Below, piece after piece: positions 1-64,000 of a DNA stretch of 64,000 nucleotides. Below the pieces are notes generated by a model, which searched no databases, was not told where the DNA came from, and saw only the letters and a program-made list of their open reading frames with translations. Source of the stretch: Pseudomonadota bacterium. Lineage in GTDB: Bacteria; Pseudomonadota; Alphaproteobacteria; Rhodobacterales; Rhodobacteraceae. Within the stretch, counting starts at the first letter, position 1. The number at the start of each line of letters is the position of its first letter. The translations under genes were made by a program, and so were the position numbers. The stretch spans positions 47-64,046 of the forward strand of contig JBCDCE010000012.1 of assembly GCA_039182515.1 (NCBI GenBank), in the 5' to 3' direction.

Positions 1-1218
1 AAAATGATAGTATGGATTATTGTTTGTGTATTCTGGATGTATGTCAGCGATAATGAACTCTGATCCTGGCTTCGCATTTTCAATGAGTTTTTCTAACGCG
101 TCCAGCGAATCCAAACTCGTGAGTACAAAAGCAAAAATATACACATCTACTTGGTCGGGATCTTTAAGTTTTAATCCGACGTCGTTTGCATCACAACAAA
201 TACTGAGGAAGGGCATCCGACCCAAGCTCATGTTCATTTTGAAGAGATCAGTCATTTTCGGCGATGCGTCTACGGCGACCCACCGAAGGTTTTCTCGATG
301 AGAAAAATGTGTCGCAATCAAGCGACCTGTGCCCGCACCAATGTCTAATACATGTGGCTCACTATATTGGCGAAGGATATCGCGTAAAGCCGAAACAATT
401 TTTTGATGAGCAGCATAAAGGAAATTGGAATTCCTAACGTCATAAAGATGGGATATACGATCATAGAATTCAGGCGCAGCATCAACTTCGAAAACTGTAC
501 TATCAGCGATACCGTCGGCGTTCGGAAGTGTATCTGTTTCGCCACCAGAGAATAAGACGCCACCAAAAAACAGGGGACTCCTGGTCAAAATCGCTTCATC
601 AAGTTTACCTTCAAGTTTTTTAAACCTTCTTTGAAGGGTCTCGACTCCTCTAGAGTTGCGAACAATATCAACGAAGCGATTCAGGTTGAATTCCGGAACA
701 TTTGTTAGGTTTACAAAGTCCGTCAAATCTGCCTGACCTTTTGCGAATTTAGTTTCCAGCCTAGTAGAGCAGGATAGGAGTTTAGTATATGCTAGAGCTT
801 CTGGACTAGGAATACGAATATTCTCAAGTTCGTTTTTCTTGACGGTGAAATTTCGAGAATTTTCTTCTAGAATTGGCCAAGTTAAATGCTGGTATGCTTC
901 GCGTTCAAGTATCTTTGGTCCCACCAAAACAATAGCTTCTCCTGTATTTCTTGGAGAAATAACAAATGCAGGGCGATACTCATCATCATTTTCGTCTACG
1001 GTAACATACTTATCAAGTGGAAAGAGAGCAGCAATAATTCCGTGTGCTGTATTGGAATCACAGATAAGATCAATGTCTACAGATTGCCGCCCTACAACAT
1101 ACTGCTGGACAGCCAACCCACCAATAACCATATGAGGCTTCGTAAGAAACTCGTTAATTCGCTCTAAGTGAGACTTGGCTTGAGCTTGGGCGATCTGTTG
1201 CGACATCGAATTATCCAT
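1..1218 (-). CDS. Partial fusion protein (C-terminus off the left edge): N-terminal minimal nucleotidyltransferase-fold domain plus C-terminal class I SAM-dependent methyltransferase domain
   Basis: Absent from the supplied ORF track because it has no stop in the window. My translation of the minus strand from the ATG at 1218-1216 stays open for 406 codons to position 1. It reads MDNSMSQQIAQAQAKSHLERINEFLTKPHMVIGGLAVQQYVVGRQSVDIDLICDS (the GG..x..DIDL NTase signature), then ...EPHVLDIGAGTGRLIA..WVAVDASPKM..DVYIFAFVL.. (MTase motif I and following motifs). The region is visibly AT-rich compared with the rest of the window. Confidence 0.6.
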   Translation of the reverse strand, partial: MDNSMSQQIAQAQAKSHLERINEFLTKPHMVIGGLAVQQYVVGRQSVDIDLICDSNTAHGIIAALFPLDKYVTVDENDDEYRPAFVISPRNTGEAIVLVGPKILEREAYQHLTWPILEENSRNFTVKKNELENIRIPSPEALAYTKLLSCSTRLETKFAKGQADLTDFVNLTNVPEFNLNRFVDIVRNSRGVETLQRRFKKLEGKLDEAILTRSPLFFGGVLFSGGETDTLPNADGIADSTVFEVDAAPEFYDRISHLYDVRNSNFLYAAHQKIVSALRDILRQYSEPHVLDIGAGTGRLIATHFSHRENLRWVAVDASPKMTDLFKMNMSLGRMPFLSICCDANDVGLKLKDPDQVDVYIFAFVLTSLDSLDALEKLIENAKPGSEFIIADIHPEYTNNNPYYHF

Positions 1219-1520
1219 TAAGAAACACCCCAGCTTAATACCAAAGTTGAACTTGAGACAATGCGAATTCCTCCAGAAACAACTTTTTCGAAAAACTCGA
1301 ATTTTCTAAACGCAAAAAAGAAAAAAGACTTCTTGAAGCCGATAGACTTCTTCCATCCCTTGAATTGAAATCCACTCTCTGCGTATATGCGAATAGAACA
1401 ACCTTGCGCTATCGGCTAAGGCTTGTTTTCCTTCGGCAGACTTTCCGAATGCTAAGGAACTGCCGATATCGAAGCAAATCAATTCTCGGCAGGTATACAA
1501 AAACATCAATGCGCTTCGCA
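1..1520. other. AT-rich segment, probably the right-hand end of a horizontally acquired island that extends beyond the window
   Basis: By eye the composition changes sharply, from roughly 40 percent GC to the high-50s percent of the flanking iol genes. Codon usage is A/T-ending in 1..1218. No integrase or tRNA is visible inside the window. Confidence 0.5.
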
Positions 1521-1521
1521 T
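1306..1521 (-). CDS. Small hypothetical protein (about 71 aa), weakly supported
   Basis: Track ORF 1306..1608 trimmed to the internal Met (MRSALMFLYTCRELICFDIGSS...). It lies 87 nt upstream of the NTase-MTase gene on the same strand. No recognisable family. Confidence 0.2.
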   Translation of the reverse strand: MRSALMFLYTCRELICFDIGSSLAFGKSAEGKQALADSARLFYSHIRREWISIQGMEEVYRLQEVFFLFCV

Positions 1522-1653
1522 GAAAGGCGCGTCCCGAGCCCGGCATAGTTGCCACAAGCGTAATCCTCCGCGCGCCAGCCTAACGCGCCCACAACCTTTC
1601 TGCGGCACCCAAGGCTCAGAAGCCGGTCAAAATTAACCAGGTGTTTACCACAT

Positions 1654-1707
1654 GCATACGTTAGGCATACGTGGTGCATACATAACGGCATACGCGCCTG
1701 CGCATGC
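1654..1707. repeat. Phased GCATAC(G) direct repeats: 4 copies at 11-12 bp spacing plus a GCATGC
   Basis: tGCATACGttagGCATACGtggtGCATACataacgGCATACGcgcctgcGCATGCc. Copies start at 1654, 1665, 1676 and 1688, with GCATGC at 1702. Confidence 0.6.
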
Positions 1708-1774
1708 CTAAAATATTGATATAATTCAAAAATACGGCGTTTCGCTGAAATTCCACAAACCACCCCACCGCACG

Positions 1775-2602
1775 CTACCCCTTCATATCGCGCAACACAG
1801 CGCGCGTTTCGTCCACGAGCGGATCGTGCAGCTCGCTCAGGATTTGAACCCTGTCAAACCGGTCCGGATCTCGCGCCACAGAAGCCCTCAGCGCCGCCCC
1901 AAAAGACATGCGCAATTCGGTCCCGATGTTGAACTTGCAAACGCTCGTCTCCCGCGCCAATTTCTTACGCTGCTCGGACGGCACACCAGACCCACCGTGG
2001 ATCACCAAAGGCACCTCAGTCACAGCTTCAATCGCCGCAATCCGCGCCTCATCCAGGCCGCCCGATTGGTCCTGCTGCAAATGCACATTGCCCACTGAAA
2101 TCGCCATTGCATCAACGCCCGTCTCAACAGCAAAGCGCGCCGCTTCCTCTGCATCCGTCCCCGACGACGCCTCGCCCTGATCATAGCCCACGAAGCCAAT
2201 CTCACCTTCGCAAGACACCCCCCCAGAGCGCGCCAGCTCCACAACGCGCCGGGTCGCGGCAATGTTCTCCTCCAAGGGCAAACGCGAGCCATCGAACATC
2301 AGCGAGGTAAACCCCTCCTCCAATGCCGCGGCGCAGTCCTCATAGGTGTAGCCATGGTCCAAATGCGCCACCACCGGCACCGAGGCGGCTTTCGCCAAAT
2401 TCCGAAACATCGCCCCCAACACTGGCAAGGGCGTATGCGCGCGGCAGCTTGGCCCCGCTTGTAAAATCACTGGGCATTCCTCAGCTTCCGCCGCCGCCAC
2501 ATAGGCCCGCATATCTTCCCAGCCTAAACAGACCAGGCCCGCGACCGCATGGCCCTCACGTAAAGCCGGTTGCAGCACATCAGACAGCGTCACCAAAGGC
2601 AT
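1775..2602 (-). CDS. iolJ: Class II (FBA-family) aldolase, candidate 6-phospho-5-dehydro-2-deoxy-D-gluconate aldolase (IolJ-like)
   Basis: Track ORF 1775..2680 trimmed to the ATG at 2602 (MPLVTLSDVLQ...). Carries class II aldolase motifs VVAHLDHG and LVIHGGSG. It is the last gene of the minus-strand iolD-C-B string. Confidence 0.75.
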   Translation of the reverse strand: MPLVTLSDVLQPALREGHAVAGLVCLGWEDMRAYVAAAEAEECPVILQAGPSCRAHTPLPVLGAMFRNLAKAASVPVVAHLDHGYTYEDCAAALEEGFTSLMFDGSRLPLEENIAATRRVVELARSGGVSCEGEIGFVGYDQGEASSGTDAEEAARFAVETGVDAMAISVGNVHLQQDQSGGLDEARIAAIEAVTEVPLVIHGGSGVPSEQRKKLARETSVCKFNIGTELRMSFGAALRASVARDPDRFDRVQILSELHDPLVDETRAVLRDMKG

Positions 2603-2616
2603 CGCGCATCCCTTCC

Positions 2617-2638
2617 TTTTTCTTGGCAAAAATACTCC
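2617..2638 (+). repeat. Dispersed intergenic motif, copy A (TTTTTCTTGGCAAAAATACTCC), followed by GC hairpins
   Basis: Matches copies at 9656, 40189 and 58180. Followed by ccgccGGAggcgg and ccccaTCGtgggg hairpins. Confidence 0.6.
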
Positions 2639-2663
2639 CGCCGGAGGCGGCCCCATCGTGGGG

Positions 2664-3506
2664 TTATTTGAACTTCGCAATCATGTCCTTGATGCCCGGG
2701 ATCGTTTCGATCTGATAAGCATGGGTCGGCTGAAAAAACTGCACCAAGCTACGCTGCGAGAGACCACCAAGGATCGTGAAATAATACATCTCGTACCCCG
2801 GCAAAACCGCGCAAGGATGATAGCCACTGTCGAGGCAAATCGTGGAACCATCCACGATATGATAGGCATCACCAGGTTTGCCGTCTTCGCGCTGAAGCAT
2901 CTGAACGCCTGAGCCATGGTTGGGCCGGAAGCGAAAGTTATAGGTCTCATCATGGCGGGTTTCATCGGGCAAACGGTCCGTGTCGTGCTTATGCGACGGA
3001 AAGCCGGACCAGCCGCCTTGGCCCACGGTGTAGAGCTCACTCACCAGCAAGCGTCCCACTTTGCCGTGCTGCTTTTGGCCCAAGATATGTTTGATTTTGC
3101 GGTGGGTTTTCGTGTCGTCTGATCCGTATTGCACCAAATCAAGCTCGTCAGCGCGCACAGCAAACGGCTCAAGAACCTCGTCGAACTTGGCCCCCGCCAC
3201 AAAGACCTCCGCCGCTTCAGAGGTGCAAACCATCGTGGCTTTGCCGCCTACAGGAGCATAGACGCCCTCAGGCTCACCGTCCCAAACATCCACGCCGCGC
3301 CCCCCAAGGGAAGCGGCCTTAAAGCCTTCCACATCCACATCTATCGTGCCTGTCGCGGGCACGATGCAGGTCTCATAGCCAGGCACTTGGTATTCAAAAG
3401 CCTGCCCTTTTGTGAGCTTCACGATGTTGAAGTAATTCAGCGGAACGCAAGGATCTTCCACATCCACAATCGGTTTGTTTTGGTTGTCATAGGGGGCGAT
3501 GTGCAT
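2664..3506 (-). CDS. iolB: 5-deoxy-glucuronate isomerase
   Basis: Track ORF trimmed to the ATG at 3506 (MHIAPYDNQNKPIV...). About 280 aa with KduI/IolB-type cupin features (GGWSGFPSHKHD). Sits 13 nt after the iolC stop. Confidence 0.85.
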   Translation of the reverse strand: MHIAPYDNQNKPIVDVEDPCVPLNYFNIVKLTKGQAFEYQVPGYETCIVPATGTIDVDVEGFKAASLGGRGVDVWDGEPEGVYAPVGGKATMVCTSEAAEVFVAGAKFDEVLEPFAVRADELDLVQYGSDDTKTHRKIKHILGQKQHGKVGRLLVSELYTVGQGGWSGFPSHKHDTDRLPDETRHDETYNFRFRPNHGSGVQMLQREDGKPGDAYHIVDGSTICLDSGYHPCAVLPGYEMYYFTILGGLSQRSLVQFFQPTHAYQIETIPGIKDMIAKFK

Positions 3507-3519
3507 GGGGGCTCTCTCT

Positions 3520-4500
3520 TTAAGTTTGGGTCGGGCCAGGGTGTGCCAAAAGGAAGGCATCCAGCCGTTCTTGATCAGGCATAGCAGGGGCGCACCCCGG
3601 TGTCATGACCGTGATGGACGCGCAGGCGGAGCCGCGCAAAACCGCTTTTTTCAATGCCATGCCCTCTGCCAGACCAGACATAAGCCCGGCCATGAAGGCG
3701 TCGCCTGCGCCCACAGGCTTAACGGCCTCCACGGGGTAAATCCCGGTGCGAATTTCTTCGCCCCCATGGAAGGTAATCGCGCCCTCTGCGCCCATTTTGT
3801 AGATCACAACAGCTGCACTTGTTTGGGACACCTCGCGCGCTTTATCGAGGCCATGGGCGTAGTCTCCGGCCATGAAACCAAATTCTTCATCGTTGCCCAC
3901 CACCATGTCGGAGGCCATGGCCGCTCGGGTCAGCGTTTTGCTGGCATCCTCAGAAGAGACCCATGAATAGGGGCGGTAATCCACGTCAAAAATAATCGGC
4001 AAACCAGCGGCTTTGGCCAGATCAAAGGCCCGGAAGGTCGCGGCGCGAGAGGGCTCAGCGGCAAAGACCGTGCCCGCCGTGATGAGCGCGCCAAACCGCG
4101 CATAATCCACGGCCTCAACATCCCCAACGCCCATCTGAAAGTCCGCTGCATGGTTGCGATAAATGACATTGCGATGGCCTTCGAGGACGCTTTCATACAC
4201 GGCCAAAGAGTTGCGATATTCGCCACCCACTTTGCGGATGTAATCGGTCTCAACGCCGTAATGTTGCAATCGGTTGATGCAGTAGCTGCCAATGGAATCA
4301 TCCGACACACAGGTCACCAAAGAAGCATTGCCGCCAAACTTGCAGATGCCCGCGCCGATATTGGCGGAGCTGCCGCCCAGATCCACATTGGCGCGTTCCA
4401 TATGCTCGATGGAGACATCGGGGTCGGTGAAGAAATCGATGCCTGCGCGCCCCACGATGATGAACCTGTTTTTGGCAATGCCCTCAAAGAGATCAGCCAT
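3520..4500 (-). CDS. iolC: PfkB-family carbohydrate kinase, 5-dehydro-2-deoxygluconokinase
   Basis: 326 aa with the PfkB signature KPVGAGDAFMAGL. Its start abuts the iolD stop (4501). Confidence 0.85.
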   Translation of the reverse strand: MADLFEGIAKNRFIIVGRAGIDFFTDPDVSIEHMERANVDLGGSSANIGAGICKFGGNASLVTCVSDDSIGSYCINRLQHYGVETDYIRKVGGEYRNSLAVYESVLEGHRNVIYRNHAADFQMGVGDVEAVDYARFGALITAGTVFAAEPSRAATFRAFDLAKAAGLPIIFDVDYRPYSWVSSEDASKTLTRAAMASDMVVGNDEEFGFMAGDYAHGLDKAREVSQTSAAVVIYKMGAEGAITFHGGEEIRTGIYPVEAVKPVGAGDAFMAGLMSGLAEGMALKKAVLRGSACASITVMTPGCAPAMPDQERLDAFLLAHPGPTQT

Positions 4501-6360
4501 TCACACGCCTTTCCGCTGCTTGGACCGCGTGCTTTCCCAGTCCTTATGGGCGGCGCGCACGTCGTCTTTGTCCGTGATATGAGGCGTTCCGACCTCCCAC
4601 CAGGTGTGGCCTTCAGTGGTCCAGCCCTCATAGGCATCGACCTTCATGGAGATCACATAGGTGCGATCAGAGCCTTGAGCGCGTTTGAAGGCCTCTGCCA
4701 AATCAGAGGCGTGTTCGACCGTTTCGGCCTTAGCGCCAAGGCTGCGCGCATGGGCTTCAAAATCCACCCCCACTTGGCGCGTGGCCGTAGGCGTGTCGGC
4801 AAAGAGGTTGTTGAAGCTTTCTTGGCCGACGTTGTTTTGCAGCTTGTTGATGACCGCAAACCCACCGTTGTCGAGCACCAGAATGATCAGCTTTTTCTCT
4901 GTTAAAACCGACGAATAGATGTCTGAGTTCAAAAGCAGGTACGATCCGTCACCGGTAAACACAATCGTGTCGCGATCCGGTTCCATCTGGCTCTGCGCAA
5001 TACGCGCGCCCCAGCCGCCTGCGATTTCATAGCCCATGCAGGAAAAGCCGAACTCCACATCAACCGTGCCTAGCCCCCGCGTTTTCCAGTTGGCCGTGAC
5101 TTCCGCGGGCAAGCCGCCTGCCGCGGCGACAACGCGGTCGCGTGGGTTACAAAGGTCATTCACAATGCCAATGGCTTGGGCATACGACGACGGGCGGTTC
5201 CCCACACGCGTGTTCTCCGCCACGTAGGCATTCCATTTAGCACGCTCGGCCTGCGCCTTTTCTGTCCAGGCCTCTGGCGCACTGAAGCCAGATTGCGCAA
5301 GCAGCGGCAGCGTAAGCTTACAATCGCCCACTACGGTCATGGACAAGTGCTTTGCCGCGTCGTGGCGGCCCACATTGAGGCCAATGATTTTGGCGTCTGA
5401 GGCAAAGGCCGTCCAAGAGCCGGTTGTGAAGTCTTGAAGCCGCGTGCCAACAGCTAAGATCACATCTGCTTTCTCGGCAATCGCATTGGCGCTGTCTGAT
5501 CCTGTGACCCCGATAGGACCAATGTTCAAAGGATGATCGTTCAAAAGATTGGCGCGGCCTGCGATGGTTTCGACCACTGGGATGCCCGTTTTTTCCGCCA
5601 AGTCTGTGAGCTCTTGGACAGAACCGCCATATTGCACACCGCCGCCCGCGATGATCATCGGCCGCTTGGCGATTTTGAGAAGGGCGATCGCCGCTTCGAC
5701 CTCCCGCGCATCTGGCGCTTGGCTGCGCACATGGTGCACACGCTTGTCAAAAAAGCTGACGGGGTAGTCGTAGGTCCAGCCCTGCACATCTTGGGGCAAA
5801 GCGATAAAGGCAGGGCCGCAATCTGCAGGGTCCATCATGGTGTTCAGCGCTGCGGGGAGCGACTGAATGACCTGAGCCGGATGCGTGATCCGATCCCAAA
5901 AGCGCGACACAGTTTGAAAGCCATCGTTGAGCCCCAAAGCAGGATTGCCAAAATGCTCAAGTTGTTGAAGCACTGGGTCTGGGAGCCGTGTGAGAAAGGC
6001 GTCTCCGCAGAGCATCAACATTGGCAAGCGATTGGCATGGGCAAGCGCTGCAGCCGTGTAGAGATTTGCTGTGCCAGGGCCAGCAGAGGCGGTGCAGAAC
6101 ATGAAGCGTTTGCGCAGCCAAGCTTTTGCGTAGCCCGCCGCGGCGAAGCCCATGCTTTGCTCGTTTTGACCGCGATAGAGCGGCAGCGTGTCTTTCACAT
6201 CTTGCAGCGCTTCGCCCAAACAGGTGACGTTGCCGTGGCCAAAAATCCCAAAGCCACCGCCGCAGAGACGATGTTCGGTTCCGTCAATTTCGATCCATTG
6301 CGCATCAAGAAATCGCACAATGGCCTGCGCCGTGGTTAGCGTGACCGTCTCATGTGACAA
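4501..6360 (-). CDS. iolD: ThDP-dependent 3D-(3,5/4)-trihydroxycyclohexane-1,2-dione acylhydrolase
   Basis: ThDP motif GDGSYLLLNSD and acetolactate-synthase-like architecture. The track start at 6546 would run through the divergent promoter. A TTG at 6360 (LSHETVTLTTAQAIVRFL) is preceded by GGGAGGAG and gives about 620 aa. Confidence 0.85.
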   Translation of the reverse strand: MSHETVTLTTAQAIVRFLDAQWIEIDGTEHRLCGGGFGIFGHGNVTCLGEALQDVKDTLPLYRGQNEQSMGFAAAGYAKAWLRKRFMFCTASAGPGTANLYTAAALAHANRLPMLMLCGDAFLTRLPDPVLQQLEHFGNPALGLNDGFQTVSRFWDRITHPAQVIQSLPAALNTMMDPADCGPAFIALPQDVQGWTYDYPVSFFDKRVHHVRSQAPDAREVEAAIALLKIAKRPMIIAGGGVQYGGSVQELTDLAEKTGIPVVETIAGRANLLNDHPLNIGPIGVTGSDSANAIAEKADVILAVGTRLQDFTTGSWTAFASDAKIIGLNVGRHDAAKHLSMTVVGDCKLTLPLLAQSGFSAPEAWTEKAQAERAKWNAYVAENTRVGNRPSSYAQAIGIVNDLCNPRDRVVAAAGGLPAEVTANWKTRGLGTVDVEFGFSCMGYEIAGGWGARIAQSQMEPDRDTIVFTGDGSYLLLNSDIYSSVLTEKKLIILVLDNGGFAVINKLQNNVGQESFNNLFADTPTATRQVGVDFEAHARSLGAKAETVEHASDLAEAFKRAQGSDRTYVISMKVDAYEGWTTEGHTWWEVGTPHITDKDDVRAAHKDWESTRSKQRKGV

Positions 6361-6442
6361 AGTCTGTGTCTCCTCCCAAAGAACGCAAGCGCCCCAAACA
6401 TTTTGCCTGTTGACGGCTTCGTCAAAACCGAAGATACGGGTT

Positions 6443-6458
6443 TTGCAACCGGTTGCAA
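6443..6458. promoter_or_regulatory. Perfect 16-bp palindrome TTGCAACCGGTTGCAA, a LacI-family-type operator in the divergent iolD / oxidoreductase promoter region
   Basis: The core TGcAAcCGgTTgCA fits the generic LacI-family operator pattern TGnAAnCGnTTnCA. A second near-identical copy lies at 14836..14850. Confidence 0.7.
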
Positions 6459-6492
6459 GAATAAAGATGAACTGGGGCCTTGGGAGGAACAC

Positions 6493-7596
6493 ATGGCAAA
6501 GATCGGCATCGGCATTGTCGGCGGTGGCTACATGGGCAAAGCCCATTCCGTTGCCTTTGCGGCGGTGGGAAGCGTGTTTGAAACCTCGCTGCGCCCGCGC
6601 TTAGAGATGATCTGCGCCTCCTCGCCTGCATCCGCTGAGAGCTACCGCGCGAAGTTTGGCTTTGCGCGGGCCACGTCCGATTGGAAAGCGCTCGTGGAGG
6701 ACCCGAAGGTCGAGGCCGTGATCATTGCAACGCCCCAAAAGTTTCACCGCGAGATTGCCGTCGCAGCTTTTGCTTTGGCCAAGCCCGTTTTCTGTGAAAA
6801 GCCCCTTGGGGCCTCTCTTGAAGACAGCCGCGCGATGGTGAACGCCGCACAAGCCTCAGGTGCTGTGAACATGGTTGGCTTCAACTATGTGCGCACGCCC
6901 GCCACGCAGTTTGCGCGTCAGCTGATTGCAGAGGGTCGCTTAGGCCAGATCACCTATTTTCGCGGTGAGCATACGGAAGACTTTTTCGCTGATCCCGACG
7001 CCCCGGCTACCTGGCGCAGTTTTGGGCGGGCAAACGGCTGCATGGGGGATCTTGCGCCTCACCCCATCAATCTCGCACATGCTTTGATGGGGCCAATCGC
7101 TGAACTAAACGCCGTGATTGAAACCGTTTATCCCACGCGCGGCGGTGAGCCCGTTGACAACGACGATGCCGCCCAAATGATGCTGCGCTTTGAAAGCGGC
7201 GTGCAGGGCCATCTGATGGTCAGCCGAACCGCCACAGGGCGCAAAATGGGCTATGCCTATGAGGTGCATGGCTCCAAAGGCGCGCTCAGGTTTGACCAAG
7301 AAGATCAAAACGCCTTGCATCTCTATCTGCGTGAAGGGCCTGAGGCCGAGCAGGGCTTCCGCAAGATCCTCACAGGCCCCGCACATCCCGATTACGCCCC
7401 TTTCTGCCAAGGCCCCGGGCATGGCACGGGCTACCAAGATCAAATCATCATCGAAGCCCATGATTTCATCAAAGCCATCGAGGCCGGTCAAGCCCTGTGG
7501 CCCACGTTTGAAGAAGGCATGGCTGTGAACCAAGTTGTGGAAGCGGCATTTGCCAGCCACGACCAACGCGCCTGGGTGCGCGTCAAAGACTTCTAA
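6493..7596 (+). CDS. Gfo/Idh/MocA-family NAD(P)-dependent oxidoreductase, candidate inositol 2-dehydrogenase
   Basis: Trimmed to the ATG at 6493, preceded by GGGAGGAA. Has the N-terminal Rossmann motif MAKIGIGIVGGGYMGKAH and the EKP motif (FCEKPL). Confidence 0.8.
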   Translation: MAKIGIGIVGGGYMGKAHSVAFAAVGSVFETSLRPRLEMICASSPASAESYRAKFGFARATSDWKALVEDPKVEAVIIATPQKFHREIAVAAFALAKPVFCEKPLGASLEDSRAMVNAAQASGAVNMVGFNYVRTPATQFARQLIAEGRLGQITYFRGEHTEDFFADPDAPATWRSFGRANGCMGDLAPHPINLAHALMGPIAELNAVIETVYPTRGGEPVDNDDAAQMMLRFESGVQGHLMVSRTATGRKMGYAYEVHGSKGALRFDQEDQNALHLYLREGPEAEQGFRKILTGPAHPDYAPFCQGPGHGTGYQDQIIIEAHDFIKAIEAGQALWPTFEEGMAVNQVVEAAFASHDQRAWVRVKDF

Positions 7597-7612
7597 AGAA
7601 AGGCCCCAGCAC

Positions 7613-8509
7613 ATGATCCAGATCGGCAATGCCCCCTGCTCTTGGGGTGTAGAATTCGCAGATGACCCTCGCAATCCGGCGTGGCGCAAAGTTCTGCAAG
7701 AAAACGCAGATGCAGGCTATACCGGCATTGAGCTTGGCCCTGTGGGATTCATGCCTGAAGATCCAGCTGTCTTAGGCGACGCGCTTGAAGAGTTTGGCCA
7801 AACCCTGGTGGGCGGCGTCGTGTTCCGCCCGTTCCACGATCCAAACGCTTGGGACGACGTGATGGACGGCGCTATTCGCACGTGCAAAGCGCTCAAAGCC
7901 CACGGTGCCGAGCATCTTGTGTTGATCGATTCCATCTCTGAGCGCCGCGCGCCGACGGCGGGTCGTGCGGATGAAGCTGAGCAAATGGACAAGGCCGAAT
8001 GGACCGCCTTCCGAGATCGCATTGCCACGGTCGCGAAGATGGGGGCCGAAGACTATGGGCTCACGGTTGGCATTCACGCGCATGCTGCCGGGTTCATCGA
8101 CTTTGAGCCAGAGCTTGAACGGCTCTTGGGTGAGGTCGACGAAGCAATCCTGAAGATCTGCTTTGATACAGGCCACCATTCTTACGCGGGCTTTGATCCC
8201 GTGGCCTTCATGGAGCGGCACATCGCGCGCATCAGCTACATGCATTTCAAAGACATTGATCCAAAAGTGAAAGCCGACGTCATCGCCAAACGCACCGGCT
8301 TCTATGATGCCTGCGGCCAAGGAATTTTCTGCAATCTGGGCGATGGAGATGTGGACTTTGCCCGCGTTCGCCAGATCCTTTTGGATGCGGGCTTTGATGG
8401 CTGGTGCACAGTCGAGCAAGACTGCGATCCGGAAGGGGACACGTCCCCCATCGATGACGCCAAACTGAACCGTGCTTTCCTACAATCCATCGGCTTTGAA
8501 GGAGCTTAA
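7613..8509 (+). CDS. Xylose-isomerase-like TIM-barrel protein, IolE-like (candidate inosose dehydratase)
   Basis: Trimmed to the ATG at 7613 (MIQIGNAPCSWGVEF...). The C-terminal GDGDVDF..GFDGWCTVEQDCDP resembles the IolE-type end. Context is the iol cluster. Confidence 0.65.
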   Translation: MIQIGNAPCSWGVEFADDPRNPAWRKVLQENADAGYTGIELGPVGFMPEDPAVLGDALEEFGQTLVGGVVFRPFHDPNAWDDVMDGAIRTCKALKAHGAEHLVLIDSISERRAPTAGRADEAEQMDKAEWTAFRDRIATVAKMGAEDYGLTVGIHAHAAGFIDFEPELERLLGEVDEAILKICFDTGHHSYAGFDPVAFMERHIARISYMHFKDIDPKVKADVIAKRTGFYDACGQGIFCNLGDGDVDFARVRQILLDAGFDGWCTVEQDCDPEGDTSPIDDAKLNRAFLQSIGFEGA

Positions 8510-8512
8510 ACC

Positions 8513-9649
8513 ATGGCAAAACTTCAATGGGGCATGATCGGCGGCGGCAAGGGCTCTCAAATCGGCCCAGCCCACCGTTTGGGCGCGCAAGCAGATGGGA
8601 ATTTCGTCATGGCGGCTGGCGCCTTGGATGTGGATGCAGAAGCGGGCAAAGCCTATGCGCAAGAGCTCGGTGTGGCCGCGGACCGCGCCTACGGCAATTG
8701 GCAGGAAATGCTGGAGGGCGAGCGGGGCCGCACGGACCGCGTGGATCTTGTGACTGTCGCCACACCGAACTCAACCCATTTCGAGATCACCAAAGCCTTC
8801 CTGGAAGCAGGCTTCAATGTGCTGTGCGAAAAGCCCATGACGATGACCGTTGAAGAGGGCGAGGAGATCGTGAAGGTCGCCAGCGCCTCGGGGAAAATCT
8901 GCGCGGTAAACTACTGCTATTCCGCCTTTCCGATGGTGCGCGAGATGCGCCACATGGTCCAGTCCGGCCAGATCGGCAAAGTGCGCGTTGTTGTGGCAAA
9001 CTTCTCGCATGGTCACCACGGCGACGCTGGCGATGCAGATAATCCCCGCGTGCGTTGGCGCTATGATCCTGCAATGGCAGGCGTTTCTGGCCAGTTTGCA
9101 GACTGCGGCATTCACGCGCTGCATATGGCGAGCTTTATCGCTTGCGATGAGGTCGAAACCCTGTCGGCGGACTTCGCCTCAACCATTGCCAGCCGCGAGC
9201 TGGAAGACGACGCGATGGTCAATTTCCGCATGTCCGGCGGCACCGTGGGCCGCCTTTGGACCTCGTCTGTCGCCATCGGGCGTCAACATGGCTTTGACAT
9301 CCAAGTCTTCTGCGAAACCGGCGGGATGCGCTGGCGCTCGGAGGAGCCCAACCAGGTTTATTACACCCCCGTGGGTGGGCGCACCCAGATCATGGAAAAA
9401 GGCGAAAGTGGCCTCTCTGACGAGGCCACGCGTCTCAGCCGCGTGGCGATTGCGCATCCCGAAGGCTTCCCTTTGGCTGTTGCCAACATCTATGTGGATC
9501 TCGCGGCCGCCATCCGAGGTGAGCCTTATGGCGCGCTCCCTACAGCCGAAGACGGTCTACGCTCCATGATGGCGGTGCATCAATGCGTGGCCTCCGCCAA
9601 AGACCACGGCGCATGGGTGAATGCAGTCCCTGCTCTACTCAAAGCCTAA
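8513..9649 (+). CDS. Gfo/Idh/MocA-family oxidoreductase (second copy)
   Basis: MAKLQWGMIGGGKGSQIGPAH Rossmann motif and LCEKPM motif. Starts 3 nt after the previous stop. Confidence 0.8.
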   Translation: MAKLQWGMIGGGKGSQIGPAHRLGAQADGNFVMAAGALDVDAEAGKAYAQELGVAADRAYGNWQEMLEGERGRTDRVDLVTVATPNSTHFEITKAFLEAGFNVLCEKPMTMTVEEGEEIVKVASASGKICAVNYCYSAFPMVREMRHMVQSGQIGKVRVVVANFSHGHHGDAGDADNPRVRWRYDPAMAGVSGQFADCGIHALHMASFIACDEVETLSADFASTIASRELEDDAMVNFRMSGGTVGRLWTSSVAIGRQHGFDIQVFCETGGMRWRSEEPNQVYYTPVGGRTQIMEKGESGLSDEATRLSRVAIAHPEGFPLAVANIYVDLAAAIRGEPYGALPTAEDGLRSMMAVHQCVASAKDHGAWVNAVPALLKA

Positions 9650-9655
9650 GCCCAC

Positions 9656-9677
9656 TTTTTCTTGGGCAAAATACTCC
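9656..9677 (+). repeat. Dispersed intergenic motif, copy B (TTTTTCTTGGGCAAAATACTCC)
   Basis: Lies immediately after the stop of 8513..9649. Followed by gggggTTAAAGCGtt, which has an inverted partner aaCGCTTTAggggg at 9781-9794, and by the hairpin gggggacAGCgtccccc. Confidence 0.6.
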
Positions 9678-9786
9678 AGGGGGTTAAAGCGTTATGCGAA
9701 AAACCTGAATCCCCTAACGCTGCCTGAAACCCTTGGTTTCAACGCGTTAGCTGATGCACGATATCTCAGGTATTTCGTCAAACGCT

Positions 9787-10773
9787 TTAGGGGGACAGCG
9801 TCCCCCTTTCCACAACAGAACACTCCAAGAGATGCGCTTGAGGCTGTAAGCTGCTCCCGGAAAGCAATTCACCCACCAAAGCAATTGACGTTTTGACAAT
9901 CTCAGCAATTGGGTTGTGGATCGTCGTCAAATCGATGTTTTCCCAGCCCGCCATTTTCATATCGTTGAGGCCAATAAACCCAAGATCATTAGGCACTTTC
10001 AGCCCAAGCGATTGCGCCGCAGAGAGTGCACCGATGGACAACACATCGTCGCCGCAGAAATATGCCTCTGCCCTTTCACCGCTCAACAGCCGCAGCATCT
10101 CTTTGCGTCCCGCATCAAAAGAATATTGGCTGGCGTAAGACACAGACACATGTGCCCGTTCCCCAGCCGCATCCAAAAAGCCGCGCACGCGGTCTTGGGT
10201 GGAGGTTGCTCCTTCTGGTCCAGCCATCATGCTGATGCGTTTGTATCCATGTGCGAGGAGCGTCTCAGCTGCCAATCGCCCCGCCGCGATATTGTCTATG
10301 CCAACCGTGTGCACGCGGGGGCTTTCAGACAATCGCCCAAAGGAATGCACCACCGGGACGCCCGCATCTTGAAACCCGTGGGCAAAGCTTGGCGGCAAAG
10401 TGGACGAGGCCACAATTACCGCATCCACCGAGTATTGCTTTAACATGCGGATCGAGGCTTCCGGATCAATCTCATCAGAGAGGTTCACAAGAAGGGGTCG
10501 CAAGCCACGCTCCTGCAGGCCCCGCGTGAAGAGGTCAAAAACCTCCAAAAAGATCGGGTTGTGAAAGTTATTGGAGACCAGGCCAATGAGCTTTGTACGC
10601 CCCGTGGTGAGAGACGAGGCCAACACATTCGGCGAATATCCCAATTCAAGGGCTGCGCGTTCCACCTTTTGCCGGGTCTTGGGGGAGACGGAGGCCCCTT
10701 CGGTGTAGGTGCGCGACACCGCAGAGCGCGAGACACCAGCCCGTTCCGCCACATCTTTGAGGGTTACCGCCAT
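9787..10773 (-). CDS. LacI-family transcriptional regulator, probable repressor of the inositol genes
   Basis: N-terminal HTH MAVTLKDVAERAGVSRSAVSRTY plus a periplasmic-binding-protein-like sugar-binding core. Last gene of the transporter operon. Confidence 0.85.
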   Translation of the reverse strand: MAVTLKDVAERAGVSRSAVSRTYTEGASVSPKTRQKVERAALELGYSPNVLASSLTTGRTKLIGLVSNNFHNPIFLEVFDLFTRGLQERGLRPLLVNLSDEIDPEASIRMLKQYSVDAVIVASSTLPPSFAHGFQDAGVPVVHSFGRLSESPRVHTVGIDNIAAGRLAAETLLAHGYKRISMMAGPEGATSTQDRVRGFLDAAGERAHVSVSYASQYSFDAGRKEMLRLLSGERAEAYFCGDDVLSIGALSAAQSLGLKVPNDLGFIGLNDMKMAGWENIDLTTIHNPIAEIVKTSIALVGELLSGSSLQPQAHLLECSVVERGTLSP

Positions 10774-10780
10774 CGGGACA

Positions 10781-10978
10781 CTAATCCTCGTCGCCTAGGC
10801 CATAGTCGAGCGTTGCAAACTTCCAGGCACAAAAGACAGCAATGGCTCCAAAGAAGAGCGCCCAGTAAGGCTGGCCTCGTGTCAGCTCTATGAAGCCCCA
10901 GACAGCGCATACAACCACGATCCCAACGCGCACCCCGAGTGGCCGGTAGAAGGGGTTAGAGAAGTCGAAAAACTTCAC
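10781..10978 (-). CDS. Small (65 aa) two-TM membrane protein of unknown function
   Basis: MKFFDFSNPFYRPLGVRVGIVVVCAVWGFIELTRGQPYWALFFGAIAVFCAWKF... The GTG start overlaps the stop of the ABC ATPase by 4 nt. Confidence 0.5.
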   Translation of the reverse strand: MKFFDFSNPFYRPLGVRVGIVVVCAVWGFIELTRGQPYWALFFGAIAVFCAWKFATLDYGLGDED

Positions 10979-11748
10979 GCCGCCCCTTCGTATTCCGCAC
11001 CGGTTTTAGCACCCGTGATATAGGCCACCACGTCTTGCCCATCGGTCTCATCCTTTTTGAGGTTGGCCACGATGCGGCCGCGCCGGAACACTACGATCCG
11101 GTCCACAAGATCCATGACCTGACGCATATTGTGGCTGATCAAAATGAGCGGCTCGCCCGCCTCTTTCAGCGTGCGCACAATGTTTTCAACCTGGGCTGTT
11201 TCTTGCACCCCAAGTGCTGCCGTCGGTTCATCCATGATGGTAAGTTTTGACGGGAAGGTTGCAGTGCGCGCGATTGCCACGCATTGGCGTTGGCCGCCTG
11301 ACATGTTTTGGATCGTGTTGCGGATGTTGGGAATTTTCACAGCCGTCTTCTCAAGCCCCGCGATGGTGTCTTCGCGCATGCCTTTGTAGTCCAAAATCCG
11401 AAACGGCCCCAGCCAATTCCAAAAGGTCTTCTCGCGGCCCAAAAAGAGATTATCCGGCACGTCCAGATCATCGGCCAAGGCCAGTGTTTGAAAGACAGTC
11501 TCGATGCCCGCCTCGCGCGCATCGATGGGCCCCGCGAAATGCACAGGCTTGCCGTCAAAGATGATCTCGCCTGAGGTGCGCTGCTCCACACCCGTGATTT
11601 GACGCACGAAGGTCGACTTACCAGCGCCGTTGTCGCCCATGATGGCCACATGCTCCCCTTTGTGGAGCACGAAGTTCGCATCATTGAGGGCATGCACGCC
11701 GCCGTAGTGCTTGGTCAGGCCTTTGGTTTCCAGAATGATATCGCTCAT
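10975..11748 (-). CDS. Sugar ABC transporter ATP-binding protein (single NBD, FrcA-like size)
   Basis: Walker A GDNGAGKST, signature MSGGQRQ, Walker B LTIMDEPTAALG. Confidence 0.9.
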   Translation of the reverse strand: MSDIILETKGLTKHYGGVHALNDANFVLHKGEHVAIMGDNGAGKSTFVRQITGVEQRTSGEIIFDGKPVHFAGPIDAREAGIETVFQTLALADDLDVPDNLFLGREKTFWNWLGPFRILDYKGMREDTIAGLEKTAVKIPNIRNTIQNMSGGQRQCVAIARTATFPSKLTIMDEPTAALGVQETAQVENIVRTLKEAGEPLILISHNMRQVMDLVDRIVVFRRGRIVANLKKDETDGQDVVAYITGAKTGAEYEGAA

Positions 11749-11759
11749 CTTTCCCTCCT

Positions 11760-12842
11760 TCAGCTTCGCATTGCAGCGCGCTCTTGGCGCATTTTATCGA
11801 GAACCACAGCGGCGATGATGATCGCGCCCATGGCCATGAGTTGGTAGAAGGCATCAAGCTTGATGTAGGTGAAGCCCGATTGGATCACGCCAAAGACCAT
11901 CGCGCCCAAGACAGTGCCGATGATCGAGCCGCGCCCACCTGTGAGGCTCACGCCGCCAATAACGGCCATGGCAATTGCGTAGAGCTCGTAGAAGATCCCC
12001 ATGCCAGACTGGGCCGTGAGGTTTTTGGAGCTCAAGATAATTGCGGCGAATGCGGCGAGCATCGAAGCAATCATGTAAACGCGCACTTTATGGCGCTGCA
12101 CGTTGATGCCCGACATACGCGCCGCGTCCTCATTAGAGCCAATGGCATAGGTGTGTTTGCCGTAAAGTGTGTAGCGCAAGATGAGGTGGAAGAGCACCGC
12201 GAGCATCAAAAACCAGAAAACCGGCATCATGCCTTTGCCCAAAGCCGCGAAGCTTTCGGTTGGGAAAGACACGGGCTTGCCGCGTGTCCAGGCCTGCGCG
12301 ATGCCGCGGCAAATGAGGAACATGCCAAGGGTCGCAATGAAAGGAGGAATGCGCGTGTAGGCAATCAGCGCACCGTTTATGGCCCCAATGAAGGCCCCAA
12401 AGATCAACCCCGCTATGACCGGCACAATGACGGGTAAGTCAAAAGCCCAGGGTCCAAATACCGCCTTTGGGTTGGGGTTGCCATTAACGAGCTCTGTTTG
12501 GGCAAAAGACATCACGATCATGGCCGTGGCGCCCACCAGCGGCCCGGACGACAGATCAATCCCGCCGGAAATAATGACCTGGGTCACGCCAAGGGCGATA
12601 ATCCCAATGATCGAAACTTGAAGAATAATGATCCGCAGACGGGCTTCATTGAAGATCGAGTCGAACCGGTCGCGCGTATCGAAGAGGAAGCTTTGACCCT
12701 TCATATACGGCAGAAACTGCCCAAGAGCCTCAAAGACCGCGATGATGATGATCAGTGCGATGAAAATGTTCAGCTCATTAGGCCAAGAGCGCTTCTTGGC
12801 ATCAAACTTGAGCCCACCCGTGCCGTGCGAGGTGTCAGACAT
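11760..12842 (-). CDS. Sugar ABC transporter permease
   Basis: Trimmed to the ATG at 12842 (MSDTSHGTGGLKF...), preceded by GGGGGAGAA. Multi-TM, with the layout of ribose/fructose-type permeases. Confidence 0.85.
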   Translation of the reverse strand: MSDTSHGTGGLKFDAKKRSWPNELNIFIALIIIIAVFEALGQFLPYMKGQSFLFDTRDRFDSIFNEARLRIIILQVSIIGIIALGVTQVIISGGIDLSSGPLVGATAMIVMSFAQTELVNGNPNPKAVFGPWAFDLPVIVPVIAGLIFGAFIGAINGALIAYTRIPPFIATLGMFLICRGIAQAWTRGKPVSFPTESFAALGKGMMPVFWFLMLAVLFHLILRYTLYGKHTYAIGSNEDAARMSGINVQRHKVRVYMIASMLAAFAAIILSSKNLTAQSGMGIFYELYAIAMAVIGGVSLTGGRGSIIGTVLGAMVFGVIQSGFTYIKLDAFYQLMAMGAIIIAAVVLDKMRQERAAMRS

Positions 12843-12943
12843 CGGTTCTCCCCCTGTCTCGGTTCTTGTGCCGAGGCGTATGTTGGCTGGTCTGGGATGG
12901 CGCAAGGCCTGCGCCACCCCGTTTTCACGTCAGGCGAAAGGCC

Positions 12944-13882
12944 TTAGTTCAGGAAGTCTGCGACGTTTTCTGGTGTCACAAGCTTGAATGGAATGAAGAC
13001 CGTTTTGTCTACGTCTTCCCCCGCTGCGAGCTTGAGAGCCGTGTCGATAGAGCCTGCGCCTTGACCCGCGAGGTCTTGGAACACAGTGACATCCATTTCA
13101 CCGGCTTGCATCGCCACAAGCGCGTCTGGGGTTGCGTCAACGCCACCCACCACAACGTCGTCCATGGAAATGCCCGCCGCTTTCATCGCTTGGATCGCGC
13201 CGATGGCCATCTCGTCGTTGTTGCCGAAGACCGCATCAAATGGCTCGCCGGAGGAGATCCAGTTGGTCATAAGGTCTTGCGCTTGGTCACGGGACCAGTT
13301 GGCGGTTTGCTCGTCGATGAGCGTGATGAAGTTGCACATGTCCATGCCGATCACGTCATGGAAGTCTTTCGAGCGCTGAACAGCCGCTTGATTGGAAAGC
13401 TGACCCATGAGCATGTAAGCCTTCGCACCACCGGATTTGCCCTGCGCGCGGAGATCTTGGCACATGCGGAAGGCCGCGAGTGTACCGGATTCGATCTCGT
13501 TGGACGCCACAAAGGCCTGGCCTGCTGGCAGCGTGTCCATGTTGATCGGCTGGCGGTTCACATAGACCAGCGGAACACCTGCGGAGGCCGCGGCGTTGGT
13601 CATGGCGGCCGTTGCGTTGGTGTCTACGGCGTTCACGATGATCGCATCAACGCCCGAAGCGATGAAGTTGTTGATCTGGTCAAGCTGGCGCGCCACGTCA
13701 TCTTGCGCGTCTTCCATTTGCAGATCGAGGCCACTGATCGTGGCGGCGTGCTCGGTCATGCCATTGCGCATGATTGTGAGGCCGTTGTCGTCAAAACGCG
13801 CAACGGACACACCGATTGTTTGTGCCAAAGCAGATGTGGCCATGAGCGCGGTTGCGCCGGCGAACATAAGAAGTTTTTTCAT
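12944..13882 (-). CDS. Periplasmic sugar-binding protein of the ABC transporter
   Basis: Trimmed to the ATG at 13882, preceded by GGGAGGA. Signal peptide MKKLLMFAGATALMATSALAQ. Type I periplasmic binding protein. Confidence 0.85.
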   Translation of the reverse strand: MKKLLMFAGATALMATSALAQTIGVSVARFDDNGLTIMRNGMTEHAATISGLDLQMEDAQDDVARQLDQINNFIASGVDAIIVNAVDTNATAAMTNAAASAGVPLVYVNRQPINMDTLPAGQAFVASNEIESGTLAAFRMCQDLRAQGKSGGAKAYMLMGQLSNQAAVQRSKDFHDVIGMDMCNFITLIDEQTANWSRDQAQDLMTNWISSGEPFDAVFGNNDEMAIGAIQAMKAAGISMDDVVVGGVDATPDALVAMQAGEMDVTVFQDLAGQGAGSIDTALKLAAGEDVDKTVFIPFKLVTPENVADFLN

Positions 13883-13968
13883 AGATCCTCCCTGGATGCG
13901 TGCCCGGCGCACGCGTTGAGAAGTGCCGGGGCCCCGTTTAGCACGGGGTATTCTGATCTTCGCGCCGC

Positions 13969-14781
13969 TCATGCGGCAGCGGCGGCCAATTGGCCATTGA
14001 TATGCGAGATGGATGCTTCAAGCGCGACTTTCGGATCGGCAAGCCTGTGGACCTGAGGCGCAAAGGCTTCGAATGACAGCGGAGCAGTACAGTTTTGCGC
14101 ACTAAGCTCTTTAATCTGAGGGACGCTACCAAGGCGATCCTGCGCATCTACAAGACCTCGATCTTGATCCAAGAAATGAGCGGCCATGCCTTCCTTCACC
14201 ACTCCCGAAATATGAACAATTTCAATGCATTCCGAGTGTAATTCATTGCTGGCGGCCAAGGCATGATGGAACGTATCATGCACCAGACCAAAACGCTCTG
14301 GGCCATGGGTCTCGCGGATCGCCGCACGTGCAACTTTCATTGACCGCAAGCTGCTTTGTGCAAAGCCCAAAGGTTCAATGAGGCCGCGCATGTCGAAACG
14401 TTCCAATTCTCGGCCAAGCGCATTGAGAGCGGAACACAAAGCGTCAAGGGATATACTTTGGCCCTTCGCAGGGATCAAAATTACAGCTTCAGCCTTGGCC
14501 CGCGCTGCCATTTCAGCCAACTCAAGCGTCTTTGCCACAGCCCGATCAGAGCCGTCATTAAAAGCGCTCACCTCCGCAACGGCCAAAAGACGCAATCCGT
14601 GATCCTCCAAAAACGTGGCCACAGTTTCAGGCGCCTCGCCCCCAAAAAGCGGTGTTGCCAAATCACCGCGCATTTCGACGCCCACGCAGCCAAGCGCTTG
14701 GGCCAGGCGCGCGCAATCGCGCCAACTTAAGTGCGGAACGGTCATATGATTGAGCGCAAATGTAGGGCTGCTGTTTGACAT
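13969..14781 (-). CDS. Xylose-isomerase-like TIM-barrel protein, IolI-like (candidate inosose isomerase)
   Basis: Trimmed to the ATG at 14781 (MSNSSPTFALNHMTV...). The pattern VHDTFHH...IVHISG...DQDR...SFEAFAP parallels B. subtilis IolI as I recall it. Confidence 0.6.
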   Translation of the reverse strand: MSNSSPTFALNHMTVPHLSWRDCARLAQALGCVGVEMRGDLATPLFGGEAPETVATFLEDHGLRLLAVAEVSAFNDGSDRAVAKTLELAEMAARAKAEAVILIPAKGQSISLDALCSALNALGRELERFDMRGLIEPLGFAQSSLRSMKVARAAIRETHGPERFGLVHDTFHHALAASNELHSECIEIVHISGVVKEGMAAHFLDQDRGLVDAQDRLGSVPQIKELSAQNCTAPLSFEAFAPQVHRLADPKVALEASISHINGQLAAAAA

Positions 14782-14835
14782 CAGCTCCGCTGTTCCTCCC
14801 TTAGCTTGGGCCAAGTTTAGCGGGGCCGGTCCAAA

Positions 14836-14850
14836 TTGCAACCGGTTGCA
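14836..14850. promoter_or_regulatory. Second LacI-type operator, TTGCAACCGGTTGCA(t)
   Basis: 15 of 16 positions identical to the palindrome at 6443..6458. Lies about 55 nt upstream of the first gene of the minus-strand transporter operon. Confidence 0.65.
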
Positions 14851-15009
14851 TTATCAGCAGACAAGTGTTTTTTCCCTGCCTTTTCAGGCCTTTAGGAAAA
14901 ACGGCCCAAAAAATGCATCGAGGACAAGGCTTAACCTTTCACGAAACTGAGCTGTACGAGGCCGCTTGGCGCTCAGATTCGGTTGTCTTCAGCGCGACAC
15001 TCGGCGGGC

Positions 15010-17271
15010 TTACCCGCATTTAGAATGGCCACAATTCCCGCATGTCATACAGCCTTCCACCATGCGCATTTCATAAGCGCCACAGTTCGGGCAGGCCGGA
15101 CCTTTGGGCGCATCAAGGTTCACAACCTGCGCTTGAGGATCTTCTTTGAGCCCAAGCCCCTCCCCTTCAATCATGCCGGTTGAAATCATGTGGCGCTCAA
15201 TCACGCCCCCAATGGCAGCCAAAATGGACGGCACATATTTGCCCTGCATCCAAGCTCCACCCCGCGGATCGAACACAGCCTTAAGCTCTTCCACCACAAA
15301 GCTCACATCTCCGCCCCGGCGGAATACGGCTGAAATCATCCGGGTAAGCGCAACCGTCCAAGCGAAGTGTTCCATGTTCTTGGAGTTGATGAAAACCTCA
15401 AAAGGCCTCCGCTGCGTCCCCACGAGGATATCGTTGATCGTGATATAGATCGCGTGTTCGCTGTCGGGCCATTTTAACTTGTAAGTGTTGCCTTCCAGGG
15501 TCTGCGGACGGTCCAGGGGTTCGCTGAGATAAACCACATCCGCGCCGGTTTCTGCTTCTGGTACCTTTTCTTCGCTTTCAGACACACTCAAAACAGATCC
15601 AGTGACTGCGTTGGGGCGATAGGTCGTGCAGCCTTTGCAACCTGTGTCCCAGGCTTGCATGTAGACGTCTTTGAAGGCTTCAAAGTCGATATCTTCTGGA
15701 CAGTTGATCGTCTTTGAAATGCTTGAGTCGATCCACTTTTGCGCCGCCGCCTGCATGCGCACGTGGTCGGCAGGTGCGAGAGTTTGCGCGTTGACGAAGT
15801 AATCGGGAAGCTCTTTGTCGCCAAATTTATCGCGCCACATTTGCACTGCGTAGTCCACCACTTCTTCTTCCGTGCGCGAGCCGTCTTTTTGTAGAACCTT
15901 CCTCGTGTAAGCATAAGCAAACACCGGCTCGATACCTGAAGAGACATTGCCAGCATAAAGCGAAATGGTGCCGGTTGGCGCAATGGATGTCAGAAGGGCG
16001 TTGCGAATGCCGTGTTCGCGGATCGCATCTTTCACGTCTTCATCGATAACTTTCAATGAGCCGGAGCTGAGGTAGGGTTCGGCGTCAAACAGCGGAAAAG
16101 CGCCCTTCTCCTTAGCAAGCTGCGCTGAGGCCAGATAAGCGGCGCGGGCGATTGCGTGCAACCAGCGGTCGGTTTGACGCGCCGCTTCCTCAGATCCATA
16201 CCGCAGGCCCACCATCAAAAGCGCATCCGCCAGACCCGTCACCCCCAAGCCAATCCGGCGCTTCATGTCCGCTTCGCGTGCTTGCGCATCAAGCGGGAAG
16301 CGCGAGGCATCTACGACGTTGTCCATCATACGCACTGCAGTCGTGACGAGCTTGGCCAACTCGGCTTCATCCAAAGCCGCTGCCGTTTCAAAAGGATCAC
16401 TGACAAGTTTCGCGAGGTTAATCGATCCCAACAAGCATGCCCCGTAGGGCGGCAAGGGTTGCTCACCGCAGGGGTTGGTTGCCGCTATCGTCTCGCAATA
16501 TTCAAGATTGTTCATCGCGTTGATGCGATCAATGAAGATCACACCGGGCTCTGCATAATCATAAGTGGATTGCATGATCTTGTTCCAAAGATCGCGTGCT
16601 TTCACGGAGCTATAAACTTTGCCATCAAAGACCAGGTCCCAGGAGGCGTCAGCTTTGACCGCTTCCATAAACGGGTCGGTGACAAGAACAGAGACGTTAA
16701 ACATCCTAAGCCGTGCGGCGTCAGATTTCGCAGTGATGAAATCCTCAATATCCGGGTGATCACAACGCATTGTGGCCATCATGGCGCCGCGCCGCGACCC
16801 AGCGGACATGATCGTGCGGCACATTGCGTCCCAAACATCCATAAAGCTGAGCGGGCCACTCGCATCGGCAGCAACCCCAGACACAGCTGCACCTTTAGGG
16901 CGGACTGTTGAGAAGTCGTACCCAATGCCCCCGCCTTGCTGCATCGTCAGAGCGGCTTCTTTTAGCATGTCAAAAATGCCACCCATGCTGTCCGGGATTG
17001 TACCCATGACAAAGCAATTGAAGAGCGTGACTGAGCGCGCCGTACCAGCCCCTGCAACGATCCGGCCTGCGGGCAGAAACTTAAAGTCCTCTAAGGCCTC
17101 ATAGAACACCTCTTCCCAATGGGCAGGGTCTTCTTCCACTTCCGCCAAAGCGCCCGCGATTCGCCGCCAAGTTTCTTCCACGTTTGCATCAATGGGTGTG
17201 CCATCCGCTTGCTTGAAGCGATATTTCATATCCCAGATCTGTTCAGCAATTGGCGCGGAGAATGCAGTCAT
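15010..17271 (-). CDS. nrdJ: Class II (adenosylcobalamin-dependent) ribonucleotide reductase
   Basis: 753 aa with the active-site loop TNPCGEQPLPPYGACLLGS and a C-terminal CPNCG...CMTCGNCGHSKCG zinc-ribbon-like tail. Confidence 0.9.
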   Translation of the reverse strand: MTAFSAPIAEQIWDMKYRFKQADGTPIDANVEETWRRIAGALAEVEEDPAHWEEVFYEALEDFKFLPAGRIVAGAGTARSVTLFNCFVMGTIPDSMGGIFDMLKEAALTMQQGGGIGYDFSTVRPKGAAVSGVAADASGPLSFMDVWDAMCRTIMSAGSRRGAMMATMRCDHPDIEDFITAKSDAARLRMFNVSVLVTDPFMEAVKADASWDLVFDGKVYSSVKARDLWNKIMQSTYDYAEPGVIFIDRINAMNNLEYCETIAATNPCGEQPLPPYGACLLGSINLAKLVSDPFETAAALDEAELAKLVTTAVRMMDNVVDASRFPLDAQAREADMKRRIGLGVTGLADALLMVGLRYGSEEAARQTDRWLHAIARAAYLASAQLAKEKGAFPLFDAEPYLSSGSLKVIDEDVKDAIREHGIRNALLTSIAPTGTISLYAGNVSSGIEPVFAYAYTRKVLQKDGSRTEEEVVDYAVQMWRDKFGDKELPDYFVNAQTLAPADHVRMQAAAQKWIDSSISKTINCPEDIDFEAFKDVYMQAWDTGCKGCTTYRPNAVTGSVLSVSESEEKVPEAETGADVVYLSEPLDRPQTLEGNTYKLKWPDSEHAIYITINDILVGTQRRPFEVFINSKNMEHFAWTVALTRMISAVFRRGGDVSFVVEELKAVFDPRGGAWMQGKYVPSILAAIGGVIERHMISTGMIEGEGLGLKEDPQAQVVNLDAPKGPACPNCGAYEMRMVEGCMTCGNCGHSKCG

Positions 17272-17354
17272 AGCAGCGATTCCTCTGTGAGAAGGAGCGT
17301 AACATACTCAAAACGCGGATCGCACACAAGGTCTTGAAGGTCACCGCAAACGCG

Positions 17355-17370
17355 ACACATAATGCTGTGT
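17355..17370. promoter_or_regulatory. Candidate NrdR box (ACACAgcattaTGTGT on the nrdJ strand)
   Basis: 16-bp site with 5-nt perfect inverted arms, about 85 nt upstream of the nrdJ start. A partial match to the NrdR box consensus acaCwAtATaTwGtgt as I recall it. Only one box was found. Confidence 0.3.
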
Positions 17371-17398
17371 GACCTGGGGATTAGTCGGGGGACGACTC

Positions 17399-17407
17399 TG
17401 TGGATAA
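17399..17407 (-). promoter_or_regulatory. Perfect DnaA box (TTATCCACA on the minus strand) upstream of nrdJ
   Basis: The plus strand reads tgtggataa. It sits in the divergent nrdJ / DUF1489 intergenic region. Confidence 0.45.
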
Positions 17408-17831
17408 GTCAATCAATCTCATCAAGCTCTGCGTTGGAGCGAAAACCGTGCAGGATTTGCTCGATTGGCAAGCCCAACCCCGCGCCCAAGGCCCAGATGG
17501 CCTGCCGCGCCACATCACCCGCATGTGGCCCAAACGCGAAGCTGAGATCTTGAACGGCGGATCGATCTATTGGGTTTTTAAGGGCGTTGTTCTGTGTCGC
17601 CAAAAGGTGCAGCGCTTTGACGAATATATAAGCGCCGATGGCATCCGTCGCTGCGCAATTGTCTTGGACAAAGAGGTGACCCGCGTCGCGGCGACCCCGC
17701 GCAGACCGTTCCAAGGCTGGCGCTATTTGCCATTTGCAGATGCGCCACCGGATTTGTCCGAGAACCGTCTAACAGAGACGCCCCTGCCCCCTGCACTCAA
17801 CGCAGCCTTGATGGAGATTGGAGTCGTTTAA
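17400..17831 (+). CDS. DUF1489-family conserved alphaproteobacterial protein
   Basis: An N-terminus ...INLIKLCVGAKTVQDLLDWQ... and a size of about 143 aa are typical of DUF1489 as I recall it. GTG start. Confidence 0.65.
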   Translation: MDKSINLIKLCVGAKTVQDLLDWQAQPRAQGPDGLPRHITRMWPKREAEILNGGSIYWVFKGVVLCRQKVQRFDEYISADGIRRCAIVLDKEVTRVAATPRRPFQGWRYLPFADAPPDLSENRLTETPLPPALNAALMEIGVV

Positions 17832-18037
17832 AGCACACTCCCGTTAATCTGCACCGTATCTTCTAAATGCGAAGACCTGCGCCTGACCGCGGGCGTCGGG
17901 CTGAAAGCCCCCGCCCATTGGGGGCGGTCGGGTGCTGGTCGGCTTCGCCTCTTGGTAAGAGTTGGTGAGCGGAGCGCTTCAGTTTTTTGGGACGGCGATC
18001 TAAACCTACGCAAGCGCAAAAAGTGTTTTACGACAAT

Positions 18038-18727
18038 TCAAAGCCCTAAGGTCTTTAGCAATTCTTTAAGATCACCGGCCTCTTGGTCCGTCATCTCGCT
18101 TTGGTTCGATTTAAAGAGACAGGCTTGCGACTGGTGAATGACAGCATCCTCAAGCACCCGCAGGTGATTGGCCCGCAGGGTCTCGCCGGTGGAGGTAATA
18201 TCGGCAATGGCCTCAGCCGTTTCTTGTTTGATCGTGCCTTCCGTGGCGCCTTGGCTGTCAACAAGCTGATAATTGGCAACTCCCTGGTCGCGCAGGTATT
18301 CGCGCACCAAACGGTGGTACTTTGTAGCGATGCGCAAACGGTGCCCGTGCCTGGCCCGAAAATCAGCCGAAACGGCATCGAGGTCCTCAATCCTCACCAC
18401 ATCTTCCCAGAAATCCGGAACCGCCAAAATGAGATCCGCGTGGCCAAACCCCATGTGCGCCAGCGCCTCGACGCGCGCTTGCCAATTGACGATTTTCTCC
18501 TGAACCAAATCTGAGCCAGTCACTCCAAGATGGATCCGGCCTGCAGCCAGTTCTCTCGGTATTTCTCCGGCAGATAAAAACACCAATTCGACGCCCTTGG
18601 CACCTGATACCGTACCCGCATATTCGCGGTCTCGGCCGGCGCGGCTCAATTGTACGCCGCGCTCCGCAAACCACTCGAAGGTTTTCTCCATGAGCCGCCC
18701 CTTAGACGGCACCCCCAACTTAATCAT
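18038..18727 (-). CDS. hisG: ATP phosphoribosyltransferase, short form
   Basis: 229 aa, MIKLGVPSKGRLMEKTFEWF...LVFLSAGEIP. Overlaps the hisZ stop by 8 nt. Confidence 0.9.
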   Translation of the reverse strand: MIKLGVPSKGRLMEKTFEWFAERGVQLSRAGRDREYAGTVSGAKGVELVFLSAGEIPRELAAGRIHLGVTGSDLVQEKIVNWQARVEALAHMGFGHADLILAVPDFWEDVVRIEDLDAVSADFRARHGHRLRIATKYHRLVREYLRDQGVANYQLVDSQGATEGTIKQETAEAIADITSTGETLRANHLRVLEDAVIHQSQACLFKSNQSEMTDQEAGDLKELLKTLGL

Positions 18728-19802
18728 GGCTCAAAGCCTCGCGTAGATCAGATGGGCGGACAACGCCGCCCACCGCTGGAATGTCTTGGCCACCCCCAAG
18801 AGCTGTTGTCAGCGCGTCATAGCGCCCACCTGTTGCGAGCGGTGCAGCAAACCGATCTGCGTTTTTGCCAAAAACGGAAAATACAAATCCGTCATAATAC
18901 TCCATTGAGTCTCTACCATGGCTCGCATCAAAAGCCAGGGCGCTGAGATCGATGCCCGCAGCTTCAAAGGCGTCTAGCCGAGCTCTAAAACGGTCCAAGG
19001 CTTGGTCCAGCCCAGGCATCTTGGCGCCAAGCGCACGCAGGTCTTTGAGCGCAGCATGAGGCCGGCCTGAGATTTTCAAAAGATCTTCAAATCGCTGGGC
19101 CGTTTCAGGTGGCAAACTTGGCGTATCGCGATCTTCTAGAAGTCTTTTCCGGCGCGCTTCAATTTCTGACAATTGTCTCTTGCCAATTTGCTCCGCCTCA
19201 CTTGGCTGCCAGTCCGGCGACAAGAGCGCGGCATGTGACGCCGACATATTGCTGTCTCCACAAAAACGGGCAAGTAGGGTCTCAAAACGCTTCGGTCGCC
19301 AAAGGTGTCGCGAAAGCGCATTCTTTCGAGCGTCAGACGTCGGCAAAGCCTGAACAGCGGACATCAAGACCCCAAGATCTCCAATCACGACAGCGCCTGC
19401 CGCAGGGCCGAGGGCGTCTATGATCGCGGCCAAAACCTCAGCATCAGCCGCAGCACGATCTGTATCAAACACTTCATAGCCTGCTTGCAGGTATTCATGT
19501 GCTCTGGTTTCATCCATTTCCTGTCGGCGAAAAACAGGGCCAACGTAGGTGTAGCGCGCGGGCATAGCCGAGGCCTGCATATGCATCTGAACTACGGGCA
19601 CCGTAAAATCGGGCCGCAGCATTTGCTCGCCGCGCAATGGATCTGCGGTGGTGTAGGCGCGCGCTCGAATGTCTTCGCCGTAAAGATCCAAAAGCGTATC
19701 CGCAGGCTGCAAAATCGCCGCCTCAACACGCGCAGCGCCGCGCGCTTGAAAGCCCGCCACGAGGTTTTGAGCCAAGCTGAGATCCTCAGATGTGATGCTC
19801 AT
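18720..19802 (-). CDS. hisZ: ATP phosphoribosyltransferase regulatory subunit (HisRS paralogue)
   Basis: 360 aa, class II aaRS-like core without an anticodon-binding domain. Located between hisS and hisG. Confidence 0.85.
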   Translation of the reverse strand: MSITSEDLSLAQNLVAGFQARGAARVEAAILQPADTLLDLYGEDIRARAYTTADPLRGEQMLRPDFTVPVVQMHMQASAMPARYTYVGPVFRRQEMDETRAHEYLQAGYEVFDTDRAAADAEVLAAIIDALGPAAGAVVIGDLGVLMSAVQALPTSDARKNALSRHLWRPKRFETLLARFCGDSNMSASHAALLSPDWQPSEAEQIGKRQLSEIEARRKRLLEDRDTPSLPPETAQRFEDLLKISGRPHAALKDLRALGAKMPGLDQALDRFRARLDAFEAAGIDLSALAFDASHGRDSMEYYDGFVFSVFGKNADRFAAPLATGGRYDALTTALGGGQDIPAVGGVVRPSDLREALSHD

Positions 19803-19808
19803 CTTGGC

Positions 19809-21305
19809 TCACTCTGACGCGTAGCGCGCGAGGATTTCGCGCACTTTCGCCACCAGTTCGCCGCGTGGCACTTCCATCTGTTGGGGACGGTCGCGCCATT
19901 CCTCTAAGCTGGCGTCTTGTGCGATTTTTGCGCCTAAAATTAGGTCTTTAAGCTGAATGACACCTCGTTCCGCCTCATCGCTGCCTTGGATAACCGCCAC
20001 GGGAGATTGGCGCTTGTCTGCGTATTTGAGCTGGTTGCCGAAGTTTTTGGGGTTGCCCAGATAGACCTCCGCGCGCAGCCCCGCATTGCGCAGATCCGCC
20101 ACCATGGCTTGATAGTCGGACATCCGATCTCGGTCCATAACCGTTACAACCACCGGGCCAACAGTGCTTGTTTCCAAACGTCCTTTGGCGTCGAGCGCTG
20201 CGAGCAGGCGATCCACCCCAATGGAGACTCCAGTTGCCGGGACTTCTTGGCCTGTGAAGCGCTTGACCAGATCGTCATAGCGCCCGCCGCCCGCCACAGA
20301 GCCAAATTGGCGCGGGCGGCCTTTCTCGTCCATAATCTCAAAAGTCAGCTCGGCCTCGAAAACCGGCCCTGTGTAGTAGCCCAAACCGCGCACAACGGCC
20401 GGATCCAAAATCACGCGATCCGCGCCAAAACCAGCCGCGTCCATCAAGGTCGCGATCTCGTCCAGCTCCGCCACACCTTTCGCGCCCGTCTGCGATCCGG
20501 ACACAAGCTCGGAAAGGTTGGCCAGGGTTTGCGCGCCCGACGTTCCGCGCGCCTCCATAAAGGCCAACACGGGTGCCGCTTGCGCCTCGGATAGACCCGC
20601 ACCTTTGGTATAATCGCCGCTGGCATCCTCGCGACCAGCACCAAGCAGCGCTTTCACGCCCTCAGTGCCCAAGCGGTCCACCTTATCAATGGCACGCAAA
20701 ACGATACCACGCTCAGCCGTGAACTTTGCGGGATCAGACGGGTCGAGAATGCCCGCCACTTCCATCACGCCATTGAGAACTTTGCGGTTGTTGATGCGCA
20801 CGACATAGTCGCCGCGCGCGATACCCACGTGCTCAAGCGCGTCGCAAAGCATGCCGCAAATCTCCGCGTCAGCCGCCATTGAAGCTGTGCCGACTGTATC
20901 TGCATCGCATTGATAAAACTGACGAAACCGGCCTGGGCCCGGCTTCTCATTGCGCCACACAGGACCCATCGCATAGCGGCGGTAGGGGTTTGGCAGATCA
21001 TTGCGGTGCTGGGCGTAAACACGCGCCAAGGGCGCTGTGAGATCATAGCGCAGAGCCAGCCAATCGCTGTCTTCTTCCCAGGCAAACACACCCTCATTCG
21101 GGCGGTCCACATCTGGCAAGAACTTACCCAGCGCCTCAACCGTTTCCACAGCCGCACTTTCCAAGGCTTCAAAACCCGCGCGACCGTACACCTGCGCAAT
21201 TTTGCTCAGCATTTCGGTACGATGCGTGACATCGGTACCGAAATAGTCGCGGAAGCCTTTCGGCGGCAGCGCTTTGGGCTTTGGGGCTTTTTTGATCTTG
21301 GCCAT
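19809..21305 (-). CDS. hisS: Histidine--tRNA ligase
   Basis: 498 aa with class II aaRS motifs (..[11 protein letters not shown].., ..GGGRYD..). Confidence 0.9.
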
Positions 21306-21431
21306 GGCAGGCGCTCTCTTTTTGAGGTCGGGGGCTCTCTAGCCCGGCCAAACCGATTGGGCAACCGCGGGTGGGTGTTTTGCTTTGCTAGAAATGACGC
21401 TAGACCGCATCAGATCGCTTAAGGAGGCCAC

Positions 21432-21632
21432 ATGGCACAGTCTAATCACGCCCTCGAAGAAACCCTCGCGCATATGGTAAAAACCGTTGAGGAGCTTTCA
21501 GATGTTGTGGCATGGCAAGACAAAGAGATTACCCTGCTGCGCGCGCAGATGGATGCTTTGCTCGATTTGGCAAAAGACGGGCTTGAGGACGGCGGCAGCG
21601 TTGTGATCGGTGAGCGTCCGCCTCACTACTAA
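21432..21632 (+). CDS. slyX: SlyX-family protein
   Basis: 66-aa coiled-coil protein ending in ERPPHY. Confidence 0.8.
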   Translation: MAQSNHALEETLAHMVKTVEELSDVVAWQDKEITLLRAQMDALLDLAKDGLEDGGSVVIGERPPHY

Positions 21633-21638
21633 GCGCCT

Positions 21639-22397
21639 TTAGTAACTCTTTTGCTCTTGGGCCACGAAGCGCCCGTCGTGCAGCAGCACATCCGTCCAAC
21701 GAGGCGCGCCGGCGAAGCTGTCATATACGCTCAAAAACACTGTTTGATTTTTGAACCTCTTGGCTTTGCGCCCTCCGCACCTTTCGCCTGATGCAGCTCC
21801 GCAAGCTTTGGCCTTGATACTCTCGTAGGCCGCCGCCGTGCCCTTGAGGGTCTTCGGCATTTTACTTTGATAGGCCATCACTTCGTAGACATCCGGAGAT
21901 CCAAACGTGGCCATAGCGCCTGAGACCTGAAGCGCGCACCCGTCCTTAAAGCCCGTCACGTAATGCACCCTCAAGCCCGTCGATTTTGGATTTGCATCAT
22001 AGAGGCGATAGCGAGAGCTTTTTTCGGGAAAGCGCGCCACTTCCTCTCCAAGATCACTCCGCTTTACATCGCAAACCCGCATGAGTTTTCCATAAGGGGG
22101 GGCGGTATCTGTCGTTCCCGTTGTGATCTCAGACTTATTTCGGCGTGCAAAGCTGATGCCTGCCAGAATGGCTTTTGCTGCACCGCCAATGGCGAGTGTG
22201 GGTTTTTGAGGTGTTTCAAGTGAGGCTGGCTGAGCCGCGACCACGGAGGAGCGCAGCTTTGGGCGCAGTGTGTCGGTCGAAAGAGCGATTTGCGGGACGT
22301 TCTTTGACGCAAAAGCTGCCGTATCCTTTGGCGCTTCGCTTTTCAAACAGCCAGCCAAAACCAGGCCCGCCAACAGGCCAGTCAATCCGCGTTTCAT
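21639..22397 (-). CDS. Hypothetical lipoprotein
   Basis: Trimmed to the ATG at 22397. Signal peptide and lipobox MKRGLTGLLAGLVLAGC. No recognisable family. Confidence 0.6.
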   Translation of the reverse strand: MKRGLTGLLAGLVLAGCLKSEAPKDTAAFASKNVPQIALSTDTLRPKLRSSVVAAQPASLETPQKPTLAIGGAAKAILAGISFARRNKSEITTGTTDTAPPYGKLMRVCDVKRSDLGEEVARFPEKSSRYRLYDANPKSTGLRVHYVTGFKDGCALQVSGAMATFGSPDVYEVMAYQSKMPKTLKGTAAAYESIKAKACGAASGERCGGRKAKRFKNQTVFLSVYDSFAGAPRWTDVLLHDGRFVAQEQKSY

Positions 22398-22450
22398 TTG
22401 ATGTCCCCGACTCGTGTGTCTCTCAACCCGAACACAATCTTGCCACAATC

Positions 22451-22459
22451 TGTGGATAA
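22451..22459 (-). promoter_or_regulatory. Perfect DnaA box (TTATCCACA) next to a 34-bp very AT-rich tract between the dnaE stop and the lipoprotein gene
   Basis: The plus strand reads cACAATCTtgcCACAATCTgtggataac ttcaattaaatcaatgatataactatatgttgattatata. The box overlaps the palindrome CCACAgatTGTGG and a direct repeat CACAATCT x2. Confidence 0.4.
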
Positions 22460-22493
22460 CTTCAATTAAATCAATGATATAACTATATGTTGA

Positions 22494-25400
22494 TTATATA
22501 TCTTCGACCATCACAACACCTGGCAGGGATTTAATCGCGCCTTTGATCTGCGGTGTGACTGGGAAGTCGTCCGGCAGCGCCATTTCAACCTCACCCGGCA
22601 GGCTTTCTCCCAAGAGTGTGAGTTTAACCGGGCCGTTGCGCGCCTTGCTGACCGCGTTGCGGGCGTCTTGCAAAACTTGCGCAATGGCTTGGATGGCTTG
22701 CGTTTCTTCCACAAACACGTTGAGGCCCGCCCCCCCAACATCCGCGACCTCTGCATCAAGCGGCTGGACCCCGCGTCCCAGGAGTTTGAGCTGCTCAGCC
22801 TCCATCGTCGCTTCAACGCTGATCACGACCTTGGACCCTGTTTCCAAATGATCCCTGGCGGCCTCCAAAGTGTCGGAGAATACCGTGACCTCGTAAGCGC
22901 CCGTGGGATCTGACATTTGCACAAAAGCAAACCTGTTGCCGCGCGCAGATTTTCGCTCTTGGCGCCCAGATACGCGCCCGGCCATCTTTGCAATGAGAGG
23001 CCCAGAGCGGGCTTTTTCAGTGATGGCATCGAGCGTGAGGATGTTTTTGCGTTTGAGCGCAGTGGCATAATCTTCCAAGGGGTGACCTGACAAATAAAAG
23101 CCAATGGCCAAAGCTTCTTCGTCAAGGCGCTCCGCCGGAAGCCAATCTTGCACGGGGCTGAGCCGTGGTTCGGGTAGATCGTCCCCGGCTTCTCCAAAGA
23201 GCGACACTTGATTGGAATTGCGCTGTTCATGAATGGCCGACGAATAACTCACCAGTGCGTCGAGACTGTCGAATACACGGCGTCGATTTGGATCTAGCAC
23301 ATCGAAGGCTCCAGCCCGTGCAAGCATCTCCATAGGTCGTTTTCCCACACGTTTTAGGTCCACACGGCGCGCAAAATCAAATAACGTAATAAATGGAGAG
23401 TCCCCACGCGCATCTTCTATTAGGCGCATCGCCTCGACGCCAACGTTCTTGAGAGCGCCTAAGGCATAAACGAGCGCCCCCTCTGAGTTAACCGTGAACG
23501 TCGCGTTCGACCGGTTCACACAAGGGGGTGTGTAGGGCAATTTAAGGTGTTTTTTGACCTCTTCGAAATAGATCGCAAGTTTCTCTGTCAGGTGCAAATC
23601 GCAGTTCATCACACCGGCCATGAACTCCACCGGGTAGTTCGCTTTCAGCCAAGCGGTCTGGTAGCTCACGACCGCGTAGGCTGCCGCGTGGGATTTGTTA
23701 AATCCGTAGTTAGCGAATTTATCGAGGAGGTTCCAAACTTCCGTGGCCTTTTTCTCATCCACGCCGTTTTCAGCGGCACCCTTGAGGAACTTTGGGCGTT
23801 CGGCATCCATCGCTTCTTGGATTTTTTTGCCCATGGCGCGGCGTAAAAGATCCGCGCCGCCCAACGAATACCCAGCCATCTCCTGGGCGATTTGCATCAC
23901 CTGTTCTTGGTAAACAATGATCCCTTGGGTCTCATCGAGAATATGGTCGATGGAGGGGTGAAGTCGTTCGCGCTCCGCTCGGTCGTTTTTTACATCGCAA
24001 TACTGAGGAATATTCTCCATCGGACCAGGCCGATAAAGCGCCACAAGCGCCACGATATCCTCGATGCAAGTTGGCTTCATGCGTTTGAGGGCATCCATCA
24101 TGCCCGAACTTTCCACCTGGAACACAGCAACGGTCTTCGCTGAGGCGTAAAGATCGTAGGTCGCCTGATCCTCAAGATCGATGGCGCCAATATCTATGTC
24201 TACGCCCCGCTCTTTCAGCAAATCGAGCGCATTTTGAATGACTGTGAGCGTTTTTAGCCCTAAAAAGTCAAATTTAACGAGACCGGCTTGTTCGACCCAT
24301 TTCATGTTGAACTGGGTGGCGGGCATATCTGAGCGCGGGTCTTGATAAAGCGGGACAAGCGCATCAAGCGGCCTGTCGCCAATCACCACACCTGCCGCGT
24401 GGGTTGAGGCATTGCGCAACAAACCCTCGACCTGTTGGCCGTAGGTCAGCAGCCTATCGACGACTTCTTCGTCTTTGGCCGCTTCACGCAGACGTGGCTC
24501 ATCGGCCAGAGCTTTTTCGATGCTCACGGGTTTGACGCCCTCGACGGGGATCAATTTCGACAGTCGATCCACTTGGCCATAAGGCATCTGCAACACGCGC
24601 CCAACATCGCGAACGGCAGCTTTGGAAAGAAGTGCGCCGAAGGTGATGATCTGGCCGACCTTGTCACGCCCGTATTTCTCTTGAACGTAGCGGATCACTT
24701 CTTCGCGGCGGTCCATACAGAAGTCGATATCAAAATCCGGCATAGAAACGCGCTCAGGATTAAGAAAACGCTCAAATAGGAGGGAGTAACGCAGCGGATC
24801 GAGATCCGTAATTGTGAGCGCATAAGCCACCAACGATCCCGCACCAGATCCGCGACCAGGGCCAACAGGAATGTTCTCGTCTTTGGCCCATTTGATGAAG
24901 TCAGCGACGATCAAGAAGTAGCCTGGGAAGCCCATGCCTTCGATAATATCGAGCTCAAATTCAAGCCGCGCTTCATAGGCTTCGACCGTGTCCGCATGGG
25001 GGATCACATCAAGGCGGGCTTTGAGCCCTTCGCGCGACTGGCGGCGCAACTCCTCCACCTCGTCTTCTGCAAACTTGGGCAAAATCGGATCGCGCTTGTA
25101 AGATTTAAACGCGCAGCGCTGCGCGACCTCAATCGTGTTTTCAATGGCTTCGGGAAGATCTGCAAAGAGCGTGATCATTTCTTCAGGGGTCTTAAAGCTG
25201 TGCTGAGCCGTAAGCCTGCGGCGCGCTTCTTGCTGATCCACATAAGCCCCTTCGGCGATGCAAATGAGCGCATCATGGGCTTCATACATTTTAGGATCTG
25301 GGAAATAGACATCGTTTGTAGCCACGAGCGGCAAATCGTTGTCGTAGGCCATGGCGATAAACTGCGGCTCGGTTTGCGCCTCCGAAGGCGGCAGCCCGTT

Positions 25401-25943
25401 TTCCATGGGATGGCGTTGCAACTCGATGTAGAGCCGATCCGGAAAAATCTCTGTTAAATCGCGCAAGAGCGCGGTGGCTTTGGCGGATTGCCCGTCGATG
25501 ATCATTTGACCCAAAGGGCCTGTGGCACCGCCCGTCAAGCAGATCACATCCTCCTTGTGCTTTGCCAGATCTGATAGCCCCACTTGTGGCACTTGATCGG
25601 GATCGCTGAGGTACAAGACAGAATTGAGCTTAAGAAGGTTCTCATACCCCCGCTCGGTTTGCGCCAAGAGCACAATGGGGGCTGGCGGTTTGGGCTTATG
25701 CCCCGGCTCTGCCGGATAAACCGTCATGTCGATCTGACAGCCCATGATGGGTTGCACACCCGCTTTGGCGGCACCCTCTGAGAATTCCAGAGCGCAAAAC
25801 ATGTTGTTGGTGTCGGTCACAGCCACAGCTGGCATCCCGGCATTTGCAACAAGCCCCGGAAGGGATTTTACGCGCATCGCGCCTTCCAAAAGGGAGTATT
25901 CCGTGTGAAGCCTGAGGTGGACGAATTTTGCTGTGGTGCTCAT
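22494..25943 (-). CDS. dnaE: DNA polymerase III alpha subunit
   Basis: Trimmed to the ATG at 25943 (MSTTAKFVHLRLHTEYSLLEGA, PHP domain). About 1149 aa. Confidence 0.95.
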   Translation of the reverse strand: MSTTAKFVHLRLHTEYSLLEGAMRVKSLPGLVANAGMPAVAVTDTNNMFCALEFSEGAAKAGVQPIMGCQIDMTVYPAEPGHKPKPPAPIVLLAQTERGYENLLKLNSVLYLSDPDQVPQVGLSDLAKHKEDVICLTGGATGPLGQMIIDGQSAKATALLRDLTEIFPDRLYIELQRHPMENGLPPSEAQTEPQFIAMAYDNDLPLVATNDVYFPDPKMYEAHDALICIAEGAYVDQQEARRRLTAQHSFKTPEEMITLFADLPEAIENTIEVAQRCAFKSYKRDPILPKFAEDEVEELRRQSREGLKARLDVIPHADTVEAYEARLEFELDIIEGMGFPGYFLIVADFIKWAKDENIPVGPGRGSGAGSLVAYALTITDLDPLRYSLLFERFLNPERVSMPDFDIDFCMDRREEVIRYVQEKYGRDKVGQIITFGALLSKAAVRDVGRVLQMPYGQVDRLSKLIPVEGVKPVSIEKALADEPRLREAAKDEEVVDRLLTYGQQVEGLLRNASTHAAGVVIGDRPLDALVPLYQDPRSDMPATQFNMKWVEQAGLVKFDFLGLKTLTVIQNALDLLKERGVDIDIGAIDLEDQATYDLYASAKTVAVFQVESSGMMDALKRMKPTCIEDIVALVALYRPGPMENIPQYCDVKNDRAERERLHPSIDHILDETQGIIVYQEQVMQIAQEMAGYSLGGADLLRRAMGKKIQEAMDAERPKFLKGAAENGVDEKKATEVWNLLDKFANYGFNKSHAAAYAVVSYQTAWLKANYPVEFMAGVMNCDLHLTEKLAIYFEEVKKHLKLPYTPPCVNRSNATFTVNSEGALVYALGALKNVGVEAMRLIEDARGDSPFITLFDFARRVDLKRVGKRPMEMLARAGAFDVLDPNRRRVFDSLDALVSYSSAIHEQRNSNQVSLFGEAGDDLPEPRLSPVQDWLPAERLDEEALAIGFYLSGHPLEDYATALKRKNILTLDAITEKARSGPLIAKMAGRVSGRQERKSARGNRFAFVQMSDPTGAYEVTVFSDTLEAARDHLETGSKVVISVEATMEAEQLKLLGRGVQPLDAEVADVGGAGLNVFVEETQAIQAIAQVLQDARNAVSKARNGPVKLTLLGESLPGEVEMALPDDFPVTPQIKGAIKSLPGVVMVEDI

Positions 25944-26145
25944 GAGCCTCTGTTTGCAGTCTCTCGTCAGAAAAGGCCAGCCGCCAAAATATTGAGCACA
26001 TGCCTTTGCGAGGTGCACGAACGCCGACAACGGCTCTTGCCAATTGGGCAGCCTCGGGCTTTGATTGTCCGATAATGATCAACTTTCTACGCCGCATCGA
26101 GGGTTGATCAAAACTTCAAATCGGTAAAGCGGTGGGCAAAATTCA

Positions 26146-27498
26146 ATGAAAGTGCGGTTTCTTCTCAACGGAGACCCTCAAAACGTGCACGTGGAGCCCA
26201 CCACGACGCTGCTCGATTGGCTGCGCGAGAGCCGCAGCCTCACCGCCACAAAAGAAGGCTGCAACGAGGGCGATTGCGGAGCCTGTTCTGTCATTGTGAC
26301 CGACGAGACAGGCGCGAAATGCTTAAACGCATGCATCCTTTTTCTGCCGCAGCTTGAGGGCAAAGCTGTGCGGACGGTCGAAGGGATAAGTGGGCCGGAG
26401 GGCGATTTGCATCCTGTGCAAAAAGCGATGATAGCACATCACGGGACGCAATGCGGATTTTGCACACCGGGTTTCGTGTCCGCTATGGCCGCGGCACACC
26501 TGAATGGACGCAAAGACTTTGATATAGCCCTGGCTGGCAATCTTTGCCGTTGCACAGGCTATGCCCCAATTGCGCGGGCTGCTGAAGCTGCAGCGGTCGA
26601 GCCAGTGCCTGCTTGGATGAGTGAAAACATCTCGTCGCAGGAACCGGGCGAGCCGCTTAGTCTTGCAGATTTGGCGGAGTGGCGCAGTCAGAATCCCAAT
26701 GGCACCATGATTGCTGGGGCCACAGACGTTGGCCTTTGGGTCACAAAAGAGTTCCGCAACCTAGGCGAGGTCTTTTTTCTCAATCGTGTGCCTGAGCTTG
26801 CCGAGATCACCGAGACTGACACGGAAATCCGCATCGGAGCGATGGTGAGCGTGGCGCGCGCCGAGAAACATCTGCGCGCTGCTTTTCCGAGCTTTGCGGA
26901 TCTCTTGATCCGATACGGATCCGATCAAGTGCGTCAGGCCGCAACTTTGGGTGGCAATATTGCGAACGGATCCCCGATTGGCGATGGCTCGCCAGCGCTC
27001 ATCGCCATGCGTTCCGTTTTGCATTTGCGCAGTGCAGATGGCCCCCGCAGCCTTCCCTTAGAAGACTTCTTTATCGACTACGGCGTGCAAGATTTGCGCG
27101 CCGGTGAGTTTGTGGAGGCGATCAGTATCCCCAAACCGAGTCCAGCGCGCACGCTCTATTGCTACAAGATTTCCAAACGCTTCGATCAAGATATCTCTTC
27201 GGTCTGCGGCTGCATCAGCTTCTTGCGAGAGGACGGGGTGCTGCGCGAGCCTCGTGTTGCCTATGGCGGAATGGCGGGAACGCCCAAGCGCGCAAAGCAT
27301 GCCGAAGCCGCAATGGAGGGGCGGGCGCTATCCGACGCCTGCAAGGCAGGCGCAGAAGCGCTTGCTGCCGACTTCACCCCGTTGACCGATATGCGCGCCT
27401 CAGCTGTTTACCGAATGGCCGTCGCACAATCGCTCTTTGAGCGCATCGCTTTGGCGGAGGCTGGAGAAGCGGTAGATGTCGGCGAAGTCACCGCATGA
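26146..27498 (+). CDS. xdhA: Xanthine dehydrogenase small subunit (2Fe-2S plus FAD-binding)
   Basis: CNEGDCGACSV and CRCTGY iron-sulfur motifs, followed by an FAD-binding domain. Confidence 0.9.
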   Translation: MKVRFLLNGDPQNVHVEPTTTLLDWLRESRSLTATKEGCNEGDCGACSVIVTDETGAKCLNACILFLPQLEGKAVRTVEGISGPEGDLHPVQKAMIAHHGTQCGFCTPGFVSAMAAAHLNGRKDFDIALAGNLCRCTGYAPIARAAEAAAVEPVPAWMSENISSQEPGEPLSLADLAEWRSQNPNGTMIAGATDVGLWVTKEFRNLGEVFFLNRVPELAEITETDTEIRIGAMVSVARAEKHLRAAFPSFADLLIRYGSDQVRQAATLGGNIANGSPIGDGSPALIAMRSVLHLRSADGPRSLPLEDFFIDYGVQDLRAGEFVEAISIPKPSPARTLYCYKISKRFDQDISSVCGCISFLREDGVLREPRVAYGGMAGTPKRAKHAEAAMEGRALSDACKAGAEALAADFTPLTDMRASAVYRMAVAQSLFERIALAEAGEAVDVGEVTA

Positions 27499-29777
27499 GT
27501 GTTGCTAAGCCCCTCCCGCATGATAGCGCGGCGCTGCATGTCACCGGAGCCGCCCGCTACGTGAGCGATATTCCCTTGCCGCAGGGCGCATTGCATCTTG
27601 CCTTTGGGTTAAGCGAGATTGCACATGGCAGACTTAACAGTATGGACCTTGAGGCTGTGCGCGCGAGCGACGGGGTCGTCGCGATCCTAACCGCAAGCGA
27701 TCTGCCCGCCGCGAATGACGTTTCCCCATCTGTGCATGACGAGCCACTTCTGGCGACGGATCATATTCACTACATGGGCCAGCCCCTCTTTATAGTAATA
27801 GCGACCTCACATCGTTGGGCGCGGATCGCGGCTCGAAAGGCAAGTGTTGATGTGAGCCCCTTGCCCGCCTGCCTCACAATCGACGAAGCTTTGGCGGCAG
27901 GGAACCGGTTTGAAGATGGGCCCCGCGTTTGGGAACGCGGAGACTATACACTGATCAATAAGGCACCCTTCCGGCTTTCCTCGCGCCTTGAGCTGGGGGG
28001 GCAGGAGCACTTTTATCTCGAAGGCCAAGCGGCCGCTGCTCTGCCGCAAGAGGCGGGCGATATGCTGATCCATGCCTCCTCACAACACCCGACCGAAATT
28101 CAACACAAGGTCGCTGAGGCCCTGGGCACACATATGCACAGCGTGCGCGTGGAAGTGCGCCGGATGGGCGGTGGGTTCGGTGGCAAAGAGAGCCAAGGTA
28201 ATGCGCTCGCTGTTGCCTGTGCGATCGCGGCTCAGGCCACAGGCAAGCCCTGTGCGATGCGCTACGACCGTGACGATGATATGGTCATCACAGGCAAACG
28301 CCATGAGACCCGCGTGGATTATGACGTGGGCTTTGATGCAACCGGCAAGATCCTAGCACTTGATGTGACCCATGCGATGCGGTGCGGTTGGGCTCAGGAT
28401 CTCAGCCTGCCCGTAGCAGACCGCGCAATGCTGCATGCTGACAACGCCTATTACCTGCCCAATGTGCGCATCACCTCGCACCGCTTGCGCACCAACACAC
28501 AAAGCGCCACCGCCTTTCGCGGCTTTGGTGGGCCGCAAGGGATGGCGGGGATGGAGCGGATCATCGATCATATCGCGCACCATCTAGATCTCGATCCATT
28601 GGCGGTGCGCAAAGCCAATCTCTACGATGGCAGCGGGCAAACCACGCCATATGGGCAAGTGGTTGAAGGATCTGTGCTGCCCAATCTGATCGATAGGCTT
28701 GCGCAGAGCGCCGACTATGCTGCGCGGCGGCAAGCTGTGGCGGATTGGAATGCATCTCACAAGGTGCTCAAAAAGGGGATCGCGCTGACGCCCGTTAAGT
28801 TCGGGATCTCATTTACGCTCAGCCACCTCAACCAAGCGGGCGCTTTGGTGCATGTTTATCAGGATGGCTCTGTGCATCTCAATCACGGCGGCACGGAAAT
28901 GGGCCAAGGGCTCTTTCAAAAGGTGGCGCAGGTCGCCGCAGATCGCTTTGGGGTCCCGCTGGATACGATCAAAATCACGGCCACAGACACCGGCAAAGTG
29001 CCCAACACGTCCGCCACAGCTGCGTCTTCCGGCTCGGACCTCAACGGGATGGCTGTCAAAGCCGCTTGTGACACAATCCGAGATCGCATCGCTGTTTGCT
29101 TGGCAGAAATGCACCAAGCCAAGCCGGATGATGTCGTTTTCAAAGACGGTCAGGTGCAGGTGGGCGACAACATTTTGACCTTCGCCCAAGCGGCTCAAAC
29201 GGCCTACGAGGCGCGCGTGAGCCTCTCCTCTACCGGGTTCTATAAAACACCCGACCTGAGTTGGGACCGGATCAAAGGGCAAGGCCGCCCGTTTTATTAC
29301 TTTGCTAACGGTGCCGCAGTAAGCGAAGTGGTGATCGACACGCTCACTGGAGAAAATCGGATCTTGCGCGTGGATATTTTGCATGATGCGGGCCGCTCGT
29401 TGAACCCCAGCTTAGACATCGGCCAAATTGAAGGCGGGTTCGTGCAGGGCGCTGGATGGCTCACGATGGAAGAGCTCGTTTGGGACGACACCGGCAAGCT
29501 GCGCACGCATGCGCCCTCCACCTACAAAATCCCTGCGATGCGAGATCGCCCGGATGTGTTCAACGTCGCCCTTTGGGACGGGGAGAACGCGGAAGACACG
29601 ATCTACCGCTCAAAAGCCGTAGGCGAGCCGCCCTTCATGCTGGGAATTTCCGTATTTCATGCGCTGTCCCATGCCGTTCAAGCCTGCGGGCCACACTATC
29701 CTGATCTCCAAGGGCCAGCCACGCCCGAAGAACTCAACCGCGCGGTGTCTCGCGCCACAAAAAGTGCAGACACATGA
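27495..29777 (+). CDS. xdhB: Xanthine dehydrogenase molybdopterin-binding subunit
   Basis: 760 aa with the GGGFGGKE motif. Its start overlaps the xdhA stop by 4 nt. Confidence 0.9.
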   Translation: MSVAKPLPHDSAALHVTGAARYVSDIPLPQGALHLAFGLSEIAHGRLNSMDLEAVRASDGVVAILTASDLPAANDVSPSVHDEPLLATDHIHYMGQPLFIVIATSHRWARIAARKASVDVSPLPACLTIDEALAAGNRFEDGPRVWERGDYTLINKAPFRLSSRLELGGQEHFYLEGQAAAALPQEAGDMLIHASSQHPTEIQHKVAEALGTHMHSVRVEVRRMGGGFGGKESQGNALAVACAIAAQATGKPCAMRYDRDDDMVITGKRHETRVDYDVGFDATGKILALDVTHAMRCGWAQDLSLPVADRAMLHADNAYYLPNVRITSHRLRTNTQSATAFRGFGGPQGMAGMERIIDHIAHHLDLDPLAVRKANLYDGSGQTTPYGQVVEGSVLPNLIDRLAQSADYAARRQAVADWNASHKVLKKGIALTPVKFGISFTLSHLNQAGALVHVYQDGSVHLNHGGTEMGQGLFQKVAQVAADRFGVPLDTIKITATDTGKVPNTSATAASSGSDLNGMAVKAACDTIRDRIAVCLAEMHQAKPDDVVFKDGQVQVGDNILTFAQAAQTAYEARVSLSSTGFYKTPDLSWDRIKGQGRPFYYFANGAAVSEVVIDTLTGENRILRVDILHDAGRSLNPSLDIGQIEGGFVQGAGWLTMEELVWDDTGKLRTHAPSTYKIPAMRDRPDVFNVALWDGENAEDTIYRSKAVGEPPFMLGISVFHALSHAVQACGPHYPDLQGPATPEELNRAVSRATKSADT

Positions 29778-30706
29778 GCTTTGACAGAGCAGATCTGCAG
29801 GCCAAAGTGGCCGCCCACGGGCAGGTTTGGCGGGTGGTTGTGGCCGCAACCAAGGGATCTGTGCCCCGGGAGGTTGGCGCGAGCATGCTTGTGTGGCGCA
29901 ACGGGCAATCTGGCACCATTGGCGGTGGTGCGCTCGAACTACAAGCTGCTCAAACGGCCCTCAATCTGACAAAAGACACTGTCACAACCCATCCGCTCGG
30001 CCCAGCGCTTGGGCAGTGTTGCGGAGGGGCGGTGACCCTGCTCACGGAAGCTTACGAACAATCCCGTGCAGAGAGTTTAGCCGAGGGTATTTTTGCACGT
30101 GGACCTGGACAAAAGCCGCTCTCAGTGACCCGACGCTTGCGCGAAATCCGCGACGGGCGGCGCAAAGCTGAGCCTGAGTATCTCGATGGTTGGATGATCG
30201 AGCCTGAGAGTTTGCCTGCCCGCGCGCTTTGGATCTGGGGAGCGGGCCATGTGGGCCGCGCTTTGGTGAACACCTTCGCACCTCTGAAGCGCTTTGAGAT
30301 CACATGGGCTGACACAAGCTTGTCTCGGTTTCCAGACTCTCTTCCTGCTGGCGTCACACCCACGGCGGCAAGGGATCTCACTCAGCTTATCGCCTATGCC
30401 CCGCCTCAAGCAGAGCATGTAATTTTGACCTATAGCCACGAGATCGACTTCGCGCTGTGTCACACCCTCCTAAATCATGGCTTTGGCTGGTGCGGACTCA
30501 TTGGATCCGCGACCAAATGGGCGCGGTTTAGAAGTCGTCTCAAAAAACTTGGTCACTCAGACGATCAAATTGCGCGCATCACTTGCCCCATTGGCGATCC
30601 AAGCCTCGGCAAAGAGCCGCAAGCAATTGCCCTTGGTCTGGCCTACGAACGGTTGCGTGCATCTGAGAGTGTCGCCACGCATCACCATAAGGAAATCACA
30701 GTATGA
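29774..30706 (+). CDS. xdhC: Xanthine dehydrogenase accessory protein
   Basis: 310 aa with XdhC/CoxI-like layout. Start/stop overlaps with the genes on both sides. Confidence 0.8.
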   Translation: MSFDRADLQAKVAAHGQVWRVVVAATKGSVPREVGASMLVWRNGQSGTIGGGALELQAAQTALNLTKDTVTTHPLGPALGQCCGGAVTLLTEAYEQSRAESLAEGIFARGPGQKPLSVTRRLREIRDGRRKAEPEYLDGWMIEPESLPARALWIWGAGHVGRALVNTFAPLKRFEITWADTSLSRFPDSLPAGVTPTAARDLTQLIAYAPPQAEHVILTYSHEIDFALCHTLLNHGFGWCGLIGSATKWARFRSRLKKLGHSDDQIARITCPIGDPSLGKEPQAIALGLAYERLRASESVATHHHKEITV

Positions 30707-32184
30707 GCGGACTTCTCACGCTTCAAAATGTCACCAAAGCCTACCCGGGCGTTGTGGCCAATGATGATGTGTTCATGGCGCTTAAATCCGGCGAGGTGCA
30801 TGCGCTCTTGGGTGAAAATGGAGCGGGTAAGTCCACGCTCGTGAAGATGATTTACGGGCTGGTTAAACCAGACAGCGGCACGATGCAGATGATGGGCGAG
30901 GCCTTCAGCCCCAAAACCCCCAATGAGGCCCGTGCGCGCGGTGTCGCGATGGTGTTTCAACACTTTTCGCTCTTTGGCGCTTTGTCGGTGGCGGAGAATA
31001 TCGCGCTTGGGATGAGCAATCCGCCAAAACTGCGGGACTTGTCGCGCAAGATCGAAGAGGTTTCTGAGGCTTACGGGCTTCCGCTGAAAGCCGGGCGTTT
31101 GGTCGATACCTTGAGCGCAGGCGAGCAACAGCGGGTCGAGATTGTGCGCTGCCTTTTGCAAGAGCCTAAGCTTTTGATCATGGACGAACCGACAAGCGTT
31201 TTGACCCCGCAGGAGGTCGATGTGCTCTTCGGAACCCTACGGCGCTTGCGCGATGAAGGAACGGCAATCTTGTACATTTCGCACAAGCTCGAAGAGATCC
31301 GAACCCTCTGCGACAGCGCAACCATTCTGCGCGGCGGCAAGGTTGTGGGCACCTGCGTTCCAGCTGAGACCTCGGCGCGCGACATGGCAGAAACAATGGT
31401 CGGTGAGCGGTTCGCCGTGCCTAAGCGCAAAACAGGTGACGTGGGCGATGTGCGGTTTGCAGCTCGAAACCTCGCGAGCGATGGTTTGCGCAACGTGAGC
31501 TTTGACGTGCTTGCAGGCGAAATTCTGGGCATCGGCGGTGTGGCTGGCAACGGACAAGACGCGCTCATGTCGGCTCTTTCAGGCGAAACGCTCAGCGCTG
31601 CGGATGCGCTCACCTTCGATGGCAAACCGATTGGCAATATGGGCGTGTCTGCGCGCCGTCTCTTGGGTGTTCTAACGGCTCCAGAAGAACGCTTGGGCCA
31701 TGCGGCTGTGCCAGATATGAGCCTTACGGAGAATGCAGCCCTATCCGGCCTTGAGCGCAAAGAGTTGGCCACAACTGGCTTTGTCAGCTGGGCCAAGGCA
31801 AAAGACTTCGCCGAAACCGTGATCCTGCGTTTTGATGTGCGCACACCGGGGGCAGGCACCGCTGCGCGCGCGCTTTCAGGCGGGAACTTGCAGAAATTCG
31901 TCATGGGCCGCGAGATCAGCCAGCAGCCTGAGGTCTTTGTGGTCAATCAACCCACATGGGGTGTGGATGCAGCCGCCGCCGCTGCGATCCGGCAAGAGTT
32001 ATTAGATCTCGCAGCGCAAGGCTGTGCTTTGGTTGTGGTGAGCCAAGATCTTGACGAGCTCATCGAAATTTCGGATCGCTTTGCGGCCCTCAATGAGGGC
32101 CGCTTGAGTGCTGCGCGGATGACCGCAGACCTGACTATGGAAGATATTGGCCTGATGCTGGGAGGCGCGGATGCTCACGCTTGA
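30703..32184 (+). CDS. ABC transporter ATP-binding protein (tandem NBDs), purine/nucleoside-type importer
   Basis: GENGAGKST, LSAGEQQR and LSGGNLQK motifs. 493 aa. Confidence 0.85.
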   Translation: MSGLLTLQNVTKAYPGVVANDDVFMALKSGEVHALLGENGAGKSTLVKMIYGLVKPDSGTMQMMGEAFSPKTPNEARARGVAMVFQHFSLFGALSVAENIALGMSNPPKLRDLSRKIEEVSEAYGLPLKAGRLVDTLSAGEQQRVEIVRCLLQEPKLLIMDEPTSVLTPQEVDVLFGTLRRLRDEGTAILYISHKLEEIRTLCDSATILRGGKVVGTCVPAETSARDMAETMVGERFAVPKRKTGDVGDVRFAARNLASDGLRNVSFDVLAGEILGIGGVAGNGQDALMSALSGETLSAADALTFDGKPIGNMGVSARRLLGVLTAPEERLGHAAVPDMSLTENAALSGLERKELATTGFVSWAKAKDFAETVILRFDVRTPGAGTAARALSGGNLQKFVMGREISQQPEVFVVNQPTWGVDAAAAAAIRQELLDLAAQGCALVVVSQDLDELIEISDRFAALNEGRLSAARMTADLTMEDIGLMLGGADAHA

Positions 32185-33259
32185 AAAACGCCCCATACCG
32201 TCAAAGCTTTGGTCTTATCTGACGCCACTCATCGCGCTTTTGCTCACTATGATTGCGGGCGGGATCATGTTTTGGCTGTTGGGCAAAGATCCTTTCGCGG
32301 CCCTGCGCACGATTTTCCTGGACCCGATCTTCAACGAGCAATTTGCAAGCTATGCGCGCCCACAACTTTTGATTAAAGCCGGGCCGTTGATCTTGATCGC
32401 GGTTGGCTTGGCCATCGGGTTTCGCGCGGGCGTTTGGAACATTGGGGCCGAAGGCCAATATATTATTGGCGCGATTTGTGGTGCAGCCGTGGGGCTTGCC
32501 TTCTACCCAACAGAAAGTTGGATCATTTTCCCGCTTATGGTGCTCGCGGGCATGGTGGGCGGTGTCGCTTGGGCGATGATCCCCGCTTTGTTGAAGGTGA
32601 AGTTCAACACCAATGAAATCCTCGTCTCGCTCATGCTCGTGTATGTGGCCCAAGAGGTTTTGTCGAAAATGGCCCTGGGGCCTTTGAAAAACCCCGATGG
32701 CGCGGGCTTTCCAGGCAGTCGCAATCTTCAACAATACCCGTCGGCTCATAACGCTGAGATCTGGGCTGGGACATCCATCCATTGGGGCATCATCATCGCG
32801 TTTTTTGCCGTTGTGGCAGGTTTTGTCTTGATGTCCCGACATAAGCTGGGCTTTGCGATCCGGCTGATGGGCGAAAGCCCAAGGGCTGCGCGGTTTGCAG
32901 GTGTCACCCCCTCTTGGATCGTCGTGATCTGTTTGGGGATTGCGGGCGGAGCCGCTGGGCTTGCGGGGCTCTTTGAGGTCTCGGGACCATCGGGCCAAAT
33001 CAGCATTGATTTTGCCTCGGGCTATGGCTTCACAGCGATCATCGTGGCCTTCTTGGGGCGCTTGCACCCCATTGGCATCTTGGCTGCCGGCTTACTTATG
33101 GGCGTAACATATATCGGCGGCGAGCTTGCTCAGTTTATGATCGGCCTGCCCTCTGCGGCGATCCAAGCCTTCCAAGGCATGCTTCTGTTCTTTCTGTTGG
33201 GCTCAGAGATCTTGATCAATTACCGCGTGCGCTGGAGCAGCGCCGCAAAGGAGGCGTGA
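32171..33259 (+). CDS. ABC transporter permease
   Basis: 362 aa, multi-TM, within the BMP-type transporter operon. Confidence 0.85.
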   Translation: MLTLEKRPIPSKLWSYLTPLIALLLTMIAGGIMFWLLGKDPFAALRTIFLDPIFNEQFASYARPQLLIKAGPLILIAVGLAIGFRAGVWNIGAEGQYIIGAICGAAVGLAFYPTESWIIFPLMVLAGMVGGVAWAMIPALLKVKFNTNEILVSLMLVYVAQEVLSKMALGPLKNPDGAGFPGSRNLQQYPSAHNAEIWAGTSIHWGIIIAFFAVVAGFVLMSRHKLGFAIRLMGESPRAARFAGVTPSWIVVICLGIAGGAAGLAGLFEVSGPSGQISIDFASGYGFTAIIVAFLGRLHPIGILAAGLLMGVTYIGGELAQFMIGLPSAAIQAFQGMLLFFLLGSEILINYRVRWSSAAKEA

Positions 33260-33262
33260 GCC

Positions 33263-34189
33263 ATGGGCAGCATTGATCCAACCCTCCTTATCGCTTCGCT
33301 CTTAGTCGCCTCAACCCCCATTCTGCTTGCAGCGCTTGGGGAATTGGTGACTGAGAAAGCGGGTGTTCTGAACCTTGGCGTGGAAGGCATGATGATCACA
33401 GGCGCGATCTGTGGCTTTGCTGTGGCCGTTGAGAGCGGCTCACCTTGGCTTGGCTTTGTTGCAGGAGCGGGCGGTGGCGCGCTTTTGTCCATGGTCTTTG
33501 CCATACTCACCCAGTTTTTCCTCTCCAACCAAGTGGCAACAGGCTTGGCGCTCACGCTGTTTGGTCTTGGGTTTTCTTCGATGATTGGTCAAGGCTATGT
33601 GGGGATCGTGCCGCCGGATGTGCCAGATGTGCCGTTTGGCGCGCTGGCTGAGATCCCGGTTTTGGGTCCAATTTTCTTTTCCCACGATGCGATGCTCTAC
33701 ATCGGATTGATGCTTGTCGTTTTGGTTTGGTGGGTGCTGCGTGCCACGCGGCTGGGGCTCGTGTTGCGCGCAGTGGGCGAAAACCATGATGCGGCTCATG
33801 CTTTGGGCTACCCCGTGCTTTTGGTGCGCTTCGGCGCGATTGCTTTTGGTGGCGCCTTGGCGGGGCTTGGCGGCGCTTACTTGAGCCTCGTGCGTGTGCC
33901 GCAATGGACCGAAGGCATGACGGCGGGTGCGGGATGGATCGCACTTGCAATTGTTGTTTTTGCCTCTTGGAGACCGATACGCGTGCTCTGGGGTGCCTAT
34001 CTTTTTGGCGGGATCACTGTTTTACAACTCAACCTCCAAGCGGCAGGCGTTGCAATTCCGGTGGAATACTTGTCCATGAGCCCGTATTTGATCACAATCT
34101 TTGTGCTCGTTTTAATGTCTGCCAGAAAAGCTGGTGGACGCTTAAATGCGCCCGAAAGTCTCGGACGCACCTTCCATGCTTCGCGCTAG
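33263..34189 (+). CDS. ABC transporter permease
   Basis: 308 aa, multi-TM, second permease of the operon. Confidence 0.85.
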   Translation: MGSIDPTLLIASLLVASTPILLAALGELVTEKAGVLNLGVEGMMITGAICGFAVAVESGSPWLGFVAGAGGGALLSMVFAILTQFFLSNQVATGLALTLFGLGFSSMIGQGYVGIVPPDVPDVPFGALAEIPVLGPIFFSHDAMLYIGLMLVVLVWWVLRATRLGLVLRAVGENHDAAHALGYPVLLVRFGAIAFGGALAGLGGAYLSLVRVPQWTEGMTAGAGWIALAIVVFASWRPIRVLWGAYLFGGITVLQLNLQAAGVAIPVEYLSMSPYLITIFVLVLMSARKAGGRLNAPESLGRTFHASR

Positions 34190-34213
34190 CGCGGAGTAAG
34201 ACAAACCAAGGGG

Positions 34214-35293
34214 ATGTATGAAATGACCTTTAAGACCTTGCTGACCGGCACCGTTATGGCGCTTGGCCTAGCGACAGCCGCTGTGGCTCAAGACAAAACC
34301 AAAGTTGGGTTCATCTATGTCGGCTCGATCGGCGATGGCGGCTGGAACTATGAGCATAACCAAGGCCGCTTGGCTGTCGAAGACGCTTTGGGCGATGCGG
34401 TTGAGACCACCTACATTGAGCGGGTACCAGAAGGGGCCGACGCTGAGCGCGTCATGACGCAAATGGCTCTGTCAGGCCATGATCTGATCTTCACGACATC
34501 TTTTGGCTACATGGATCCGACAATCAACGTTGCTGCGAAATTTCCAAACGTGAAATTCGAGCATGCAACCGGCTACAAACGGGCAGACAACGTCTCCACC
34601 TACTCTGCGCGCTTCTATGAAGGCCGGGCTGTGATCGGGCATGTTGCTGGCAAGATGACCAAAACCAACAAGGTCGGCTACATCGCCAGCTTCCCGATTC
34701 CTGAAGTGATCCGTGGCATCAACGCGGCCTATCTTCATGCGGCACGTGTGAACCCGGACGTCGAATTCAACGTGATCTGGGTCTACACCTGGGAAGATCC
34801 CGCGAAAGAGGCAGACGCTGCGAAAGCTCTGATTGACCAGGGTGCAGATGTGATCATGCAGCACACAGATACTACAGCGCCTATGCTTGTGGCTGAAGAA
34901 GCGGGCGTAATGGCGTTTGGTCAAGCTTCGGACATGTCTGCGTCAGGCCCAACTGCGCATTTGACGTCTATCATTGATGACTGGGCGCCCTACTATATCG
35001 CGCGCACAAAAGCGGTCATGGATGGCACTTGGACAAGCATCGACACTTGGGACGGTATCGAGCCTGGGATGGTTGCATTTGCTGAATTTTCCTCACAGAT
35101 CCCAGCAGATGTTGTGGCTGAGGCAAAGCAAATGATCGAAGACATTTCGAGCGGCGCTTACTACCCGTTTACCGGTCCTATCAACAAACAAGACGGTTCC
35201 GTGTGGCTAAAAGATGGCGAAATTGCGGACGATGGCACGCTTGCAACCATGGATTTCTACATTGAAGGCGTGACTGGCGATATTCCTAACTAA
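34214..35293 (+). CDS. BMP-family (basic membrane protein) ABC transporter substrate-binding protein
   Basis: Signal peptide ...LLTGTVMALGLATAAVAQ and BMP/PnrA-like layout (GFIYVGSIGDGGWN). Confidence 0.85.
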   Translation: MYEMTFKTLLTGTVMALGLATAAVAQDKTKVGFIYVGSIGDGGWNYEHNQGRLAVEDALGDAVETTYIERVPEGADAERVMTQMALSGHDLIFTTSFGYMDPTINVAAKFPNVKFEHATGYKRADNVSTYSARFYEGRAVIGHVAGKMTKTNKVGYIASFPIPEVIRGINAAYLHAARVNPDVEFNVIWVYTWEDPAKEADAAKALIDQGADVIMQHTDTTAPMLVAEEAGVMAFGQASDMSASGPTAHLTSIIDDWAPYYIARTKAVMDGTWTSIDTWDGIEPGMVAFAEFSSQIPADVVAEAKQMIEDISSGAYYPFTGPINKQDGSVWLKDGEIADDGTLATMDFYIEGVTGDIPN

Positions 35294-35336
35294 AGCACAA
35301 AGCCTTCACTAAAAGGTTAACAAAAATGAACGATTT

Positions 35337-35368
35337 GGCCCGGGATTTCCCGGGCCTTTTGTCTTTTT
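35337..35368 (+). terminator. Rho-independent terminator after the BMP gene
   Basis: 8-bp GC stem GGCCCGGG / CCCGGGCC with a 4-nt loop, followed by TTTTGTCTTTTT. Confidence 0.75.
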
Positions 35369-35637
35369 GATCATCTTTTGATAAGTTTCGTCTCGAACGG
35401 TTAAGAATCACTCGATTTTTTTGCCAAAAAATATGGTGGCGTTAACCATCCCGTTAACAAATAGTTAGCGGGAAACCAAAAACTGTGGCCGAAATTTGAC
35501 CTAAATGTGGTGTTTCCGCTACACACAAACCACAACTACTAGTTGCATCGCCACATTCCGAACAAATTCTTTGACTCAAACCCGCGCCAGGGCAATCGCT
35601 GTAATGTCAATACACATCTTACTTTCGGAGCCTGACC

Positions 35638-36171
35638 ATGACTGCCATCACAAAACGCCTCGATGTCGCGAACAAAGCACCAGCTTTTAAGACTGACTTC
35701 GCTCACGTTTCACCTGCTGCGGGTGTTGAAGTAGCGAACAAAGCGCCATCGTTCCGGACAGACTTTGCAAACAAAGCACCTGCCTTCGCAAACGACGTTG
35801 AAATTGCAAACAAAGCACCGTCTTTCTCCGTAGACGTCGCCAACAAAGCACCAGCCTTCCGCGTCGATGTGGCGAATAAAGCGCCTGCGTTCGACGTAGA
35901 AGTTGCAAACAAAGCGCCAGCCTTCCGCGTCGATGTGGCAAACAAAGCACCTGCGTTCGACGTAGAAGTTGCAAACAAAGCACCAGCGTTCCGCGTCGAC
36001 GTGGCAAACAAAGCGCCTGCTTTCGACGTAGAAGTTGCAAACAAGGCACCAGCCTTCCGCGTCGATGTGGCAAATAAAGCGCCTGCTTTCGATGTCGAAA
36101 TCGCTAACAAAGCGCCATCCTTTCGTGTAGAAGTTGCAAATAAAGCGCCTGCTTTTGATATCGCAGCCTGA
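35638..36171 (+). CDS. Tandem-repeat protein of 177 aa with 14 copies of ANKAP[AS]F; candidate multi-core precursor peptide
   Basis: ATG preceded by GGAG 7 nt upstream. The protein reads MTAITKRLD-(VANKAPAFKTDF)-AHVSPAAGVE-(VANKAPSFRTDF)(ANKAPAFANDVE)(IANKAPSFSVD)-[VANKAPAFRVD VANKAPAFDVE]x4-(IANKAPSFRVE)(VANKAPAFDIAA). Copies differ at synonymous positions only in this frame. No signal peptide and no Cys. Confidence 0.7.
   Translation: MTAITKRLDVANKAPAFKTDFAHVSPAAGVEVANKAPSFRTDFANKAPAFANDVEIANKAPSFSVDVANKAPAFRVDVANKAPAFDVEVANKAPAFRVDVANKAPAFDVEVANKAPAFRVDVANKAPAFDVEVANKAPAFRVDVANKAPAFDVEIANKAPSFRVEVANKAPAFDIAA
35836..36099 (+). repeat. Four near-identical 66-bp (22-codon) tandem units inside the repeat gene
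   Basis: The unit GTCGCCAACAAAGCACCAGCCTTCCGCGTCGAT GTGGCGAATAAAGCGCCTGCGTTCGACGTAGAA is repeated 4 times. Third-position changes include GCA/GCG, CCA/CCT, GCC/GCG/GCT, AAC/AAT, AAA/AAG and GAT/GAC. Confidence 0.9.
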
Positions 36172-36188
36172 TAAGGACAAACTCCAAC

Positions 36189-36983
36189 GTGAAGGACGAT
36201 AAATCCCTTCAACCTGAGTTTAGCGTCCCAGATTCTGGGGCGCTTGCTCGTTTTTATCGCTGGGTTCCAAGTGCAAGCCAGCCCGTTCCCGCGGATGCCT
36301 CTGCAGGAGGTACACTTCCGATGCGTGCGTTTCGCTACTGCGAACCCATTCGGACAGCCTCACAGATGGGCTGGTATGTGTTCCCGCCAATGGATTTCTC
36401 GTTGATTTGGGACGGGACGCGCATCAATTGGACCTGCGAAGGAGCGCCGGGATGGATGGATCTCGACAGCGCGCAATTCCCTGAATTCCCAGAACATTTT
36501 AATGCTCATGCCCCAGAAGGCATAGAAGGGTACTCTCCGCCTTTCCTAGCCTCGACCCTTGCGCAAGGTGTCTTGCAGGTTTGGTCCGGCATCGTCGCTC
36601 GTACGGCACCTGGATGGTGTTTACTGGTGCGAAACCCTGCCAATATCCCGCGTGTCCACCACGCTGAAGGCTTCGAAGGAATCGTTGAAACCGACCGCTG
36701 GTTTGGCCCACTTTTTACCAATTTACGCCTCACAAAGACCGATACTCGGGTCGATTTCCGCCGTGATCATCCCCTATTCCAAATCCAACTGATCCATAGA
36801 TCTATGCTCGACAATAAGTTGTCGCAGCGGATGGAAAAGGTTGCTGGACTGGATGAAATGACGGTAGAAGACTGGGAAGATTATCGCGCCACGATTGTGG
36901 AGCGTGTTGGTGCCAAGCGAGTGCCCGGCGATTATGCTAAGACCTCGCGAAAAATGAGGAAACGGGATGACAGTCAGGCTTAG
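36189..36983 (+). CDS. Hypothetical protein with no family recognisable by eye; candidate partner or modifying enzyme of the repeat peptide
   Basis: 264 aa from the GTG at 36189, 17 nt after the repeat-gene stop. An alternative ATG at 36321 (MRAFRYCEPIRTASQMGWYVFPP) is preceded by a strong AGGAGG. No TM segment or signal peptide. The basic C-terminal tail is KTSRKMRKRDDSQA. Confidence 0.65.
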   Translation: MKDDKSLQPEFSVPDSGALARFYRWVPSASQPVPADASAGGTLPMRAFRYCEPIRTASQMGWYVFPPMDFSLIWDGTRINWTCEGAPGWMDLDSAQFPEFPEHFNAHAPEGIEGYSPPFLASTLAQGVLQVWSGIVARTAPGWCLLVRNPANIPRVHHAEGFEGIVETDRWFGPLFTNLRLTKTDTRVDFRRDHPLFQIQLIHRSMLDNKLSQRMEKVAGLDEMTVEDWEDYRATIVERVGAKRVPGDYAKTSRKMRKRDDSQA

Positions 36984-38133
36984 AGGACTGCCAGCTTTTG
37001 GCATGGTGCTCGTAAGTACGGCTTACGTTGTCGAGATATCGACATTTCCTCTTATTCTTCCCGCACTCGCAGAGTCGCTCAACATACTCGTGCAGTCCTC
37101 CCAGGCGCGCATGCTTGTCGCCTTTTATAAAATTGCGCTTGTTATCTCGCTTTTGTTTGGTGGATGGCTTGGTGATCGGCTCGGAAAAGAAGTTATTTTT
37201 ACCGTTGGAACGGCCATTTTCTGCCTCGCAAGCTTTGCACTTTTGCTGAGCCCAAATGCGGAAGCAGCATTGATTGCGCGCGCTCTACAAGGTTTTGGTG
37301 CCGGGCTGTTTTCGCCTATGGTGCCAGCGCTTTTGAGTGCACATAGTCCACAAAACCCAGTGCGTGCCCTTGCGAGATGGGGGCTGGTTACCGGCATCGC
37401 CGCAGCGACTTACCCAATCTTTGCGGAACAGTTAATTCGACTGTTTGGCTGGTCTGGTGGATGGGTCGTAATTCCCTTGGTCGCAGGCCTCTCCCTGTTT
37501 GGCCTTCCCCGCACAAAAGATGTTAAAGACCCACCAGAGCCGGCTAAAATACACACGTCGTTACGCGATATCAGCATCCCCGTATGGGCCATATTGGCTT
37601 ATGTTTTTCTTAATTACGGGATCACCACCTGGTTCATTTACGCCATGGCGATCAACATGCCAGCGGGCACAGGCATGTATAATATTGGTCTCTTGATGGC
37701 TGTGCTCTGGGGCACCTTTAGCATCAGCAACATCGCAGTTGAGAAGCTGTGGAACGGTTGGGCTTCTGGCGCCCGGCTTTTGGTTGCCGGAGCACTTTTG
37801 AACACGACGGGTGTTTGGATCTTTGGTGCTTTTGGCGTCCAGCCCATTTGCTGTGTTTTGGCCGCTTTGTTGATTGGCATGGGGATGGCGTTGAACAACG
37901 TACCGACCACTGAAATGGCTTTCGAGCTGTCCGACCGCACCATGCATGGCCGCGTCGCCTCGCTAGATATCGTGGCCGCGCGCTTGGGTGGCGCTGTGTT
38001 TGTGGTCTGGATCCCAATTGTTGGCTGGGAAGGCGTCATTGCAAACACATGGGCAGCGTTGATCTCTTTGATGATGGTGGCCTACGCCGCGAGCCAACAT
38101 GCTACCTACCATCAGGCTTCCCAACGCGCTTAA
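36967..38133 (+). CDS. MFS transporter (12-TM, exporter-like)
   Basis: 388 aa with MFS motif A GGWLGDRLGKE. Its ATG overlaps the upstream gene by 17 nt. Confidence 0.85.
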   Translation: MTVRLRGLPAFGMVLVSTAYVVEISTFPLILPALAESLNILVQSSQARMLVAFYKIALVISLLFGGWLGDRLGKEVIFTVGTAIFCLASFALLLSPNAEAALIARALQGFGAGLFSPMVPALLSAHSPQNPVRALARWGLVTGIAAATYPIFAEQLIRLFGWSGGWVVIPLVAGLSLFGLPRTKDVKDPPEPAKIHTSLRDISIPVWAILAYVFLNYGITTWFIYAMAINMPAGTGMYNIGLLMAVLWGTFSISNIAVEKLWNGWASGARLLVAGALLNTTGVWIFGAFGVQPICCVLAALLIGMGMALNNVPTTEMAFELSDRTMHGRVASLDIVAARLGGAVFVVWIPIVGWEGVIANTWAALISLMMVAYAASQHATYHQASQRA

Positions 38134-38153
38134 GCTGTGGCAGGCCTCAGGGC

Positions 38154-39086
38154 ATGACAGCACTTAGAACACTTTCGGGATCAACGCCCAAACCCTATAT
38201 CTTCGGCACCATGCAATGGGGCGACAGAGCCGATGAAGCCGCGTCGCGCGCCATGTTTGAAGCATGCCAGGCAGCAGGCATCTGCCATTTTGATACGGCC
38301 CATGTTTATACAAACGGCAACTCCGAAACCCTGCTTGGCAAATTCGCGTCTTCTGAACGCGAGGCTCTCTATGTCGCCACGAAGGTTGCCTACACGGGGG
38401 GATCAGGGCGCGCAAATATCACGCGGTGCTTCGACACAAGCCGCCAGCGGCTCAATATGGATGTGGTTGATCTGCTCTATTTGCATCGGTTCGACGATCA
38501 AACCCCACTTGCCGAGACCTTTGAGACCTTGGCTGATTTACAATCCAAGGGGCTGATCCGGCACATCGGCGTCTCAAACTTTGCCGCCTGGCAGGTCGTG
38601 AAGGCCCAGGGTGTTGCCGCAAGCTTCGGAACCCGTATTGATGTCATCCAACCGATGTACAGCCTTGTGAAGCGCCAAGCAGAAGTGGAAATTCTGCCCA
38701 TGGCGCATGACCTTGGGCTCGTCGCAGCAACCTATTCACCTTTGGGTGGAGGCTTGCTCACTGGCAAATACGTAAAAGGAGCCACAGGCCGCCTGACAGA
38801 AGACACACGCTATGCCGCGCGCTACGGGCAAACCTGGATGCACAGCACAGCGGAAACCCTTGCAGATTTGGCGCACACCGAAGGCGTCTCTCCTGCCACC
38901 CTAGCGGTGGCCTGGGTCGCGAAACATAAGTTGGCTCCACAGCCAATCCTCTCAGCACGCTCAGTAGATCAGCTTCAGGCTTCGCTGGAGGCCGTTCCAT
39001 TTGAGATGTCTGATTCCCTATACGCGCAGATCACCTCGCTTTCGATTGCGCCAGCTCCTGCCACAGACCGGCTCGAAGAGGCATGA
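38154..39086 (+). CDS. Aldo/keto reductase
   Basis: Trimmed to the ATG at 38154 (MTALRTLSGSTPKPYIFGTMQWG...DTAHVYTNGNSE). Starts 20 nt after the MFS stop. Confidence 0.85.
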   Translation: MTALRTLSGSTPKPYIFGTMQWGDRADEAASRAMFEACQAAGICHFDTAHVYTNGNSETLLGKFASSEREALYVATKVAYTGGSGRANITRCFDTSRQRLNMDVVDLLYLHRFDDQTPLAETFETLADLQSKGLIRHIGVSNFAAWQVVKAQGVAASFGTRIDVIQPMYSLVKRQAEVEILPMAHDLGLVAATYSPLGGGLLTGKYVKGATGRLTEDTRYAARYGQTWMHSTAETLADLAHTEGVSPATLAVAWVAKHKLAPQPILSARSVDQLQASLEAVPFEMSDSLYAQITSLSIAPAPATDRLEEA

Positions 39087-40162
39087 CACCGCGCGTCGCA
39101 ATCATCGGCGGCGGCATTGCCGGTGTCTCAGCCGCCGCTAAACTCGCCTCCCTGGCCCATGTCACGCTCTATGAGGCCGAGCCAACGCTCAGCTACCATG
39201 CAACAGGCCGGTCTGCGGCGATGTTTTTGGTGGGTTACGGCAATGAGGTTGTTCGCGCGCTCAACCAAGCCAGCGAAGCTGAATTGATCGCGCGTGAGGT
39301 TCTTTCCCCCAAAGGTGTGTTGATGTTGGAGCGCGCAACCGACCATGCTCAGTTTTTGGCAGAAAGCGGCGCTATGGGTCTGCCAGAGATTTCAATTTCC
39401 GAAGCCCAAAGCCTCCTTCCAATCTTAAACGTGGAGAGTGTTGCAAACGCCGCCTACAGCGCCGACGCCACAGCCATTGATACCGACGCTCTTGTGCAAT
39501 CCTATCTGCGCCAAGCACGCAACTTGGGTGCTGTGATCAAGCCTTCGAGCCCGGTTAAGACCCTGACCAAAACGGCAGCCGGATGGGACGTGGTCACCAA
39601 AGAGAGCCGAGATCCGTTCGATTACGTGGTCAACGCGGCCGGCGCTTGGGCGGACCAGATCGCAGAACGCGCGGGCCTAACACCGCTTGGTATAACACCT
39701 TACAGGCGCTCCATGGCTCAACTGCCCTTACCGGAAGGCGCAGAAAACCCAGCGGCTTGGCCCTTCACAATCGCTGCTGGAGAGCGTTGGTACGCGAAAA
39801 TCGTCGCTGGCAAATGGTGGGTCTCGCCTTCCGAAGAAGACCCAAGCGCACCGGTAGACGCCTTTGCCGATGATATGGTCATCGCAGAAGGCCTCGCGCG
39901 CTACGAAGACATGACAACCCAGCCCGTGACACGCGTGGAGCGGGTCTGGGCGGGCTTACGCAGTTTTGCACCCGACCGCGCGTTGGTTTTGGGACCAGAC
40001 CCAAAAGAGCCGAGCTTTCTATGGTGCGCGGGCCAAGGTGGATATGGTTTCCAAACCGCGCCTGCCGCCTCAGATTTTCTGGCGGCCCAGATCTCAAAAT
40101 CTCCCTCACCACTGCCAACTGAAACTATACGCGCACTGAGCCCTAGTCGCTTCACATCGTAG
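39083..40162 (+). CDS. FAD-dependent oxidoreductase (DAO family)
   Basis: MTPRVAIIGGGIAGVSAAAKL dinucleotide-binding motif. ATGA overlap with the AKR stop. Confidence 0.85.
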   Translation: MTPRVAIIGGGIAGVSAAAKLASLAHVTLYEAEPTLSYHATGRSAAMFLVGYGNEVVRALNQASEAELIAREVLSPKGVLMLERATDHAQFLAESGAMGLPEISISEAQSLLPILNVESVANAAYSADATAIDTDALVQSYLRQARNLGAVIKPSSPVKTLTKTAAGWDVVTKESRDPFDYVVNAAGAWADQIAERAGLTPLGITPYRRSMAQLPLPEGAENPAAWPFTIAAGERWYAKIVAGKWWVSPSEEDPSAPVDAFADDMVIAEGLARYEDMTTQPVTRVERVWAGLRSFAPDRALVLGPDPKEPSFLWCAGQGGYGFQTAPAASDFLAAQISKSPSPLPTETIRALSPSRFTS

Positions 40163-40165
40163 CGC

Positions 40166-40196
40166 GACCCAAAGCCACCACTTTGGTCTTTTTCTT
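40166..40196 (+). terminator. Probable rho-independent terminator ending the 35.6-40.2 kb operon
   Basis: gaCCCAAAG-ccacca-CTTTGGtc stem with one bulge, followed by TTTTT. The T-run is also the start of dispersed motif copy C. Confidence 0.5.
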
Positions 40197-40211
40197 GGTT
40201 CAAAATACTCC
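40189..40211 (+). repeat. Dispersed intergenic motif, copy C (TTTTTCTTGGTTCAAAATACTCC)
   Basis: Followed by the hairpin ctggggcAGCgccccag and cccccTAAAGCG, as in copy B. Confidence 0.6.
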
Positions 40212-40254
40212 GGGGTCTGGGGCAGCGCCCCAGCCTAGCCCCCTAAAGCGCAGC

Positions 40255-42765
40255 TTACCCATCAATGCGGATCGTTGCATTCTTAGGATCATAAGGGCTA
40301 TCTTCGGTTACTTCTGCATCCCATAGCTCACCAAGCATACGCACTTTGAGCTTCGTTCCGGGCGCCGCCAGATCTTGCGGGACGTATCCCATGCCAATCG
40401 ATTTTCCAAAGGCCACAGAATACCCACCAGAGGTCAATCGGCCTACGCGCGTTTGTCCATCATAGAGCGCTTCGCGGCCCCAAGGATCAGCTCCCTCGGG
40501 CCCATCAATGAGCAACGTCACGCACATAGACCGGATCCCTTTCTCCTCCATCGCGGCTTTGCCGTAGAACTCTTTTGAAAGATCGACAAAACGCGTAAGA
40601 CCAGCTTCCAAAGGCGTCGCGTCGCGTCCCAACTCCGTGCCAAAGGCCCGGTAGCTCTTCTCTTGGCGCAACCAGTTTTGGGCGCGTGCTCCCACCAGTT
40701 TCATGCCTTCAGGTTCACCAGCTTCCATCAGCCGGTCAAAGAGGTAGTTTTGCATCTCGATGGGATGATGCAATTCCCAGCCCAGCTCGCCCGTGTAAGC
40801 CACGCGGATCGCTGTGAGGGGGCACATGCCCAGCTCGATGTTGCGCGCCGAAAGCCAAGGGAAGCGCGTGTTTGAAAGCGCGGTTTCGGGCTCCGGATCC
40901 CGGATCAGTTTGGCCAAAACGTCCCGTGATTTTGGGCCCGCTATGGCGAAGACGCCGTATTGCGAGGTAACATCGGAGATCATCACCGGTTTGCCCGTCT
41001 CAGCGTAGAAATCCTCCGCCGCTTTGATCAAGTAATCCTGGTCATAGGCCTGCCAAGCTCCTGCGCTGACAAGGTAGTAGCTGTTCTCCGCCATGCGTAC
41101 GATGGTGTATTCTGTGCGCGTGGTGCCTGCGGATGTCAGCGCATAGGTCAGATTGATCCGGCCTATTTTCGGCAGCTTGTTACAAGTGAACCAATCTAGG
41201 AAGTCTGAGGCCCCTGCCCCTTTGACCGAATGCTTTGTGAAAGCGGTTGCGTCCACGAGGCCAACGCCTTCGCGGATCGCACGTGCTTCAGCTTCAGCGT
41301 ATTGCCACCAGCCACCACGGCGAAACGAGCGCGCGTCGTGATCAAAACTGTCTGGTGCATCCAATGGGCCGAAGTAGTTCGGGCGCTCCCAACCGTTTAC
41401 CTGGCCGAACTGCGCACCGAGCGCTTTTTGCCGGTCATAGGCGGGAGCTGTTTTGAGCGGGCGGCAAGCTTCACGCTCCTCATCGGGATGGTGCAAAATA
41501 TAGACGTGTTCGTAGCACTCTTCATTTTTGCGCATCGCATAGTCTGTGGTGATCCAGTTGCCGTAGCGCTTTGGATCCAGGCTCGCCATATCGATCTCGG
41601 CTTCACCTTCGACCATCATCTGCGCGAGGTAGTGCCCCGTACCGCCAGCAGCAGTGATACCAAAGGAGAAGCCCTCCGCCAGCCACATGTTCCGCAAGCC
41701 AGGTGCTGGACCAACAAGTGGGTTCCCATCGGGTGTATAACAGATCGGACCGTTGTAGTCGTCTTTAAGACCAACCGTTTCCGAGCTTGGGATCCGGTGG
41801 ATCATGGACATATATTCTTCTTCGATCCGTTCCAGATCGAGCGGGAAAAGATCTGCCCGGAAGCTCTCAGGCACACCGTATTCAAAGCGTGCAGGCGCAT
41901 TGCGCTCATAGGGGCCAAGGATCCAACCACCGCGTTCCTCGCGCACATACCATTTGGCATCCGCATCGCGCAGCACAGGGTGCTCACCATTGGTTTTACG
42001 CCATTCCACCAGCGCGGGGTCTGGCTCTGTGACGATATACTGGTGCTCAACGGGGATCGCGGGGCTCTTAATGCCCAAAAGCTGCGCGGTGCGCTGAGAA
42101 TGGTTACCTGAAGCCGTCACGACGTGCTCGGCCGTGACAACCACCTGCTCTTCGCTCGTAACCAAATTGCCGCCGCGTTCGACCATTTTTGTGAGCGTGA
42201 CCTTCCACTCCGACCCAGTCCATTCATAGCCATCCGCTTGCCAGCGCTGTTCGATTGTCACACCGAGCTTACGCGCCCCCGCAGCCATCGCGTTGGTTAC
42301 GTCAGCGGGGTTAATATAGCCGTCAGTTGGGTGATAGATCGCCCCTTCAAGGTCTTCTGTTCGCACAAGCGGAAAACGCTCTTTTATCTGGGCCGGTGTC
42401 ATCCATTCATAAGGCACGCCACAGGTTTCGGCTGTGGCTGCGTAGAGCATGTATTCGTCCATTCGCGCTTTGGACTGCGCCATACGCAGGTTGCCCACCA
42501 CATAAAACCCAGGATCCTGGCCAGTTTCCTCTTTCAGCGTTTTATAAAACTTGATCGAGTAATCATGGATGTGGGTCGTGGCGTAAGACATGTTGAAATA
42601 CGGCAAGAGCCCTGCCGCATGCCATGTGGAGCCCGCTGTAAGCGCATCGCGCTCGATCAGCATCGTATCCCAGCCCGCTTTGCCGAGATGATAGGCTATA
42701 GACGTACCAACGGCCCCGCCCCCAACGACCAAAGCTTTTACGTGGGTTTTCATTTGGGTTTTCAC
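40255..42765 (-). CDS. Dimethylglycine/sarcosine-dehydrogenase-family protein (FAD oxidoreductase plus GcvT-like folate-binding domains)
   Basis: KALVVGGGAVGTSIAYHL FAD motif and a C-terminal aminomethyltransferase-like region. The start is set at the GTG at 42765, preceded by GAGGAG. The ATG at 42753 is an alternative. Confidence 0.85.
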   Translation of the reverse strand: MKTQMKTHVKALVVGGGAVGTSIAYHLGKAGWDTMLIERDALTAGSTWHAAGLLPYFNMSYATTHIHDYSIKFYKTLKEETGQDPGFYVVGNLRMAQSKARMDEYMLYAATAETCGVPYEWMTPAQIKERFPLVRTEDLEGAIYHPTDGYINPADVTNAMAAGARKLGVTIEQRWQADGYEWTGSEWKVTLTKMVERGGNLVTSEEQVVVTAEHVVTASGNHSQRTAQLLGIKSPAIPVEHQYIVTEPDPALVEWRKTNGEHPVLRDADAKWYVREERGGWILGPYERNAPARFEYGVPESFRADLFPLDLERIEEEYMSMIHRIPSSETVGLKDDYNGPICYTPDGNPLVGPAPGLRNMWLAEGFSFGITAAGGTGHYLAQMMVEGEAEIDMASLDPKRYGNWITTDYAMRKNEECYEHVYILHHPDEEREACRPLKTAPAYDRQKALGAQFGQVNGWERPNYFGPLDAPDSFDHDARSFRRGGWWQYAEAEARAIREGVGLVDATAFTKHSVKGAGASDFLDWFTCNKLPKIGRINLTYALTSAGTTRTEYTIVRMAENSYYLVSAGAWQAYDQDYLIKAAEDFYAETGKPVMISDVTSQYGVFAIAGPKSRDVLAKLIRDPEPETALSNTRFPWLSARNIELGMCPLTAIRVAYTGELGWELHHPIEMQNYLFDRLMEAGEPEGMKLVGARAQNWLRQEKSYRAFGTELGRDATPLEAGLTRFVDLSKEFYGKAAMEEKGIRSMCVTLLIDGPEGADPWGREALYDGQTRVGRLTSGGYSVAFGKSIGMGYVPQDLAAPGTKLKVRMLGELWDAEVTEDSPYDPKNATIRIDG

Positions 42766-42915
42766 AGCGCTCTCCTCGCGATCTGACGCAGACGGACGAC
42801 CCAAAAGGTCTCACGCTATACTGTGGCGCAGACACGACGTTTTCGCCGGAACTGGCCCGACCGGTTCCGACATGAAACCGACATCCCTCATGTCTGGGGG
42901 TTGAAGCAGCCTTTG

Positions 42916-43749
42916 CTATTCAAATCGGCAGATTTTCCGCGCGCCCTCTTGTCGGCATACATTTTGCTTGGCGACCGGTGCTTCTGTGGCGTTTGACTGA
43001 CCCTCTGTTATGTCGGAGTTTGAAGGGCTTGGAATAGGCGAAGCGAGGCCCGGCGCCATATTTTGACGCGACGCTGAGATGCCTTCTGTCGGCAACATCT
43101 TTGTTGGTGTTACTGGGGTCAGGCTTTCTAAAAGGGCCAAAGCATCTGCTTGGGATCCAGAGGTATGGACATAGGCCAAAGTCTCGTCACCAAAGTAGGC
43201 TCCAAAAGTCCGCGCCCCTTCAACAAGCGGCGGCAATTCCAAAACCAAGGCTGAATTCGTGTCTTCTAACGTTTTGAGCGCGTTGCTTACGTCGGTATTG
43301 CGCATGAGTCTCAGGATGCTGGTTTTGACATTTGGATCAGCCACTTGGGCTTTTTCGCCTAGATGCCAAAGCACCATGGTTTGCGACCCCTTTTGGTAGA
43401 AGGCTTCGCGCAAAAAATGCGTGGCGTAAGCTCCCTGCCCACCGAGCTTTCGCAGCCCCCGAAGTGTGGAGGCGTACATGAGCCCGTCGTTTGTCGAAGG
43501 GCGCTTACCTGTCAGTTTCCTGAGATCCAAAAACTCGCCTTCGGTCACGCGCCAATCGCCCAGATCACCGCCCCTTGCTTCTACCTGCAAGGCGGGCTCT
43601 GGGGTTGGTTTCAAAGGCTGGTCGCTGCTTTGGGAGAGATTGGTTGCAACCGGCTCCGATTTCGCTGGCTTGTCGCCGGATAATAGCAAAGCTGCGCCAA
43701 TTCCCAAACTCGCCACAATGGCTAAAGCTCCAAGGTATACGCCTTGCAT
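42916..43749 (-). CDS. Membrane-anchored protein of unknown function, paralogue 1, ending in the CRQEGARKICRFE tail
   Basis: ATG at 43749 preceded by GGGAGG. N-terminal TM segment VYLGALAIVASLGIGAALLL. C-terminus ...PVAKQNVCRQEGARKICRFE-stop. Confidence 0.7.
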   Translation of the reverse strand: MQGVYLGALAIVASLGIGAALLLSGDKPAKSEPVATNLSQSSDQPLKPTPEPALQVEARGGDLGDWRVTEGEFLDLRKLTGKRPSTNDGLMYASTLRGLRKLGGQGAYATHFLREAFYQKGSQTMVLWHLGEKAQVADPNVKTSILRLMRNTDVSNALKTLEDTNSALVLELPPLVEGARTFGAYFGDETLAYVHTSGSQADALALLESLTPVTPTKMLPTEGISASRQNMAPGLASPIPSPSNSDITEGQSNATEAPVAKQNVCRQEGARKICRFE

Positions 43750-43896
43750 CGGCACCTCCCAAATTACCCTTCAAATTTGGGATTTGGTGTGGAGCAGTGT
43801 TTCGGCACCAATGAGGCATAAATGCGAATTCTGCCAGGGCGGCCACAAATACCACATAATATCTGAGACTTAACTCAGAAAACCCGCCATTTTAGA

Positions 43897-44574
43897 TCAG
43901 TTGAACTTACACACCTTGCGGCCATTTTGCTGGCGGCATTTGGCAACTTTGCTCGGCTTGGGTGCAGCTTCGACCTGCACGGTTTCTGCTTCTTTGCCCA
44001 AAAACGCGCTGCGCAGCGCGTCAAAGTCGTAAGTTTTGAGGACATTCCAAGTTTCAGCTTCGCTGGCCGTGCTGACCACATCAATCGCGATTTCGTCCGC
44101 CACGAGCGCCATGTAACGATCTGCGCCACTTTTATCACCGTTTTCGGCAGGTACCTTATAGAAGCGCACGCCTTCACGTTCGCCCAAAACGGAAACCCGT
44201 TTTTCACCTTTGAGCTCTGTGGATTTAAACTTTCGCTCAAAGTCAGCCAGAAGCCCTTGTGCCGCTTCCTTCTCATCAGCACGACGTTGCGTGAGCATCA
44301 CCACTTCGCCGCCGCGCAGATAAGTCGCGGTTTGGGCAGCCGTTTCTGCGGTTTGGGTCGAGACGTGCTCGATTTTGCCGAAATCCAAACTCCAGCCCTC
44401 AGGAACTTCTGGAAGCGCGTCCATAAACACCGTTTGAACGTCCTGCGCTTGCTCCCAAGCGGAGGGCTGGCCAGCTGTAAGTTGCGCGTCGGGTGTGAGG
44501 TGATCAAGATACATGGCACCGCCGACCAGCGATGCAGCCACACTCGCAAACCCTAATGTCGTCCAAATAGACAT
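43897..44574 (-). CDS. Membrane-anchored protein of unknown function, paralogue 2, ending in the CRQQNGRKVCKFN tail
   Basis: ATG preceded by AAGAGG. N-terminal TM segment IWTTLGFASVAASLVGGAMYL. Carries a PEGW motif. C-terminus ...SKVAKCRQQNGRKVCKFN-stop. Confidence 0.7.
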   Translation of the reverse strand: MSIWTTLGFASVAASLVGGAMYLDHLTPDAQLTAGQPSAWEQAQDVQTVFMDALPEVPEGWSLDFGKIEHVSTQTAETAAQTATYLRGGEVVMLTQRRADEKEAAQGLLADFERKFKSTELKGEKRVSVLGEREGVRFYKVPAENGDKSGADRYMALVADEIAIDVVSTASEAETWNVLKTYDFDALRSAFLGKEAETVQVEAAPKPSKVAKCRQQNGRKVCKFN

Positions 44575-44738
44575 ACTAATACCTCTTTTACACGGGCAGT
44601 GATTACGCCATGGTCAGAGCCATCCAATGACGGCGCAGAGGTAAAATTAAGACAATTTGAGCAAATAGTCCGACGGTTTACTGCATCATAGTAATTTACC
44701 GGGCGCAACCAGCCAAATAACGTGGCAAAACAGCGACG

Positions 44739-45800
44739 CTATTCAAATCGACATATTTTGCGCCCGTTCTCCTGGCGGCATGTATTGCGCTTGGCCACAG
44801 GCTGGGGTGTCGTTGCGGCCTCGTCAGCCGCTTTCGCGTTTACTTGGGCTGCACCGCTCGCACTGGATAGGTCCGACAAATCATTCAGGTTTATGTCGCT
44901 ACGTGACGCCTGTATTGCTAGATTGGCCACCTCAACAGCAGCAGCACCCGTCACCCCAGCATCTGGTCCGGGAGTACCTCCGAGTTTGTAGGCAAAGCCA
45001 GTCCCTAGGCGATAGCCTAGTGTAGGTTCCGGCAAAACGTCTTGGAGTGCTGCGATATCTAATCCCTGTACAACTGTCGCGATATCCGCATCAGAGGCGT
45101 TGGTGATGATTTCGAATTCATAGACATGCCCCACAGTCAAACTGAGACGTCGGAAATCCACAGGTTCTTCTTCAAAAGAGCTTGTAAGACGCATCTTTTG
45201 GGGGTGAAGCCGAAGAGGATGACCATCAAGCGTCGCGAGTACAAGTTTGGGCCCACCTGGATTTTCAGCTAAGAGCGCTTTTCTTTCCAGCGCCGATCCT
45301 GTTGCCAAGGTCCGAAAACTATCAAGCTCAGCATAGGCGCGCATCTGCACCATACGCACGCCTTTGGTGTAGGTTGCGACCGCTCCCAGCGACTTGCGCT
45401 TATCTGTCTTTACAAAATCGGAGATCATCGCATGCAATTCCCCTTCGTACAAAGGGGACGGCTCGTAATCAAAAGAAGTCAGCCATTCGGTTTGCGCAAG
45501 GTCAAATGCGGTCTTTTCCCACCCTTCTGGCGCAGGTGGCATGGCAGTTTTGAGGGCGATGGGGCTCGTCCGAAATACTCCGCTGCTGAGATCTCGCGCG
45601 GTTTTGGCCAAGCCAGCCAACCCGCGTTTTCGACGGGAGGTGCCCTGATCTGCATCCGTCAAGGCATCGACTGTCTGCGTGATTTCTTGTTGGACGAGTG
45701 CCCGCCCACCGTTGTCGGCGTAGCGTTCAAAGGCCATGAAACCCGCCACCAAAACAAGCAATCCGCCCAATCCTGCAATAGACAACGCTAATGCGCGCAT
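44739..45800 (-). CDS. Membrane-anchored protein of unknown function, paralogue 3, ending in the CRQENGRKICRFE tail
   Basis: Trimmed to the ATG at 45800, preceded by GGAGG (MRALALSIAGLGGLLVLVAGFMAF). Carries a PEGW motif. C-terminus ...PVAKRNTCRQENGRKICRFE-stop. Confidence 0.7.
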   Translation of the reverse strand: MRALALSIAGLGGLLVLVAGFMAFERYADNGGRALVQQEITQTVDALTDADQGTSRRKRGLAGLAKTARDLSSGVFRTSPIALKTAMPPAPEGWEKTAFDLAQTEWLTSFDYEPSPLYEGELHAMISDFVKTDKRKSLGAVATYTKGVRMVQMRAYAELDSFRTLATGSALERKALLAENPGGPKLVLATLDGHPLRLHPQKMRLTSSFEEEPVDFRRLSLTVGHVYEFEIITNASDADIATVVQGLDIAALQDVLPEPTLGYRLGTGFAYKLGGTPGPDAGVTGAAAVEVANLAIQASRSDINLNDLSDLSSASGAAQVNAKAADEAATTPQPVAKRNTCRQENGRKICRFE

Positions 45801-45953
45801 GGAATATGCCTCCGTTCCCACTTTGACCTCAGAAACGAGATACAATTGTCGGTTGTACGACCGCATTTGGGCAAGATTGCGTTACTTGCTCTTGTTCAGC
45901 ACCTCGCCTAGTACCTGCTCCAGGGGCGAACTTGGCTCCAGAAAGGTTTCGCG

Positions 45954-46796
45954 ATGCGTGTCACGCGCTCAATCCAGGCCACACGTGAGGTCTTGGCCCA
46001 CGCAAATGGTCCTAAGGCCCTTGTGCCAACCATGGGTTTTCTGCACGCGGGGCACATCGCTTTGGTCGAGGCCGCCAAGGAGCGCGCTGCGCATGTGTCG
46101 GCCACTATTTTTGTAAATCCCACGCAATTTGGCCAAGCTGCTGACCTCGACGCCTACCCACGCGATGAAATCCGCGATCTTCACATGTTGGAGAAAGCCG
46201 GCGTCGATTTGGTGTTTATCCCCGAAGTGGGCGAGATCTACCCAGAGGGTGACGAGACTATTGTCGAGACCACACAGATGGCCAACATGCTGCATGGCTT
46301 GGTGCGGCCCGGCCACTTTCGAGGTGTCACGACGGTCGTTTCGCGGCTCTTTAATATCTTCAGCCCAGACATTGCGCTGTTTGGCGAAAAGGATTTTCAG
46401 CAGCTCCAAGTCATCAAGCGGATGGTTCAAGATCTGCATTTTCCGCTTGAGATCATTGGCGTTCCGACTGTGCGCGAACCGGACGGTCTTGCGATGTCCT
46501 CGCGCAATGTGCGCCTGAGTGCAGAAGAGCGCAAAGCCGCATTATGTTTGTCGCAAGCCCTTGATGCAGCCGGCGAAGCGCAGTCCATTTCCGAGCTCGA
46601 GCAGATCATACGCGCCAAGATTGACGCCGAGCCGCGCGCGCATCTGCGCGGTCTCGACATTGTGGAGGCGTCTAGCCTCCAACAGCCCACCGGGCATCCA
46701 TCCGAGCCAATTGCCGTTATGTTGTCAGTGGAGGTCGGCCCCGTTCTGTTGATAGATCAGCGCGTCTACCCGCCCCTGGGCAACGAGCGGATTTGA
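45954..46796 (+). CDS. panC: Pantoate--beta-alanine ligase
   Basis: VPTMGFLHAGH motif. 280 aa. Confidence 0.9.
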   Translation: MRVTRSIQATREVLAHANGPKALVPTMGFLHAGHIALVEAAKERAAHVSATIFVNPTQFGQAADLDAYPRDEIRDLHMLEKAGVDLVFIPEVGEIYPEGDETIVETTQMANMLHGLVRPGHFRGVTTVVSRLFNIFSPDIALFGEKDFQQLQVIKRMVQDLHFPLEIIGVPTVREPDGLAMSSRNVRLSAEERKAALCLSQALDAAGEAQSISELEQIIRAKIDAEPRAHLRGLDIVEASSLQQPTGHPSEPIAVMLSVEVGPVLLIDQRVYPPLGNERI

Positions 46797-46810
46797 TGAA
46801 AGGTTAACTC

Positions 46811-47620
46811 ATGAGCAAGCAAACCCAATCGTTACGCCGCACGACGGTGCCTCAAATCGCGGCGCGCAAAGGCGGCGAGCCGATCGTCTCGCTCACATCC
46901 TATCACGCGCATACCGCTGCAATCGTCGACAAATATGCCGACTTCATTCTGGTCGGCGATAGCCTCGGCATGGTGATGCACGGCATGGAAACCACCGTTG
47001 GCGTGCCGCTTGATTTGATGATCATGCACGGCAAGGCCGTGGTCCGCGGGACCCAACAGGCGCTGATCGTCGTCGACATGCCCTTTGGCACCTACGAAGA
47101 AAGCCCCAACGTGGCGTTTCGAAATGCCGCCAAGATCATGAAGGAAACCGGCTGTGGGGCTGTGAAGCTTGAAGGTGGTGCCCGCATGGCCGAGACGATC
47201 ACGTTTCTCACCGAGCGCGGCATTCCGGTTATGGCGCATATCGGCCTCACACCGCAGTCGAGCCATGTGATGGGCGGGTTCAAAACCCAAGGGCGCGATG
47301 AAGATAGCTGGGCCGCCCATGAAGCGGATGCAAAAGCCGTTGCGGAGGCTGGCGCGTTTGCCGTCGTGTTGGAGGGCATGGTCGAGCCGCTGGCCGCCAA
47401 GATCACCAAGCAAATTCAGATCCCCACCATCGGCATTGGAGCCTCTGCGGATTGCGACGGACAAATCCTTGTGCTCGAAGACATGCTTGGGCTAAACGCC
47501 TGGACCCCTAAATTTGTGAAGGTTTACGGCGATCTTGGTCCGCAGATTGAAGCTTCGGTGAAGGCCTATGCTGAAGAGGTACGAGACCGCAGCTTCCCAG
47601 GACCCGATCAAACGTATTGA
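46811..47620 (+). CDS. panB: 3-methyl-2-oxobutanoate hydroxymethyltransferase
   Basis: 269 aa, ..[12 protein letters not shown].. and ..VKLEGG.. motifs. Follows panC. Confidence 0.9.
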
Positions 47621-47689
47621 ACAGGCTTTGCAGGCGTGGATTAGGCGTCACGTCCCTATAGTCTCACGCGGATTTCAGGATAGGATTTA

Positions 47690-48367
47690 TTGACTATGGT
47701 GCATTTCACGCTCCCAGAGGCCGCGCGCTTGGCGCTCGCAAGTTACAAACCAAACAGATTTCCCGATCTGAAGGCCCAAATTCTCACAAGCCTTAACGAA
47801 AAGCACGTTCAGGCTCATTATCTGGAAAATGATGTGCTTTTGGTCCCTGGAAGCAATTCGCTCTTTGACTATGTGCTCTACAATCTGCGCATCTTCCGCG
47901 TGGGCGGCACGCGCTACCGCGTGGTGGATTCAAATACCGAGCGTGATGATCGCACCAATATGCGTTGGCACCAGGGGTTTCTGGCGCATGCGCATGTCGT
48001 GATCAAATGGCTCGAAGACGATCCAAAGCTCAAAGGCAAAAAACCCAAATTTATCATTGGGCATTCACTAGGGGCGGCCAGTGCGCAGCTTTTGGCGATG
48101 GTTTATGATTGCCCAACAATTACCTTCGCGGCCCCGCGAACGCGTACAGATCCCCACACATCGTCGCGTGGAGACAAGTGCCTCAATATTCTGCGCTCAG
48201 ATGATCCAGTTTGTAAGTTACCGAGCAGTTTTCACCACATCGGTCTAAACCATGAATTGCAGCCTGCTCCCAAAAAACTGGTGGGCCGCCATCATATGAG
48301 CAAATACATTTGGCTACTCGACAACCACAAACCCGGCCCAACACTGCCGCCTAGGTGGCCGCTTTGA
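47690..48367 (+). CDS. Class 3 lipase-like alpha/beta hydrolase
   Basis: Nucleophile elbow GHSLGAA. 225 aa. Confidence 0.6.
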   Translation: MTMVHFTLPEAARLALASYKPNRFPDLKAQILTSLNEKHVQAHYLENDVLLVPGSNSLFDYVLYNLRIFRVGGTRYRVVDSNTERDDRTNMRWHQGFLAHAHVVIKWLEDDPKLKGKKPKFIIGHSLGAASAQLLAMVYDCPTITFAAPRTRTDPHTSSRGDKCLNILRSDDPVCKLPSSFHHIGLNHELQPAPKKLVGRHHMSKYIWLLDNHKPGPTLPPRWPL

Positions 48368-49548
48368 ACGACGCCAAAGTCGTTCCGAGCCACCAGCGAC
48401 TGATTTTGATCCTTGCGCTGATGGGCGGGATCGGCCCCTTCGCAATAGACACCTATTTGCCCGCACTGCCGGGCATGACCCAAAGTCTTGGCGCCTCACC
48501 CGCAGCCCTTCAGATGACAATATCTGCCTATCTGCTGGCTGTCGCCTTCGCACCAATGATCACGGCCTCACTTTCTGATGCATACGGGAGAAAGCCCGTG
48601 TTGGTGGCGGCTTTAGGCTTATTTTGCATCACAAGCGTCGCCTGCGCCACTGCCCCCAATGCTGACACTTTAATTGCCTTGCGCGTTTTGCAAGCAGTGG
48701 GCGGTGGCACCATAATGACCGTTGGCCGCGCTATTCTGGCCGATCTTTTTCAAGGCGATGCATTGAGCCGGGCCATGTCGCAAATGCTCTTGGTGTTCAG
48801 CATAGCGCCCGTGGTGGCCCCTTTGGTGGGTGGGCTTTTGCTTGAAATGGGAAGCTGGCGTTATATTTTCGGTTTTCTCGCGATCCTCGGGGTCTTAGGG
48901 CTTGGGTTGCAAACTCAATTACCCGAAACCCTACCCCCTCCAATGCGCCGACGCGCTGACCTGGGCGGCATTGCGAAGCAGTATTGGGCTGTGATGTGCA
49001 ACGCTGATGGACGGTACTATCTTGTCTATACGTTCCTCTCTGGCGTTTTCTTCTTTGCAATGCTCGCCAGCGCGCCGTTTCTCTTTGTTGAGACCTATGG
49101 ATTTTCAGAGTTTGGCTTTGCCTGGGTTTTTGCTGCGATTTCAGCCGCAGCGCTCCCTGCCAACCTCTTTAACACAAGCTTTGTGATGCGGGTCGGCTAT
49201 GACAAGATGCTTACCTGGTCCACGCTTTTGCTTTTGGGAACAGGCGTCGTTTTGATCCTTGCTTCAGCATTGAACCTTGGCGGGTGGATCGGGCTCTTTA
49301 TCCCACTATTGTGCATTATGGCCGCGTTTCATCTGATGATCTCCAACACGGTTGCCGGCCTTATGGACGTGATTGGCCCGCATAAAGGCAGTGGAGCCGC
49401 AGTTATCGCGATGTTTCGGTTTTCGGGTGGGGCTGTTGGTGCCGCTCTCGTGGGTGCTTTTGGAAGCGTCAGCCAATTGGGATTTGCATTTTTGATAACG
49501 GCCACAGCACTGGCAATGCTTGCACTGATTTGGCGCCGCTCAACCTAA
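48355..49548 (+). CDS. MFS transporter, Bcr/CflA-like drug efflux type
   Basis: N-terminus ...LALMGGIGPFAIDTYLPALPGM.. is typical of Bcr/CflA. 12 TM segments. Overlaps the upstream stop. Confidence 0.8.
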   Translation: MAALNDAKVVPSHQRLILILALMGGIGPFAIDTYLPALPGMTQSLGASPAALQMTISAYLLAVAFAPMITASLSDAYGRKPVLVAALGLFCITSVACATAPNADTLIALRVLQAVGGGTIMTVGRAILADLFQGDALSRAMSQMLLVFSIAPVVAPLVGGLLLEMGSWRYIFGFLAILGVLGLGLQTQLPETLPPPMRRRADLGGIAKQYWAVMCNADGRYYLVYTFLSGVFFFAMLASAPFLFVETYGFSEFGFAWVFAAISAAALPANLFNTSFVMRVGYDKMLTWSTLLLLGTGVVLILASALNLGGWIGLFIPLLCIMAAFHLMISNTVAGLMDVIGPHKGSGAAVIAMFRFSGGAVGAALVGAFGSVSQLGFAFLITATALAMLALIWRRST

Positions 49549-49567
49549 GATCTCAATTGAATGCGCC

Positions 49568-50554
49568 TTAAAGCATGGCTGGCACAACCAAATCAGGCGG
49601 GCGATGGCCATCGTGATAGGTTTTGATGTTGATCAGAACCTTTTCGCCCATCTCAATGCGTCCTTCTTCCGTGGCAGACCCCATATGCGGCAGCAAAACG
49701 ACGTTAGAAAGCTCGCGCAAACGCGGGTTGATCTCAGCGCCGTGCTCAAAAACATCGAGGCCTGCACCCGCAATCTCGCCCGTTCTAAGCATGCGCGTGA
49801 GGGCATTCTCATCGATCACCTCTCCGCGCGACGTGTTCACAATGACCGCCGATGGCTTCATGAGTTTTAGCCTGCGCGCGTTCATCAGATGAAACGTTGA
49901 AGGTGTATGGGGGCAATTGATGGACAAGATATCCATCCGGCTCACCATCTGATCGAGGCTTTCCCAATAGGTGGCTTCCAGCTCGGTCTCAATCTCTGGG
50001 CGCAACCGTTTTCGATTGTGATAGTGGATTTGCATGCCAAAGGCCTTGGCGCGCCGCGCCACCGCTTGCCCAATCCGGCCCATACCCAAAATCCCAAGCC
50101 TGCGCCCGCCCACGCGTCCGCCCAGCAGCGCGGTAGGGCTCCATCCTGTCCAGGAGCCTTTTTGCATCATCACGAGGCCTTCGGGGATGCGCCGTGTGAC
50201 GCTCAGAATAAGCGCCATGGTCATATCGGCAGTATCTTCGGTTACAACACCAGGCGTGTTCGACACCAAAATCCCGCGCTGCCGCGCACTTTGGACATCA
50301 ATATTGTCGACGCCAGCCCCATAGTTCGCAATCAATTTGAGCCGCTCGCCAGCTTGCCCAAGCATGCCTGCATCGATTGTGTCGGTGACCGTAGGCACAA
50401 GCACATCTGCCGTTTTCATCACTTCGATGAGCTGGTTCTTTGACATCGGGCCGTCTTCTTGGCGCAGCTGCACGTCAAAAAGCTCAGACATGCGCGTTTC
50501 GACCACTTCGGGCAACCGTCGCGTCACAACAACACTCAAGCGGGGATTGGGCAT
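49568..50554 (-). CDS. D-isomer-specific 2-hydroxyacid dehydrogenase (glyoxylate/hydroxypyruvate reductase-like)
   Basis: Trimmed to the ATG at 50554. NAD-binding motif GILGMGRIGQAVARRA. Confidence 0.85.
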   Translation of the reverse strand: MPNPRLSVVVTRRLPEVVETRMSELFDVQLRQEDGPMSKNQLIEVMKTADVLVPTVTDTIDAGMLGQAGERLKLIANYGAGVDNIDVQSARQRGILVSNTPGVVTEDTADMTMALILSVTRRIPEGLVMMQKGSWTGWSPTALLGGRVGGRRLGILGMGRIGQAVARRAKAFGMQIHYHNRKRLRPEIETELEATYWESLDQMVSRMDILSINCPHTPSTFHLMNARRLKLMKPSAVIVNTSRGEVIDENALTRMLRTGEIAGAGLDVFEHGAEINPRLRELSNVVLLPHMGSATEEGRIEMGEKVLINIKTYHDGHRPPDLVVPAML

Positions 50555-50713
50555 ATCAACGCTGGCTCCTCTATCTTTCGGGCATTGGTTTTGGCAGGTT
50601 GCCGATAAAGCGCGCGGGGCACAAGCACTCGCAGCGCAGAGCACCCAGAAAAGAGGTGCAGGGCAAAAACTGGCCAGGGGTGCACCCCTAGTGCGGTCAG
50701 GATCGAGGGTTAT

Positions 50714-51184
50714 ATGACGCGGGCGCTAATCTCTGCTGTTCTTATTTTTTGGAGCACCATGTCCAGTGCGGATATTGGCCCCGAAACGGGTCTGCCGATG
50801 CCGCGCTATGTGTCGATGAAAGTGAGCGAGGGAAACGTGCGGCGCGGGCCCTCACGCGCGCATCGGATCGATTGGGTGTTTGTGCGGCGCGGCATGCCGC
50901 TCCGCGTCACCGCAGAATACGGCCACTGGCGCCGGGTCGAAGATCGCGATGGCATGGGCGGTTGGGTCCACTACTCCCTGATTTCCGGCACGCGAACGGT
51001 GATTGTGGAGCAAGACATGCTGGCGCTTCACAGTCAGCCACATACTGAAGCCACCGTGAAAGCTCACCTTGAATTGGGTGTGATCGCGCGCGTCAGCGAC
51101 TGCGCGGACAACTGGTGCAAGGTGTCCACAGGCGGCTATCGCGGATGGGTCCCGCGCGATGCGCTCTGGGGTGTGTCTGAGTAG
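50714..51184 (+). CDS. Secreted bacterial SH3-like domain protein (DUF1058-type)
   Basis: Signal peptide MTRALISAVLIFWSTMSSA. Motifs ..GNVRRGPS..PLRV..WRRVED.DG..GWV.. Confidence 0.7.
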   Translation: MTRALISAVLIFWSTMSSADIGPETGLPMPRYVSMKVSEGNVRRGPSRAHRIDWVFVRRGMPLRVTAEYGHWRRVEDRDGMGGWVHYSLISGTRTVIVEQDMLALHSQPHTEATVKAHLELGVIARVSDCADNWCKVSTGGYRGWVPRDALWGVSE

Positions 51185-51198
51185 GTTATCAGGGCGGC

Positions 51199-53223
51199 CT
51201 AGGCCGCCTTGTTCAATCCACGCCCTTTTAACAAAGCTTCTACGCCCGGCAAGCGCCCACGGAACGAGGTATAGAGCTCTGCTGGGTCTATAGAGCCACC
51301 TTTAGACAATATGAACTCCTCAAGTTTTTGAGCTGTTCCGGCATCAAAAGCACTCCCCGCTTCTTCAAAGGCCGCAAAAGCGTCCGCGTCCATCACCTCA
51401 GACCACATGTAGCTATAGTAGCTTGCAGCATAGTATCCGCCCGAGAACACATGAGCGAAGTGCGGCGTGGCGTGGCGCATACTGATGGCCCTTGGCATGC
51501 CAATTTTGTCGAGCACAGATTTCTGAAAGGCCATAGGATCACTTGGAGCTTCGCCGCGGTGCATCTCCAGATCCACCAGGGCCGAGGCCACATATTCGAC
51601 GGTTTGAAACCCGATATCGAATGTGTTTGCGCCGATAAGGCGCTGCAAAAGATCCTGAGGGATTGGCTCCCCGGTCTCCGCATGCACCGCATAGCGCGAC
51701 AAAACCTCTGGCACATCCAACCAATGCTCATAGAGCTGGCTTGGCAGTTCGACAAAATCTCGCGGAACGGAGGTGCCTGAGATGGAGCTGTAAGTCACAT
51801 CCGAGAGCATTTGGTGCAATGCATGGCCAAACTCATGAAAGAGAGTGCGCGCATCATCATACGAGAGAAGCTCAGGTTTCCCCTTCGGCGGTTTGGCAAA
51901 ATTACACACGTTCATCACGATGGGACGTTCGTCATCGAGATGGTTTTGGGACCGCATGGCTGAGCACCATGCGCCAGAGCGTTTGCCGCCACGTGCAAAG
52001 TAGTCCCCGATGAAAACCGCGATGTGCTGGCCGTCGCGGCTCACTTGCCAAGCGCGACAATCCGCGTGGTAGAGGTCCAGTTTAAGAGGCTCAAACGCCA
52101 ACCCAAAAAGCCGCGTTGCGCAGTCAAACGCGGCCTCGATCATTTGATCGAGCTGGAAATAGGGTTTGAGCTCCTCTTCATCGAGATCATGCTCAGCCTT
52201 GCGCCGTTTTTGCGCGTAGTGGTGCCAATCCCAGGGAGCCAGCGTGTCGTTGATGCCATCGGCTTGCAGCATGGCTTCTAGCACATCTGCATCCGCATCT
52301 GCGGCCGCCTTCGCGGGTTGCCAGACAGCGTGCAAAAGTTCTTCGACGCGCTCTGGCGTTTTAGCCATTTCCATCTCAAGCTTAAAGTCGGCAAAGCTCT
52401 TGTAGCCGAGAAGCCCCGCCATTTCAGCGCGCAGTTCGAGCATTTCTTTTGCAAGCGCGACGTTGTTGGTCTCTCCTCCGCTCGCGCCGCGAGCCGTCCA
52501 AGCTTTATAGGCAATTTCGCGCAAATCACGCCGCGTGCTGAATTGCAAAAACGGCACCACCAAGGAGCGCGAGAGTGTTAAAACGGGCCCAGCGGCGTTG
52601 CGTTCTGTGCCAGCCGCGCGCGCAGCATCAATGACAAACTCCGGCAAGCCAGCGAGATCCCCTTCGGCAAGATCTAGCGACCAGTCCCGCTCGTCAGCCA
52701 AAAGGTTTTGACCAAAAGCCGTGCCAATTATTGAAAGCCGCTCTTTAATCTCAGCGTAACGCGCGCGATCTTGGCCTTCTAAAGCAGCTCCTGCACGTTT
52801 GAAATTGTCGTAAGTAAGCGTCAAAACCCGCAGTTGCTCGTTCGTGAGGTCAAGCGTTTCGCGGGTTTTCCAAAGGGTGTTCACGCGTGCAAAAAGCGCT
52901 GGGTTGAGAGTGATCTCGCTCGAGAGTTTGGCAAGCTCTGGGGAGAACTTCCGGCTCAATTCTTCGCGAAGATCTGTACTGTCGGTGCCGGCCAAAGTGT
53001 AAAAAACCGAAAGCAGCTTGCCCAAGTCGTTTCCCTCACGCTCCAGGGCCACGATTGTGTTTTCAAACGACGGCGCGCTTGGATCCTGAGCGATCGCATC
53101 GATTTCGGCGCGAGATTTTGCCAGGCTTTCCGCAAAAAGCTGCTCAAACTCTGTGTCGTCAATTTTGGAAAACTCAGGTGTCTCAAACGCCCCTGTCCAT
53201 GTGATCGCTGCAATATTTCCCAT
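51199..53223 (-). CDS. dcp: M3-family peptidyl-dipeptidase
   Basis: 674 aa with zinc motif HEFGHALH. Confidence 0.85.
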   Translation of the reverse strand: MGNIAAITWTGAFETPEFSKIDDTEFEQLFAESLAKSRAEIDAIAQDPSAPSFENTIVALEREGNDLGKLLSVFYTLAGTDSTDLREELSRKFSPELAKLSSEITLNPALFARVNTLWKTRETLDLTNEQLRVLTLTYDNFKRAGAALEGQDRARYAEIKERLSIIGTAFGQNLLADERDWSLDLAEGDLAGLPEFVIDAARAAGTERNAAGPVLTLSRSLVVPFLQFSTRRDLREIAYKAWTARGASGGETNNVALAKEMLELRAEMAGLLGYKSFADFKLEMEMAKTPERVEELLHAVWQPAKAAADADADVLEAMLQADGINDTLAPWDWHHYAQKRRKAEHDLDEEELKPYFQLDQMIEAAFDCATRLFGLAFEPLKLDLYHADCRAWQVSRDGQHIAVFIGDYFARGGKRSGAWCSAMRSQNHLDDERPIVMNVCNFAKPPKGKPELLSYDDARTLFHEFGHALHQMLSDVTYSSISGTSVPRDFVELPSQLYEHWLDVPEVLSRYAVHAETGEPIPQDLLQRLIGANTFDIGFQTVEYVASALVDLEMHRGEAPSDPMAFQKSVLDKIGMPRAISMRHATPHFAHVFSGGYYAASYYSYMWSEVMDADAFAAFEEAGSAFDAGTAQKLEEFILSKGGSIDPAELYTSFRGRLPGVEALLKGRGLNKAA

Positions 53224-53281
53224 TCATCGCGCTCCTTAAGAGTGTGTTGCGCCTCATCTTAGCCTGCGCTCGCCCAGGCGA

Positions 53282-54319
53282 CTAAACCTTACAAACCTTG
53301 CAATCGGCACGCCGCGCAAAGGTGATTTTGCGTGTGTCTGCATAAAGTCCATCGTAGATAAGCATTGACCCGCTCAAAGTGGAGCCTGTGCCCACCAAAA
53401 GCTTAATCGCTTCAACGGCCATCATTGACCCAATGACACCCGGCAGTGGACCCGCAACACCTGCTTCCACACAGGTGTTGGAGAGGCCATCAGCCGGTGG
53501 CTCGGGATACACGCAGGCATAACACGGGCCTTCAACGCTTGGATCATAGACGCCGATCTGTCCGTCCCATTGGCTAATTGCGGCCCAAACCAAAGGTGTG
53601 CCCGTTGCGACGGCGGCACGATTGCTTAGAGCCCGCGTGTCAAATCCGTCCGTCCCATCCAAGACAAGATCATATTCCGCAAAGAGCGTTTCTGCGATAT
53701 CGACGTCTAGCTTTCGATTGTAGGTTTTCACGCTCAGGAAGGGGTTTTGCGCTTTAAGAGCAAGCTCAGCTGAGAAGACTTTCGGCATACCAATGCGATC
53801 ATCTGTATGAATGATTTGACGCTGCAAATTGGTGTTTTCGACCAAGTCGTCGTCGATGATGCCCAGCGTTCCGATGCCAGCAGCCCCGAGATACATCAAA
53901 GCAGGCGAGCCCAGGCCTCCGGCGCCAATAACCAGAACCTTAGATTCCTTCAGACGCCTTTGACCCGCACCTCCGATTTCGCGCAACACAATATGCCGCG
54001 CGGCACGTTCGAGCTCCACGTCTGCAAAGGTTTCCTTTCGCGCAGGCGGATCAAAGGCCACCGGATTGCTGCGCGCCCGGATCCACATAAGACCTTGCCG
54101 ATACACCAAGACTAAGACGGCCAGAGCGCCGATCAAAAGCCATAAGGCGGGAGAACTGCCTAAACCTTCGCGCAGAGGATGGCCTTGCGGCAAGATTACG
54201 TGGATCGCCAGCACGCCAATGTAGAGCAAGCCGATCATGATCAAGCGCGCCTGTTTCGGCGTGCCCATCGCGGCACCGGTTCCCCACAAGACGGCTGCCA
54301 TCACAAAAACAACAATCAT
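53282..54319 (-). CDS. moeB: HesA/MoeB/ThiF-family adenylyltransferase with an N-terminal membrane extension
   Basis: VLVIGAGGLGSP nucleotide-binding motif and CxxC pairs (CYAC, CKVC). The first roughly 85 aa are hydrophobic, consistent with about 3 TM segments. Confidence 0.75.
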   Translation of the reverse strand: MIVVFVMAAVLWGTGAAMGTPKQARLIMIGLLYIGVLAIHVILPQGHPLREGLGSSPALWLLIGALAVLVLVYRQGLMWIRARSNPVAFDPPARKETFADVELERAARHIVLREIGGAGQRRLKESKVLVIGAGGLGSPALMYLGAAGIGTLGIIDDDLVENTNLQRQIIHTDDRIGMPKVFSAELALKAQNPFLSVKTYNRKLDVDIAETLFAEYDLVLDGTDGFDTRALSNRAAVATGTPLVWAAISQWDGQIGVYDPSVEGPCYACVYPEPPADGLSNTCVEAGVAGPLPGVIGSMMAVEAIKLLVGTGSTLSGSMLIYDGLYADTRKITFARRADCKVCKV

Positions 54320-54340
54320 TGCATCACCGGAGTCATTGCG

Positions 54341-54808
54341 TCACTGACCTGTCGAGCCAAAACCACCCGCCCCGCGTGTGGTCTCGTTTAAAGCCTCATG
54401 CACTTCGAACTTAGCTTGCACGACAGGTGCAAGCACCATCTGCGCAATCCGCATGCCATGGGTCACCACAAACGGCTCTTGGCTTAAATTCATCACGAGG
54501 ACCCCCACCTCGCCGCGGTAGTCTGCGTCGATCGTGCCAGGAGAATTAGGTAGGGTAATACCGTTTTTCAGAGCCAAGCCCGAGCGTGGACGTATCTGAA
54601 CTTCAAAGCCGTGGGGGATCTCAAACCGCAAGCCCGTGGGTACAAGAGCGCGAGCGCCAGGGGCGAGGGTCACACCACTTTCTCGTTCGGCTTGCTGGAA
54701 ATTTGCTTTCAAATCGGCACCAGCGGCTTGCTCTGTTTCATAATGCGGCAGACCAAGCGTTTGGTCTGCACTTTCTACCCATTGTACCTTCAGCGATGTC
54801 ACGCTCAT
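54341..54808 (-). CDS. dut: dUTP diphosphatase
   Basis: 155 aa with ..AAGADL.., ..RSGLALK.., ..[10 protein letters not shown].. motifs. Confidence 0.9.
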
Positions 54809-56010
54809 TGCCCCAAAGCCTTTGCAACGCGATCTGCCAGACGCTTTGCAACGGCTGTCTTATCCATGCGCGGCCACGCTTCTGCACCTGCCTCCGAGAT
54901 GAGCGTCACCGCATTCTCAGACCCACCCATTATGCCTGTTTCGGGCGACACATCATTGGCCACAATCCAATCGCAGCCCTTTCGGGTGCGCTTTTGCGTT
55001 GCGTATTCGACGACATTTTGGGTTTCAGCGGCAAAACCAATCACAAGCTCTGGCCGCGCTTCGCCTGCACTGGCGATTGCGGCCAAGATGTCGGGGTTTT
55101 CTTTGAAATCGAGCTCTGGCAAGCCGTCTTTTGTCTTTTTGATCTTCTCATCAGAGGCGCTCGCAATATGCCAATCTGCAACGGCGGCTGCGCAAACAGC
55201 TACTCTGGCAGGCAGGGCCGCTTGAGTGGCATTGAGCATTTCGCGCGCCGTCTCAACGCGGATTACATTCACACCATCAGGTGGCGGCACAGAAGCGGGC
55301 CCGGTCACAAAGCTCACCTCCGCGCCGAGGTCTCGCAGAGCTGCTGCAATCGCCGTGCCCTGCGCTCCAGAAGATCTGTTGGCGATATAGCGCACCGGAT
55401 CAATCGGTTCGTGCGTGGGCCCAGACGTCACGACGACATGGTGACCCAACAAGGGCCCTGTCGGCGCTTTGCCAAAATGGGCCTCGAGAGCTGCCAAAAT
55501 GTCTGGCGTATCGCTCATGCGGCCTGGGCCATATTCGCCGCAGGCCATTGGCCCTTCCACAGGGCCGATAACCGTAACGCCGTCCCTTTCCAACTGAGCC
55601 AAATTGCGCTGAGTGGCCGGATGTTCCCACATGCGCACGTTCATAGCTGGCGAAATTAAAACAGGCTTGTCGGTGGCCATCAGCACGGTTGATGCCAGAT
55701 CATTGGCCAGGCCATTGGCCATCTTCGCCATCAGGTCGGCTGTGGCCGGCACCACCAAAACAACGTCGGCGTCCCGGCTCAGTTCGATATGACCCATCTC
55801 AGCTTCGTCGTTGAGATCAAACAGATCGGTGTAAACCTTTTCAGCCGCTAGAGCTGACACACTTAAGGGCGTCAAAAACTCCGCAGCGGCAGTCGTCATC
55901 ACAGGCACGACGCTTGCACTACGCTCACGGATGCGACGCATGAGGTCAAGCGCCTTGAAAGCCGCAATACCCCCACCGATGATTAATAAAATGCGCTTCC
56001 CGCTGAGCAT
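54805..56010 (-). CDS. coaBC: Bifunctional phosphopantothenoylcysteine decarboxylase / phosphopantothenate--cysteine ligase
   Basis: 401 aa, flavoprotein N-terminal domain ([14 protein letters not shown]) plus a DFP C-terminal domain. Confidence 0.9.
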
Positions 56011-56079
56011 TCACCTACCCCTCGTCATTCGTACAAGGAGTAGGTCTGCGAAAGCCAATCCGCAAGTCTTCGTCAGAGC

Positions 56080-56958
56080 TCACGCAAAGAATTCAAAGAC
56101 TTCGGAGGATTGTGTTTCCAAAGATTTGCGCATTTTTCCGAAGGCCGCTGCCTCGAGCTGGCGCACCCTCTCTTTAGACAAGCCAAGTTCATTGCCAAGG
56201 CTTTCGAGCGTACGGGGCTCCTCGCGCAATTTTCGTTCGCGCACAATGAACTGTTCGCGCTCGTTAAGCGCCGACAGCGCTGTTACAAGCCATCCCCGCA
56301 GAGTTTCCGTGTCGTGGCTATGCTCGACTTGATGCTCAGCTTGTTCACTGTCGTCCTCAAGCGCTTCGATCCACTCACGACCTTCGTCGTCCGTCGACTG
56401 CGTAGCATTGAGCGAGTAGTCAGAACCCGCCAAACGGCCTTCCATCATCTCGACGTCTGCCAATGGCACGCCCACTTCGGTTGCAATCATCTGGCGCATT
56501 TGATGCTTATCGAGTGCTTCGCCACCCGCAGCCGCTTCGCGTTCCAACCGCGCTTGAACGCGGCGCATGTTGAAAAAGAGCGACTTTTGCGACGACGTGG
56601 AGCCTGTGCGCACCATCGACCAGTTGCGCATCACATAGTCTTGGATCGACGCCTTGATCCACCAAACCGCATAGGTCGAAAAGCGCACGCCGCGATCTGG
56701 ATCGAACTTGTCGGCAGCCTTCATCAAGCCAAGACCCGCCTCTTGAATGAGGTCATTCATCGGCGCACCGTAGCGCTTAAATTTCGACGCCATCGAAATC
56801 GCCAAGCGCATGTAGGCGGTGATCAAGCGATGAAGGGCAGCTTCATCGCGCTCATCGCGCCACGCGTAAGCGAGTTTCAGTTCTGTTTCGGCGTCGAGCA
56901 ATTCCGCTTTCATCGCGCGGCGTGAAAGGGATTGATCTACGTAACCATCCAATGCCAT
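56080..56958 (-). CDS. rpoH: RNA polymerase sigma-32 (heat shock) factor
   Basis: Sigma-70-family regions 2-4 plus an RpoH-box-like SQKSLFFNMRR. Confidence 0.9.
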   Translation of the reverse strand: MALDGYVDQSLSRRAMKAELLDAETELKLAYAWRDERDEAALHRLITAYMRLAISMASKFKRYGAPMNDLIQEAGLGLMKAADKFDPDRGVRFSTYAVWWIKASIQDYVMRNWSMVRTGSTSSQKSLFFNMRRVQARLEREAAAGGEALDKHQMRQMIATEVGVPLADVEMMEGRLAGSDYSLNATQSTDDEGREWIEALEDDSEQAEHQVEHSHDTETLRGWLVTALSALNEREQFIVRERKLREEPRTLESLGNELGLSKERVRQLEAAAFGKMRKSLETQSSEVFEFFA

Positions 56959-57054
56959 GTCTTACCCCCGGTCGTGGTTTTCGAGTATGGCCCCAGCTTG
57001 TCGGGGTGGTTTCATGGAGAGTTACGGGCCAGGCAGAGAAACGGATCAAAAGTT

Positions 57055-57597
57055 ATGCAAAAAAACTTGCCTCCCCTCACTCTCGTTTTAGGTGGCGCGG
57101 CCAGCGGTAAGTCCAAATTTGCAGAAGATCTCTGCGATGTTCCAGGCAAATCAAAGATTTATATCGCGACCAGCCAAGCCTTTGACGCCGAGATGCAGAC
57201 CAAGATCGAAGCGCACAAAAAACAACGGGGACGTGGCTGGCAAACTTTTGAAGCGCCGTGCTATGTGGCGTCCGTGCTCGCAAACCGAAGTGAAAACGAA
57301 GTGGTGCTTTTGGATTGCCTGACCTTTTGGCTCACCAATCACTTGCTGGCGGACCCAACACCTCCTGAGGATCTCCAAACGGTTTTAAGCGGCCTATCGA
57401 ACTGCGCAGCGCCAGTGGTTGTCGTTAGCAATGAGCTTGGCCAAGGCATCGTACCCGAAAATGCACTGGCGCGCCGCTTTCGCAATGAACATGGGAAGAT
57501 GAACCAAGCCGTGGCAGCGCAGGCCAATTTGGTCGTGCAGGTGATCGCTGGATTGCCGATGGTTCTTAAAGGTCAGCTGCCGGGTGGTATCCAATGA
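57055..57597 (+). CDS. cobU: Adenosylcobinamide kinase / adenosylcobinamide-phosphate guanylyltransferase
   Basis: Trimmed to the ATG at 57055. P-loop LVLGGAASGKSKFAE. About 180 aa. Confidence 0.85.
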   Translation: MQKNLPPLTLVLGGAASGKSKFAEDLCDVPGKSKIYIATSQAFDAEMQTKIEAHKKQRGRGWQTFEAPCYVASVLANRSENEVVLLDCLTFWLTNHLLADPTPPEDLQTVLSGLSNCAAPVVVVSNELGQGIVPENALARRFRNEHGKMNQAVAAQANLVVQVIAGLPMVLKGQLPGGIQ

Positions 57598-58157
57598 GCA
57601 AGCTCTGGCTGGTGCGGCATGGTCCCACGCATGCAAAGTCTATGATCGGCTGGACTGACCTTCCAGCTGATTTGTCAGACACTGCGCAAATAGACCGGCT
57701 GAAAAGCTATCTTCCCGATGCTCCCGTTATCTCATCAGATTTGACCCGCGCTGTAACCACGGCAGACGCGCTTCAAGGCACTCGTATCCGCCTGCCCCAT
57801 AATGCGCGGTTGCGAGAAATCCACTTTGGCGCTTGGGAAGGCCTTACTTTTAAGGAAGCCAATGATCGCGACCCCGAAGCGCTCTCCGATTTTTGGGAGC
57901 GCCCAGGCCCAAGCAGGGCCCCGGGGGGAGAAAGTTGGAACGCCTTGCAAAGCCGCGTGGATGCTGCTGTGACCGAGTTGATCGCAGAGCATTCCGAGCT
58001 GATCATCGTGGCCCATTTCGGCGCGATCCTTACTCAGATTCAGCGGGCAGTTGGCCTTAGCCCAGAAGCTGTTTTCGCCCACAAGATCGACAATTTTTCA
58101 GTCACGCACGTGGATCTTGATGCGGGCAGGGCTTTGGCCATCAATCACCTCCCGTGA
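57594..58157 (+). CDS. cobC: Histidine phosphatase family protein, probable alpha-ribazole phosphatase
   Basis: LVRHGPTH catalytic motif. Its start overlaps the cobU stop by 4 nt. Confidence 0.75.
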   Translation: MSKLWLVRHGPTHAKSMIGWTDLPADLSDTAQIDRLKSYLPDAPVISSDLTRAVTTADALQGTRIRLPHNARLREIHFGAWEGLTFKEANDRDPEALSDFWERPGPSRAPGGESWNALQSRVDAAVTELIAEHSELIIVAHFGAILTQIQRAVGLSPEAVFAHKIDNFSVTHVDLDAGRALAINHLP

Positions 58158-58179
58158 TTCTTGCCAGCACAAATCGCAA

Positions 58180-58200
58180 TTTTTCCTGGTTCAAATACTC
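58180..58200 (+). repeat. Dispersed intergenic motif, copy D (degenerate: ATTTTTCCTGGTTCAAATACTC)
   Basis: Lies between the cobC stop and the GST start. A weaker half-copy, TTCTTGCCAGCACAAAT, sits just upstream. Confidence 0.45.
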
Positions 58201-58215
58201 AGCTAGGGTCCTCAT

Positions 58216-59094
58216 ATGACCTATGATCTTTTTATCGGCGACCGGAGTTTCTCAAGCTGGTCCATGCGTGGTTGGTTGATGCTCAAAGCGTTCGATCTGC
58301 CGCATAAATCGCATCTTGTTGGCCTTTACGGTGGCACGATGGCGCAAGACTTAGAACCGCTTGCTCCCGCGCGCCTCGTGCCAGTTTTGCGCACCCCGGA
58401 AGGCCATGTTCTGCAAGACACACTCGCAATGGGCGAAACCCTCGCCGAGCGACACCCAGAGGCCGGTCTTTGGCCAAAAGGTCCCGCGCAGCGTGCCAAA
58501 GCACGTTGGCTTGTTGCCGAGATGCACTCTGGGTTTGGAGCCCTGAGGGACGCTTGTCCAATGAACCTGCGTACAAGCTGGCAAGGTTTTGAGGTTGCTC
58601 CAGACGTGCGCGCAGACCTGGAGCGCATTGAAGCGCTTTGGGACTATGCGTTTGAAGACCGCCGAGATGGCTGGCTCTTTGGGGATTATTCTTTGGCCGA
58701 TGTGTTTTACGCCCCAATTGCTGCGCGCATAGCGGGGTATGGCCTTCCAGTTGGGCTACGTGCCCAAGCCTATGTGGATCGGCATTTGGCCAATCCGCTC
58801 TTTCGTCAATGGCGCGCCATGGGGGAAACCGTTAACTACGACTTTGAGCACTATGCGCAAGCGGTCCCCAAATCGCCTTGGCCCGGACCAGCGATTCTCG
58901 AAGCAGAGGCCTCCGAAGGTCCAAGCGTAAAAAGCACGTGCCCCTATTCAGGCGACCCCGTGACGCATTACTTGCGCATCGGCGAGCACGCCTTTGGGTT
59001 TTGCAACGCCTTTTGCCGCGACAAAACCCTCCATGATCCGTTGGCCTGGCCTGCATTCGCAAAGATTTACGAAGAAGTAACCCAGGCCCCCTAA
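58216..59094 (+). CDS. Glutathione S-transferase-family protein with a Cys-containing C-terminal extension
   Basis: A GST-like N- and C-domain of about 230 aa, followed by STCPYSGDPVTHYLRIGEHAFGFCNAFCRDKTLHDP. Confidence 0.7.
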   Translation: MTYDLFIGDRSFSSWSMRGWLMLKAFDLPHKSHLVGLYGGTMAQDLEPLAPARLVPVLRTPEGHVLQDTLAMGETLAERHPEAGLWPKGPAQRAKARWLVAEMHSGFGALRDACPMNLRTSWQGFEVAPDVRADLERIEALWDYAFEDRRDGWLFGDYSLADVFYAPIAARIAGYGLPVGLRAQAYVDRHLANPLFRQWRAMGETVNYDFEHYAQAVPKSPWPGPAILEAEASEGPSVKSTCPYSGDPVTHYLRIGEHAFGFCNAFCRDKTLHDPLAWPAFAKIYEEVTQAP

Positions 59095-59136
59095 CGCTGG
59101 TCTCTGTTAACCATAATTGGGGAGTAGAGACGCACC

Positions 59137-60648
59137 ATGGGCGCTCAAGCCTACACTGTTGCTTTTGAGGGCGTTGACGCGCGCTTGGTGGAGGTACAAT
59201 GCGCGGTTAGCCCGGGCCTACCCGTTTTCTCCATTGTTGGTCTGCCAGACAAAGCCGTGACGGAGGCCAAGGAGCGCGTGCGCGCAGCTCTTTCAGCTCT
59301 CGCAATTGCCCTGCCGTCAAAGCGCATCACGGTCAATTTATCGCCCGCCGACATGCCAAAAGAGGGCTCGCATTTCGATCTGCCGATAGCGCTTGCGCTT
59401 TTGGCAGCCATTGACGTGCTGCCCCGAGATGCAATCGAAGAGACGGTGTCTTTGGGCGAGCTTTCTTTGGACGGAAGCTTGGTCAGCGTACTTGGGGCTC
59501 TGCCAGCAGCGCTCAGAGCGGCTGAGGAAAACCGGATCCTTGTTTGCCCAGAGCGTTGCGGACCGGAGGCTGCGTGGGTCGATGGCACCAAGGTGATCGC
59601 ACCCGTTTCTTTGCACGCCGCGCTCCAGCACTTCACGGGCCAACGGGTGCTGAATGCGCAAGTCCCAGGCGAAGTGCGCGGCCAGGACCCTTTGAAAAAC
59701 ATGGCAGACATAAAGGGCCAGGAACGCGCCAAGCGCGCTATTGAAATCGCAGCCGCCGGACGCCACCACACACTTTTGATCGGCCCGCCAGGATGCGGGA
59801 AATCCATGCTGGCCAGCCGTTTGCCTTCGCTTTTGCCGGATCTGAGCCCGCTAGAGGCTTTGGAAACCTCGATGATCCATTCGCTTGCCGGGCTGATGAA
59901 AGAAGGTGGCATTTCCCGCACAAGGCCCTTTCGCGATCCGCACCAAACCGCCTCAATGGCCGCCATCGTAGGTGGAGGGCGCGGCGCAAAACCGGGTGAG
60001 ATCAGCCTGGCGCACAATGGCGTGTTGTTTCTGGATGAACTTCCCGAATACGCGCGCCCTGTGTTGGAGACCCTGCGCCAACCCATTGAGACCGGCGAAG
60101 TTGTCATCGCGCGCGCAAACGCTCATGTGCGCTATCCGTGCAAGTTCATGCTCGTTGCGGCCGCCAATCCTTGCAAATGTGGCTATATGACGGACCCAGC
60201 TCAGGCCTGTGGGCGCGCACCACTTTGTGGGTCAGACTATTTAGGCAAGATCTCAGGTCCCCTACTCGATCGCATCGATCTGCGCATTGAAATTCCACCG
60301 GTGAGCTATCAAGCCTTGGACACACCTGGCGAGGGAGAGCGAAGCGAACCGATTGCAGCACGGGTGCGCGCGGCCCGCGAGATCCAAGAGGCCCGTTTTG
60401 CGGATCACCCAAACGCGCGGCTCAATGCGGACGCAGACGGCGCGCTTCTCACAGAGATCGCGGAGCCGGACGCCCCCGGCAAAGCGCTCCTTTCGCAAGT
60501 CGCGGAAAAGATAGGACTAAGTGCGCGCGGGTATCACCGGTTGATGCGCGTTGCGCGCACAGTTGCAGATCTTGAAGGCTCAACGGCCGTGCACCGCCGC
60601 CATATTGCCGAAGCGGTGAGTTACCGGCTGATTGGCCAGCCAATTTAG
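59137..60648 (+). CDS. YifB/ComM-family Mg-chelatase-like AAA+ ATPase
   Basis: 503 aa with Walker [10 protein letters not shown] and the typical ..[10 protein letters not shown].. motif. Confidence 0.9.
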
Positions 60649-61595
60649 GAGAGTTTATTCTCAATGGCCTCCCAAATGAGCCCCGCGCCATTGGTGCCGT
60701 CAAAGCGCTCGAGCTCTTGCAGACCGGTTGGCGATGTGACGTTGATCTCCGTGAGATAGTCGCCAATCACATCGATCCCCACGAAGATCTGACCATGATC
60801 ACGCAAGGTTGGGCCAATCGCGGCACAGATCTCTTCTTCGCGCGGGGTCAACTTGGAAGGCTCTGGTTTTCCACCAACATGCATGTTTGAGCGAGTCTCG
60901 CCTTCGGCAGGGACGCGATTGATGGCCCCAATGGGCGCACCGTCCACCAAAATGATGCGTTTGTCCCCTTTGGAGACGTCTGGTAAAAATTCCTGTGCAA
61001 TCAGCGGCTCGCGGTTAATGCCCGTGAACAGCTCATGCAGCGAGGCGAGATTCCGGTCTTCGGCACCCAGTTTGAAAACACCTGCCCCCCCATTACCGTA
61101 GAGCGGCTTCAAGATCATGTCGCCATGCGCGTCTTTGAAGGTCTTAAGGTCATTTAAGTCACGGGCAATAGTTGTGGCTGGAATGAGATCCGGGAACCGC
61201 AAAACAAGCAGTTTTTCGGGGAAATTTCTAACCCAAAACGGATCGTTCACCACCAGAGCTTGGCCTTTGAGCAGATCGAGCAAATGGGTCGACGTGATGT
61301 AGCCCATGTCAAATGGTGGGTCCTGGCGCAGCCAAACAACATCAAAGGACCCAAGGTCCACAGCTTCTTCAGGCCCGAGCGTGACGTGATCGCCCTCAAC
61401 CCGCTGAAGCGTCATCTTTTGACCGCGCGCCATCACGCGACCCGATTGAAAACTCAATGTGTTCGGGTGGTAGTAAAACAGGCTATGGCCGCGCGCTTGC
61501 GCTTCTTCGGCCAAGCGAAAGCTGCTGTCAGCATTGATATCGACTTGATCGATCGGATCCATTTGAAACGCGACTTTAAGCGCGGAAGAGGCCAT
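60645..61595 (-). CDS. gshB: Glutathione synthetase
   Basis: 316 aa, ATP-grasp fold, prokaryotic GshB layout. Confidence 0.9.
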
Positions 61596-61679
61596 GAGTT
61601 CTGTCTTTCAATTCGTGCATTTCTCAAGACATGGCCCAGCGCCTGGCTGGTTACAATGGGCAGCAGTGTTCTTTCGGCC

Positions 61680-62081
61680 TCAATACCAAGCAAAGGCGTT
61701 TTCGTGGATGCGCAAAGCGCCCGTTGCATCCACCAGCGCCGCATCGAACCTTAGATCGCAAAGCGGATCAGACGTAGCTTCAGCCATGTATTCCTGTGCA
61801 GCTGTCATGATGCGCTTGATTTGGGCTTGGCTGAGAGCCGCGGACGCGCGTTCATGGCTTTTGCTTTTCTTGACCTCGACAAACACTACGCCCGGCGCAT
61901 GGCGAAAAATGAGATCAATCTCGCCTGACTTTCCGCGCCAACGCTGGGCTTCCAGCTGATAGCCTTGGCTGAGATAAGCGCGCACCACACAGTCTTCGGC
62001 GCTGATACCTGCAAAGTAGTTGCATCTCGCAGCCGGATTAGGCTGTTTTTCACGTAGATTATTCGGAGTTTTCATCCGCAT
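61680..62081 (-). CDS. yraN: YraN-family (UPF0102) endonuclease-like protein
   Basis: About 130 aa with ..GEIDLIF.. and ..VFVEVK.. motifs. Overlaps the rsmI stop. Confidence 0.8.
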   Translation of the reverse strand: MRMKTPNNLREKQPNPAARCNYFAGISAEDCVVRAYLSQGYQLEAQRWRGKSGEIDLIFRHAPGVVFVEVKKSKSHERASAALSQAQIKRIMTAAQEYMAEATSDPLCDLRFDAALVDATGALRIHENAFAWY

Positions 62082-62952
62082 TTGATTTACCGCTCAACTC
62101 CAGCGCCCGCTGATAAACTTGCTTTTTGGGCACGCCATGAGTTGAGCTGATCAGAGCTACCAAATCCCTAACGCTCATTTCAGGCAGCGCTTTTTTGATC
62201 TCTGCGTCCAGCAAGTCCTGCGAGAGCTCCTTGTCGCCAGCCTTTTCGATGACAATGACGAGCTCACCTTTGAGCGTTCGATCATCAAGCGTCGCGCTCA
62301 ACTCTTTTAGAGAGCCGCGCAAAACTTCTTCAAACTTCTTAGTGAGTTCGCGGCAAATCGCGGCCCTGCGCTCCAAGCCAAAAACAACGCTCGCGTCACG
62401 TAAAAACGCCTTCACGCGTTTTGGACTTTCAAACAGCACAATCGTGGAGCCCGCTTTGTCGAGCTCTTCAAAAAAGCTCATCCGCGCTGATTTGGCGTTT
62501 GGCGCAAAGCCTGCAAATAAAAACCGATCTGTGGGCAGTCCTGCAATGCTGAGTGCTGCCAAGGGCGCAGAGGCACCTGGTACAGCCCAGACGCTCAGCT
62601 CTTCTTCGATTGCGCCCGTCATCAAGCCGTAGCCTGGATCCGCCACCAAAGGTGTGCCCGCATCAGAGGCATAGGCCACGGATTGGCCGTCTTTCATGGC
62701 CGCGATGAGGCCCGGGCGCGCGCGGGGGCCATTGTGATCGTGATAAGAGATGAGCTTTCTTGTGCCTATTGCAATCCCGTGGATCTCCATGAGACGGCGC
62801 GTGTTGCGGGTATCTTCCGCGGCAATAACATCCGCGCTCGCCAAGACATCAAGCGCGCGCAGAGTGATGTCGCGGGCATTTCCAATGGGAGTCGCCACAA
62901 AGTAGAGCCCAGCGGAAAGCTTCGCGTTTCGGGTGGGTACGGAATGATTCAA
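62059..62952 (-). CDS. rsmI: 16S rRNA (cytidine1402-2'-O)-methyltransferase
   Basis: 297 aa, tetrapyrrole-methylase-fold N-terminus LYFVATPIGNARDITLRAL. Confidence 0.9.
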   Translation of the reverse strand: MNHSVPTRNAKLSAGLYFVATPIGNARDITLRALDVLASADVIAAEDTRNTRRLMEIHGIAIGTRKLISYHDHNGPRARPGLIAAMKDGQSVAYASDAGTPLVADPGYGLMTGAIEEELSVWAVPGASAPLAALSIAGLPTDRFLFAGFAPNAKSARMSFFEELDKAGSTIVLFESPKRVKAFLRDASVVFGLERRAAICRELTKKFEEVLRGSLKELSATLDDRTLKGELVIVIEKAGDKELSQDLLDAEIKKALPEMSVRDLVALISSTHGVPKKQVYQRALELSGKSNADENSE

Positions 62953-63057
62953 GCCTGGACCCTCCCAGGGTGCTCAAGATATACGCGCAAATACGCCACG
63001 GCGCGCAACCCAGTGCAAGCGCCTTTGTGGGAATGGCTAAGTTTGGGAGGAAAACCA

Positions 63058-64000
63058 ATGGTCCTAGGAACGGCAGCCCGCGTTTTACGCAGAATTAAAC
63101 CGCTCGTCTTTGCGCTCAGTGCCCTAGGCCTAGCAGCCTGTGACGAGATCCCAAATACCAACTTGGGCAATTTGAACTTCGGCGGGCGCACCGTTGATAT
63201 CGCTCTTTTGGTGCCCTTTGGCTCTGAACAAGCGGGTGATGAAACCATTGCGCGCGATCTTGAGAATGCTGCGCGTTTGGCAATGGCAGATCAGCCTGAT
63301 GCCAAGCTCAACATCACCGTCTATCCAACGGCAGGTTCGGCCTCGCAAGCCGCGGTCGCTGCGCAAAAAGCTGTTGCAGAGGGCAATGACGTCATCATTG
63401 GCCCGCTCTATGCAGAAGCCGCGAATGCAGCAGCTGTGGCAGCCGCAAGCAAAAATGTGAACGTCCTGGCGTTTTCCAACAACGCCACCATTGCTGGCGG
63501 CAACTTGTTTATTTTGGGATCGACTTTCGACAACACGGCCGAGCGGCTATTGAACTATGCGCAGCGCACTGGCCAAGGCTCAACACTTGTTGTTCACGGC
63601 GAAAACCTTGCAGGGGAAGTAGGTCGCGACGCCATTTTGCAGGCTGCTGGGCGCACAGGCGTGCGCGTGGCGGGTGTTGAGAGCTACAGCTTTTCCGAAG
63701 AGGGCATTCGCGGAGCCGCGGGGCGCATTTCTTCAAGTTTGGGACAAACGGGTGCTGCCTCTATCTTTTTAACAGCAGGCCCCGATGCGGATCTTCCTTT
63801 CTTAGCGGACCGTTTACCAGCGGTCGGTATCAGCTCTGCCACGACCCAACTCATAGGGCTCACGCGCTGGGATTCTGCACCTCAGCTTTTGTCTTTCCCA
63901 GGGCTTGACGGAGGCATATTCGCCCGCCCTGATCCGCGTCTCGTCGGGGCGTTTAGAAACCGGTACCAGGGCGCCTATGGGGCCAGCCCACATCCACTAG
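63058..64000 (+). CDS. Partial (3' end off the window) lipoprotein with a type I periplasmic-binding fold, LpoA/LppC-like penicillin-binding-protein activator
   Basis: Absent from the track because it has no stop in the window. ATG at 63058 preceded by GGGAGG. Reads MVLGTAARVLRRIKPLVFALSALGLAACDE (lipobox) and stays open to 64000. Divergent from rsmI and near yraN, as in the E. coli yraL-yraM-yraN arrangement. Confidence 0.65.
   Translation, partial: MVLGTAARVLRRIKPLVFALSALGLAACDEIPNTNLGNLNFGGRTVDIALLVPFGSEQAGDETIARDLENAARLAMADQPDAKLNITVYPTAGSASQAAVAAQKAVAEGNDVIIGPLYAEAANAAAVAAASKNVNVLAFSNNATIAGGNLFILGSTFDNTAERLLNYAQRTGQGSTLVVHGENLAGEVGRDAILQAAGRTGVRVAGVESYSFSEEGIRGAAGRISSSLGQTGAASIFLTAGPDADLPFLADRLPAVGISSATTQLIGLTRWDSAPQLLSFPGLDGGIFARPDPRLVGAFRNRYQGAYGASPHPL

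Follow-up and report, generated by a model that had tools for sequence, protein, structure and literature searches.

A gene in which one short amino acid motif is repeated 14 times stands at the head of a tight row of genes of the same orientation, and this raises the questions of which neighbours belong to it and what its product is made for. The locus is part of the window analysed here, a stretch of 64,000 nt from a member of the Rhodobacteraceae (assembly GCA_039182515.1, contig JBCDCE010000012.1, positions 47 to 64,046 of the forward strand). Five open reading frames on the + strand code for the tandem-repeat protein (35638..36171, 177 aa), a DUF6065 protein (36189..36983, 264 aa), an MFS transporter (36967..38133, 388 aa), an aldo/keto reductase (AKR, 38154..39086) and a DAO-family FAD oxidoreductase (39083..40162). 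The junctions between them consist of a gap of 17 nt, an overlap of 17 nt, a gap of 20 nt and an overlap of 4 nt (ATGA, AKR/DAO). For the AKR gene, a longer reading frame from 38049 is also possible, with the AKR domain opening at residue 51 of that frame. In Pfam and NCBIfam, the five proteins gave matches only to DUF6065, MFS_1, Aldo_ket_red and DAO-type domains. An earlier note on this DNA had described the same reading frames and junctions, a strong upstream terminator, an AT-rich spacer and a downstream hairpin, all of which were confirmed, the last one being weak.

The 5' boundary is formed by an intrinsic terminator (35337..35368, + strand), which closes an upstream Bmp/ABC transporter operon. 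Its stem (35337..35356) consists of 8 bp, all of them G:C, with a 4-nt loop, and is followed by the T-rich tail TTTTGTCTTT. On the same strand, a terminator-like hairpin with a T-run lies 3' of the DAO gene (40169..40196), with a stem-loop (40169..40186) of 6 pairs, three of them G:C, and the tail TCTTTTTCTT. Both combine a G+C-rich stem-loop with a T-run, as is characteristic of Rho-independent terminators, the first being strong and the second real but weak; the region contains 17 terminator-like sites compared to 7.4 ± 3.1 in shuffled sequence. The promoter/leader spacer between the first terminator and the repeat gene (35369..35637, + strand) has a GC content of 0.43 (42.7% over 35294..35637, versus 55.9% for the whole window). 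It contains the palindrome CAACTACTAGTTG (35533-35545), a -35-like TTGACT (35571-35576) and the RBS GGAG (35627-35630), of which the palindrome and the TTGAC box have aligned counterparts in two other loci, L005 and L006. A sigma-70 consensus promoter was not found in the spacer by a simple scan, and no Rfam family was identified at threshold. The lower GC content reported earlier for the first three genes is real but modest (GC3 of 0.46 for the repeat gene, 0.53 for DUF6065 and 0.57 for MFS, versus 0.59-0.67 for the flanking genes). A recent horizontal acquisition, as had been proposed, is not supported; the same site, between a Bmp-type ABC transporter and a dimethylglycine-dehydrogenase-like gene, is occupied by the module in five other genomes from four related genera (two of Nereida and one each of Pseudaestuariivita, Algirhabdus and Parasulfitobacter, with the downstream flank alone visible in the last).

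In the repeat gene, an array with periods of 33 and 66 nt was identified by TRF. The protein carries 14 units [VIF]ANKAP[AS]F, mostly spaced by 11 residues; the window contains the minimal 11-residue form of the unit, VANKAPAF(R/D)V(D/E), overlaid by a 22-residue super-repeat, RVDVANKAPAF-DVEVANKAPAF. The first ANKAP[AS]F core is preceded by 9 residues, or by 8 if counted up to the V at the start of that unit, and the last unit is followed by 4 residues (DIAA), the first three of which occupy normal inter-unit spacer positions. Neither a signal peptide nor a dibasic site is present. Codon positions 1/2/3 account for 68/0/367 of the differences between units, and 321 changes are synonymous and 68 non-synonymous, which shows that the repeats are selected as a peptide and not as DNA.

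Homologous repeat genes were identified in a comparison of 81 DUF6065 loci, comprising the window and 80 others. A same-strand tandem-repeat reading frame lies directly upstream of the DUF6065 gene in about 72 of them, in Rhodobacterales, Rhizobiales, Sneathiella, Acetobacteraceae, Reyranellaceae and Odyssella, at a distance of roughly 10-270 nt (most commonly about 60-220 nt, and 17 nt in the window). DUF6065 without repeats was found in four loci (L051, L057, L063, L064) and for a distant homologue in S. medicae. The family unit can be written as [DE]xxxVxΦ[GA][GAN]x[SA]Px[LF] and is present in 1-24 copies per reading frame. Relative to the anchoring Pro, D/E is found at -11 in 63 and V at -7 in 65 of 66 loci, with G/A at -4 and L/F at +2; the residues vary while the pattern stays, as in GGMSPSL, GAFAPTL and ANKAPAF. 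The period ranges from 10 to 25 residues, with spacers rich in Pro, Thr, Ser and Ala, and the extremes are a 30-aa single-copy peptide in Muricoccus and reading frames of up to 450 codons. In the other loci, the repeat proteins have short N-terminal extensions (5-25 residues), their genes have good RBSs, and the stop follows right after the last unit. No curated family covering the repeat proteins was found.

The second gene had been called an orphan, a label which is wrong because its product belongs to Pfam DUF6065 (PF19541; 70.4 bits at a gathering cut-off of 26.6, E=2e-19, residues 49-244). More than 2,100 homologues were identified, all carrying PF19541; relatives are present in 515 species genomes, and clustering of the family at 50% identity gave 1,285 clusters. 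Among the invariant residues are R46, R49, C51, E52, D75, R148, N152, E163, E167, D169 and N178, of which the C51/E52 loop and the acidic cluster of D75, E163, E167 and D169 are candidates for catalytic residues. The AF2 model (pLDDT 83.7) shows the beta-clip/jelly-roll fold of subunits of the trimeric dUTPase/dCTP deaminase superfamily; the top 50 Foldseek matches in the PDB were all dUTPases, the best of them trimeric (E 3e-5 to 1.5e-3, probability 1.00), with a TM-score of 0.6-0.76 when normalised to the target and of only about 0.37 when normalised to the query. By hhalign, the DUF6065 profile gave a probability below 1% with E. coli Dut and Dcd (E 0.12-0.22), and none of the dUTPase motifs I-V, nor the Dcd active-site motif, was recognised. 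A sequence-profile search of the PDB gave nothing below E=0.8, and neither a catalytic motif nor a cofactor site or RiPP recognition element could be recognised in DUF6065. Its structural relatives are nucleotide hydrolases only, which do not predict peptide chemistry and would be compatible with a nucleotide-related role. PADLOC models matched neither DUF6065 nor the repeat protein, none of the known domains, those of RiPP and defence systems included, accounts for the pair, and DUF6065 was not mentioned in the literature searched.

The third gene product was assigned to MFS_1 (PF07690, E=1e-29, residues 18-345) with 12 predicted TM segments; its best NCBIfam matches are partial and sub-threshold, and belong to drug-efflux families. 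In each of the 10 loci with the ANK[AS]PxF type of unit, and in no other locus, an orthologue lies 3' of the DUF6065 gene and either abuts or overlaps it. These loci are found on Rhodobacterales chromosomes and in Mesorhizobium, Aminobacter and Rhizobium, including a plasmid. A dedicated transporter or protease is absent from most loci. Judged from gene content and order, the conserved unit is a three-gene module of repeat, DUF6065 and MFS genes and not a five-gene operon, and this module belongs to a widespread alphaproteobacterial two-gene cassette of repeat and DUF6065 genes, which appears to be previously undescribed.

The explanation that we prefer, with a probability of about one in two, is a new RiPP-like module composed of a multi-core precursor, a novel maturase and an exporter. 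The repeat gene would give rise to a leaderless cytoplasmic polypeptide consisting almost entirely of back-to-back units of 10-14 residues, V-x-Φ-[G/A]-[G/A/N]-x-[S/A]-P-x-[L/F]. DUF6065, a putative cytoplasmic beta-barrel and presumed peptide-processing or -modifying enzyme, would recognise each unit and modify and/or excise it, and one translation product would therefore give the same short peptide-derived molecule many times over, 14 times in the present case. In the clade of the window, this molecule would be released and exported by the translationally coupled MFS pump, the presumed exporter. The cassette looks like a new route to many copies of a small peptide product. One generic mark of RiPP clusters, a precursor gene adjacent to and co-oriented with an enzyme gene across genomes, is present here; the division of the precursor into leader (or follower) and core is not, and recognition elements, if any, would sit within each repeat unit. 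Class-defining maturases or RREs (YcaO, LanB/C/M, radical SAM, ATP-grasp, MNIO, PqqD-like RRE) were not identified in the five proteins by Pfam and NCBIfam. Against the RiPP-like reading count the missing leader peptide, the lack of recognisable catalytic, cofactor and RRE elements in DUF6065, its structural kinship with nucleotide hydrolases alone, the majority of loci that have no transporter or protease of their own, the few cases of DUF6065 without repeats, and the structure predicted for the repeat protein.

For the latter, single-sequence AF2 gave a regular beta architecture with one strand per 11-residue unit (pLDDT 64, rising to 78 in the regular part; pTM 0.63), and because of this the protein may be a folded repeat protein. 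It is possible, if rather doubtful, that no peptide is released at all and that the repeat protein serves DUF6065 as a folded or multivalent partner, be it as a scaffold rich in beta-strands or as a series of short linear motifs. It would then bind or regulate DUF6065, or be chaperoned by it, with DUF6065 itself being probably trimeric, dUTPase-like and possibly nucleotide-metabolising. This would agree with the fold shared with trimeric dUTPases, with one DUF6065 family member that is fused to an HD-like DUF6817 domain, and with the fact that neither protease nor leader is evident. However, AF2 commonly over-predicts beta-solenoids for perfect repeats, and the variation in period, copy number and spacers, down to the single-unit peptide of Muricoccus, is hard to fit to one conserved fold or stoichiometry. 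The partner role also gives no reason why one subtype is tightly coupled to an MFS pump of the efflux type, and is opposed by the lack of dUTPase and dCTP-deaminase motifs in the hhalign comparison.

The earlier note had regarded all five genes as one biosynthetic cluster, in which AKR (Pfam Aldo_ket_red, E=4e-66) and the DAO oxidoreductase (Pfam DAO, E=3e-46) tailor the peptide product. The precursor-like repeat peptide, the enzyme and the exporter hold as a module, while the two redox enzymes do not, being unconserved. In favour of their participation are the tight spacing, the absence of a terminator from the 20-nt MFS-AKR gap, the ATGA overlap, and the DAO gene that comes after the MFS gene in L005 and L008 as well, all three DAO-containing loci belonging to the Rhodobacterales. 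However, none of the 80 other loci has an AKR homologue, and 78 of them lack the DAO gene. The module stops after the MFS gene in L006, L007 and L009, its closest relatives; in Nereida ignava (L009) it abuts the dimethylglycine-dehydrogenase-like gene, and in the Rhizobiales loci the next gene is unrelated and on the opposite strand. A five-gene pathway is therefore improbable. Conservation of the AKR/FAD pair alone, which the note had named as grounds for rejecting its cluster, is the opposite of what was seen. The note had also raised the alternative that both are unrelated passengers; AKR, probably co-transcribed, would be a lineage-specific passenger, and DAO an accessory gene or neighbour.

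Just within the DUF6065 gene, an RNA hairpin with a 10-pair stem was identified (36222..36244, + strand), so that the run of five genes is not free of interruption throughout. Hairpins at the same position are present in six related loci, with compensatory changes in 6 of the 10 pairs, and in the DUF6065 family as a whole 45% of the loci have a GC-rich stem of 10 bp or more at this place, compared to 6% of control segments. It is a candidate attenuator or partial terminator favouring the repeat-gene transcript, and would probably keep the precursor transcript in excess of those for enzyme and pump. The conserved hairpin directly 3' of the repeat gene and the repeated codons would also suit a functionless cis-acting leader peptide, in which aminoacyl-tRNA supply or ribosome pausing at x-P-x controls read-through and so DUF6065 expression, but this is very improbable, as leader reading frames are short while those of the repeats reach hundreds of codons, and the 10-14-residue pattern is kept across orders while synonymous sites are free to vary and the motif residues differ, which argues for peptide recognition.

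A more far-reaching and unlikely extension of the RiPP-like reading is that the cassette represents an unrecognised, widespread class of ribosomal peptides in Alphaproteobacteria with a dUTPase-like maturase and leaderless arrays of up to 24 units. A BTAD + TPR regulator adjoins the cassette in 27 loci, and there the product would be a secreted signal sensed by this regulator. If true, a dUTPase-like fold would be linked to peptide chemistry for the first time, and peptide-based cell-cell signalling would exist in bacteria that are assumed to depend on acyl-homoserine lactones.

Among known systems, trimeric dUTPases and dCTP deaminases are related by the predicted fold, all best PDB matches being dUTPases; DUF6065 is, however, twice the size, in addition to its low query-normalised TM-score and lack of dUTPase motifs. 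Peptide-nucleotide systems of the microcin C type comprise the heptapeptide MccA, the enzyme MccB and the MFS pump MccC, and a terminator hairpin separates the gene of the peptide from those of the enzymes. The likeness would lie in the very small size of the ribosomal peptide, the cytoplasmic location of the enzyme, MFS export and a hairpin after the peptide gene, and further in the Asn that is invariant in the subtype of the window and the nucleotide-enzyme-like fold of DUF6065. In contrast to microcin C, the Asn is internal here, with most of the family having Gly or Ala in its place, and the precursor is a multi-copy array; a ThiF/MccB-like (E1-like adenylyltransferase) domain is absent from the five proteins by Pfam and NCBIfam. 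Kex2-processed repeat proteins and dikaritin-type precursors of fungi consist of many copies of a short peptide and are cut into these units (PMC7329392). Those proteins are secreted, with signal peptides, dibasic cleavage sites and maturation in the secretory pathway, whereas the repeat protein has neither element and its partner DUF6065 is predicted to be cytoplasmic. Repeating-core RiPP precursors are thiovarsolin VarA, with imperfect tandem repeats, from a TfuA-YcaO cluster with the MFS protein VarP, in which some species have no repeat or a single one and others several (PMC6511847), and TvgA, in which every TVGG repeat is modified by the radical-SAM protein TvgB and multiple small products are expected (PMC9062424). 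Both have a leader region and known RiPP maturases, while the family described here has leaderless arrays of 10-14-residue conserved units, and DUF6065 is without a link to any RiPP class. Shared with VarA and TvgA are the tandem-repeat precursor, one short product per repeat, which here would follow from the proposed action of DUF6065, and a variable copy number, the range of 1 to 24 corresponding to that of repeating RiPP precursors such as VarA; with the var cluster, the module of the window also shares its MFS transporter.

A conserved cassette, consisting of a gene for a tandem-repeat peptide and a gene for a DUF6065 protein, was identified and appears to be undescribed. The literature search returned no mention of DUF6065, PF19541 or the unit motif strings, and no account of the repeat/DUF6065 system was found among the papers searched on RiPPs and dUTPases or on repeat precursors. 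In the window, the cassette forms the first part of a row of five co-oriented genes. The ORF listing comprises the repeat gene (35638-36171, 177 aa), the DUF6065 gene (36189-36983, 264 aa), an MFS gene (36967-38133, 388 aa), an aldo/keto reductase (AKR) gene (38154-39086) and a gene for a DAO-type FAD oxidoreductase (39083-40162). Their junctions are, in this order, a gap of 17 nt, an overlap of 17 nt, a gap of 20 nt and an overlap of 4 nt. A consensus scan identified a strong terminator with an 8-bp all-G:C stem and a T-rich tail at 35337-35356 and a weak one at 40169-40186. The ORFs, junctions, terminators and AT-rich spacer described in the earlier note were thus confirmed. With an ATG at 38049 as its start, the AKR reading frame would gain 38049-38153 and overlap the MFS gene by 85 nt; since the AKR domain begins at residue 51 of this longer ORF, 38154 is the likely start, as had been proposed. 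The GC content of the spacer (35294-35637) is 42.7%, compared to 55.9% for the whole window, and GC3 amounts to 0.46, 0.53 and 0.57 in the repeat, DUF6065 and MFS genes, compared to 0.59-0.67 in the flanking genes. The lower GC content ascribed to these three genes is therefore real, though small.

The repeat array has periods of 33 and 66 nt, as identified by Tandem Repeats Finder, and encodes 14 units of [VIF]ANKAP[AS]F, mostly spaced by 11 residues. When the 8-codon core was compared among the 14 units, 68, 0 and 367 nucleotide differences were found at codon positions 1, 2 and 3, respectively, and the pairwise codon differences comprised 321 synonymous and 68 non-synonymous ones. The residues A, N, K, A, P and F are constant in all 14 units despite varying codons, and a GGAG is present 7 nt ahead of the ATG. 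The repeats of the window are a translated peptide under selection; a repeat acting at the DNA level or in a non-coding form is ruled out by the codon-position pattern. The spacer ahead of the repeat gene contains a palindrome, CAACTACTAGTTG (35533-35545), and a TTGACT box (35571-35576), which may represent an operator plus a -35 box. In an alignment, Nereida sp. MMG025 and Pseudaestuariivita rosea show matching elements, CAACTTATGGTTG and CAACTTGTGGTTG, followed by TTTGAC. For a riboswitch or small RNA, nothing near the Rfam gathering scores was obtained in the spacer or in the junction between the repeat and DUF6065 genes.

The product of the second gene had been regarded as an orphan, which proved to be wrong. 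It matches Pfam DUF6065 with 70.4 bits (cut-off 26.6), and a word-indexed search identified homologues in 2,133 clusters at 90% identity, while its exact sequence had no record in the sequence lookup. Relatives are present in 515 GTDB species genomes; at 50% identity, 1,285 clusters were obtained with E<=1e-3 and 282 with E<=1e-30. Nearly all of the homologues are about 250 aa long and consist of this one domain. One DUF6065-containing protein, of 452 aa (P0239), combines an HD-like DUF6817 and DUF6065 in a fusion. In another one of 313 aa (P0125), the unit-like segment DVGRIRFGAAAAKPP was observed N-terminal to DUF6065 within one ORF, which by its sequence would be a fusion or else the result of a mis-called start.

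A homologue search with the repeat protein itself resulted in a single match because of compositional filtering, so that the pairing was shown by six-frame scanning of the DNA upstream of DUF6065. At each of the three homologous loci that were inspected first, an unannotated ORF immediately 5' of DUF6065 encodes a repeat protein, with 5 copies of IANKSPAF in Nereida sp. MMG025, 11 copies of IANKSPAF in Pseudaestuariivita rosea and 7 copies of IGNMSPAF in Sneathiella chinensis. The scan was extended to 80 fetched DUF6065 loci with their flanks, giving 81 loci with the window. A same-strand repeat ORF upstream of DUF6065 was identified in about 72 of these 81, at a distance of roughly 10-270 nt; values of about 60-220 nt are the most common, and the distance in the window is 17 nt. 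Taking one unit from each of 66 loci, the consensus is [D/E]-x-x-x-V-x-Φ-[G/A]-[G/A/N]-x-[S/A]-P-x-[L/F], with DAGKVRLGGMSPSL, DAGKVRLGAFAPTL and VEVEMGGMSPLF as typical forms. The period ranges from 10-11 to 25 residues, the window having the most compact form, and the copy number from 1 to 24. The repeat ORFs have short N-terminal extensions without a signal peptide and end right after the last unit. In Muricoccus radiodurans (L026:5736-5828), the DUF6065 gene is preceded by the single-unit version, a 30-aa peptide, MTKLPVPVRTTPASVADAGRVHLGGFQKSY, with a good RBS; this peptide looks like a short precursor of the ordinary kind. A variant unit, GKVQVGGIIKKLPV, is present in 4 copies in a MAG binned as Burkholderiales (L034:687-878), in which the GKV-x-V-GG half is kept and the proline is displaced. 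This suggests that the N-terminal half of the unit might be the more constrained part.

Exceptions comprise four repeat-free loci, of which two retain a decayed remnant, as well as the distant DUF6065 (26% identity) on plasmid pMl1 of Sinorhizobium medicae (L088:4384-5597). The remnants (VRLGAFEPAS..., in L063 and L064) lie about 100-130 nt upstream of DUF6065. On pMl1, the DUF6065 gene overlaps a non-repetitive upstream ORF of 169 aa, which shows that the wider Pfam family includes a subfamily unlinked to repeats; genes for an S8 peptidase, an amidohydrolase and a SAM methyltransferase are located nearby. In two further loci (L068 and L076), the array is partly masked as runs of N, so that repeat genes are easily missed in assemblies and annotation. 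They are often not called at all or, where called, designated 'hypothetical protein', as by the NCBI pipeline for the Rhizobium repeat ORF. The repeat proteins belong to no Pfam or NCBIfam family, with only spurious sub-threshold matches driven by the repeats.

The AF2 model of DUF6065, based on a 32-sequence alignment (mean pLDDT 83.7, pTM 0.75), is chiefly beta with C-terminal helices. The best 50 listed Foldseek matches in the PDB are trimeric dUTPases, with E-values from 3e-5, a probability of 1.00 and TM-scores of 0.6-0.76 when normalised to the target and about 0.37 when normalised to the query. Comparison of the DUF6065 profile to E. coli Dut and Dcd by hhalign was not significant, and a sequence-profile search of the PDB gave only BmdC (E=0.8). 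As judged from the predicted model and these null profile comparisons, the resemblance to trimeric dUTPases is one of fold only. A 10-column alignment of ARTAPGWSLL to HRIDPGWSGC of Dcd had a probability of 0.5% and is not evidence of a kinship to dCTP deaminase. The invariant residues include R46, R49, C51 and E52, located in a conserved low-confidence loop, and D75, R148, N152, E163, E167, D169 and N178; there is no invariant histidine in the 32-sequence alignment. An identity as a defence system was rejected, with no PADLOC matches for DUF6065 or the repeat protein.

All ORFs of the 81 loci were clustered by all-against-all BLASTP. An MFS gene directly 3' of DUF6065, overlapping or abutting it, was identified in exactly 10 loci, all with the ANK[AS]PxF unit: six from Rhodobacterales (the window and L005-L009), a Paracoccaceae MAG (L010), Mesorhizobium, Aminobacter and Rhizobium leguminosarum. 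Outside this set, two Rhizobium plasmid records, pSRDI969_1 and that of WSM4643, bear the same subtype, and on pSRDI969_1 the MFS gene is again directly 3' of DUF6065. The best-supported reading, to which we assign a probability of about one half, is a RiPP-like module of multi-core precursor, DUF6065 maturase and MFS exporter. The repeat protein would be a leaderless multi-core precursor processed by DUF6065, and the resulting product would be pumped out by the MFS transporter in the ANK[AS]PxF subtype. Of the generic features of RiPP systems, adjacency and conservation were found, whereas a leader/core organisation and a known maturase were not, so that membership of the RiPPs in the generic sense is only partial.

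The main rival explanation, possible though doubtful, takes the repeat protein for a folded or multivalent partner of DUF6065. A regular beta model, of middling confidence, was obtained for this protein with AF2. However, the varying period of the unit, the copy numbers of 1 to 24 and the coupling to an MFS transporter all fit badly to such a role. A new class of peptide signal with a dUTPase-fold maturase is considered unlikely. For the five-gene cluster of the earlier note, in which AKR and DAO served as redox tailoring enzymes, the evidence in favour is the compact gene order in the window. It fails on conservation and is quite improbable: AKR has no homologue in the other loci of the 81-locus set and DAO has homologues only in L005 and L008. 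Elsewhere, the MFS gene abuts a convergent dimethylglycine-dehydrogenase-like gene (L009, Nereida ignava), a Hint-domain gene intervenes (L006 and L007) or, in the Rhizobiales loci, the next gene lies on the other strand. Five other genomes, from four related genera, have the module at the same site, between the Bmp-type ABC transporter and the dimethylglycine-dehydrogenase-like gene (in L007, from Parasulfitobacter, only the downstream flank is visible); it was therefore not recently acquired by the genome of the window. Precursor, enzyme and exporter were retained from the earlier cluster reading, while redox tailoring, the orphan status and recent horizontal transfer were given up. A pure leader-ORF role for the repeat gene fails on its length and on its conservation at the amino acid level and is highly improbable.

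A hairpin of 10 pairs is present at 36222-36244, in codons 12-19 of DUF6065. Six related loci (L005-L010) contain a hairpin of different sequence at the equivalent position, and 6 of the 10 pairs show compensatory changes in the comparison of only seven sequences. In 45% of 67 loci, a perfect G+C-rich stem of 10 bp or more was identified between the repeat stop codon and the first 70 nt of DUF6065, compared to 6% of 670 random segments of the same length from the same loci. In peptide-antibiotic operons, a partial terminator is a familiar means of keeping the precursor transcript in excess. The hairpin fits such a partial terminator, holding the repeat-gene transcript in excess, and is also compatible with separate transcription units.

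Other genes were observed beside the cassette in parts of the locus set. Directly beside the repeat/DUF6065 pair, 27 loci from several lineages contain a BTAD plus TPR transcriptional regulator of about 650-730 aa, located upstream on the same strand or downstream in convergent orientation (for example, L023:2967-4916, L062:3445-5448 and L072:6751-8865). A secreted non-GDSL lipase-like hydrolase (PF25182) is encoded directly 3' of DUF6065 on the same strand in 18 loci (for example, L059:6800-7579) in the GAFAPTL, GGFAPSL and GGYAPTL group. In 33 loci, a gene for a TldD-type metallopeptidase lies a short way 5' of the repeat gene, accompanied by ctaA and a histidine kinase (for example, L065:3641-4570). 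Since it keeps this company within one broad clade, TldD was rejected as a dedicated protease; the arrangement is probably conserved clade synteny, a role in processing being still conceivable. Each of the three was searched for in the window, and none was found.

If the pair works as proposed, a role would be assigned to DUF6065, a domain that is present in at least 515 sequenced species and makes up about 1,300 clusters when grouped at 50% identity. An enzyme fold would be added to the RiPP repertoire, as would a precursor architecture with recognition and core within one unit of 10-14 residues, which is attractive for engineering because of the many product copies per gene. The carriers include marine roseobacters, rhizobia, among them large plasmids of pea symbionts, and abundant soil Acetobacteraceae; given these carriers, an exported peptide could be of importance for algal or plant association. 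Should the system prove to be no RiPP, a multivalent repeat protein strictly paired with a protein of dUTPase fold would still represent unexplained, testable biology.

The closest precedents, as repeating-core precursors, are VarA and TvgA. VarA contains 0-5 repeats, and an MFS transporter is present in its cluster (PMC6511847). In TvgA, every one of the TVGG repeats is modified, and several small products are expected (PMC9062424). In comparison to both, the system of the window is without a leader, has far larger arrays, and involves an enzyme family without known peptide chemistry.

Follow-up and report, generated by a model that had tools for sequence, protein, structure and literature searches.

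A tandem-decapeptide gene and its DUF6065 partner in Alphaproteobacteria: a candidate leaderless multi-core peptide precursor

In multi-core RiPP precursors (cyanobactin PatE-type precursors, the dikaritin UstA, multi-core graspetides/microviridins) each ribosomal product holds many near-identical short cores, a recognition sequence flanks each core in place of one long leader, copy number differs among relatives, and the precursor gene comes first in a small operon beside a processing gene. In these respects the locus described here is alike. Export of small RiPP-derived products by MFS pumps is known from microcin C (MccC) and pantocin A (PaaC). We analyzed a window of 64,000 nt from a metagenome-assembled genome of the Rhodobacteraceae in which an earlier note, made from the DNA letters alone, had proposed a multi-core precursor gene resembling those of cyanobactins and dikaritins. 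The features of the locus are:

35337..35356, plus strand: GC-rich hairpin (8-bp all-G-C stem) and T-run, TTTTGTCTTT; likely terminator of an upstream nucleoside-type ABC transporter operon
35533..35545, no strand assigned: short inverted repeat CAACT-ACT-AGTTG in the promoter region, with a TTGAC box after it; possible operator
35627..35630, plus strand: Shine-Dalgarno-like GGAG, 7 nt 5' of the repeat-gene ATG, with equivalent GGAG boxes in aligned relatives
35638..36171, plus strand: repeat gene of 177 aa (18.6 kDa), with a 9-residue N-terminus, 14 decapeptide modules (core ANKAP[AS]F) and the tail DIAA, as read from the sequence and its homologues
35668..36156, plus strand: array of 14 ANKAP[AS]F-coding 21-mers (14 pattern matches, 0 expected)
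36189..36983, plus strand: gene for a DUF6065 protein of 264 aa, with a GTG start 17 nt after the repeat-gene stop (PF19541, E 2e-19; annotated MEM8978772.1)
36967..38133, plus strand: MFS transporter gene, predicted 12-TM, drug:H+ antiporter (EmrB/Bcr/MdtL-like) type (MFS_1, E 1e-29; weak efflux-pump subfamily matches)

The 14 ANKAP[AS]F units previously counted in the 177-aa ORF were recovered by pattern matching. The back-translated pattern GCNAAYAARGCNCCNKCNTTY gave 14 matches, on the plus strand only (35668-36156), and none in 100 dinucleotide-preserving shuffles. Tandem Repeats Finder reported a period of 33 (10.7 copies) and a period of 66 (5.3 copies, 86% matches, score 483); the window is from a metagenome-assembled genome, and the exact copy number of this 33/66-nt array may be mis-assembled. 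Four copies of a 22-aa super-repeat, VANKAPAFRVD-VANKAPAFDVE, are followed by IANKAPSFRVE and VANKAPAFDIAA, and the alternation of RVD and DVE linkers gives complementary charges. The conserved unit is the decapeptide V-[DE]-V-A-N-K-A-P-[AS]-F, rather than the heptapeptide. The linkers are acidic; the original list (RVD, DVE, KTDF, RTDF) has been amended to KTDFAHVSPAAGVEV, RTDF, ANDVEI, SVDV, RVDV, DVEV, DVEI and RVEV. The protein lacks Cys and an N-terminal hydrophobic segment, in agreement with the earlier description (no signal peptide, no Cys, one Pro per unit), to which one extra Pro in the first long linker must be added. The argument against an 11-mer amphipathic helix also holds: there is a Pro in each unit, no LEA or HemolysinCabind match at E <= 0.1, and an AlphaFold2 (AF2) model with strands and no helices. 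More broadly, Pfam and NCBIfam scans of repeat proteins returned sub-threshold noise only; Pfam gave no match to RTX, LEA, or other repeat families, and the GGxGxD nonapeptide of RTX proteins is not present in the sequence. The predicted tryptic peptides of the window protein are APAFR, VDVANK, and APAFDVEVANK, and those of carrier strains are SPAFSTDCEDAGR and VHIANK.

Judged from its codons, 35638..36171 is a real gene that is translated and whose peptide is under purifying selection, as had been claimed. Over the 14 cores the ANKAP and F codons differ at third positions only, and every difference is synonymous (GCA/GCG/GCC/GCT, AAC/AAT, AAA/AAG, GCA/GCG, CCA/CCT/CCG, and TTC/TTT). The sole amino-acid change is A/S at core position 6, which alters a codon first position, so the statement that all unit changes are silent stands for the ANKAP and F codons and fails for the A/S codon. 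In the core codons of 65 loci, variable sites are distributed over codon positions 1:2:3 as 102:49:422, with 516 synonymous versus 108 non-synonymous codon variants. The reverse-strand ORFs over the array encode residues that differ between units, and the example given before, TSKAGALF versus TSNAGALF, was confirmed. Conservation of the peptide frame extends to Sneathiella, a 'Candidatus Odyssella' MAG, and many other alphaproteobacterial genomes. An orthologue is an annotated CDS in RefSeq (WP_260111214.1), and homologues are called as genes in Nereida and Pseudaestuariivita. The start codon with its GGAG, the mostly third-position synonymous variation, and a core conserved across orders indicate a short, ribosomally translated gene selected at the peptide level, as a precursor gene should be.

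The opposite view, that the array is a recently expanded non-coding minisatellite open by chance in several frames, draws on three observations. All three reverse frames are open across the array, the exact 177-aa product was not found in a collection of 15 billion proteins in which both neighbor genes are annotated, and repeat proteins used as homology queries retrieve next to nothing. However, synonymous, third-position variation in the plus frame effectively refutes this view, and also against it are a peptide core kept across orders while linkers and nucleotide sequences differ, the GGAG-preceded start codon, the tight spacing to the next gene, and the RefSeq and other gene calls. We give it next to no credence.

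The transcription unit likely begins downstream of the hairpin at 35337..35356, which by its sequence would form the 5' boundary; the upstream Bmp/PnrA-family gene ends at 35293. The nucleoside-type ABC transporter encoded upstream was rejected as part of the system, because the terminator lies between and the synteny is confined to the closest relatives (4 of 80 fetched loci). The inverted repeat at 35533..35545 has a counterpart, ACAAC-N5-GTTG, in the corresponding position 5' of the repeat ORFs of Nereida sp. MMG025 and Pseudaestuariivita rosea, and an operator function, put forward from these three sequences, is a weak lead. Upstream of the repeat gene a sigma-70 promoter scan found no promoter, and an Rfam search for riboswitches and sRNAs at E <= 1 gave a chance match only. 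The repeat gene is first in the operon, DUF6065 follows after a 17-nt gap, and the MFS gene overlaps the end of DUF6065 by 17 nt. A GC-rich hairpin separates the repeat gene from DUF6065 in most non-ANK loci (mean z -2.1, 27 loci), an arrangement that would give an excess of the first-gene product. The AKR and FAD-oxidoreductase genes 3' of the window MFS gene are not conserved and were rejected as parts.

No third universal partner gene was found among the 80 loci. Other neighbors occur at the level of clades: TldD (32 loci), a PAS histidine kinase (27), a TPR protein (26), and an SGNH/non-GDSL lipase (18). The TldD-family peptidase gene lies just upstream in its 32 loci, which is suggestive only as support for processing of the repeats. 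The neighbors in Mesorhizobium, Rhizobium, Sneathiella, and a Paracoccaceae MAG are mutually unrelated.

The earlier note did not recognize the downstream gene as DUF6065, a near-universal partner, nor that the family extends far beyond the ANK type. From sequence comparison, the window ORF is the most compact or contracted member of a large, apparently undescribed alphaproteobacterial family of tandem decapeptides. The family core is V-x-[LIV]-[GA]-[GNA]-X-[SA]-P-x-[FL], in which the residue at X differs between clades (K, M, F, Y, C, L, or Q). V1, G/A4, and P8 are 98-99% conserved, and most clades have Gly or Ala where the ANK core has Asn. Members have from 1 to at least 24 copies (median 5), spaced 10-26 aa apart, with variable and poorly conserved linkers rich in Asp, Thr, Ala, and Pro. 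Single-core ORFs exist (e.g., MTKLPVPVRTTPASVADAGRVHLGGFQKSY followed by the stop codon, in Muricoccus), cores are sometimes back-to-back, and in many ORFs the stop codon directly follows the last core residue. We found no leader peptide: the first core is preceded by 9 residues in the window and by 3, counted after Met, in Reyranellaceae. D-x-G-K precedes the core in other clades, and only conserved positions within the unit could be recognition sequences. An independent metagenome contig, with a DUF6065 protein 88% identical, has an upstream ORF that ends in the same compact form, in ANKAPAFRVDVANKAPAFKTAA and the stop.

The family could be reached only via DUF6065. As homology queries, the window ORF found one real relative and a VRLGG-type repeat protein found none. 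An exhaustive phmmer search with the repeat protein gave 249 matches; the inspected top-ranked ones proved to be long proteins of 11-mer repeats with no relationship to the family, and filtering by motif revealed no ANK-type protein among the 150 matches listed of the 249. A metagenome scan added only one short locus. An ORF with the core lies immediately 5' of DUF6065, on the same strand, in about 75 of 80 alphaproteobacterial loci (the 80 genomes, retrieved solely by way of DUF6065, gave 77 core-pattern matches upstream, 2 of them false, and about 75 are genuine with L066, which is partly masked), and at least two core copies occur in 72 of the 80. The earlier note had named relatives with different repeats and no conserved neighbors as evidence against its proposal. 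Relatives do vary in repeat number and linkers, yet core and neighbors are kept, and at all the related loci examined a same-core homologue lies directly 5' of a homologue of 36189..36983. DUF6065 clades track core type, a pattern that two neighboring genes would also show if they were simply inherited together. Literature searches on DUF6065, PF19541, core peptide strings, and dUTPase-like proteins with RiPPs found nothing relevant, and no Pfam, NCBIfam, PADLOC, or literature record covers the gene pair.

DUF6065 is itself widespread, with homologues in 2133 protein clusters and at least 558 species-level genomes. It looks like an enzyme: 42 residues are invariant, including R46, R49, C51, E52, R148, N152, E163, E167, and D169, and the C-terminal tail is basic. 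The AF2 model (pLDDT 84.8, pTM 0.75) predicts that the fold is a dUTPase-like beta-barrel. All top 50 Foldseek matches in the PDB are dUTPases (best E 3.3e-4; target-normalised TM-score 0.6-0.78). Sequence-level support is weak. Neither hmmsearch against PDB sequences nor hhalign against E. coli Dut found a link, and a permissive local hhalign against three Dut sequences was non-significant (P 0.02, probability 2%), with a register that fits motifs II-V and not motif I. That alignment places R148, E167/D169, Q200, and R244/G247/Y249 on dUTPase motifs II to V. The active site is thus possibly of the nucleotide type, if the model and this weak alignment are taken together. The extra invariant R-x-x-R-Y-C-E-P segment lies in a low-confidence loop of the model. 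DUF6065 is not the housekeeping dUTPase, because the genome carries its own canonical dut gene. Searches of Pfam, NCBIfam, and PDB sequences assigned it to no known RiPP enzyme family, in agreement with the earlier note, which had seen no known maturase family nearby. PADLOC, which covers anti-phage defence, gave no match for any of the three operon proteins. Asp93 is specific to the Lys-type clade (K/H/Q/R elsewhere); as a contact to Lys it is confounded by phylogeny and is not relied on.

The MFS gene is a candidate exporter of a product derived from the repeats. It lies 3' of DUF6065 in the window and in each of the 14 ANK-type loci for which sequence beyond DUF6065 is available; none of the 71 other loci has it there. 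The linkage to an MFS gene that had been suggested thus applies within the ANK-type clade and does not extend to other clades. Most clades lack a transporter, which the earlier note had not seen; a linked transporter is absent in 71 of the 80 loci. This weakens the idea of a secreted peptide for the family as a whole, and the product may act inside the cell.

We favor, at a probability of roughly 0.45, a leaderless multi-core precursor that is processed by DUF6065 and whose product is exported by the MFS pump. The repeat gene, immediately 5', would be co-transcribed with DUF6065, and each decapeptide would be an autonomous unit of recognition and processing for this cytoplasmic protein. One translation product would yield many copies of one small peptide-derived product, with the clade-specific X (Lys in the window) as a variable payload. 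Release from the polyprotein could be carried out by DUF6065 itself or by housekeeping peptidases, and export, in the Lys-type clade, would fall to the co-transcribed MFS efflux pump. In short, we infer that DUF6065 acts on the repeats and that these are consumed, with a small product released and exported. A broader claim would make this a new, widespread alphaproteobacterial class of ribosomal peptides: precursors without a leader, each a string of up to 24 or more decapeptide cores, with a single dedicated maturase of dUTPase fold and nucleotide-type chemistry (backbone cleavage or nucleotidylation beside X), the Lys-type product being pumped out by the MFS protein. Both the fold and the reaction logic would be new to peptide maturation. 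That claim is tentative, and we consider it somewhat unlikely in full.

Several lines of evidence favor the precursor reading. These are the near-universal pairing of repeat ORF and DUF6065 (about 75 of 80 loci); a precursor-like anatomy, with variable copy number and spacing, single-core ORFs, and stops at the last core residue; the variation of X between close DUF6065 relatives (F/Y/C/M) while V1, G/A4, and P8 are nearly invariant; the locking of the MFS gene to the Lys-type clade (14/14); the operon order and the intercistronic hairpin favoring the first-gene product; and the enzyme-like DUF6065, with its invariant residues, confident model, and dUTPase-like fold. Weighing against it are the results for known RiPP enzymes, leaders, dedicated proteases, and RRE/PqqD-like domains, none of which was found (the RRE in a Pfam scan), the 71 of 80 loci without a linked transporter, the non-significant sequence link between DUF6065 and dUTPases, and remote DUF6065 members, in Sinorhizobium medicae pMl1 and Niveispirillum, without a repeat gene. 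A common side-chain chemistry is hard to propose, since no obvious nucleophile is present among the core residues (V, L/I, G/A, A/S, P, L/F) and the chemical character of X varies. We know of no precedent for a peptide-modifying enzyme of dUTPase fold. The regular strand pattern of the AF2 model of the repeat protein fits a folded protein as well as a precursor.

Two other explanations accept the gene and deny that its product is consumed. The repeat protein could be a multivalent ligand, a disordered "sticker-spacer" protein in which each decapeptide binds DUF6065, which is probably oligomeric; it would scaffold, sequester, or regulate DUF6065, whose substrate would then be a nucleotide or another small molecule. 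Parallels are CsoS2 or EPYC1 with Rubisco and Stl with phage dUTPases. A conserved short motif between low-complexity linkers that vary in sequence, with varying copy number, would suit such a ligand, as would the strict gene pair in clades that mostly have no transporter or protease, the basic C-terminal tail of DUF6065 facing acidic linkers, and its dUTPase-like fold. Canonical dUTPases are trimers. However, members with one or two cores could not cross-link, the efflux gene locked to the Lys type is left unexplained, the hairpin 3' of the repeat gene points to far more repeat protein than DUF6065 being made, and the variability of X within one enzyme clade is more payload-like than expected of a binding contact. 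We regard this explanation as unlikely.

Alternatively, the repeats could fold into a beta-solenoid, a beta-roll-like or an amyloid-like structural protein, with DUF6065 as an accessory, chaperone, or modifying factor. A coil would take up 17-22 residues, with two short strands and two turns (ANKAP plus ANKAP in the window, LGGxAP plus DAGK elsewhere). Units of 17-20 aa with two Gly/Pro turns resemble the coil geometry of known solenoids. The AF2 single-sequence model of the window protein is compatible with this, with a strand every 11 residues (AFRVDV / AFDVEV), ANKAP loops, pLDDT of 71-78 over the regular part (moderate confidence), and pTM 0.63; so are the RVD/DVE alternation in the super-repeat, with its complementary charges, and the Foldseek neighbors of the model, which are all beta-helices. 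None of those neighbors is significant (E >= 0.75), however, and single-sequence AF2 commonly builds idealised repeats into regular sheets. Members of one to three units, a spacing of 10-26 aa within the family, and poorly conserved linkers rich in Ala, Pro, Thr, and Asp also speak against a solenoid, as do the absence of a signal peptide and secretion system and of a Pfam match to any repeat family. We consider a folded structural role improbable.

Returning to the precursor reading, if it is true, a two-gene cassette of hundreds of alphaproteobacterial species would be an unrecognised route to small peptide products. It would have a maturase fold never before linked to peptide chemistry and a residue X that is naturally programmable from clade to clade. 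It would also give a function to a Pfam DUF and expose a class of repeat genes that homology searches barely recover. DUF6065 occurs in culturable genera such as Rhizobium, Mesorhizobium, Sneathiella, and Nereida, and in many soil Acetobacteraceae. Among the cultivable strains that carry the system are Rhizobium sp. SRDI969 (plasmid pSRDI969_1, N2A41_RS26360-26350), R. leguminosarum bv. trifolii CC278f, Nereida ignava CECT 5292, Pseudaestuariivita rosea H15, and, of a type without the MFS gene, Sneathiella chinensis LMG 23452. Should the precursor idea fail, tandem decapeptides that are almost always paired with a protein of dUTPase fold would still be biology in need of an explanation.

Compared with described systems, the idea of a RiPP-like precursor gains from a real, selected gene with conserved neighbors, and its two original analogies fail. 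The cyanobactin comparison fails for lack of a cyanobactin protease or heterocyclase: no S8 protease or cyanobactin domain was found by Pfam in the operon, covering window genes 34214..40162 and the neighbors at related loci. The dikaritin comparison fails because the source is bacterial and the repeat locus has no signal peptide, Kex2-type KR site, or DUF3328. Relative to multi-core RiPPs in general, PatA/PatG subtilisin-like proteases, YcaO, ATP-grasp, DUF3328/UstYa, and tyrosinase were not found at the locus. The family also lacks a signal peptide, Kex2-type dibasic sites, and a leader (some members have fewer than 5 residues), and its partner is instead DUF6065 with a dUTPase-like fold. 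CsoS2 of carboxysomes and EPYC1 of the pyrenoid are alike in their tandem short binding motifs, flexible spacers, and variable copy number. They differ in that there is no sequence relationship, the repeat family has single-copy members, no organelle genes lie nearby, and DUF6065 is not known as an abundant enzyme. The predicted DUF6065 barrel superposes on dUTPases of the trimeric dUTPase/dCTP deaminase superfamily; DUF6065 differs in being about 10% identical and twice the size, with motif I not recognisable and the R-x-x-R-Y-C-E-P segment extra.

Microcin C (MccA/MccB/MccC) and pantocin A (PaaP/PaaA/PaaB/PaaC) differ in starting from a single 7- or 30-residue peptide rather than a polyprotein of up to 24 or more cores, and in having an E1-like (ThiF/MoeB) enzyme, which the repeat locus lacks. 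In most repeat clades, moreover, the Asn is Gly or Ala, and the MFS gene occurs in the Lys-type clade only. The likeness lies in a minimal set of precursor, one or two cytoplasmic enzymes, and an MFS pump, with a very small peptide derivative as the expected product. The C-terminal residue of MccA is Asn. The ANK core has an invariant Asn, a parallel that we note as a lead only, and if DUF6065 really uses nucleotides, a peptidyl-nucleotide chemistry parallel to that of microcin C would be possible.

The gene made up of ANKAP[AS]F cores stands in the window in the following setting:

35337..35356, strong hairpin with a T-run that closes the upstream ABC-transporter operon
35627..35630, plus strand, GGAG box preceding the ATG of the repeat gene
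35638..36171, plus strand, repeat gene, 177 aa, ATG start
36189..36983, plus strand, DUF6065 gene, 264 aa (PF19541, E 2e-19), 17 nt past the repeat gene
36967..38133, plus strand, MFS transporter gene, 388 aa, overlapping the DUF6065 gene by 17 nt
38049..39086, plus strand, aldo/keto reductase ORF as listed, sharing 85 nt with the end of the MFS gene
39083..40162, FAD oxidoreductase; like the aldo/keto reductase, not a conserved partner of the module
54344..54751, minus strand, canonical trimeric-type dUTPase gene dut, product 46% identical to E. coli Dut over 137 aa

The source-genome annotation lists the DUF6065 protein as MEM8978772.1 and the transporter as MEM8978773.1. Subfamily matches of the transporter are weak, and all are to drug:H+ antiporter-type efflux pumps. 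The Pfam domain of the aldo/keto reductase starts at residue 51, so translation probably begins at the Met near 38154. Neither Rfam elements nor a sigma-70 consensus were found upstream of the repeat gene. A short inverted repeat (ACAAC-N5-GTTG) with a TTGAC box after it lies at 35533..35545 and at equivalent places in two relatives' loci (L004 and L005). Three Rhodobacterales genomes share both elements ahead of the repeat gene, and the inverted repeat may be an operator for some regulator.

The degenerate pattern ANKAP[AS]F matches 14 times between 35668 and 36156, on the plus strand only, and none of 100 dinucleotide-preserving shuffles contained any match. Tandem Repeats Finder gave periods of 33 and 66 nt, the 66-nt unit scoring 483. 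Among the 14 cores, the codons for A, N, K, A, P, and F vary synonymously at third positions only, and A/S at core position 6 is the sole amino acid polymorphism; in the three reverse-strand ORFs across the array, residues differ from unit to unit. The earlier note's description of this ORF, as plus-strand units with silent core variation that changes residues in the reverse frames, is therefore correct. The conserved unit is the decapeptide V-[DE]-V-A-N-K-A-P-[AS]-F, which leaves one linker residue in the regular part of the protein. Because the window derives from a metagenome-assembled genome, mis-assembly could have altered the exact copy number. On an independent contig with an 88% identical DUF6065 protein, the upstream ORF ends in the same compact ANKAPAFRVDVANKAPAFKTAA directly before the stop. 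The exact product of the repeat ORF is absent from a 15-billion-protein collection; both downstream genes of the same MAG are annotated.

The repeat-protein family is recovered poorly from protein databases. A search seeded with the window protein gave one true match. An exhaustive search gave 249; those inspected at the top of the ranking proved to be unrelated proteins with 11-mer repeats, and the 150 matches listed included no ANK-type protein. A VRLGG-type repeat protein used as query against the 15-billion-protein collection found nothing. DUF6065 has 2133 homologous clusters, and GTDB species genomes contain at least 558 confirmed loci; the best 80 genome loci fetched through it were surveyed. 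In 77 of these, the core pattern lies in a same-strand upstream ORF whose end is no more than a few hundred bases from DUF6065. The matches in L050 and L055 are false and fall in an M20-type peptidase. The ORF of L066 is partly masked with visible repetition, and L061 and L062 hold a degenerate single copy at most. About 75 of the 80 loci thus have a genuine repeat ORF, 72 of them with at least two copies. A few contigs with the module are assigned to non-alphaproteobacterial MAGs: L017, L027 (Solirubrobacterales), L070 (Pirellulaceae), L073 (Pseudomonas marincola), and L033 (Burkholderiales, with the aberrant core VQVGGIIKKLP). These assignments reflect either mis-binning or horizontal transfer of a two-gene cassette.

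A logo of 247 distinct units reads D-[AS]-G-K-V-R-L-G-[GAN]-X-[SA]-P-x-[LF], in which V and P each reach 98% and the G/A position 99%. The variable residue X is M (40%), F (19%), or K (15%), and also C, L, Q, Y, V, or I. ORFs carry from 1 to at least 24 copies (median 5) spaced 10 to 26 residues apart. Single-core ORFs occur (Muricoccus, MTKLPVPVRTTPASVADAGRVHLGGFQKSY before the stop), cores can abut in Reyranellaceae (period 10, the first core starting three residues past Met), and in many ORFs the stop codon directly follows the last core residue; by these features the decapeptide is an autonomous unit. Pseudaestuariivita, Nereida, and Algirhabdus keep the D-x-G-K lead-in (VHIANKSPAFSTDCEDAGR); the window protein, having lost it, is the most contracted version. 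In the core codons of 65 loci, variable sites at positions 1, 2, and 3 number 102:49:422, and 516 variants are synonymous versus 108 non-synonymous, counts that carry some ascertainment bias since cores were chosen by peptide pattern. Despite this bias, the family is clearly translated and under constraint at the peptide level. The largely synonymous, third-position variation in the window cores and over the 65 loci effectively excludes a non-coding minisatellite.

A neighbor-joining tree of 81 DUF6065 proteins groups by core type: ANK (X = K, the window's own type), GNM, MGGMSPLF, MGDM, LGAC, LGGMAP, LGGMSP, and a mixed LGAF/LGGF/LGGY group. The mixed group also contains C and M variants, and therefore X can differ between close relatives within an unchanged frame. 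An MFS gene lies 3' of DUF6065 in all 14 ANK-type loci with downstream sequence (nine genome loci, the ERR12944167 contig, and four metagenome or isolate contigs), and also in the window and on a plasmid of Rhizobium sp. SRDI969, whose repeat gene carries the annotation hypothetical protein WP_260111214.1. It was found in none of the 71 other loci. ANK-type repeat proteins (window, L004, L005, L007, L009, L022, L089, L091) finish in a short Ala-Ala tail (DIAA, VKAA, VEAA, KLAA, DEAA, or KIAA). The C-terminal AA of ssrA-type ClpXP degrons resembles this ending. In non-ANK clades the repeat proteins have no residue after the core, or they close with [PA][PA]AR.

No universal neighbor besides the repeat/DUF6065 pair was found among the loci compared. 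A PAS histidine kinase lies just upstream in 27 of 80 loci, and 18 of 80 have a secreted SGNH/non-GDSL hydrolase immediately downstream. A TldD/PmbA-family metallopeptidase gene directly precedes the repeat gene on the same strand in 32 of 80 (e.g., L013, 1388..2827, plus strand), in soil Acetobacteraceae/Rhodospirillales-like clades. TldD/E processes microcin B17; the adjacency here may be functional or plain synteny. Most non-ANK loci have a strong GC-rich stem-loop between the repeat gene and DUF6065 (mean folding z -2.1 over 27 loci), with a 9-11 bp stem and 4-5 nt loop, 45-75 nt past the repeat stop, e.g., CGGACCGGGCAGCAATGTCCGGTCCG (examples in L043 at about 3910-3935, L071, L047, and L016). 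The window, whose gap measures 17 nt, lacks this stem-loop. A hairpin after a first gene usually results in excess of that gene's product, and this one looks like a partial terminator or stabilizer, which would give more repeat protein relative to DUF6065.

Across 37 DUF6065 homologues 42 residues are invariant, including R46, R49, C51, and E52 (R-A-F-R-Y-C-E-P motif), R148, N152, and E163, E167, and D169 (E-G-I-I-E-T-D-R-W-F-G-P-L motif); none is His. AF2 confidently models a largely beta structure (pLDDT 84.8, pTM 0.75), in which the R-Y-C-E-P segment falls in a lower-confidence loop. The best 50 Foldseek matches in the PDB are all trimeric dUTPases (best E 3.3e-4, TM-score to target 0.6-0.78, identity about 10%), so the model shows a dUTPase-like fold. 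Sequence-level tests for a link to dUTPases were negative. A permissive local profile alignment with three dUTPases (P 0.02, probability 2%) places R148 at the motif II Arg, E167/D169 at the motif III I-D-x-D, Q200 at the motif IV Gln, and R244/G247/Y249 at the motif V arm. DUF6065 may have a nucleotide-type active site. The window dut product carries the GGFGSTG motif and a 16-residue motif; the genome therefore has a housekeeping dut besides DUF6065. No signal peptide was found in DUF6065, and a PADLOC scan of the operon proteins found nothing. At DUF6065 residue 93 (about 36465..36467), 90% of ANK-type clade members have Asp, and non-ANK clades have K/H/Q/R; this Asp is a possible charge partner of the core Lys, a signal confounded by phylogeny. 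Remote DUF6065 proteins (26-27% identity) on a Sinorhizobium medicae plasmid (pMl1, L084, 5384..6597) and in Niveispirillum (L086, 5956..6690) retain the Y-R-C-x-P, W-D-G, and G-[VL]-[IV]-E-T-D motifs and have no repeat gene. In S. medicae the overlapping upstream gene encodes a 169-aa non-repetitive hypothetical protein, beside an amidohydrolase. The partnership is therefore that of a large subfamily, and PF19541 is broader.

We suggest, with a probability of about 0.45, that the repeat gene and DUF6065 encode a multi-core precursor and its processing enzyme. The first gene of the operon, made up solely of short conserved cores, would be the precursor, its copies drifting freely, down to one, and its single variable residue within a fixed frame is as expected of such a protein. 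DUF6065, adjacent in about 75 of 80 loci, would be the enzyme-like partner that processes the cores, and an efflux pump would join in one clade only. None of the conserved core residues has an evidently reactive side chain; any chemistry that does occur would therefore more likely act on the backbone or be a cleavage. Weighing against the precursor reading, most clades have no transporter, and no known RiPP enzyme, RRE, or leader was found; the earlier note had likewise seen no known maturation enzyme family nearby. That the module founds a new RiPP class with a dUTPase-fold maturase is doubtful.

It is unlikely that the repeat protein serves an oligomeric DUF6065 as a scaffold, a regulator, or a multivalent ligand that is not consumed: its sticker-spacer anatomy agrees with such a role, but single-core members and the clade-locked pump do not. 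A beta-solenoid-like folded repeat is quite improbable. The charge-complementary RVD/DVE alternation and the strand every 11 residues in a moderate-confidence AF2 model hint at it, but that model has no significant structural neighbor, and a solenoid does not sit easily with members of 1-3 units or with periods of 10-26.

No description of DUF6065, the repeat proteins, or their pairing was found in Pfam, NCBIfam, PADLOC, or the literature searchable without subscription. The cyanobactin and dikaritin analogies proposed earlier fail, as the locus lacks membership in either group; the idea of a translated precursor under peptide constraint stands. Among four general RiPP traits the locus shows one, a translated precursor, and a candidate enzyme adjoins it. 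The finding is larger than the earlier note envisaged: a widespread, unannotated module of two genes, or three in the ANK-type clade. The locus is most like a multi-core RiPP locus, with a minimal gene set like that of microcin C or pantocin A, each of which has an MFS exporter.

Follow-up and report, generated by a model that had tools for sequence, protein, structure and literature searches.

A DUF6065 protein encoded directly after a tandem-repeat peptide gene in dozens of species is probably the enzyme that matures the peptide

The window analyzed here (the whole stretch of 64,000 nucleotides from a member of the Rhodobacteraceae, to which all coordinates refer) carries at positions 36189 to 36983 of the + strand a gene of the DUF6065 family; to judge from comparison across genomes, its product is probably the enzyme that matures the repeat peptide encoded directly before it, as the genes are arranged in dozens of species. 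It would be the middle gene of a compact RiPP-type operon of three, with the peptide gene before it and a transporter gene after it (precursor, tailoring enzyme and exporter; 35638 to 38133), and we favor the view that this is a RiPP-like module in which the enzyme works on the repeat units one by one and a small peptide is produced and exported. The parts of this proposal differ in strength: gene context makes it fairly likely that the DUF6065 protein acts on the repeat peptide and gives about an even chance that the product is small and exported, while the chemistry set out below, cysteine-dependent cleavage or transpeptidation, is a guess with a small chance of being right.

The repeat-peptide gene (35638 to 36171, + strand) encodes a precursor-like product of 177 amino acids with no long leader, ending in APAFDIAA. 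It holds 14 units of [VIF]ANKAP[AS]F, mostly with an 11-residue period that becomes exact in the last 10 units, V-[DE]-V-A-N-K-A-P-A-F-[RD] (two window units, as a 22-mer, are VDVANKAPAFDVEVANKAPAFR). Such a product would be a substrate and not a folded protein, its 14 near-contiguous 10-residue units reading V-[DE]-V-A-N-K-A-P-A-F. Differences between the units within the gene are 321 synonymous and 68 nonsynonymous, which implies that selection acts on the peptide sequence. The N-terminal sequence contains no signal peptide. Just 9 residues precede the first unit, and Pfam finds no PqqD or RRE domain in the DUF6065 protein, so that any recognition must fall on the unit itself; N-terminal regions of 30 to 40 amino acids do occur in single-core relatives. 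A homology search with the repeat peptide returned one weak match, its low complexity defeating the word index.

From position alone, the first-pass annotation had named the DUF6065 gene as the best candidate for the enzyme that modifies or cleaves the ANKAP[AS]F units, and had staked the idea on co-occurrence with repeat-peptide genes in other genomes. That co-occurrence is clearly in its favor: at least two units lie directly upstream of the DUF6065 gene, on the same strand, in 68 of the 81 loci compared. Counted as the 10-residue pattern V-x-[LIV]-[GA]-x-x-[SA]-P-x-[LF], there are 581 units upstream, against 2 on the reverse complement and 4 downstream as controls. Most of the remaining 13 loci hold variant units (VRLGAIARTL in L078, VQVGGIIKKLP in L034, VRLGASNRPLP in L067) or single ones, such as the core "...ADAGRVHLGGFQKSY" that runs up to the stop codon ahead of DUF6065 in L026; a recognizable peptide gene is missing in two to four of the 81 (L051 and L056, with decayed versions in L062 and L063). 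The precursors hold 1 to 24 copies at periods of 9 to 25 amino acids, their spacers are rich in Pro, Thr and Asp, and 23 of the 68 end exactly after unit position 10. Clusters of the enzyme coincide with classes of the peptide (among them ANKSPAF, GGMSPLF, GNMSPAF, GAFAPTL and GACAPVL), and enzyme and peptide co-diversify. The pairing, the match of clades to classes and the recurrence of the peptide-DUF6065-MFS trio in three alphaproteobacterial families all argue for the candidate. In two clades, enzymes with Arg55 (four residues past Cys51) pair with a residue other than Arg at peptide position 2; we dropped the idea of a charge-swap contact between these positions, which P0077 (Arg55 with "GKVRLGMASPSL") and L081 contradict.

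The DUF6065 gene starts 17 nt past the repeat-peptide stop, and its own stop is overlapped by 17 nt by the start of the exporter gene, so that its placement between the two stands as first described and leaves no room for a terminator inside the unit. The downstream gene (36967 to 38133, + strand) encodes an MFS efflux-type transporter of 388 amino acids that matches MFS_1 (PF07690; E 1.1e-29, residues 18 to 345) and that in NCBIfam comes closest to drug-efflux subfamilies, in no case reaching their cut-offs. Its orthologue follows DUF6065 in every ANK-class locus; besides the window, this class comprises 9 loci, which come from Rhodobacterales, Mesorhizobium/Aminobacter and Rhizobium. Related Rhizobium strains carry the enzyme gene on a plasmid. 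L026 and L092 have EamA exporters downstream of DUF6065; at most of the loci compared a dedicated exporter is missing, and the MFS pumps of distant DUF6065 clusters are not specific relatives of the window pump. On the 5' side, a hairpin resembling an intrinsic terminator (35337 to 35356, + strand; 8 G-C pairs and a T run) follows a Bmp lipoprotein gene and marks a boundary, which makes the operon a transcription unit separate from that gene. The palindrome CAACTAC-TAGTTG (35533 to 35545, no strand assigned), which lies 5' of the peptide gene, is a possible operator; when upstream regions are aligned, L005 and L006 show CAAC-N5-GTTG at the same place. Rfam has no match within the operon. An optional neighbor, a FAD-dependent oxidoreductase gene of the DAO family (39083 to 40162, + strand), is found after the MFS gene at three loci only (the window, L005 and L008), and its membership in the module is uncertain. 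SARP-like regulators with BTAD and TPR domains are frequent neighbors of DUF6065 loci.

The open reading frame itself (264 amino acids, GTG start with AAGGA 12 nt upstream, stop codon included in the coordinates) is a genuine gene, with a Pfam match and 2,133 database homologues. Both starts proposed for it, the GTG at 36189 and the ATG at 36321, exist; the ATG is unlikely to be the true one, and we rejected it because the conserved residues 20 to 44 would be lost. F22, P32, D36, A39 and P44 do not vary among 40 homologues, in which R24, P27 and G41 reach at least 90% conservation, and residues 20 to 24 form a confident strand in the AlphaFold2 (AF2) model, so that translation must begin at the GTG or very near it; the AGGAGG ahead of the ATG (36304 to 36309) is accounted for by the codons of a conserved Ala-Gly-Gly tripeptide. 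The segments that had been singled out, RAFRYCEPIRTASQMGWYVFPP, LLVRNPANIPRVHHAEGFEGIVETDRWFGP and DFRRDHPLFQIQL, are all in the protein, as is the basic tail, KTSRKMRKRDDSQA. Its description as soluble agrees with a maximum Kyte-Doolittle value of 1.35 over 19 residues (GRAVY -0.46, pI 6.1), and a regular-expression scan bore out the reported absence of P-loop, Rossmann GxGxxG, CxxxCxxC, HExxH and GxSxG motifs; the same scan found no CxxC and a single HxD/E, the HAE at 158.

The HMM search that had been suggested places the protein in DUF6065 (PF19541; 70.4 bits against a curated gathering threshold of 26.6, E 2.1e-19, residues 49 to 244), a family with no assigned role, and Pfam gives nothing else at E up to 1. 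The best homologues are 90%, 75% and 71% identical, PF19541 is present in all 120 of those listed from the 2,133, and the closest named relatives carry the NCBI label "DUF6065 family protein." NCBIfam and PADLOC had no match, tblastn against phage genomes found none, and the one matching PHROGs family is of unknown function. Across GTDB species genomes there are 558 relatives, of which 80 loci were fetched. The window protein belongs to a distinct subfamily, whose members are 45 to 90% identical and which is tied to repeat peptides; members at about 26 to 30% identity occur in other contexts, on conjugative plasmids near T4SS genes and in larger RiPP-like clusters. One such distant member has directly upstream a 58-aa precursor ending in "...YVSVGGGGGIADKVK"; another, a fusion protein, adjoins a B12-radical-SAM enzyme and a 56-aa open reading frame; next to a third is a cluster that encodes a 68-aa peptide and a PP-loop ATPase. 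Our search of the literature for DUF6065, PF19541, a dUTPase-like fold with a precursor, tandem-repeat RiPPs and the unit sequences found nothing relevant.

The AlphaFold model and Foldseek search that had likewise been suggested (AF2, pLDDT 87.3) matched only trimeric dUTPases: the best 50 PDB matches are all dUTPase chains (E 2.4e-5 to 7e-4, probability 1.00, target-normalized TM 0.56 to 0.75, led by 3ecy_A with E 2.4e-5 and TM 0.75), and BFVD repeats the fold. The modeled structure thus assigns DUF6065 to the dUTPase-like beta-barrels, its predicted core superposing on enzymes of the trimeric dUTPase / dCTP deaminase superfamily (PF00692, PF22769). Homology at the sequence level we rejected: neither of these Pfam families matches the window protein, phmmer and hmmsearch of PDB sequences with the single sequence and two profiles found no match, and hhalign gave a probability of 0.3% against E. 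coli Dut and 2.4% against an alignment of 122 Dut sequences. With every such test non-significant, only a statement about fold stands. DUF6065 departs from dUTPases in its length, which is about double and includes an insert of some 85 residues, in its C-terminus, which is helical and basic and has no motif V, and in its invariant Cys, for which dUTPases have no counterpart. The position aligned with motif II varies (R, Q, K or T at 138) or is replaced by P-A-N, the motif II Arg and Ser are not conserved, and the surviving dUTPase-like features are a motif III-like E-x-D and a motif IV-like Gln. The same genome has a separate canonical dut (54341 to 54808).

This fold also speaks against the earlier guess that the protein might be a cupin or double-stranded beta-helix oxygenase, none of the 50 best PDB matches being a cupin. 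There is no Pfam cupin or 2OG match and no conserved His-x-Asp/Glu...His triad: none of the six His residues (103, 107, 157, 158, 194, 203) is conserved among 40 close or 93 distant homologues, and the lone HAE at 158 is variable. We therefore reject a cupin/2OG oxygenase identity; the label "cupin-like oxygenase," plausible but wrong, is corrected here. The polar residues that the family does conserve are Cys51, Asn152, Gln130 and an acidic cluster of Glu163, Glu167 and Asp169. Cys51 (codon at 36339 to 36341, + strand, motif RAFRYCEP), the best conserved of all, is invariant in 40 of 40 close sequences, present in 91 of 93 distant representatives and placed by the model immediately before helix 52-59, and it is a candidate nucleophile. 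The acidic cluster lies in EGIVETDRWFGP (residues 163 to 174; 36675 to 36710, + strand), opposite dUTPase motif III (G-x-I-D-x-D-Y-x-G) in the non-significant profile alignment.

What such a protein might do to the repeat peptide is suggested by the two sides of the pair. Within the unit, conservation falls on residues whose side chains are chemically inert (Val, an aliphatic residue, Gly/Ala, Pro and Leu/Phe), and this, with the conserved polar residues of the enzyme, makes a cofactor-independent reaction on the backbone the most likely one. In the mechanism that we propose, the DUF6065 protein would be a dUTPase-like barrel, with an inserted domain and a helical, basic C-terminal extension, in which the phosphate-binding motifs of dUTPases are lost and no metal-binding histidine is conserved. 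Acting in the cytoplasm, it would recognize each unit directly, with no leader, and perform the committed step of maturation: Cys51 would form a thioester, an acidic residue would serve as base and Asn/Gln as oxyanion hole, and the outcome would be endoproteolytic excision, possibly transpeptidation or cyclization. The small product, one unit or part of one, would thus be made in many copies per precursor and leave via the MFS pump. We know of no protease or transpeptidase with a dUTPase-like fold. No His partners Cys51, and the proposed catalytic set is unusual.

The same fold could be taken to mean that DUF6065 has kept the nucleotide pocket of a dUTPase ancestor and uses a nucleotide, for modification of the peptide (nucleotidylylation or phosphoryl transfer) or hydrolysis of a nucleotide-linked intermediate, instead of acting as a thiol peptidase. 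The structural matches in the PDB and BFVD invite this reading, and the non-significant profile alignment is collinear over motifs II, III and IV, with Glu/Asp at the position of the catalytic Asp and the motif IV Gln retained; distant clusters add fusions to the HD-like DUF6817 domain and nucleotidyltransferase-like neighbors (NTP_transf_5 in L087, and weak matches in L086 and L087). We nonetheless consider it unlikely: there is no significant dUTPase sequence homology, the phosphate-holding Arg/Ser of motif II and the glycine-rich arm of motif V are missing or unconserved, none of the conserved peptide residues is an obvious nucleophile (at position 7, Ser and Ala alternate), and the window subfamily has no nucleotidyltransferase partner.

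A second possibility is that DUF6065 is non-catalytic, a unit-specific binder (chaperone, scaffold, or immunity or sequestration protein), while general proteases like TldD/TldE process the peptide. Proteins derived from dUTPases can be non-catalytic binders, such as the adenovirus E4-ORF1 type, the fold having been reused for protein binding in viruses, and the BFVD matches include adenovirus proteins of 17, 24 and 32 kDa that we take to be binders of this type. In addition, the minimal conserved module consists of two genes only, the basic C-terminal tail could bind acidic spacers, and in 32 of the 81 loci the gene directly before the peptide gene codes for a TldD/PmbA-family peptidase; this adjacency, however, is limited to one large clade, where it may be plain synteny, and is absent from the window and the other clades. 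The near-invariance of the Cys, Asn, Gln and acidic cluster down to about 27% identity is typical of an active site, and we hold a mere binder to be improbable. Least of all do we expect the repeat gene to encode a folded, beta-rich structural protein (a solenoid or sheet) with DUF6065 as an unrelated or co-regulated neighbor, a very improbable reading for which AF2 from the single sequence gives a regular pattern with a strand on F-x-V-x-V every 11 residues (pLDDT 70 to 78 in the regular half, pTM 0.63) and the alternating RVD/DVE spacers could form salt bridges, but against which stand the tendency of AF2 to over-predict solenoids for perfect repeats, the variability of copy number, period and spacers, the one-, two- and three-copy versions that cannot form a solenoid, the lack of a signal peptide, adjoining exporters that are small-molecule pumps (MFS, EamA), and a pairing with DUF6065 far too consistent for chance.

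Maturation of the repeat peptide by DUF6065 would fit the general plan of a RiPP system, a short ribosomal precursor gene being adjacent to, and co-inherited with, a candidate tailoring enzyme. As in the multi-core RiPPs (cyanobactins, orbitides, fungal dikaritins and plant lyciumins), the precursor has many tandem short units whose flanks are conserved and whose center varies by lineage, the copy number is free and the enzyme is encoded alongside; in contrast to them, the DUF6065 module has no leader and the window units are near-contiguous, with one spacer residue. The enzymes of multi-core RiPPs, the subtilisin-like PatA/PatG, prolyl oligopeptidases, DUF3328/UstYa and BURP cyclases, are unrelated to DUF6065 in family and in fold. 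With mccABC of microcin C and paaPABC of pantocin A the window shares a tiny operon of a precursor, one or two enzymes and an MFS efflux protein, a layout that implies a small exported product. MccB and PaaA are E1-like adenylating enzymes acting in systems with single-copy precursors; the window module differs in having a dUTPase-fold protein and a 14-copy precursor.

Taken together, and with somewhat less than even confidence, we suggest that DUF6065 is the founding enzyme of an undescribed and widespread class of ribosomal peptides, present in at least 558 species genomes, mainly of Alphaproteobacteria: the first peptide-maturing barrel of the dUTPase type, working leader-free on up to 24 or more units and giving many copies of a short proline-containing peptide that is exported by small-molecule pumps. 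If DUF6065 does mature the peptide, the ribosomal peptide natural products would gain both an enzyme fold and a precursor family that are new to them, and a domain family with thousands of members would gain a function. A module of two or three genes would be among the simplest such systems to reconstitute, and a leader-independent enzyme that recognizes a repeated 10-residue tag could become a tool for peptide processing. Among the hosts are ecologically important groups in which peptide signals and antibiotics are poorly known: Roseobacter-type bacteria of the sea, rhizobia that live with plants (some strains have the module on plasmids) and Acetobacteraceae from soil; the exported peptide, if it exists, could be a diffusible signal or antimicrobial of marine Roseobacter-group, rhizobial and acetic-acid bacteria.

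The gene at 36189-36983 (+) is genuine and conserved, and by its layout it forms a single operon with its two neighbors. A repeat-peptide gene (35638-36171, +, 177 aa) stops 17 nt before it and an MFS efflux-type transporter gene (36967-38133; PF07690, E 1e-29) overlaps it by 17 nt, so there is no space for a terminator between the three, while a strong terminator-like hairpin at 35337-35356 ends the preceding Bmp lipoprotein gene; the position between repeat peptide and exporter described in the first-pass annotation therefore stands. That annotation had also offered two starts. The product is the 264-aa protein read from GTG 36189 (AAGGA lies 12 nt upstream), with its long N-terminus kept, because residues before Met45 are conserved in a 40-sequence alignment (F22, P32, D36, A39, and P44 invariant; R24, P27, and G41 at least 90% conserved) and residues 20-24 form a confident strand in the AF2 model; ATG 36321 is not the start. 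The AGGAGG before that ATG, noted earlier as strong, simply codes for the conserved Ala-Gly-Gly. The segments and basic tail first singled out are all present in the product, which is predicted to be soluble (maximum 19-residue hydropathy 1.35, GRAVY -0.46), and P-loop, Rossmann, CxxxCxxC, HExxH, and GxSxG motifs were, as described, not found in it. A perfect palindrome, CAACTAC-TAGTTG, lies at 35533-35545, about 95 nt upstream of the peptide gene ATG; Nereida sp. MMG025 (locus L005) and Pseudaestuariivita rosea (L006) share CAAC-N5-GTTG at the corresponding alignment position before their peptide genes, a conserved CTTTGAC comes after it, and these two elements may be the operator and -35 element of the operon.

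The Pfam HMM search first proposed as a check places the protein in DUF6065 (PF19541), an uncharacterised family, with a score of 70.4 bits where 26.6 would suffice. Among 5.8 billion proteins searched there were 2,133 homologues; all have PF19541, most are 250-280 aa long, and the top ones are 90%, 75% (Nereida sp. MMG025), and 71% (P. rosea) identical. When representatives at 50% identity were searched exhaustively with a profile, 1,283 clusters came out at E ≤ 1e-3. A GTDB scan with one genome per species confirmed at least 558 relatives; the best 80 loci, fetched for comparison, are nearly all from Alphaproteobacteria (Rhodobacterales, Hyphomicrobiales, Acetobacteraceae, other Rhodospirillales, Sneathiella, and Reyranellaceae).

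The defining trait of the window's DUF6065 subfamily is its pairing with a repeat peptide. In almost all loci an ORF of tandem 10-residue units (V-[DE]-V-A-N-K-A-P-A-F in the window; elsewhere, for example, DAGKVRLGGMSPSL, VRLGAFAPTL, VRLGACAPVL, VEMGGMSPLF, RIGNMSPAF, or VHIANKSPAF) lies directly upstream of the DUF6065 gene on the same strand. Scanning with [VILM]-x-[LIVMF]-[GA]-[GANDSQ]-x-[SAGR]-P-x-[LFIVM] found 581 units there, with at least two in 68 of 81 loci (the window and the 80 fetched), against 2 on the reverse complement and 4 in a downstream stretch of equal size, and this co-occurrence bears out the earlier reading, made from position, of the protein as the peptide's partner enzyme. 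Variants missed by the pattern explain most “negative” loci (VRLGAIARTL three times in L078, VQVGGIIKKLP in L034, VRLGASNRPLP in L067); Muricoccus radiodurans (L026) has a 45-aa ORF with a single core at its end (...ADAGRVHLGGFQKSY), L062 and L063 keep a decayed remnant, and among the 81 loci inspected the peptide gene is absent only from L051 and L056.

Precursors carry 1 to 24 units (median 6) with a period of 9 to 25 aa, most commonly 17 or 18, and the window's array is the most compact regular one, with an 11-aa period and one spacer residue between units. Arrays in the MAG loci L015, L018, L044, L048, L052, and L070 change reading frame midway (e.g., ...GGMAPSLKPA to GDGRRQGAAGRHGAEPEAG), probably through indels or misassembly in long tandem repeats rich in GC, and real copy numbers may exceed those counted. 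Within the unit, Val1, aliphatic 3, Gly/Ala 4, Pro8 (not absolutely), and Leu/Phe 10 are conserved; position 6 is uniform inside a precursor and otherwise lineage-dependent (Met, Phe, Lys, Cys, Leu, or Tyr). The precursor stops exactly after position 10 in 23 of the 68 loci and one residue later in 8 more, which establishes that the functional unit ends, on its C-terminal side, with the Leu/Phe, and the excess of synonymous over nonsynonymous differences in pairwise codon comparisons of the window's 14 units (321 vs 68) shows selection on the peptide and not on the DNA repeat.

Enzyme and peptide diversified together: enzyme clusters by identity match the peptide classes (ANK[SA]P[AL]F, GG[ML]SPLF, GNMSPAF, GGMAPSL, G[GA]FAPTL, GACAPVL, and GGMSP[SA]L). 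Outside this pair gene content is lineage-dependent, the peptide gene alone being universal. An orthologous MFS gene directly follows DUF6065 in all ANK-class loci, both the window's and nine more from Rhodobacterales, Mesorhizobium/Aminobacter, and Rhizobium; the trio thus moves as a unit across families, and the enzyme gene is plasmid-borne in the related Rhizobium sp. SRDI969 and WSM4643; an EamA-type exporter follows it in other lineages (L026, L092). MFS and EamA pumps transport small molecules, and the coupling of exporter to enzyme suggests a small end product and thus a precursor cut to unit-sized or smaller pieces. A non-GDSL lipase-like gene recurs nearby in 18 loci; another recurrent neighbor encodes a SARP-like BTAD+TPR regulator, of a kind characteristic of secondary-metabolite clusters. 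This large activator is convergent and just downstream of DUF6065 (5808-8012, -, in L048), has relatives in 12-27 loci, many from Acetobacteraceae/Rhodospirillales, and also adjoins the gene of another DUF6065 protein, P0120.

Tightly after the window's MFS gene, on the same strand, come an aldo/keto reductase gene (38049-39086, +) and a DAO-family FAD oxidoreductase gene (39083-40162, +). As listed, the reductase ORF and the MFS gene overlap by 85 nt, so translation of the reductase probably begins near 38154 instead. The reductase gene is found in the window only; the oxidoreductase gene comes after the MFS gene in L005 and L008 too, and not in the other ANK-class loci. Either could be an optional tailoring enzyme or an unrelated neighbor. 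The operon is inserted after a block at 29774-35293 (+) that contains an XdhC gene and encodes a nucleoside-type ABC transporter with two ATPase domains, two BPD_transp_2 permeases, and the Bmp lipoprotein. Synteny of this block extends to Nereida, Pseudaestuariivita, and Algirhabdus (Bmp identity 76-77%); a functional tie between block and operon is without support.

In the AF2 model of the enzyme (40-sequence alignment; pLDDT 87.3, pTM 0.77) the predicted core is a dUTPase-like barrel; about 85 residues (roughly 50-135) are inserted into it, and its C-terminus is extended by a helical part that finishes in the conserved basic tail. The top 50 Foldseek matches in the PDB are trimeric dUTPases only (best 3ecy_A, E 2.4e-5; probability 1.00), with a target-normalised TM of 0.56-0.75 and a query-normalised TM of only about 0.35, the query being twice as long as dUTPases. 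In BFVD, uncharacterised phage proteins of similar size came first (A0A6J5MPI8, A0A6J7WVY4, and A0A6J5NHY4, from uncultured Caudovirales; 200-290 aa, E down to 7e-10) and dUTPases after; phrog_7084, a PHROG without assigned function, fits these in weakly matching DUF6065 by sequence (E 3.8e-5). Together they place DUF6065-like proteins in some phages; tblastn against 50,697 phage genomes found no match. No homology to dUTPase can be demonstrated from sequence: hhalign, run against an alignment of 122 Dut sequences, gave a probability of 2.4% (P 0.02), its non-significant, collinear alignment pairing LLVRNPAN with QIRPRSGL (motif II), EGIVETDRWFGP with the motif III segment (catalytic Asp), and PLFQIQ with RIAQMV (motif IV), and the glycine-rich motif V arm is absent. 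Since the window has a canonical dUTP diphosphatase gene (dut, 54341-54808, -; 155 aa, PF00692, 46% identical to E. coli Dut), the DUF6065 protein is not the housekeeping enzyme and is not needed for dUTP hydrolysis. The closest named relatives of this Dut (Roseovarius, Shimia, Litoreibacter, and Profundibacter; 68-73% identity) place the host, on sequence, in the Roseobacter group.

Among 93 representatives 27-45% identical to the window protein, the best conserved polar residues are Asn152 (92), Cys51 (91), Gln130 and Tyr249 (88 each), Arg148 (79), Arg254 (78), and, with Glu and Asp counted alike, Glu163 (88), Glu167 (85), and Asp169 (82). No histidine is conserved in the family, which together with the fold rules out the cupin or 2OG oxygenase once guessed at. 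Cys51 directly precedes helix 52-59 in the model, and the residue just before a helix is a classic site of a reactive thiol. As no conserved unit residue has a reactive side chain, the enzyme would take the unit as a recognition tag and act on the peptide backbone; given the invariant Cys, the acidic cluster, the Asn/Gln pair, and the lack of a cofactor motif, thioester-mediated cleavage, possibly coupled to transpeptidation or cyclisation, would be most economical, and many copies of a short Pro-containing peptide would be exported by the fused pump. Direct action of DUF6065 on the repeat peptide is probable, a small, exported product is an even call, and Cys-dependent cleavage or transpeptidation is a tentative and rather doubtful assignment of the chemistry.

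Members at 27-30% identity also adjoin small ORFs in RiPP-like clusters. The gene for P0265 (L087, L088) is preceded by one for a 58-aa peptide ending in ...DKRYVSVGGGGGIADKVK, which retains a V-x-V-G-G signature behind a 40-residue leader, and five more enzyme genes follow, with a divergent MFS and NTP_transf_5; downstream of that for P0248 (L086) come a weak NTP_transf_5-like protein, an MFS pump, and an M28 peptidase, and beside it a divergent 68-aa peptide accompanied by a PP-loop ATPase; and the gene for P0232, a DUF6817(HD-like)-DUF6065 fusion, has a B12-radical-SAM gene and a 56-aa ORF before it. The dUTPase-like fold, this fusion, and these nucleotidyltransferase-like neighbors would fit, as a rival reading, a nucleotide-using modification of the peptide by DUF6065. 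Still more distant members (about 26-30% identity) reside on conjugative plasmids/elements near T4SS genes with no obvious peptide, and the peptide link is therefore strongest in the window's subfamily; in L089 TrbI lies upstream, and on Sinorhizobium medicae plasmid pMl1 (L090, 6890-7597) the DUF6065 gene overlaps a 169-aa non-repetitive hypothetical gene.

Alternatively, DUF6065 might be a binder without catalytic activity, the cutting being left to housekeeping TldD/E. In E. coli, microcin B17 is matured by TldD/E, and in 32 of the 81 loci the gene immediately upstream of the peptide gene encodes a TldD/PmbA-family metallopeptidase; by this analogy a functional link is conceivable, and the adjacency may equally be synteny inside one large clade. 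This gene lies about 1.1-2.6 kb upstream of DUF6065 (L014, L030, L062, L063, and 28 others), after genes for a PAS_7 histidine kinase and CtaA. A folded structural repeat protein, as hinted at by an AF2 strand every 11 residues in the window's peptide (pLDDT 63.7, pTM 0.63), fits poorly with the range of copy number and the variable period.

If DUF6065 does act on the peptide, the module would work similarly to multi-core RiPP pathways (cyanobactins, orbitides, dikaritins, and lyciumins), and microcin C and pantocin A are likewise minimal precursor-enzyme-MFS operons. The window's module belongs to none of these; its enzyme family is uncharacterised, and it has no leader peptide and no RRE. 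Neither the family, as DUF6065 or PF19541, nor any of the six unit sequences looked for turned up in the literature searched, and to our knowledge a dUTPase-like fold for peptide maturation is unprecedented. The enzyme would be a new type within ribosomal-peptide maturation modules, and this very simple two- or three-gene module, wholly uncharacterised, is both widespread and directly testable.
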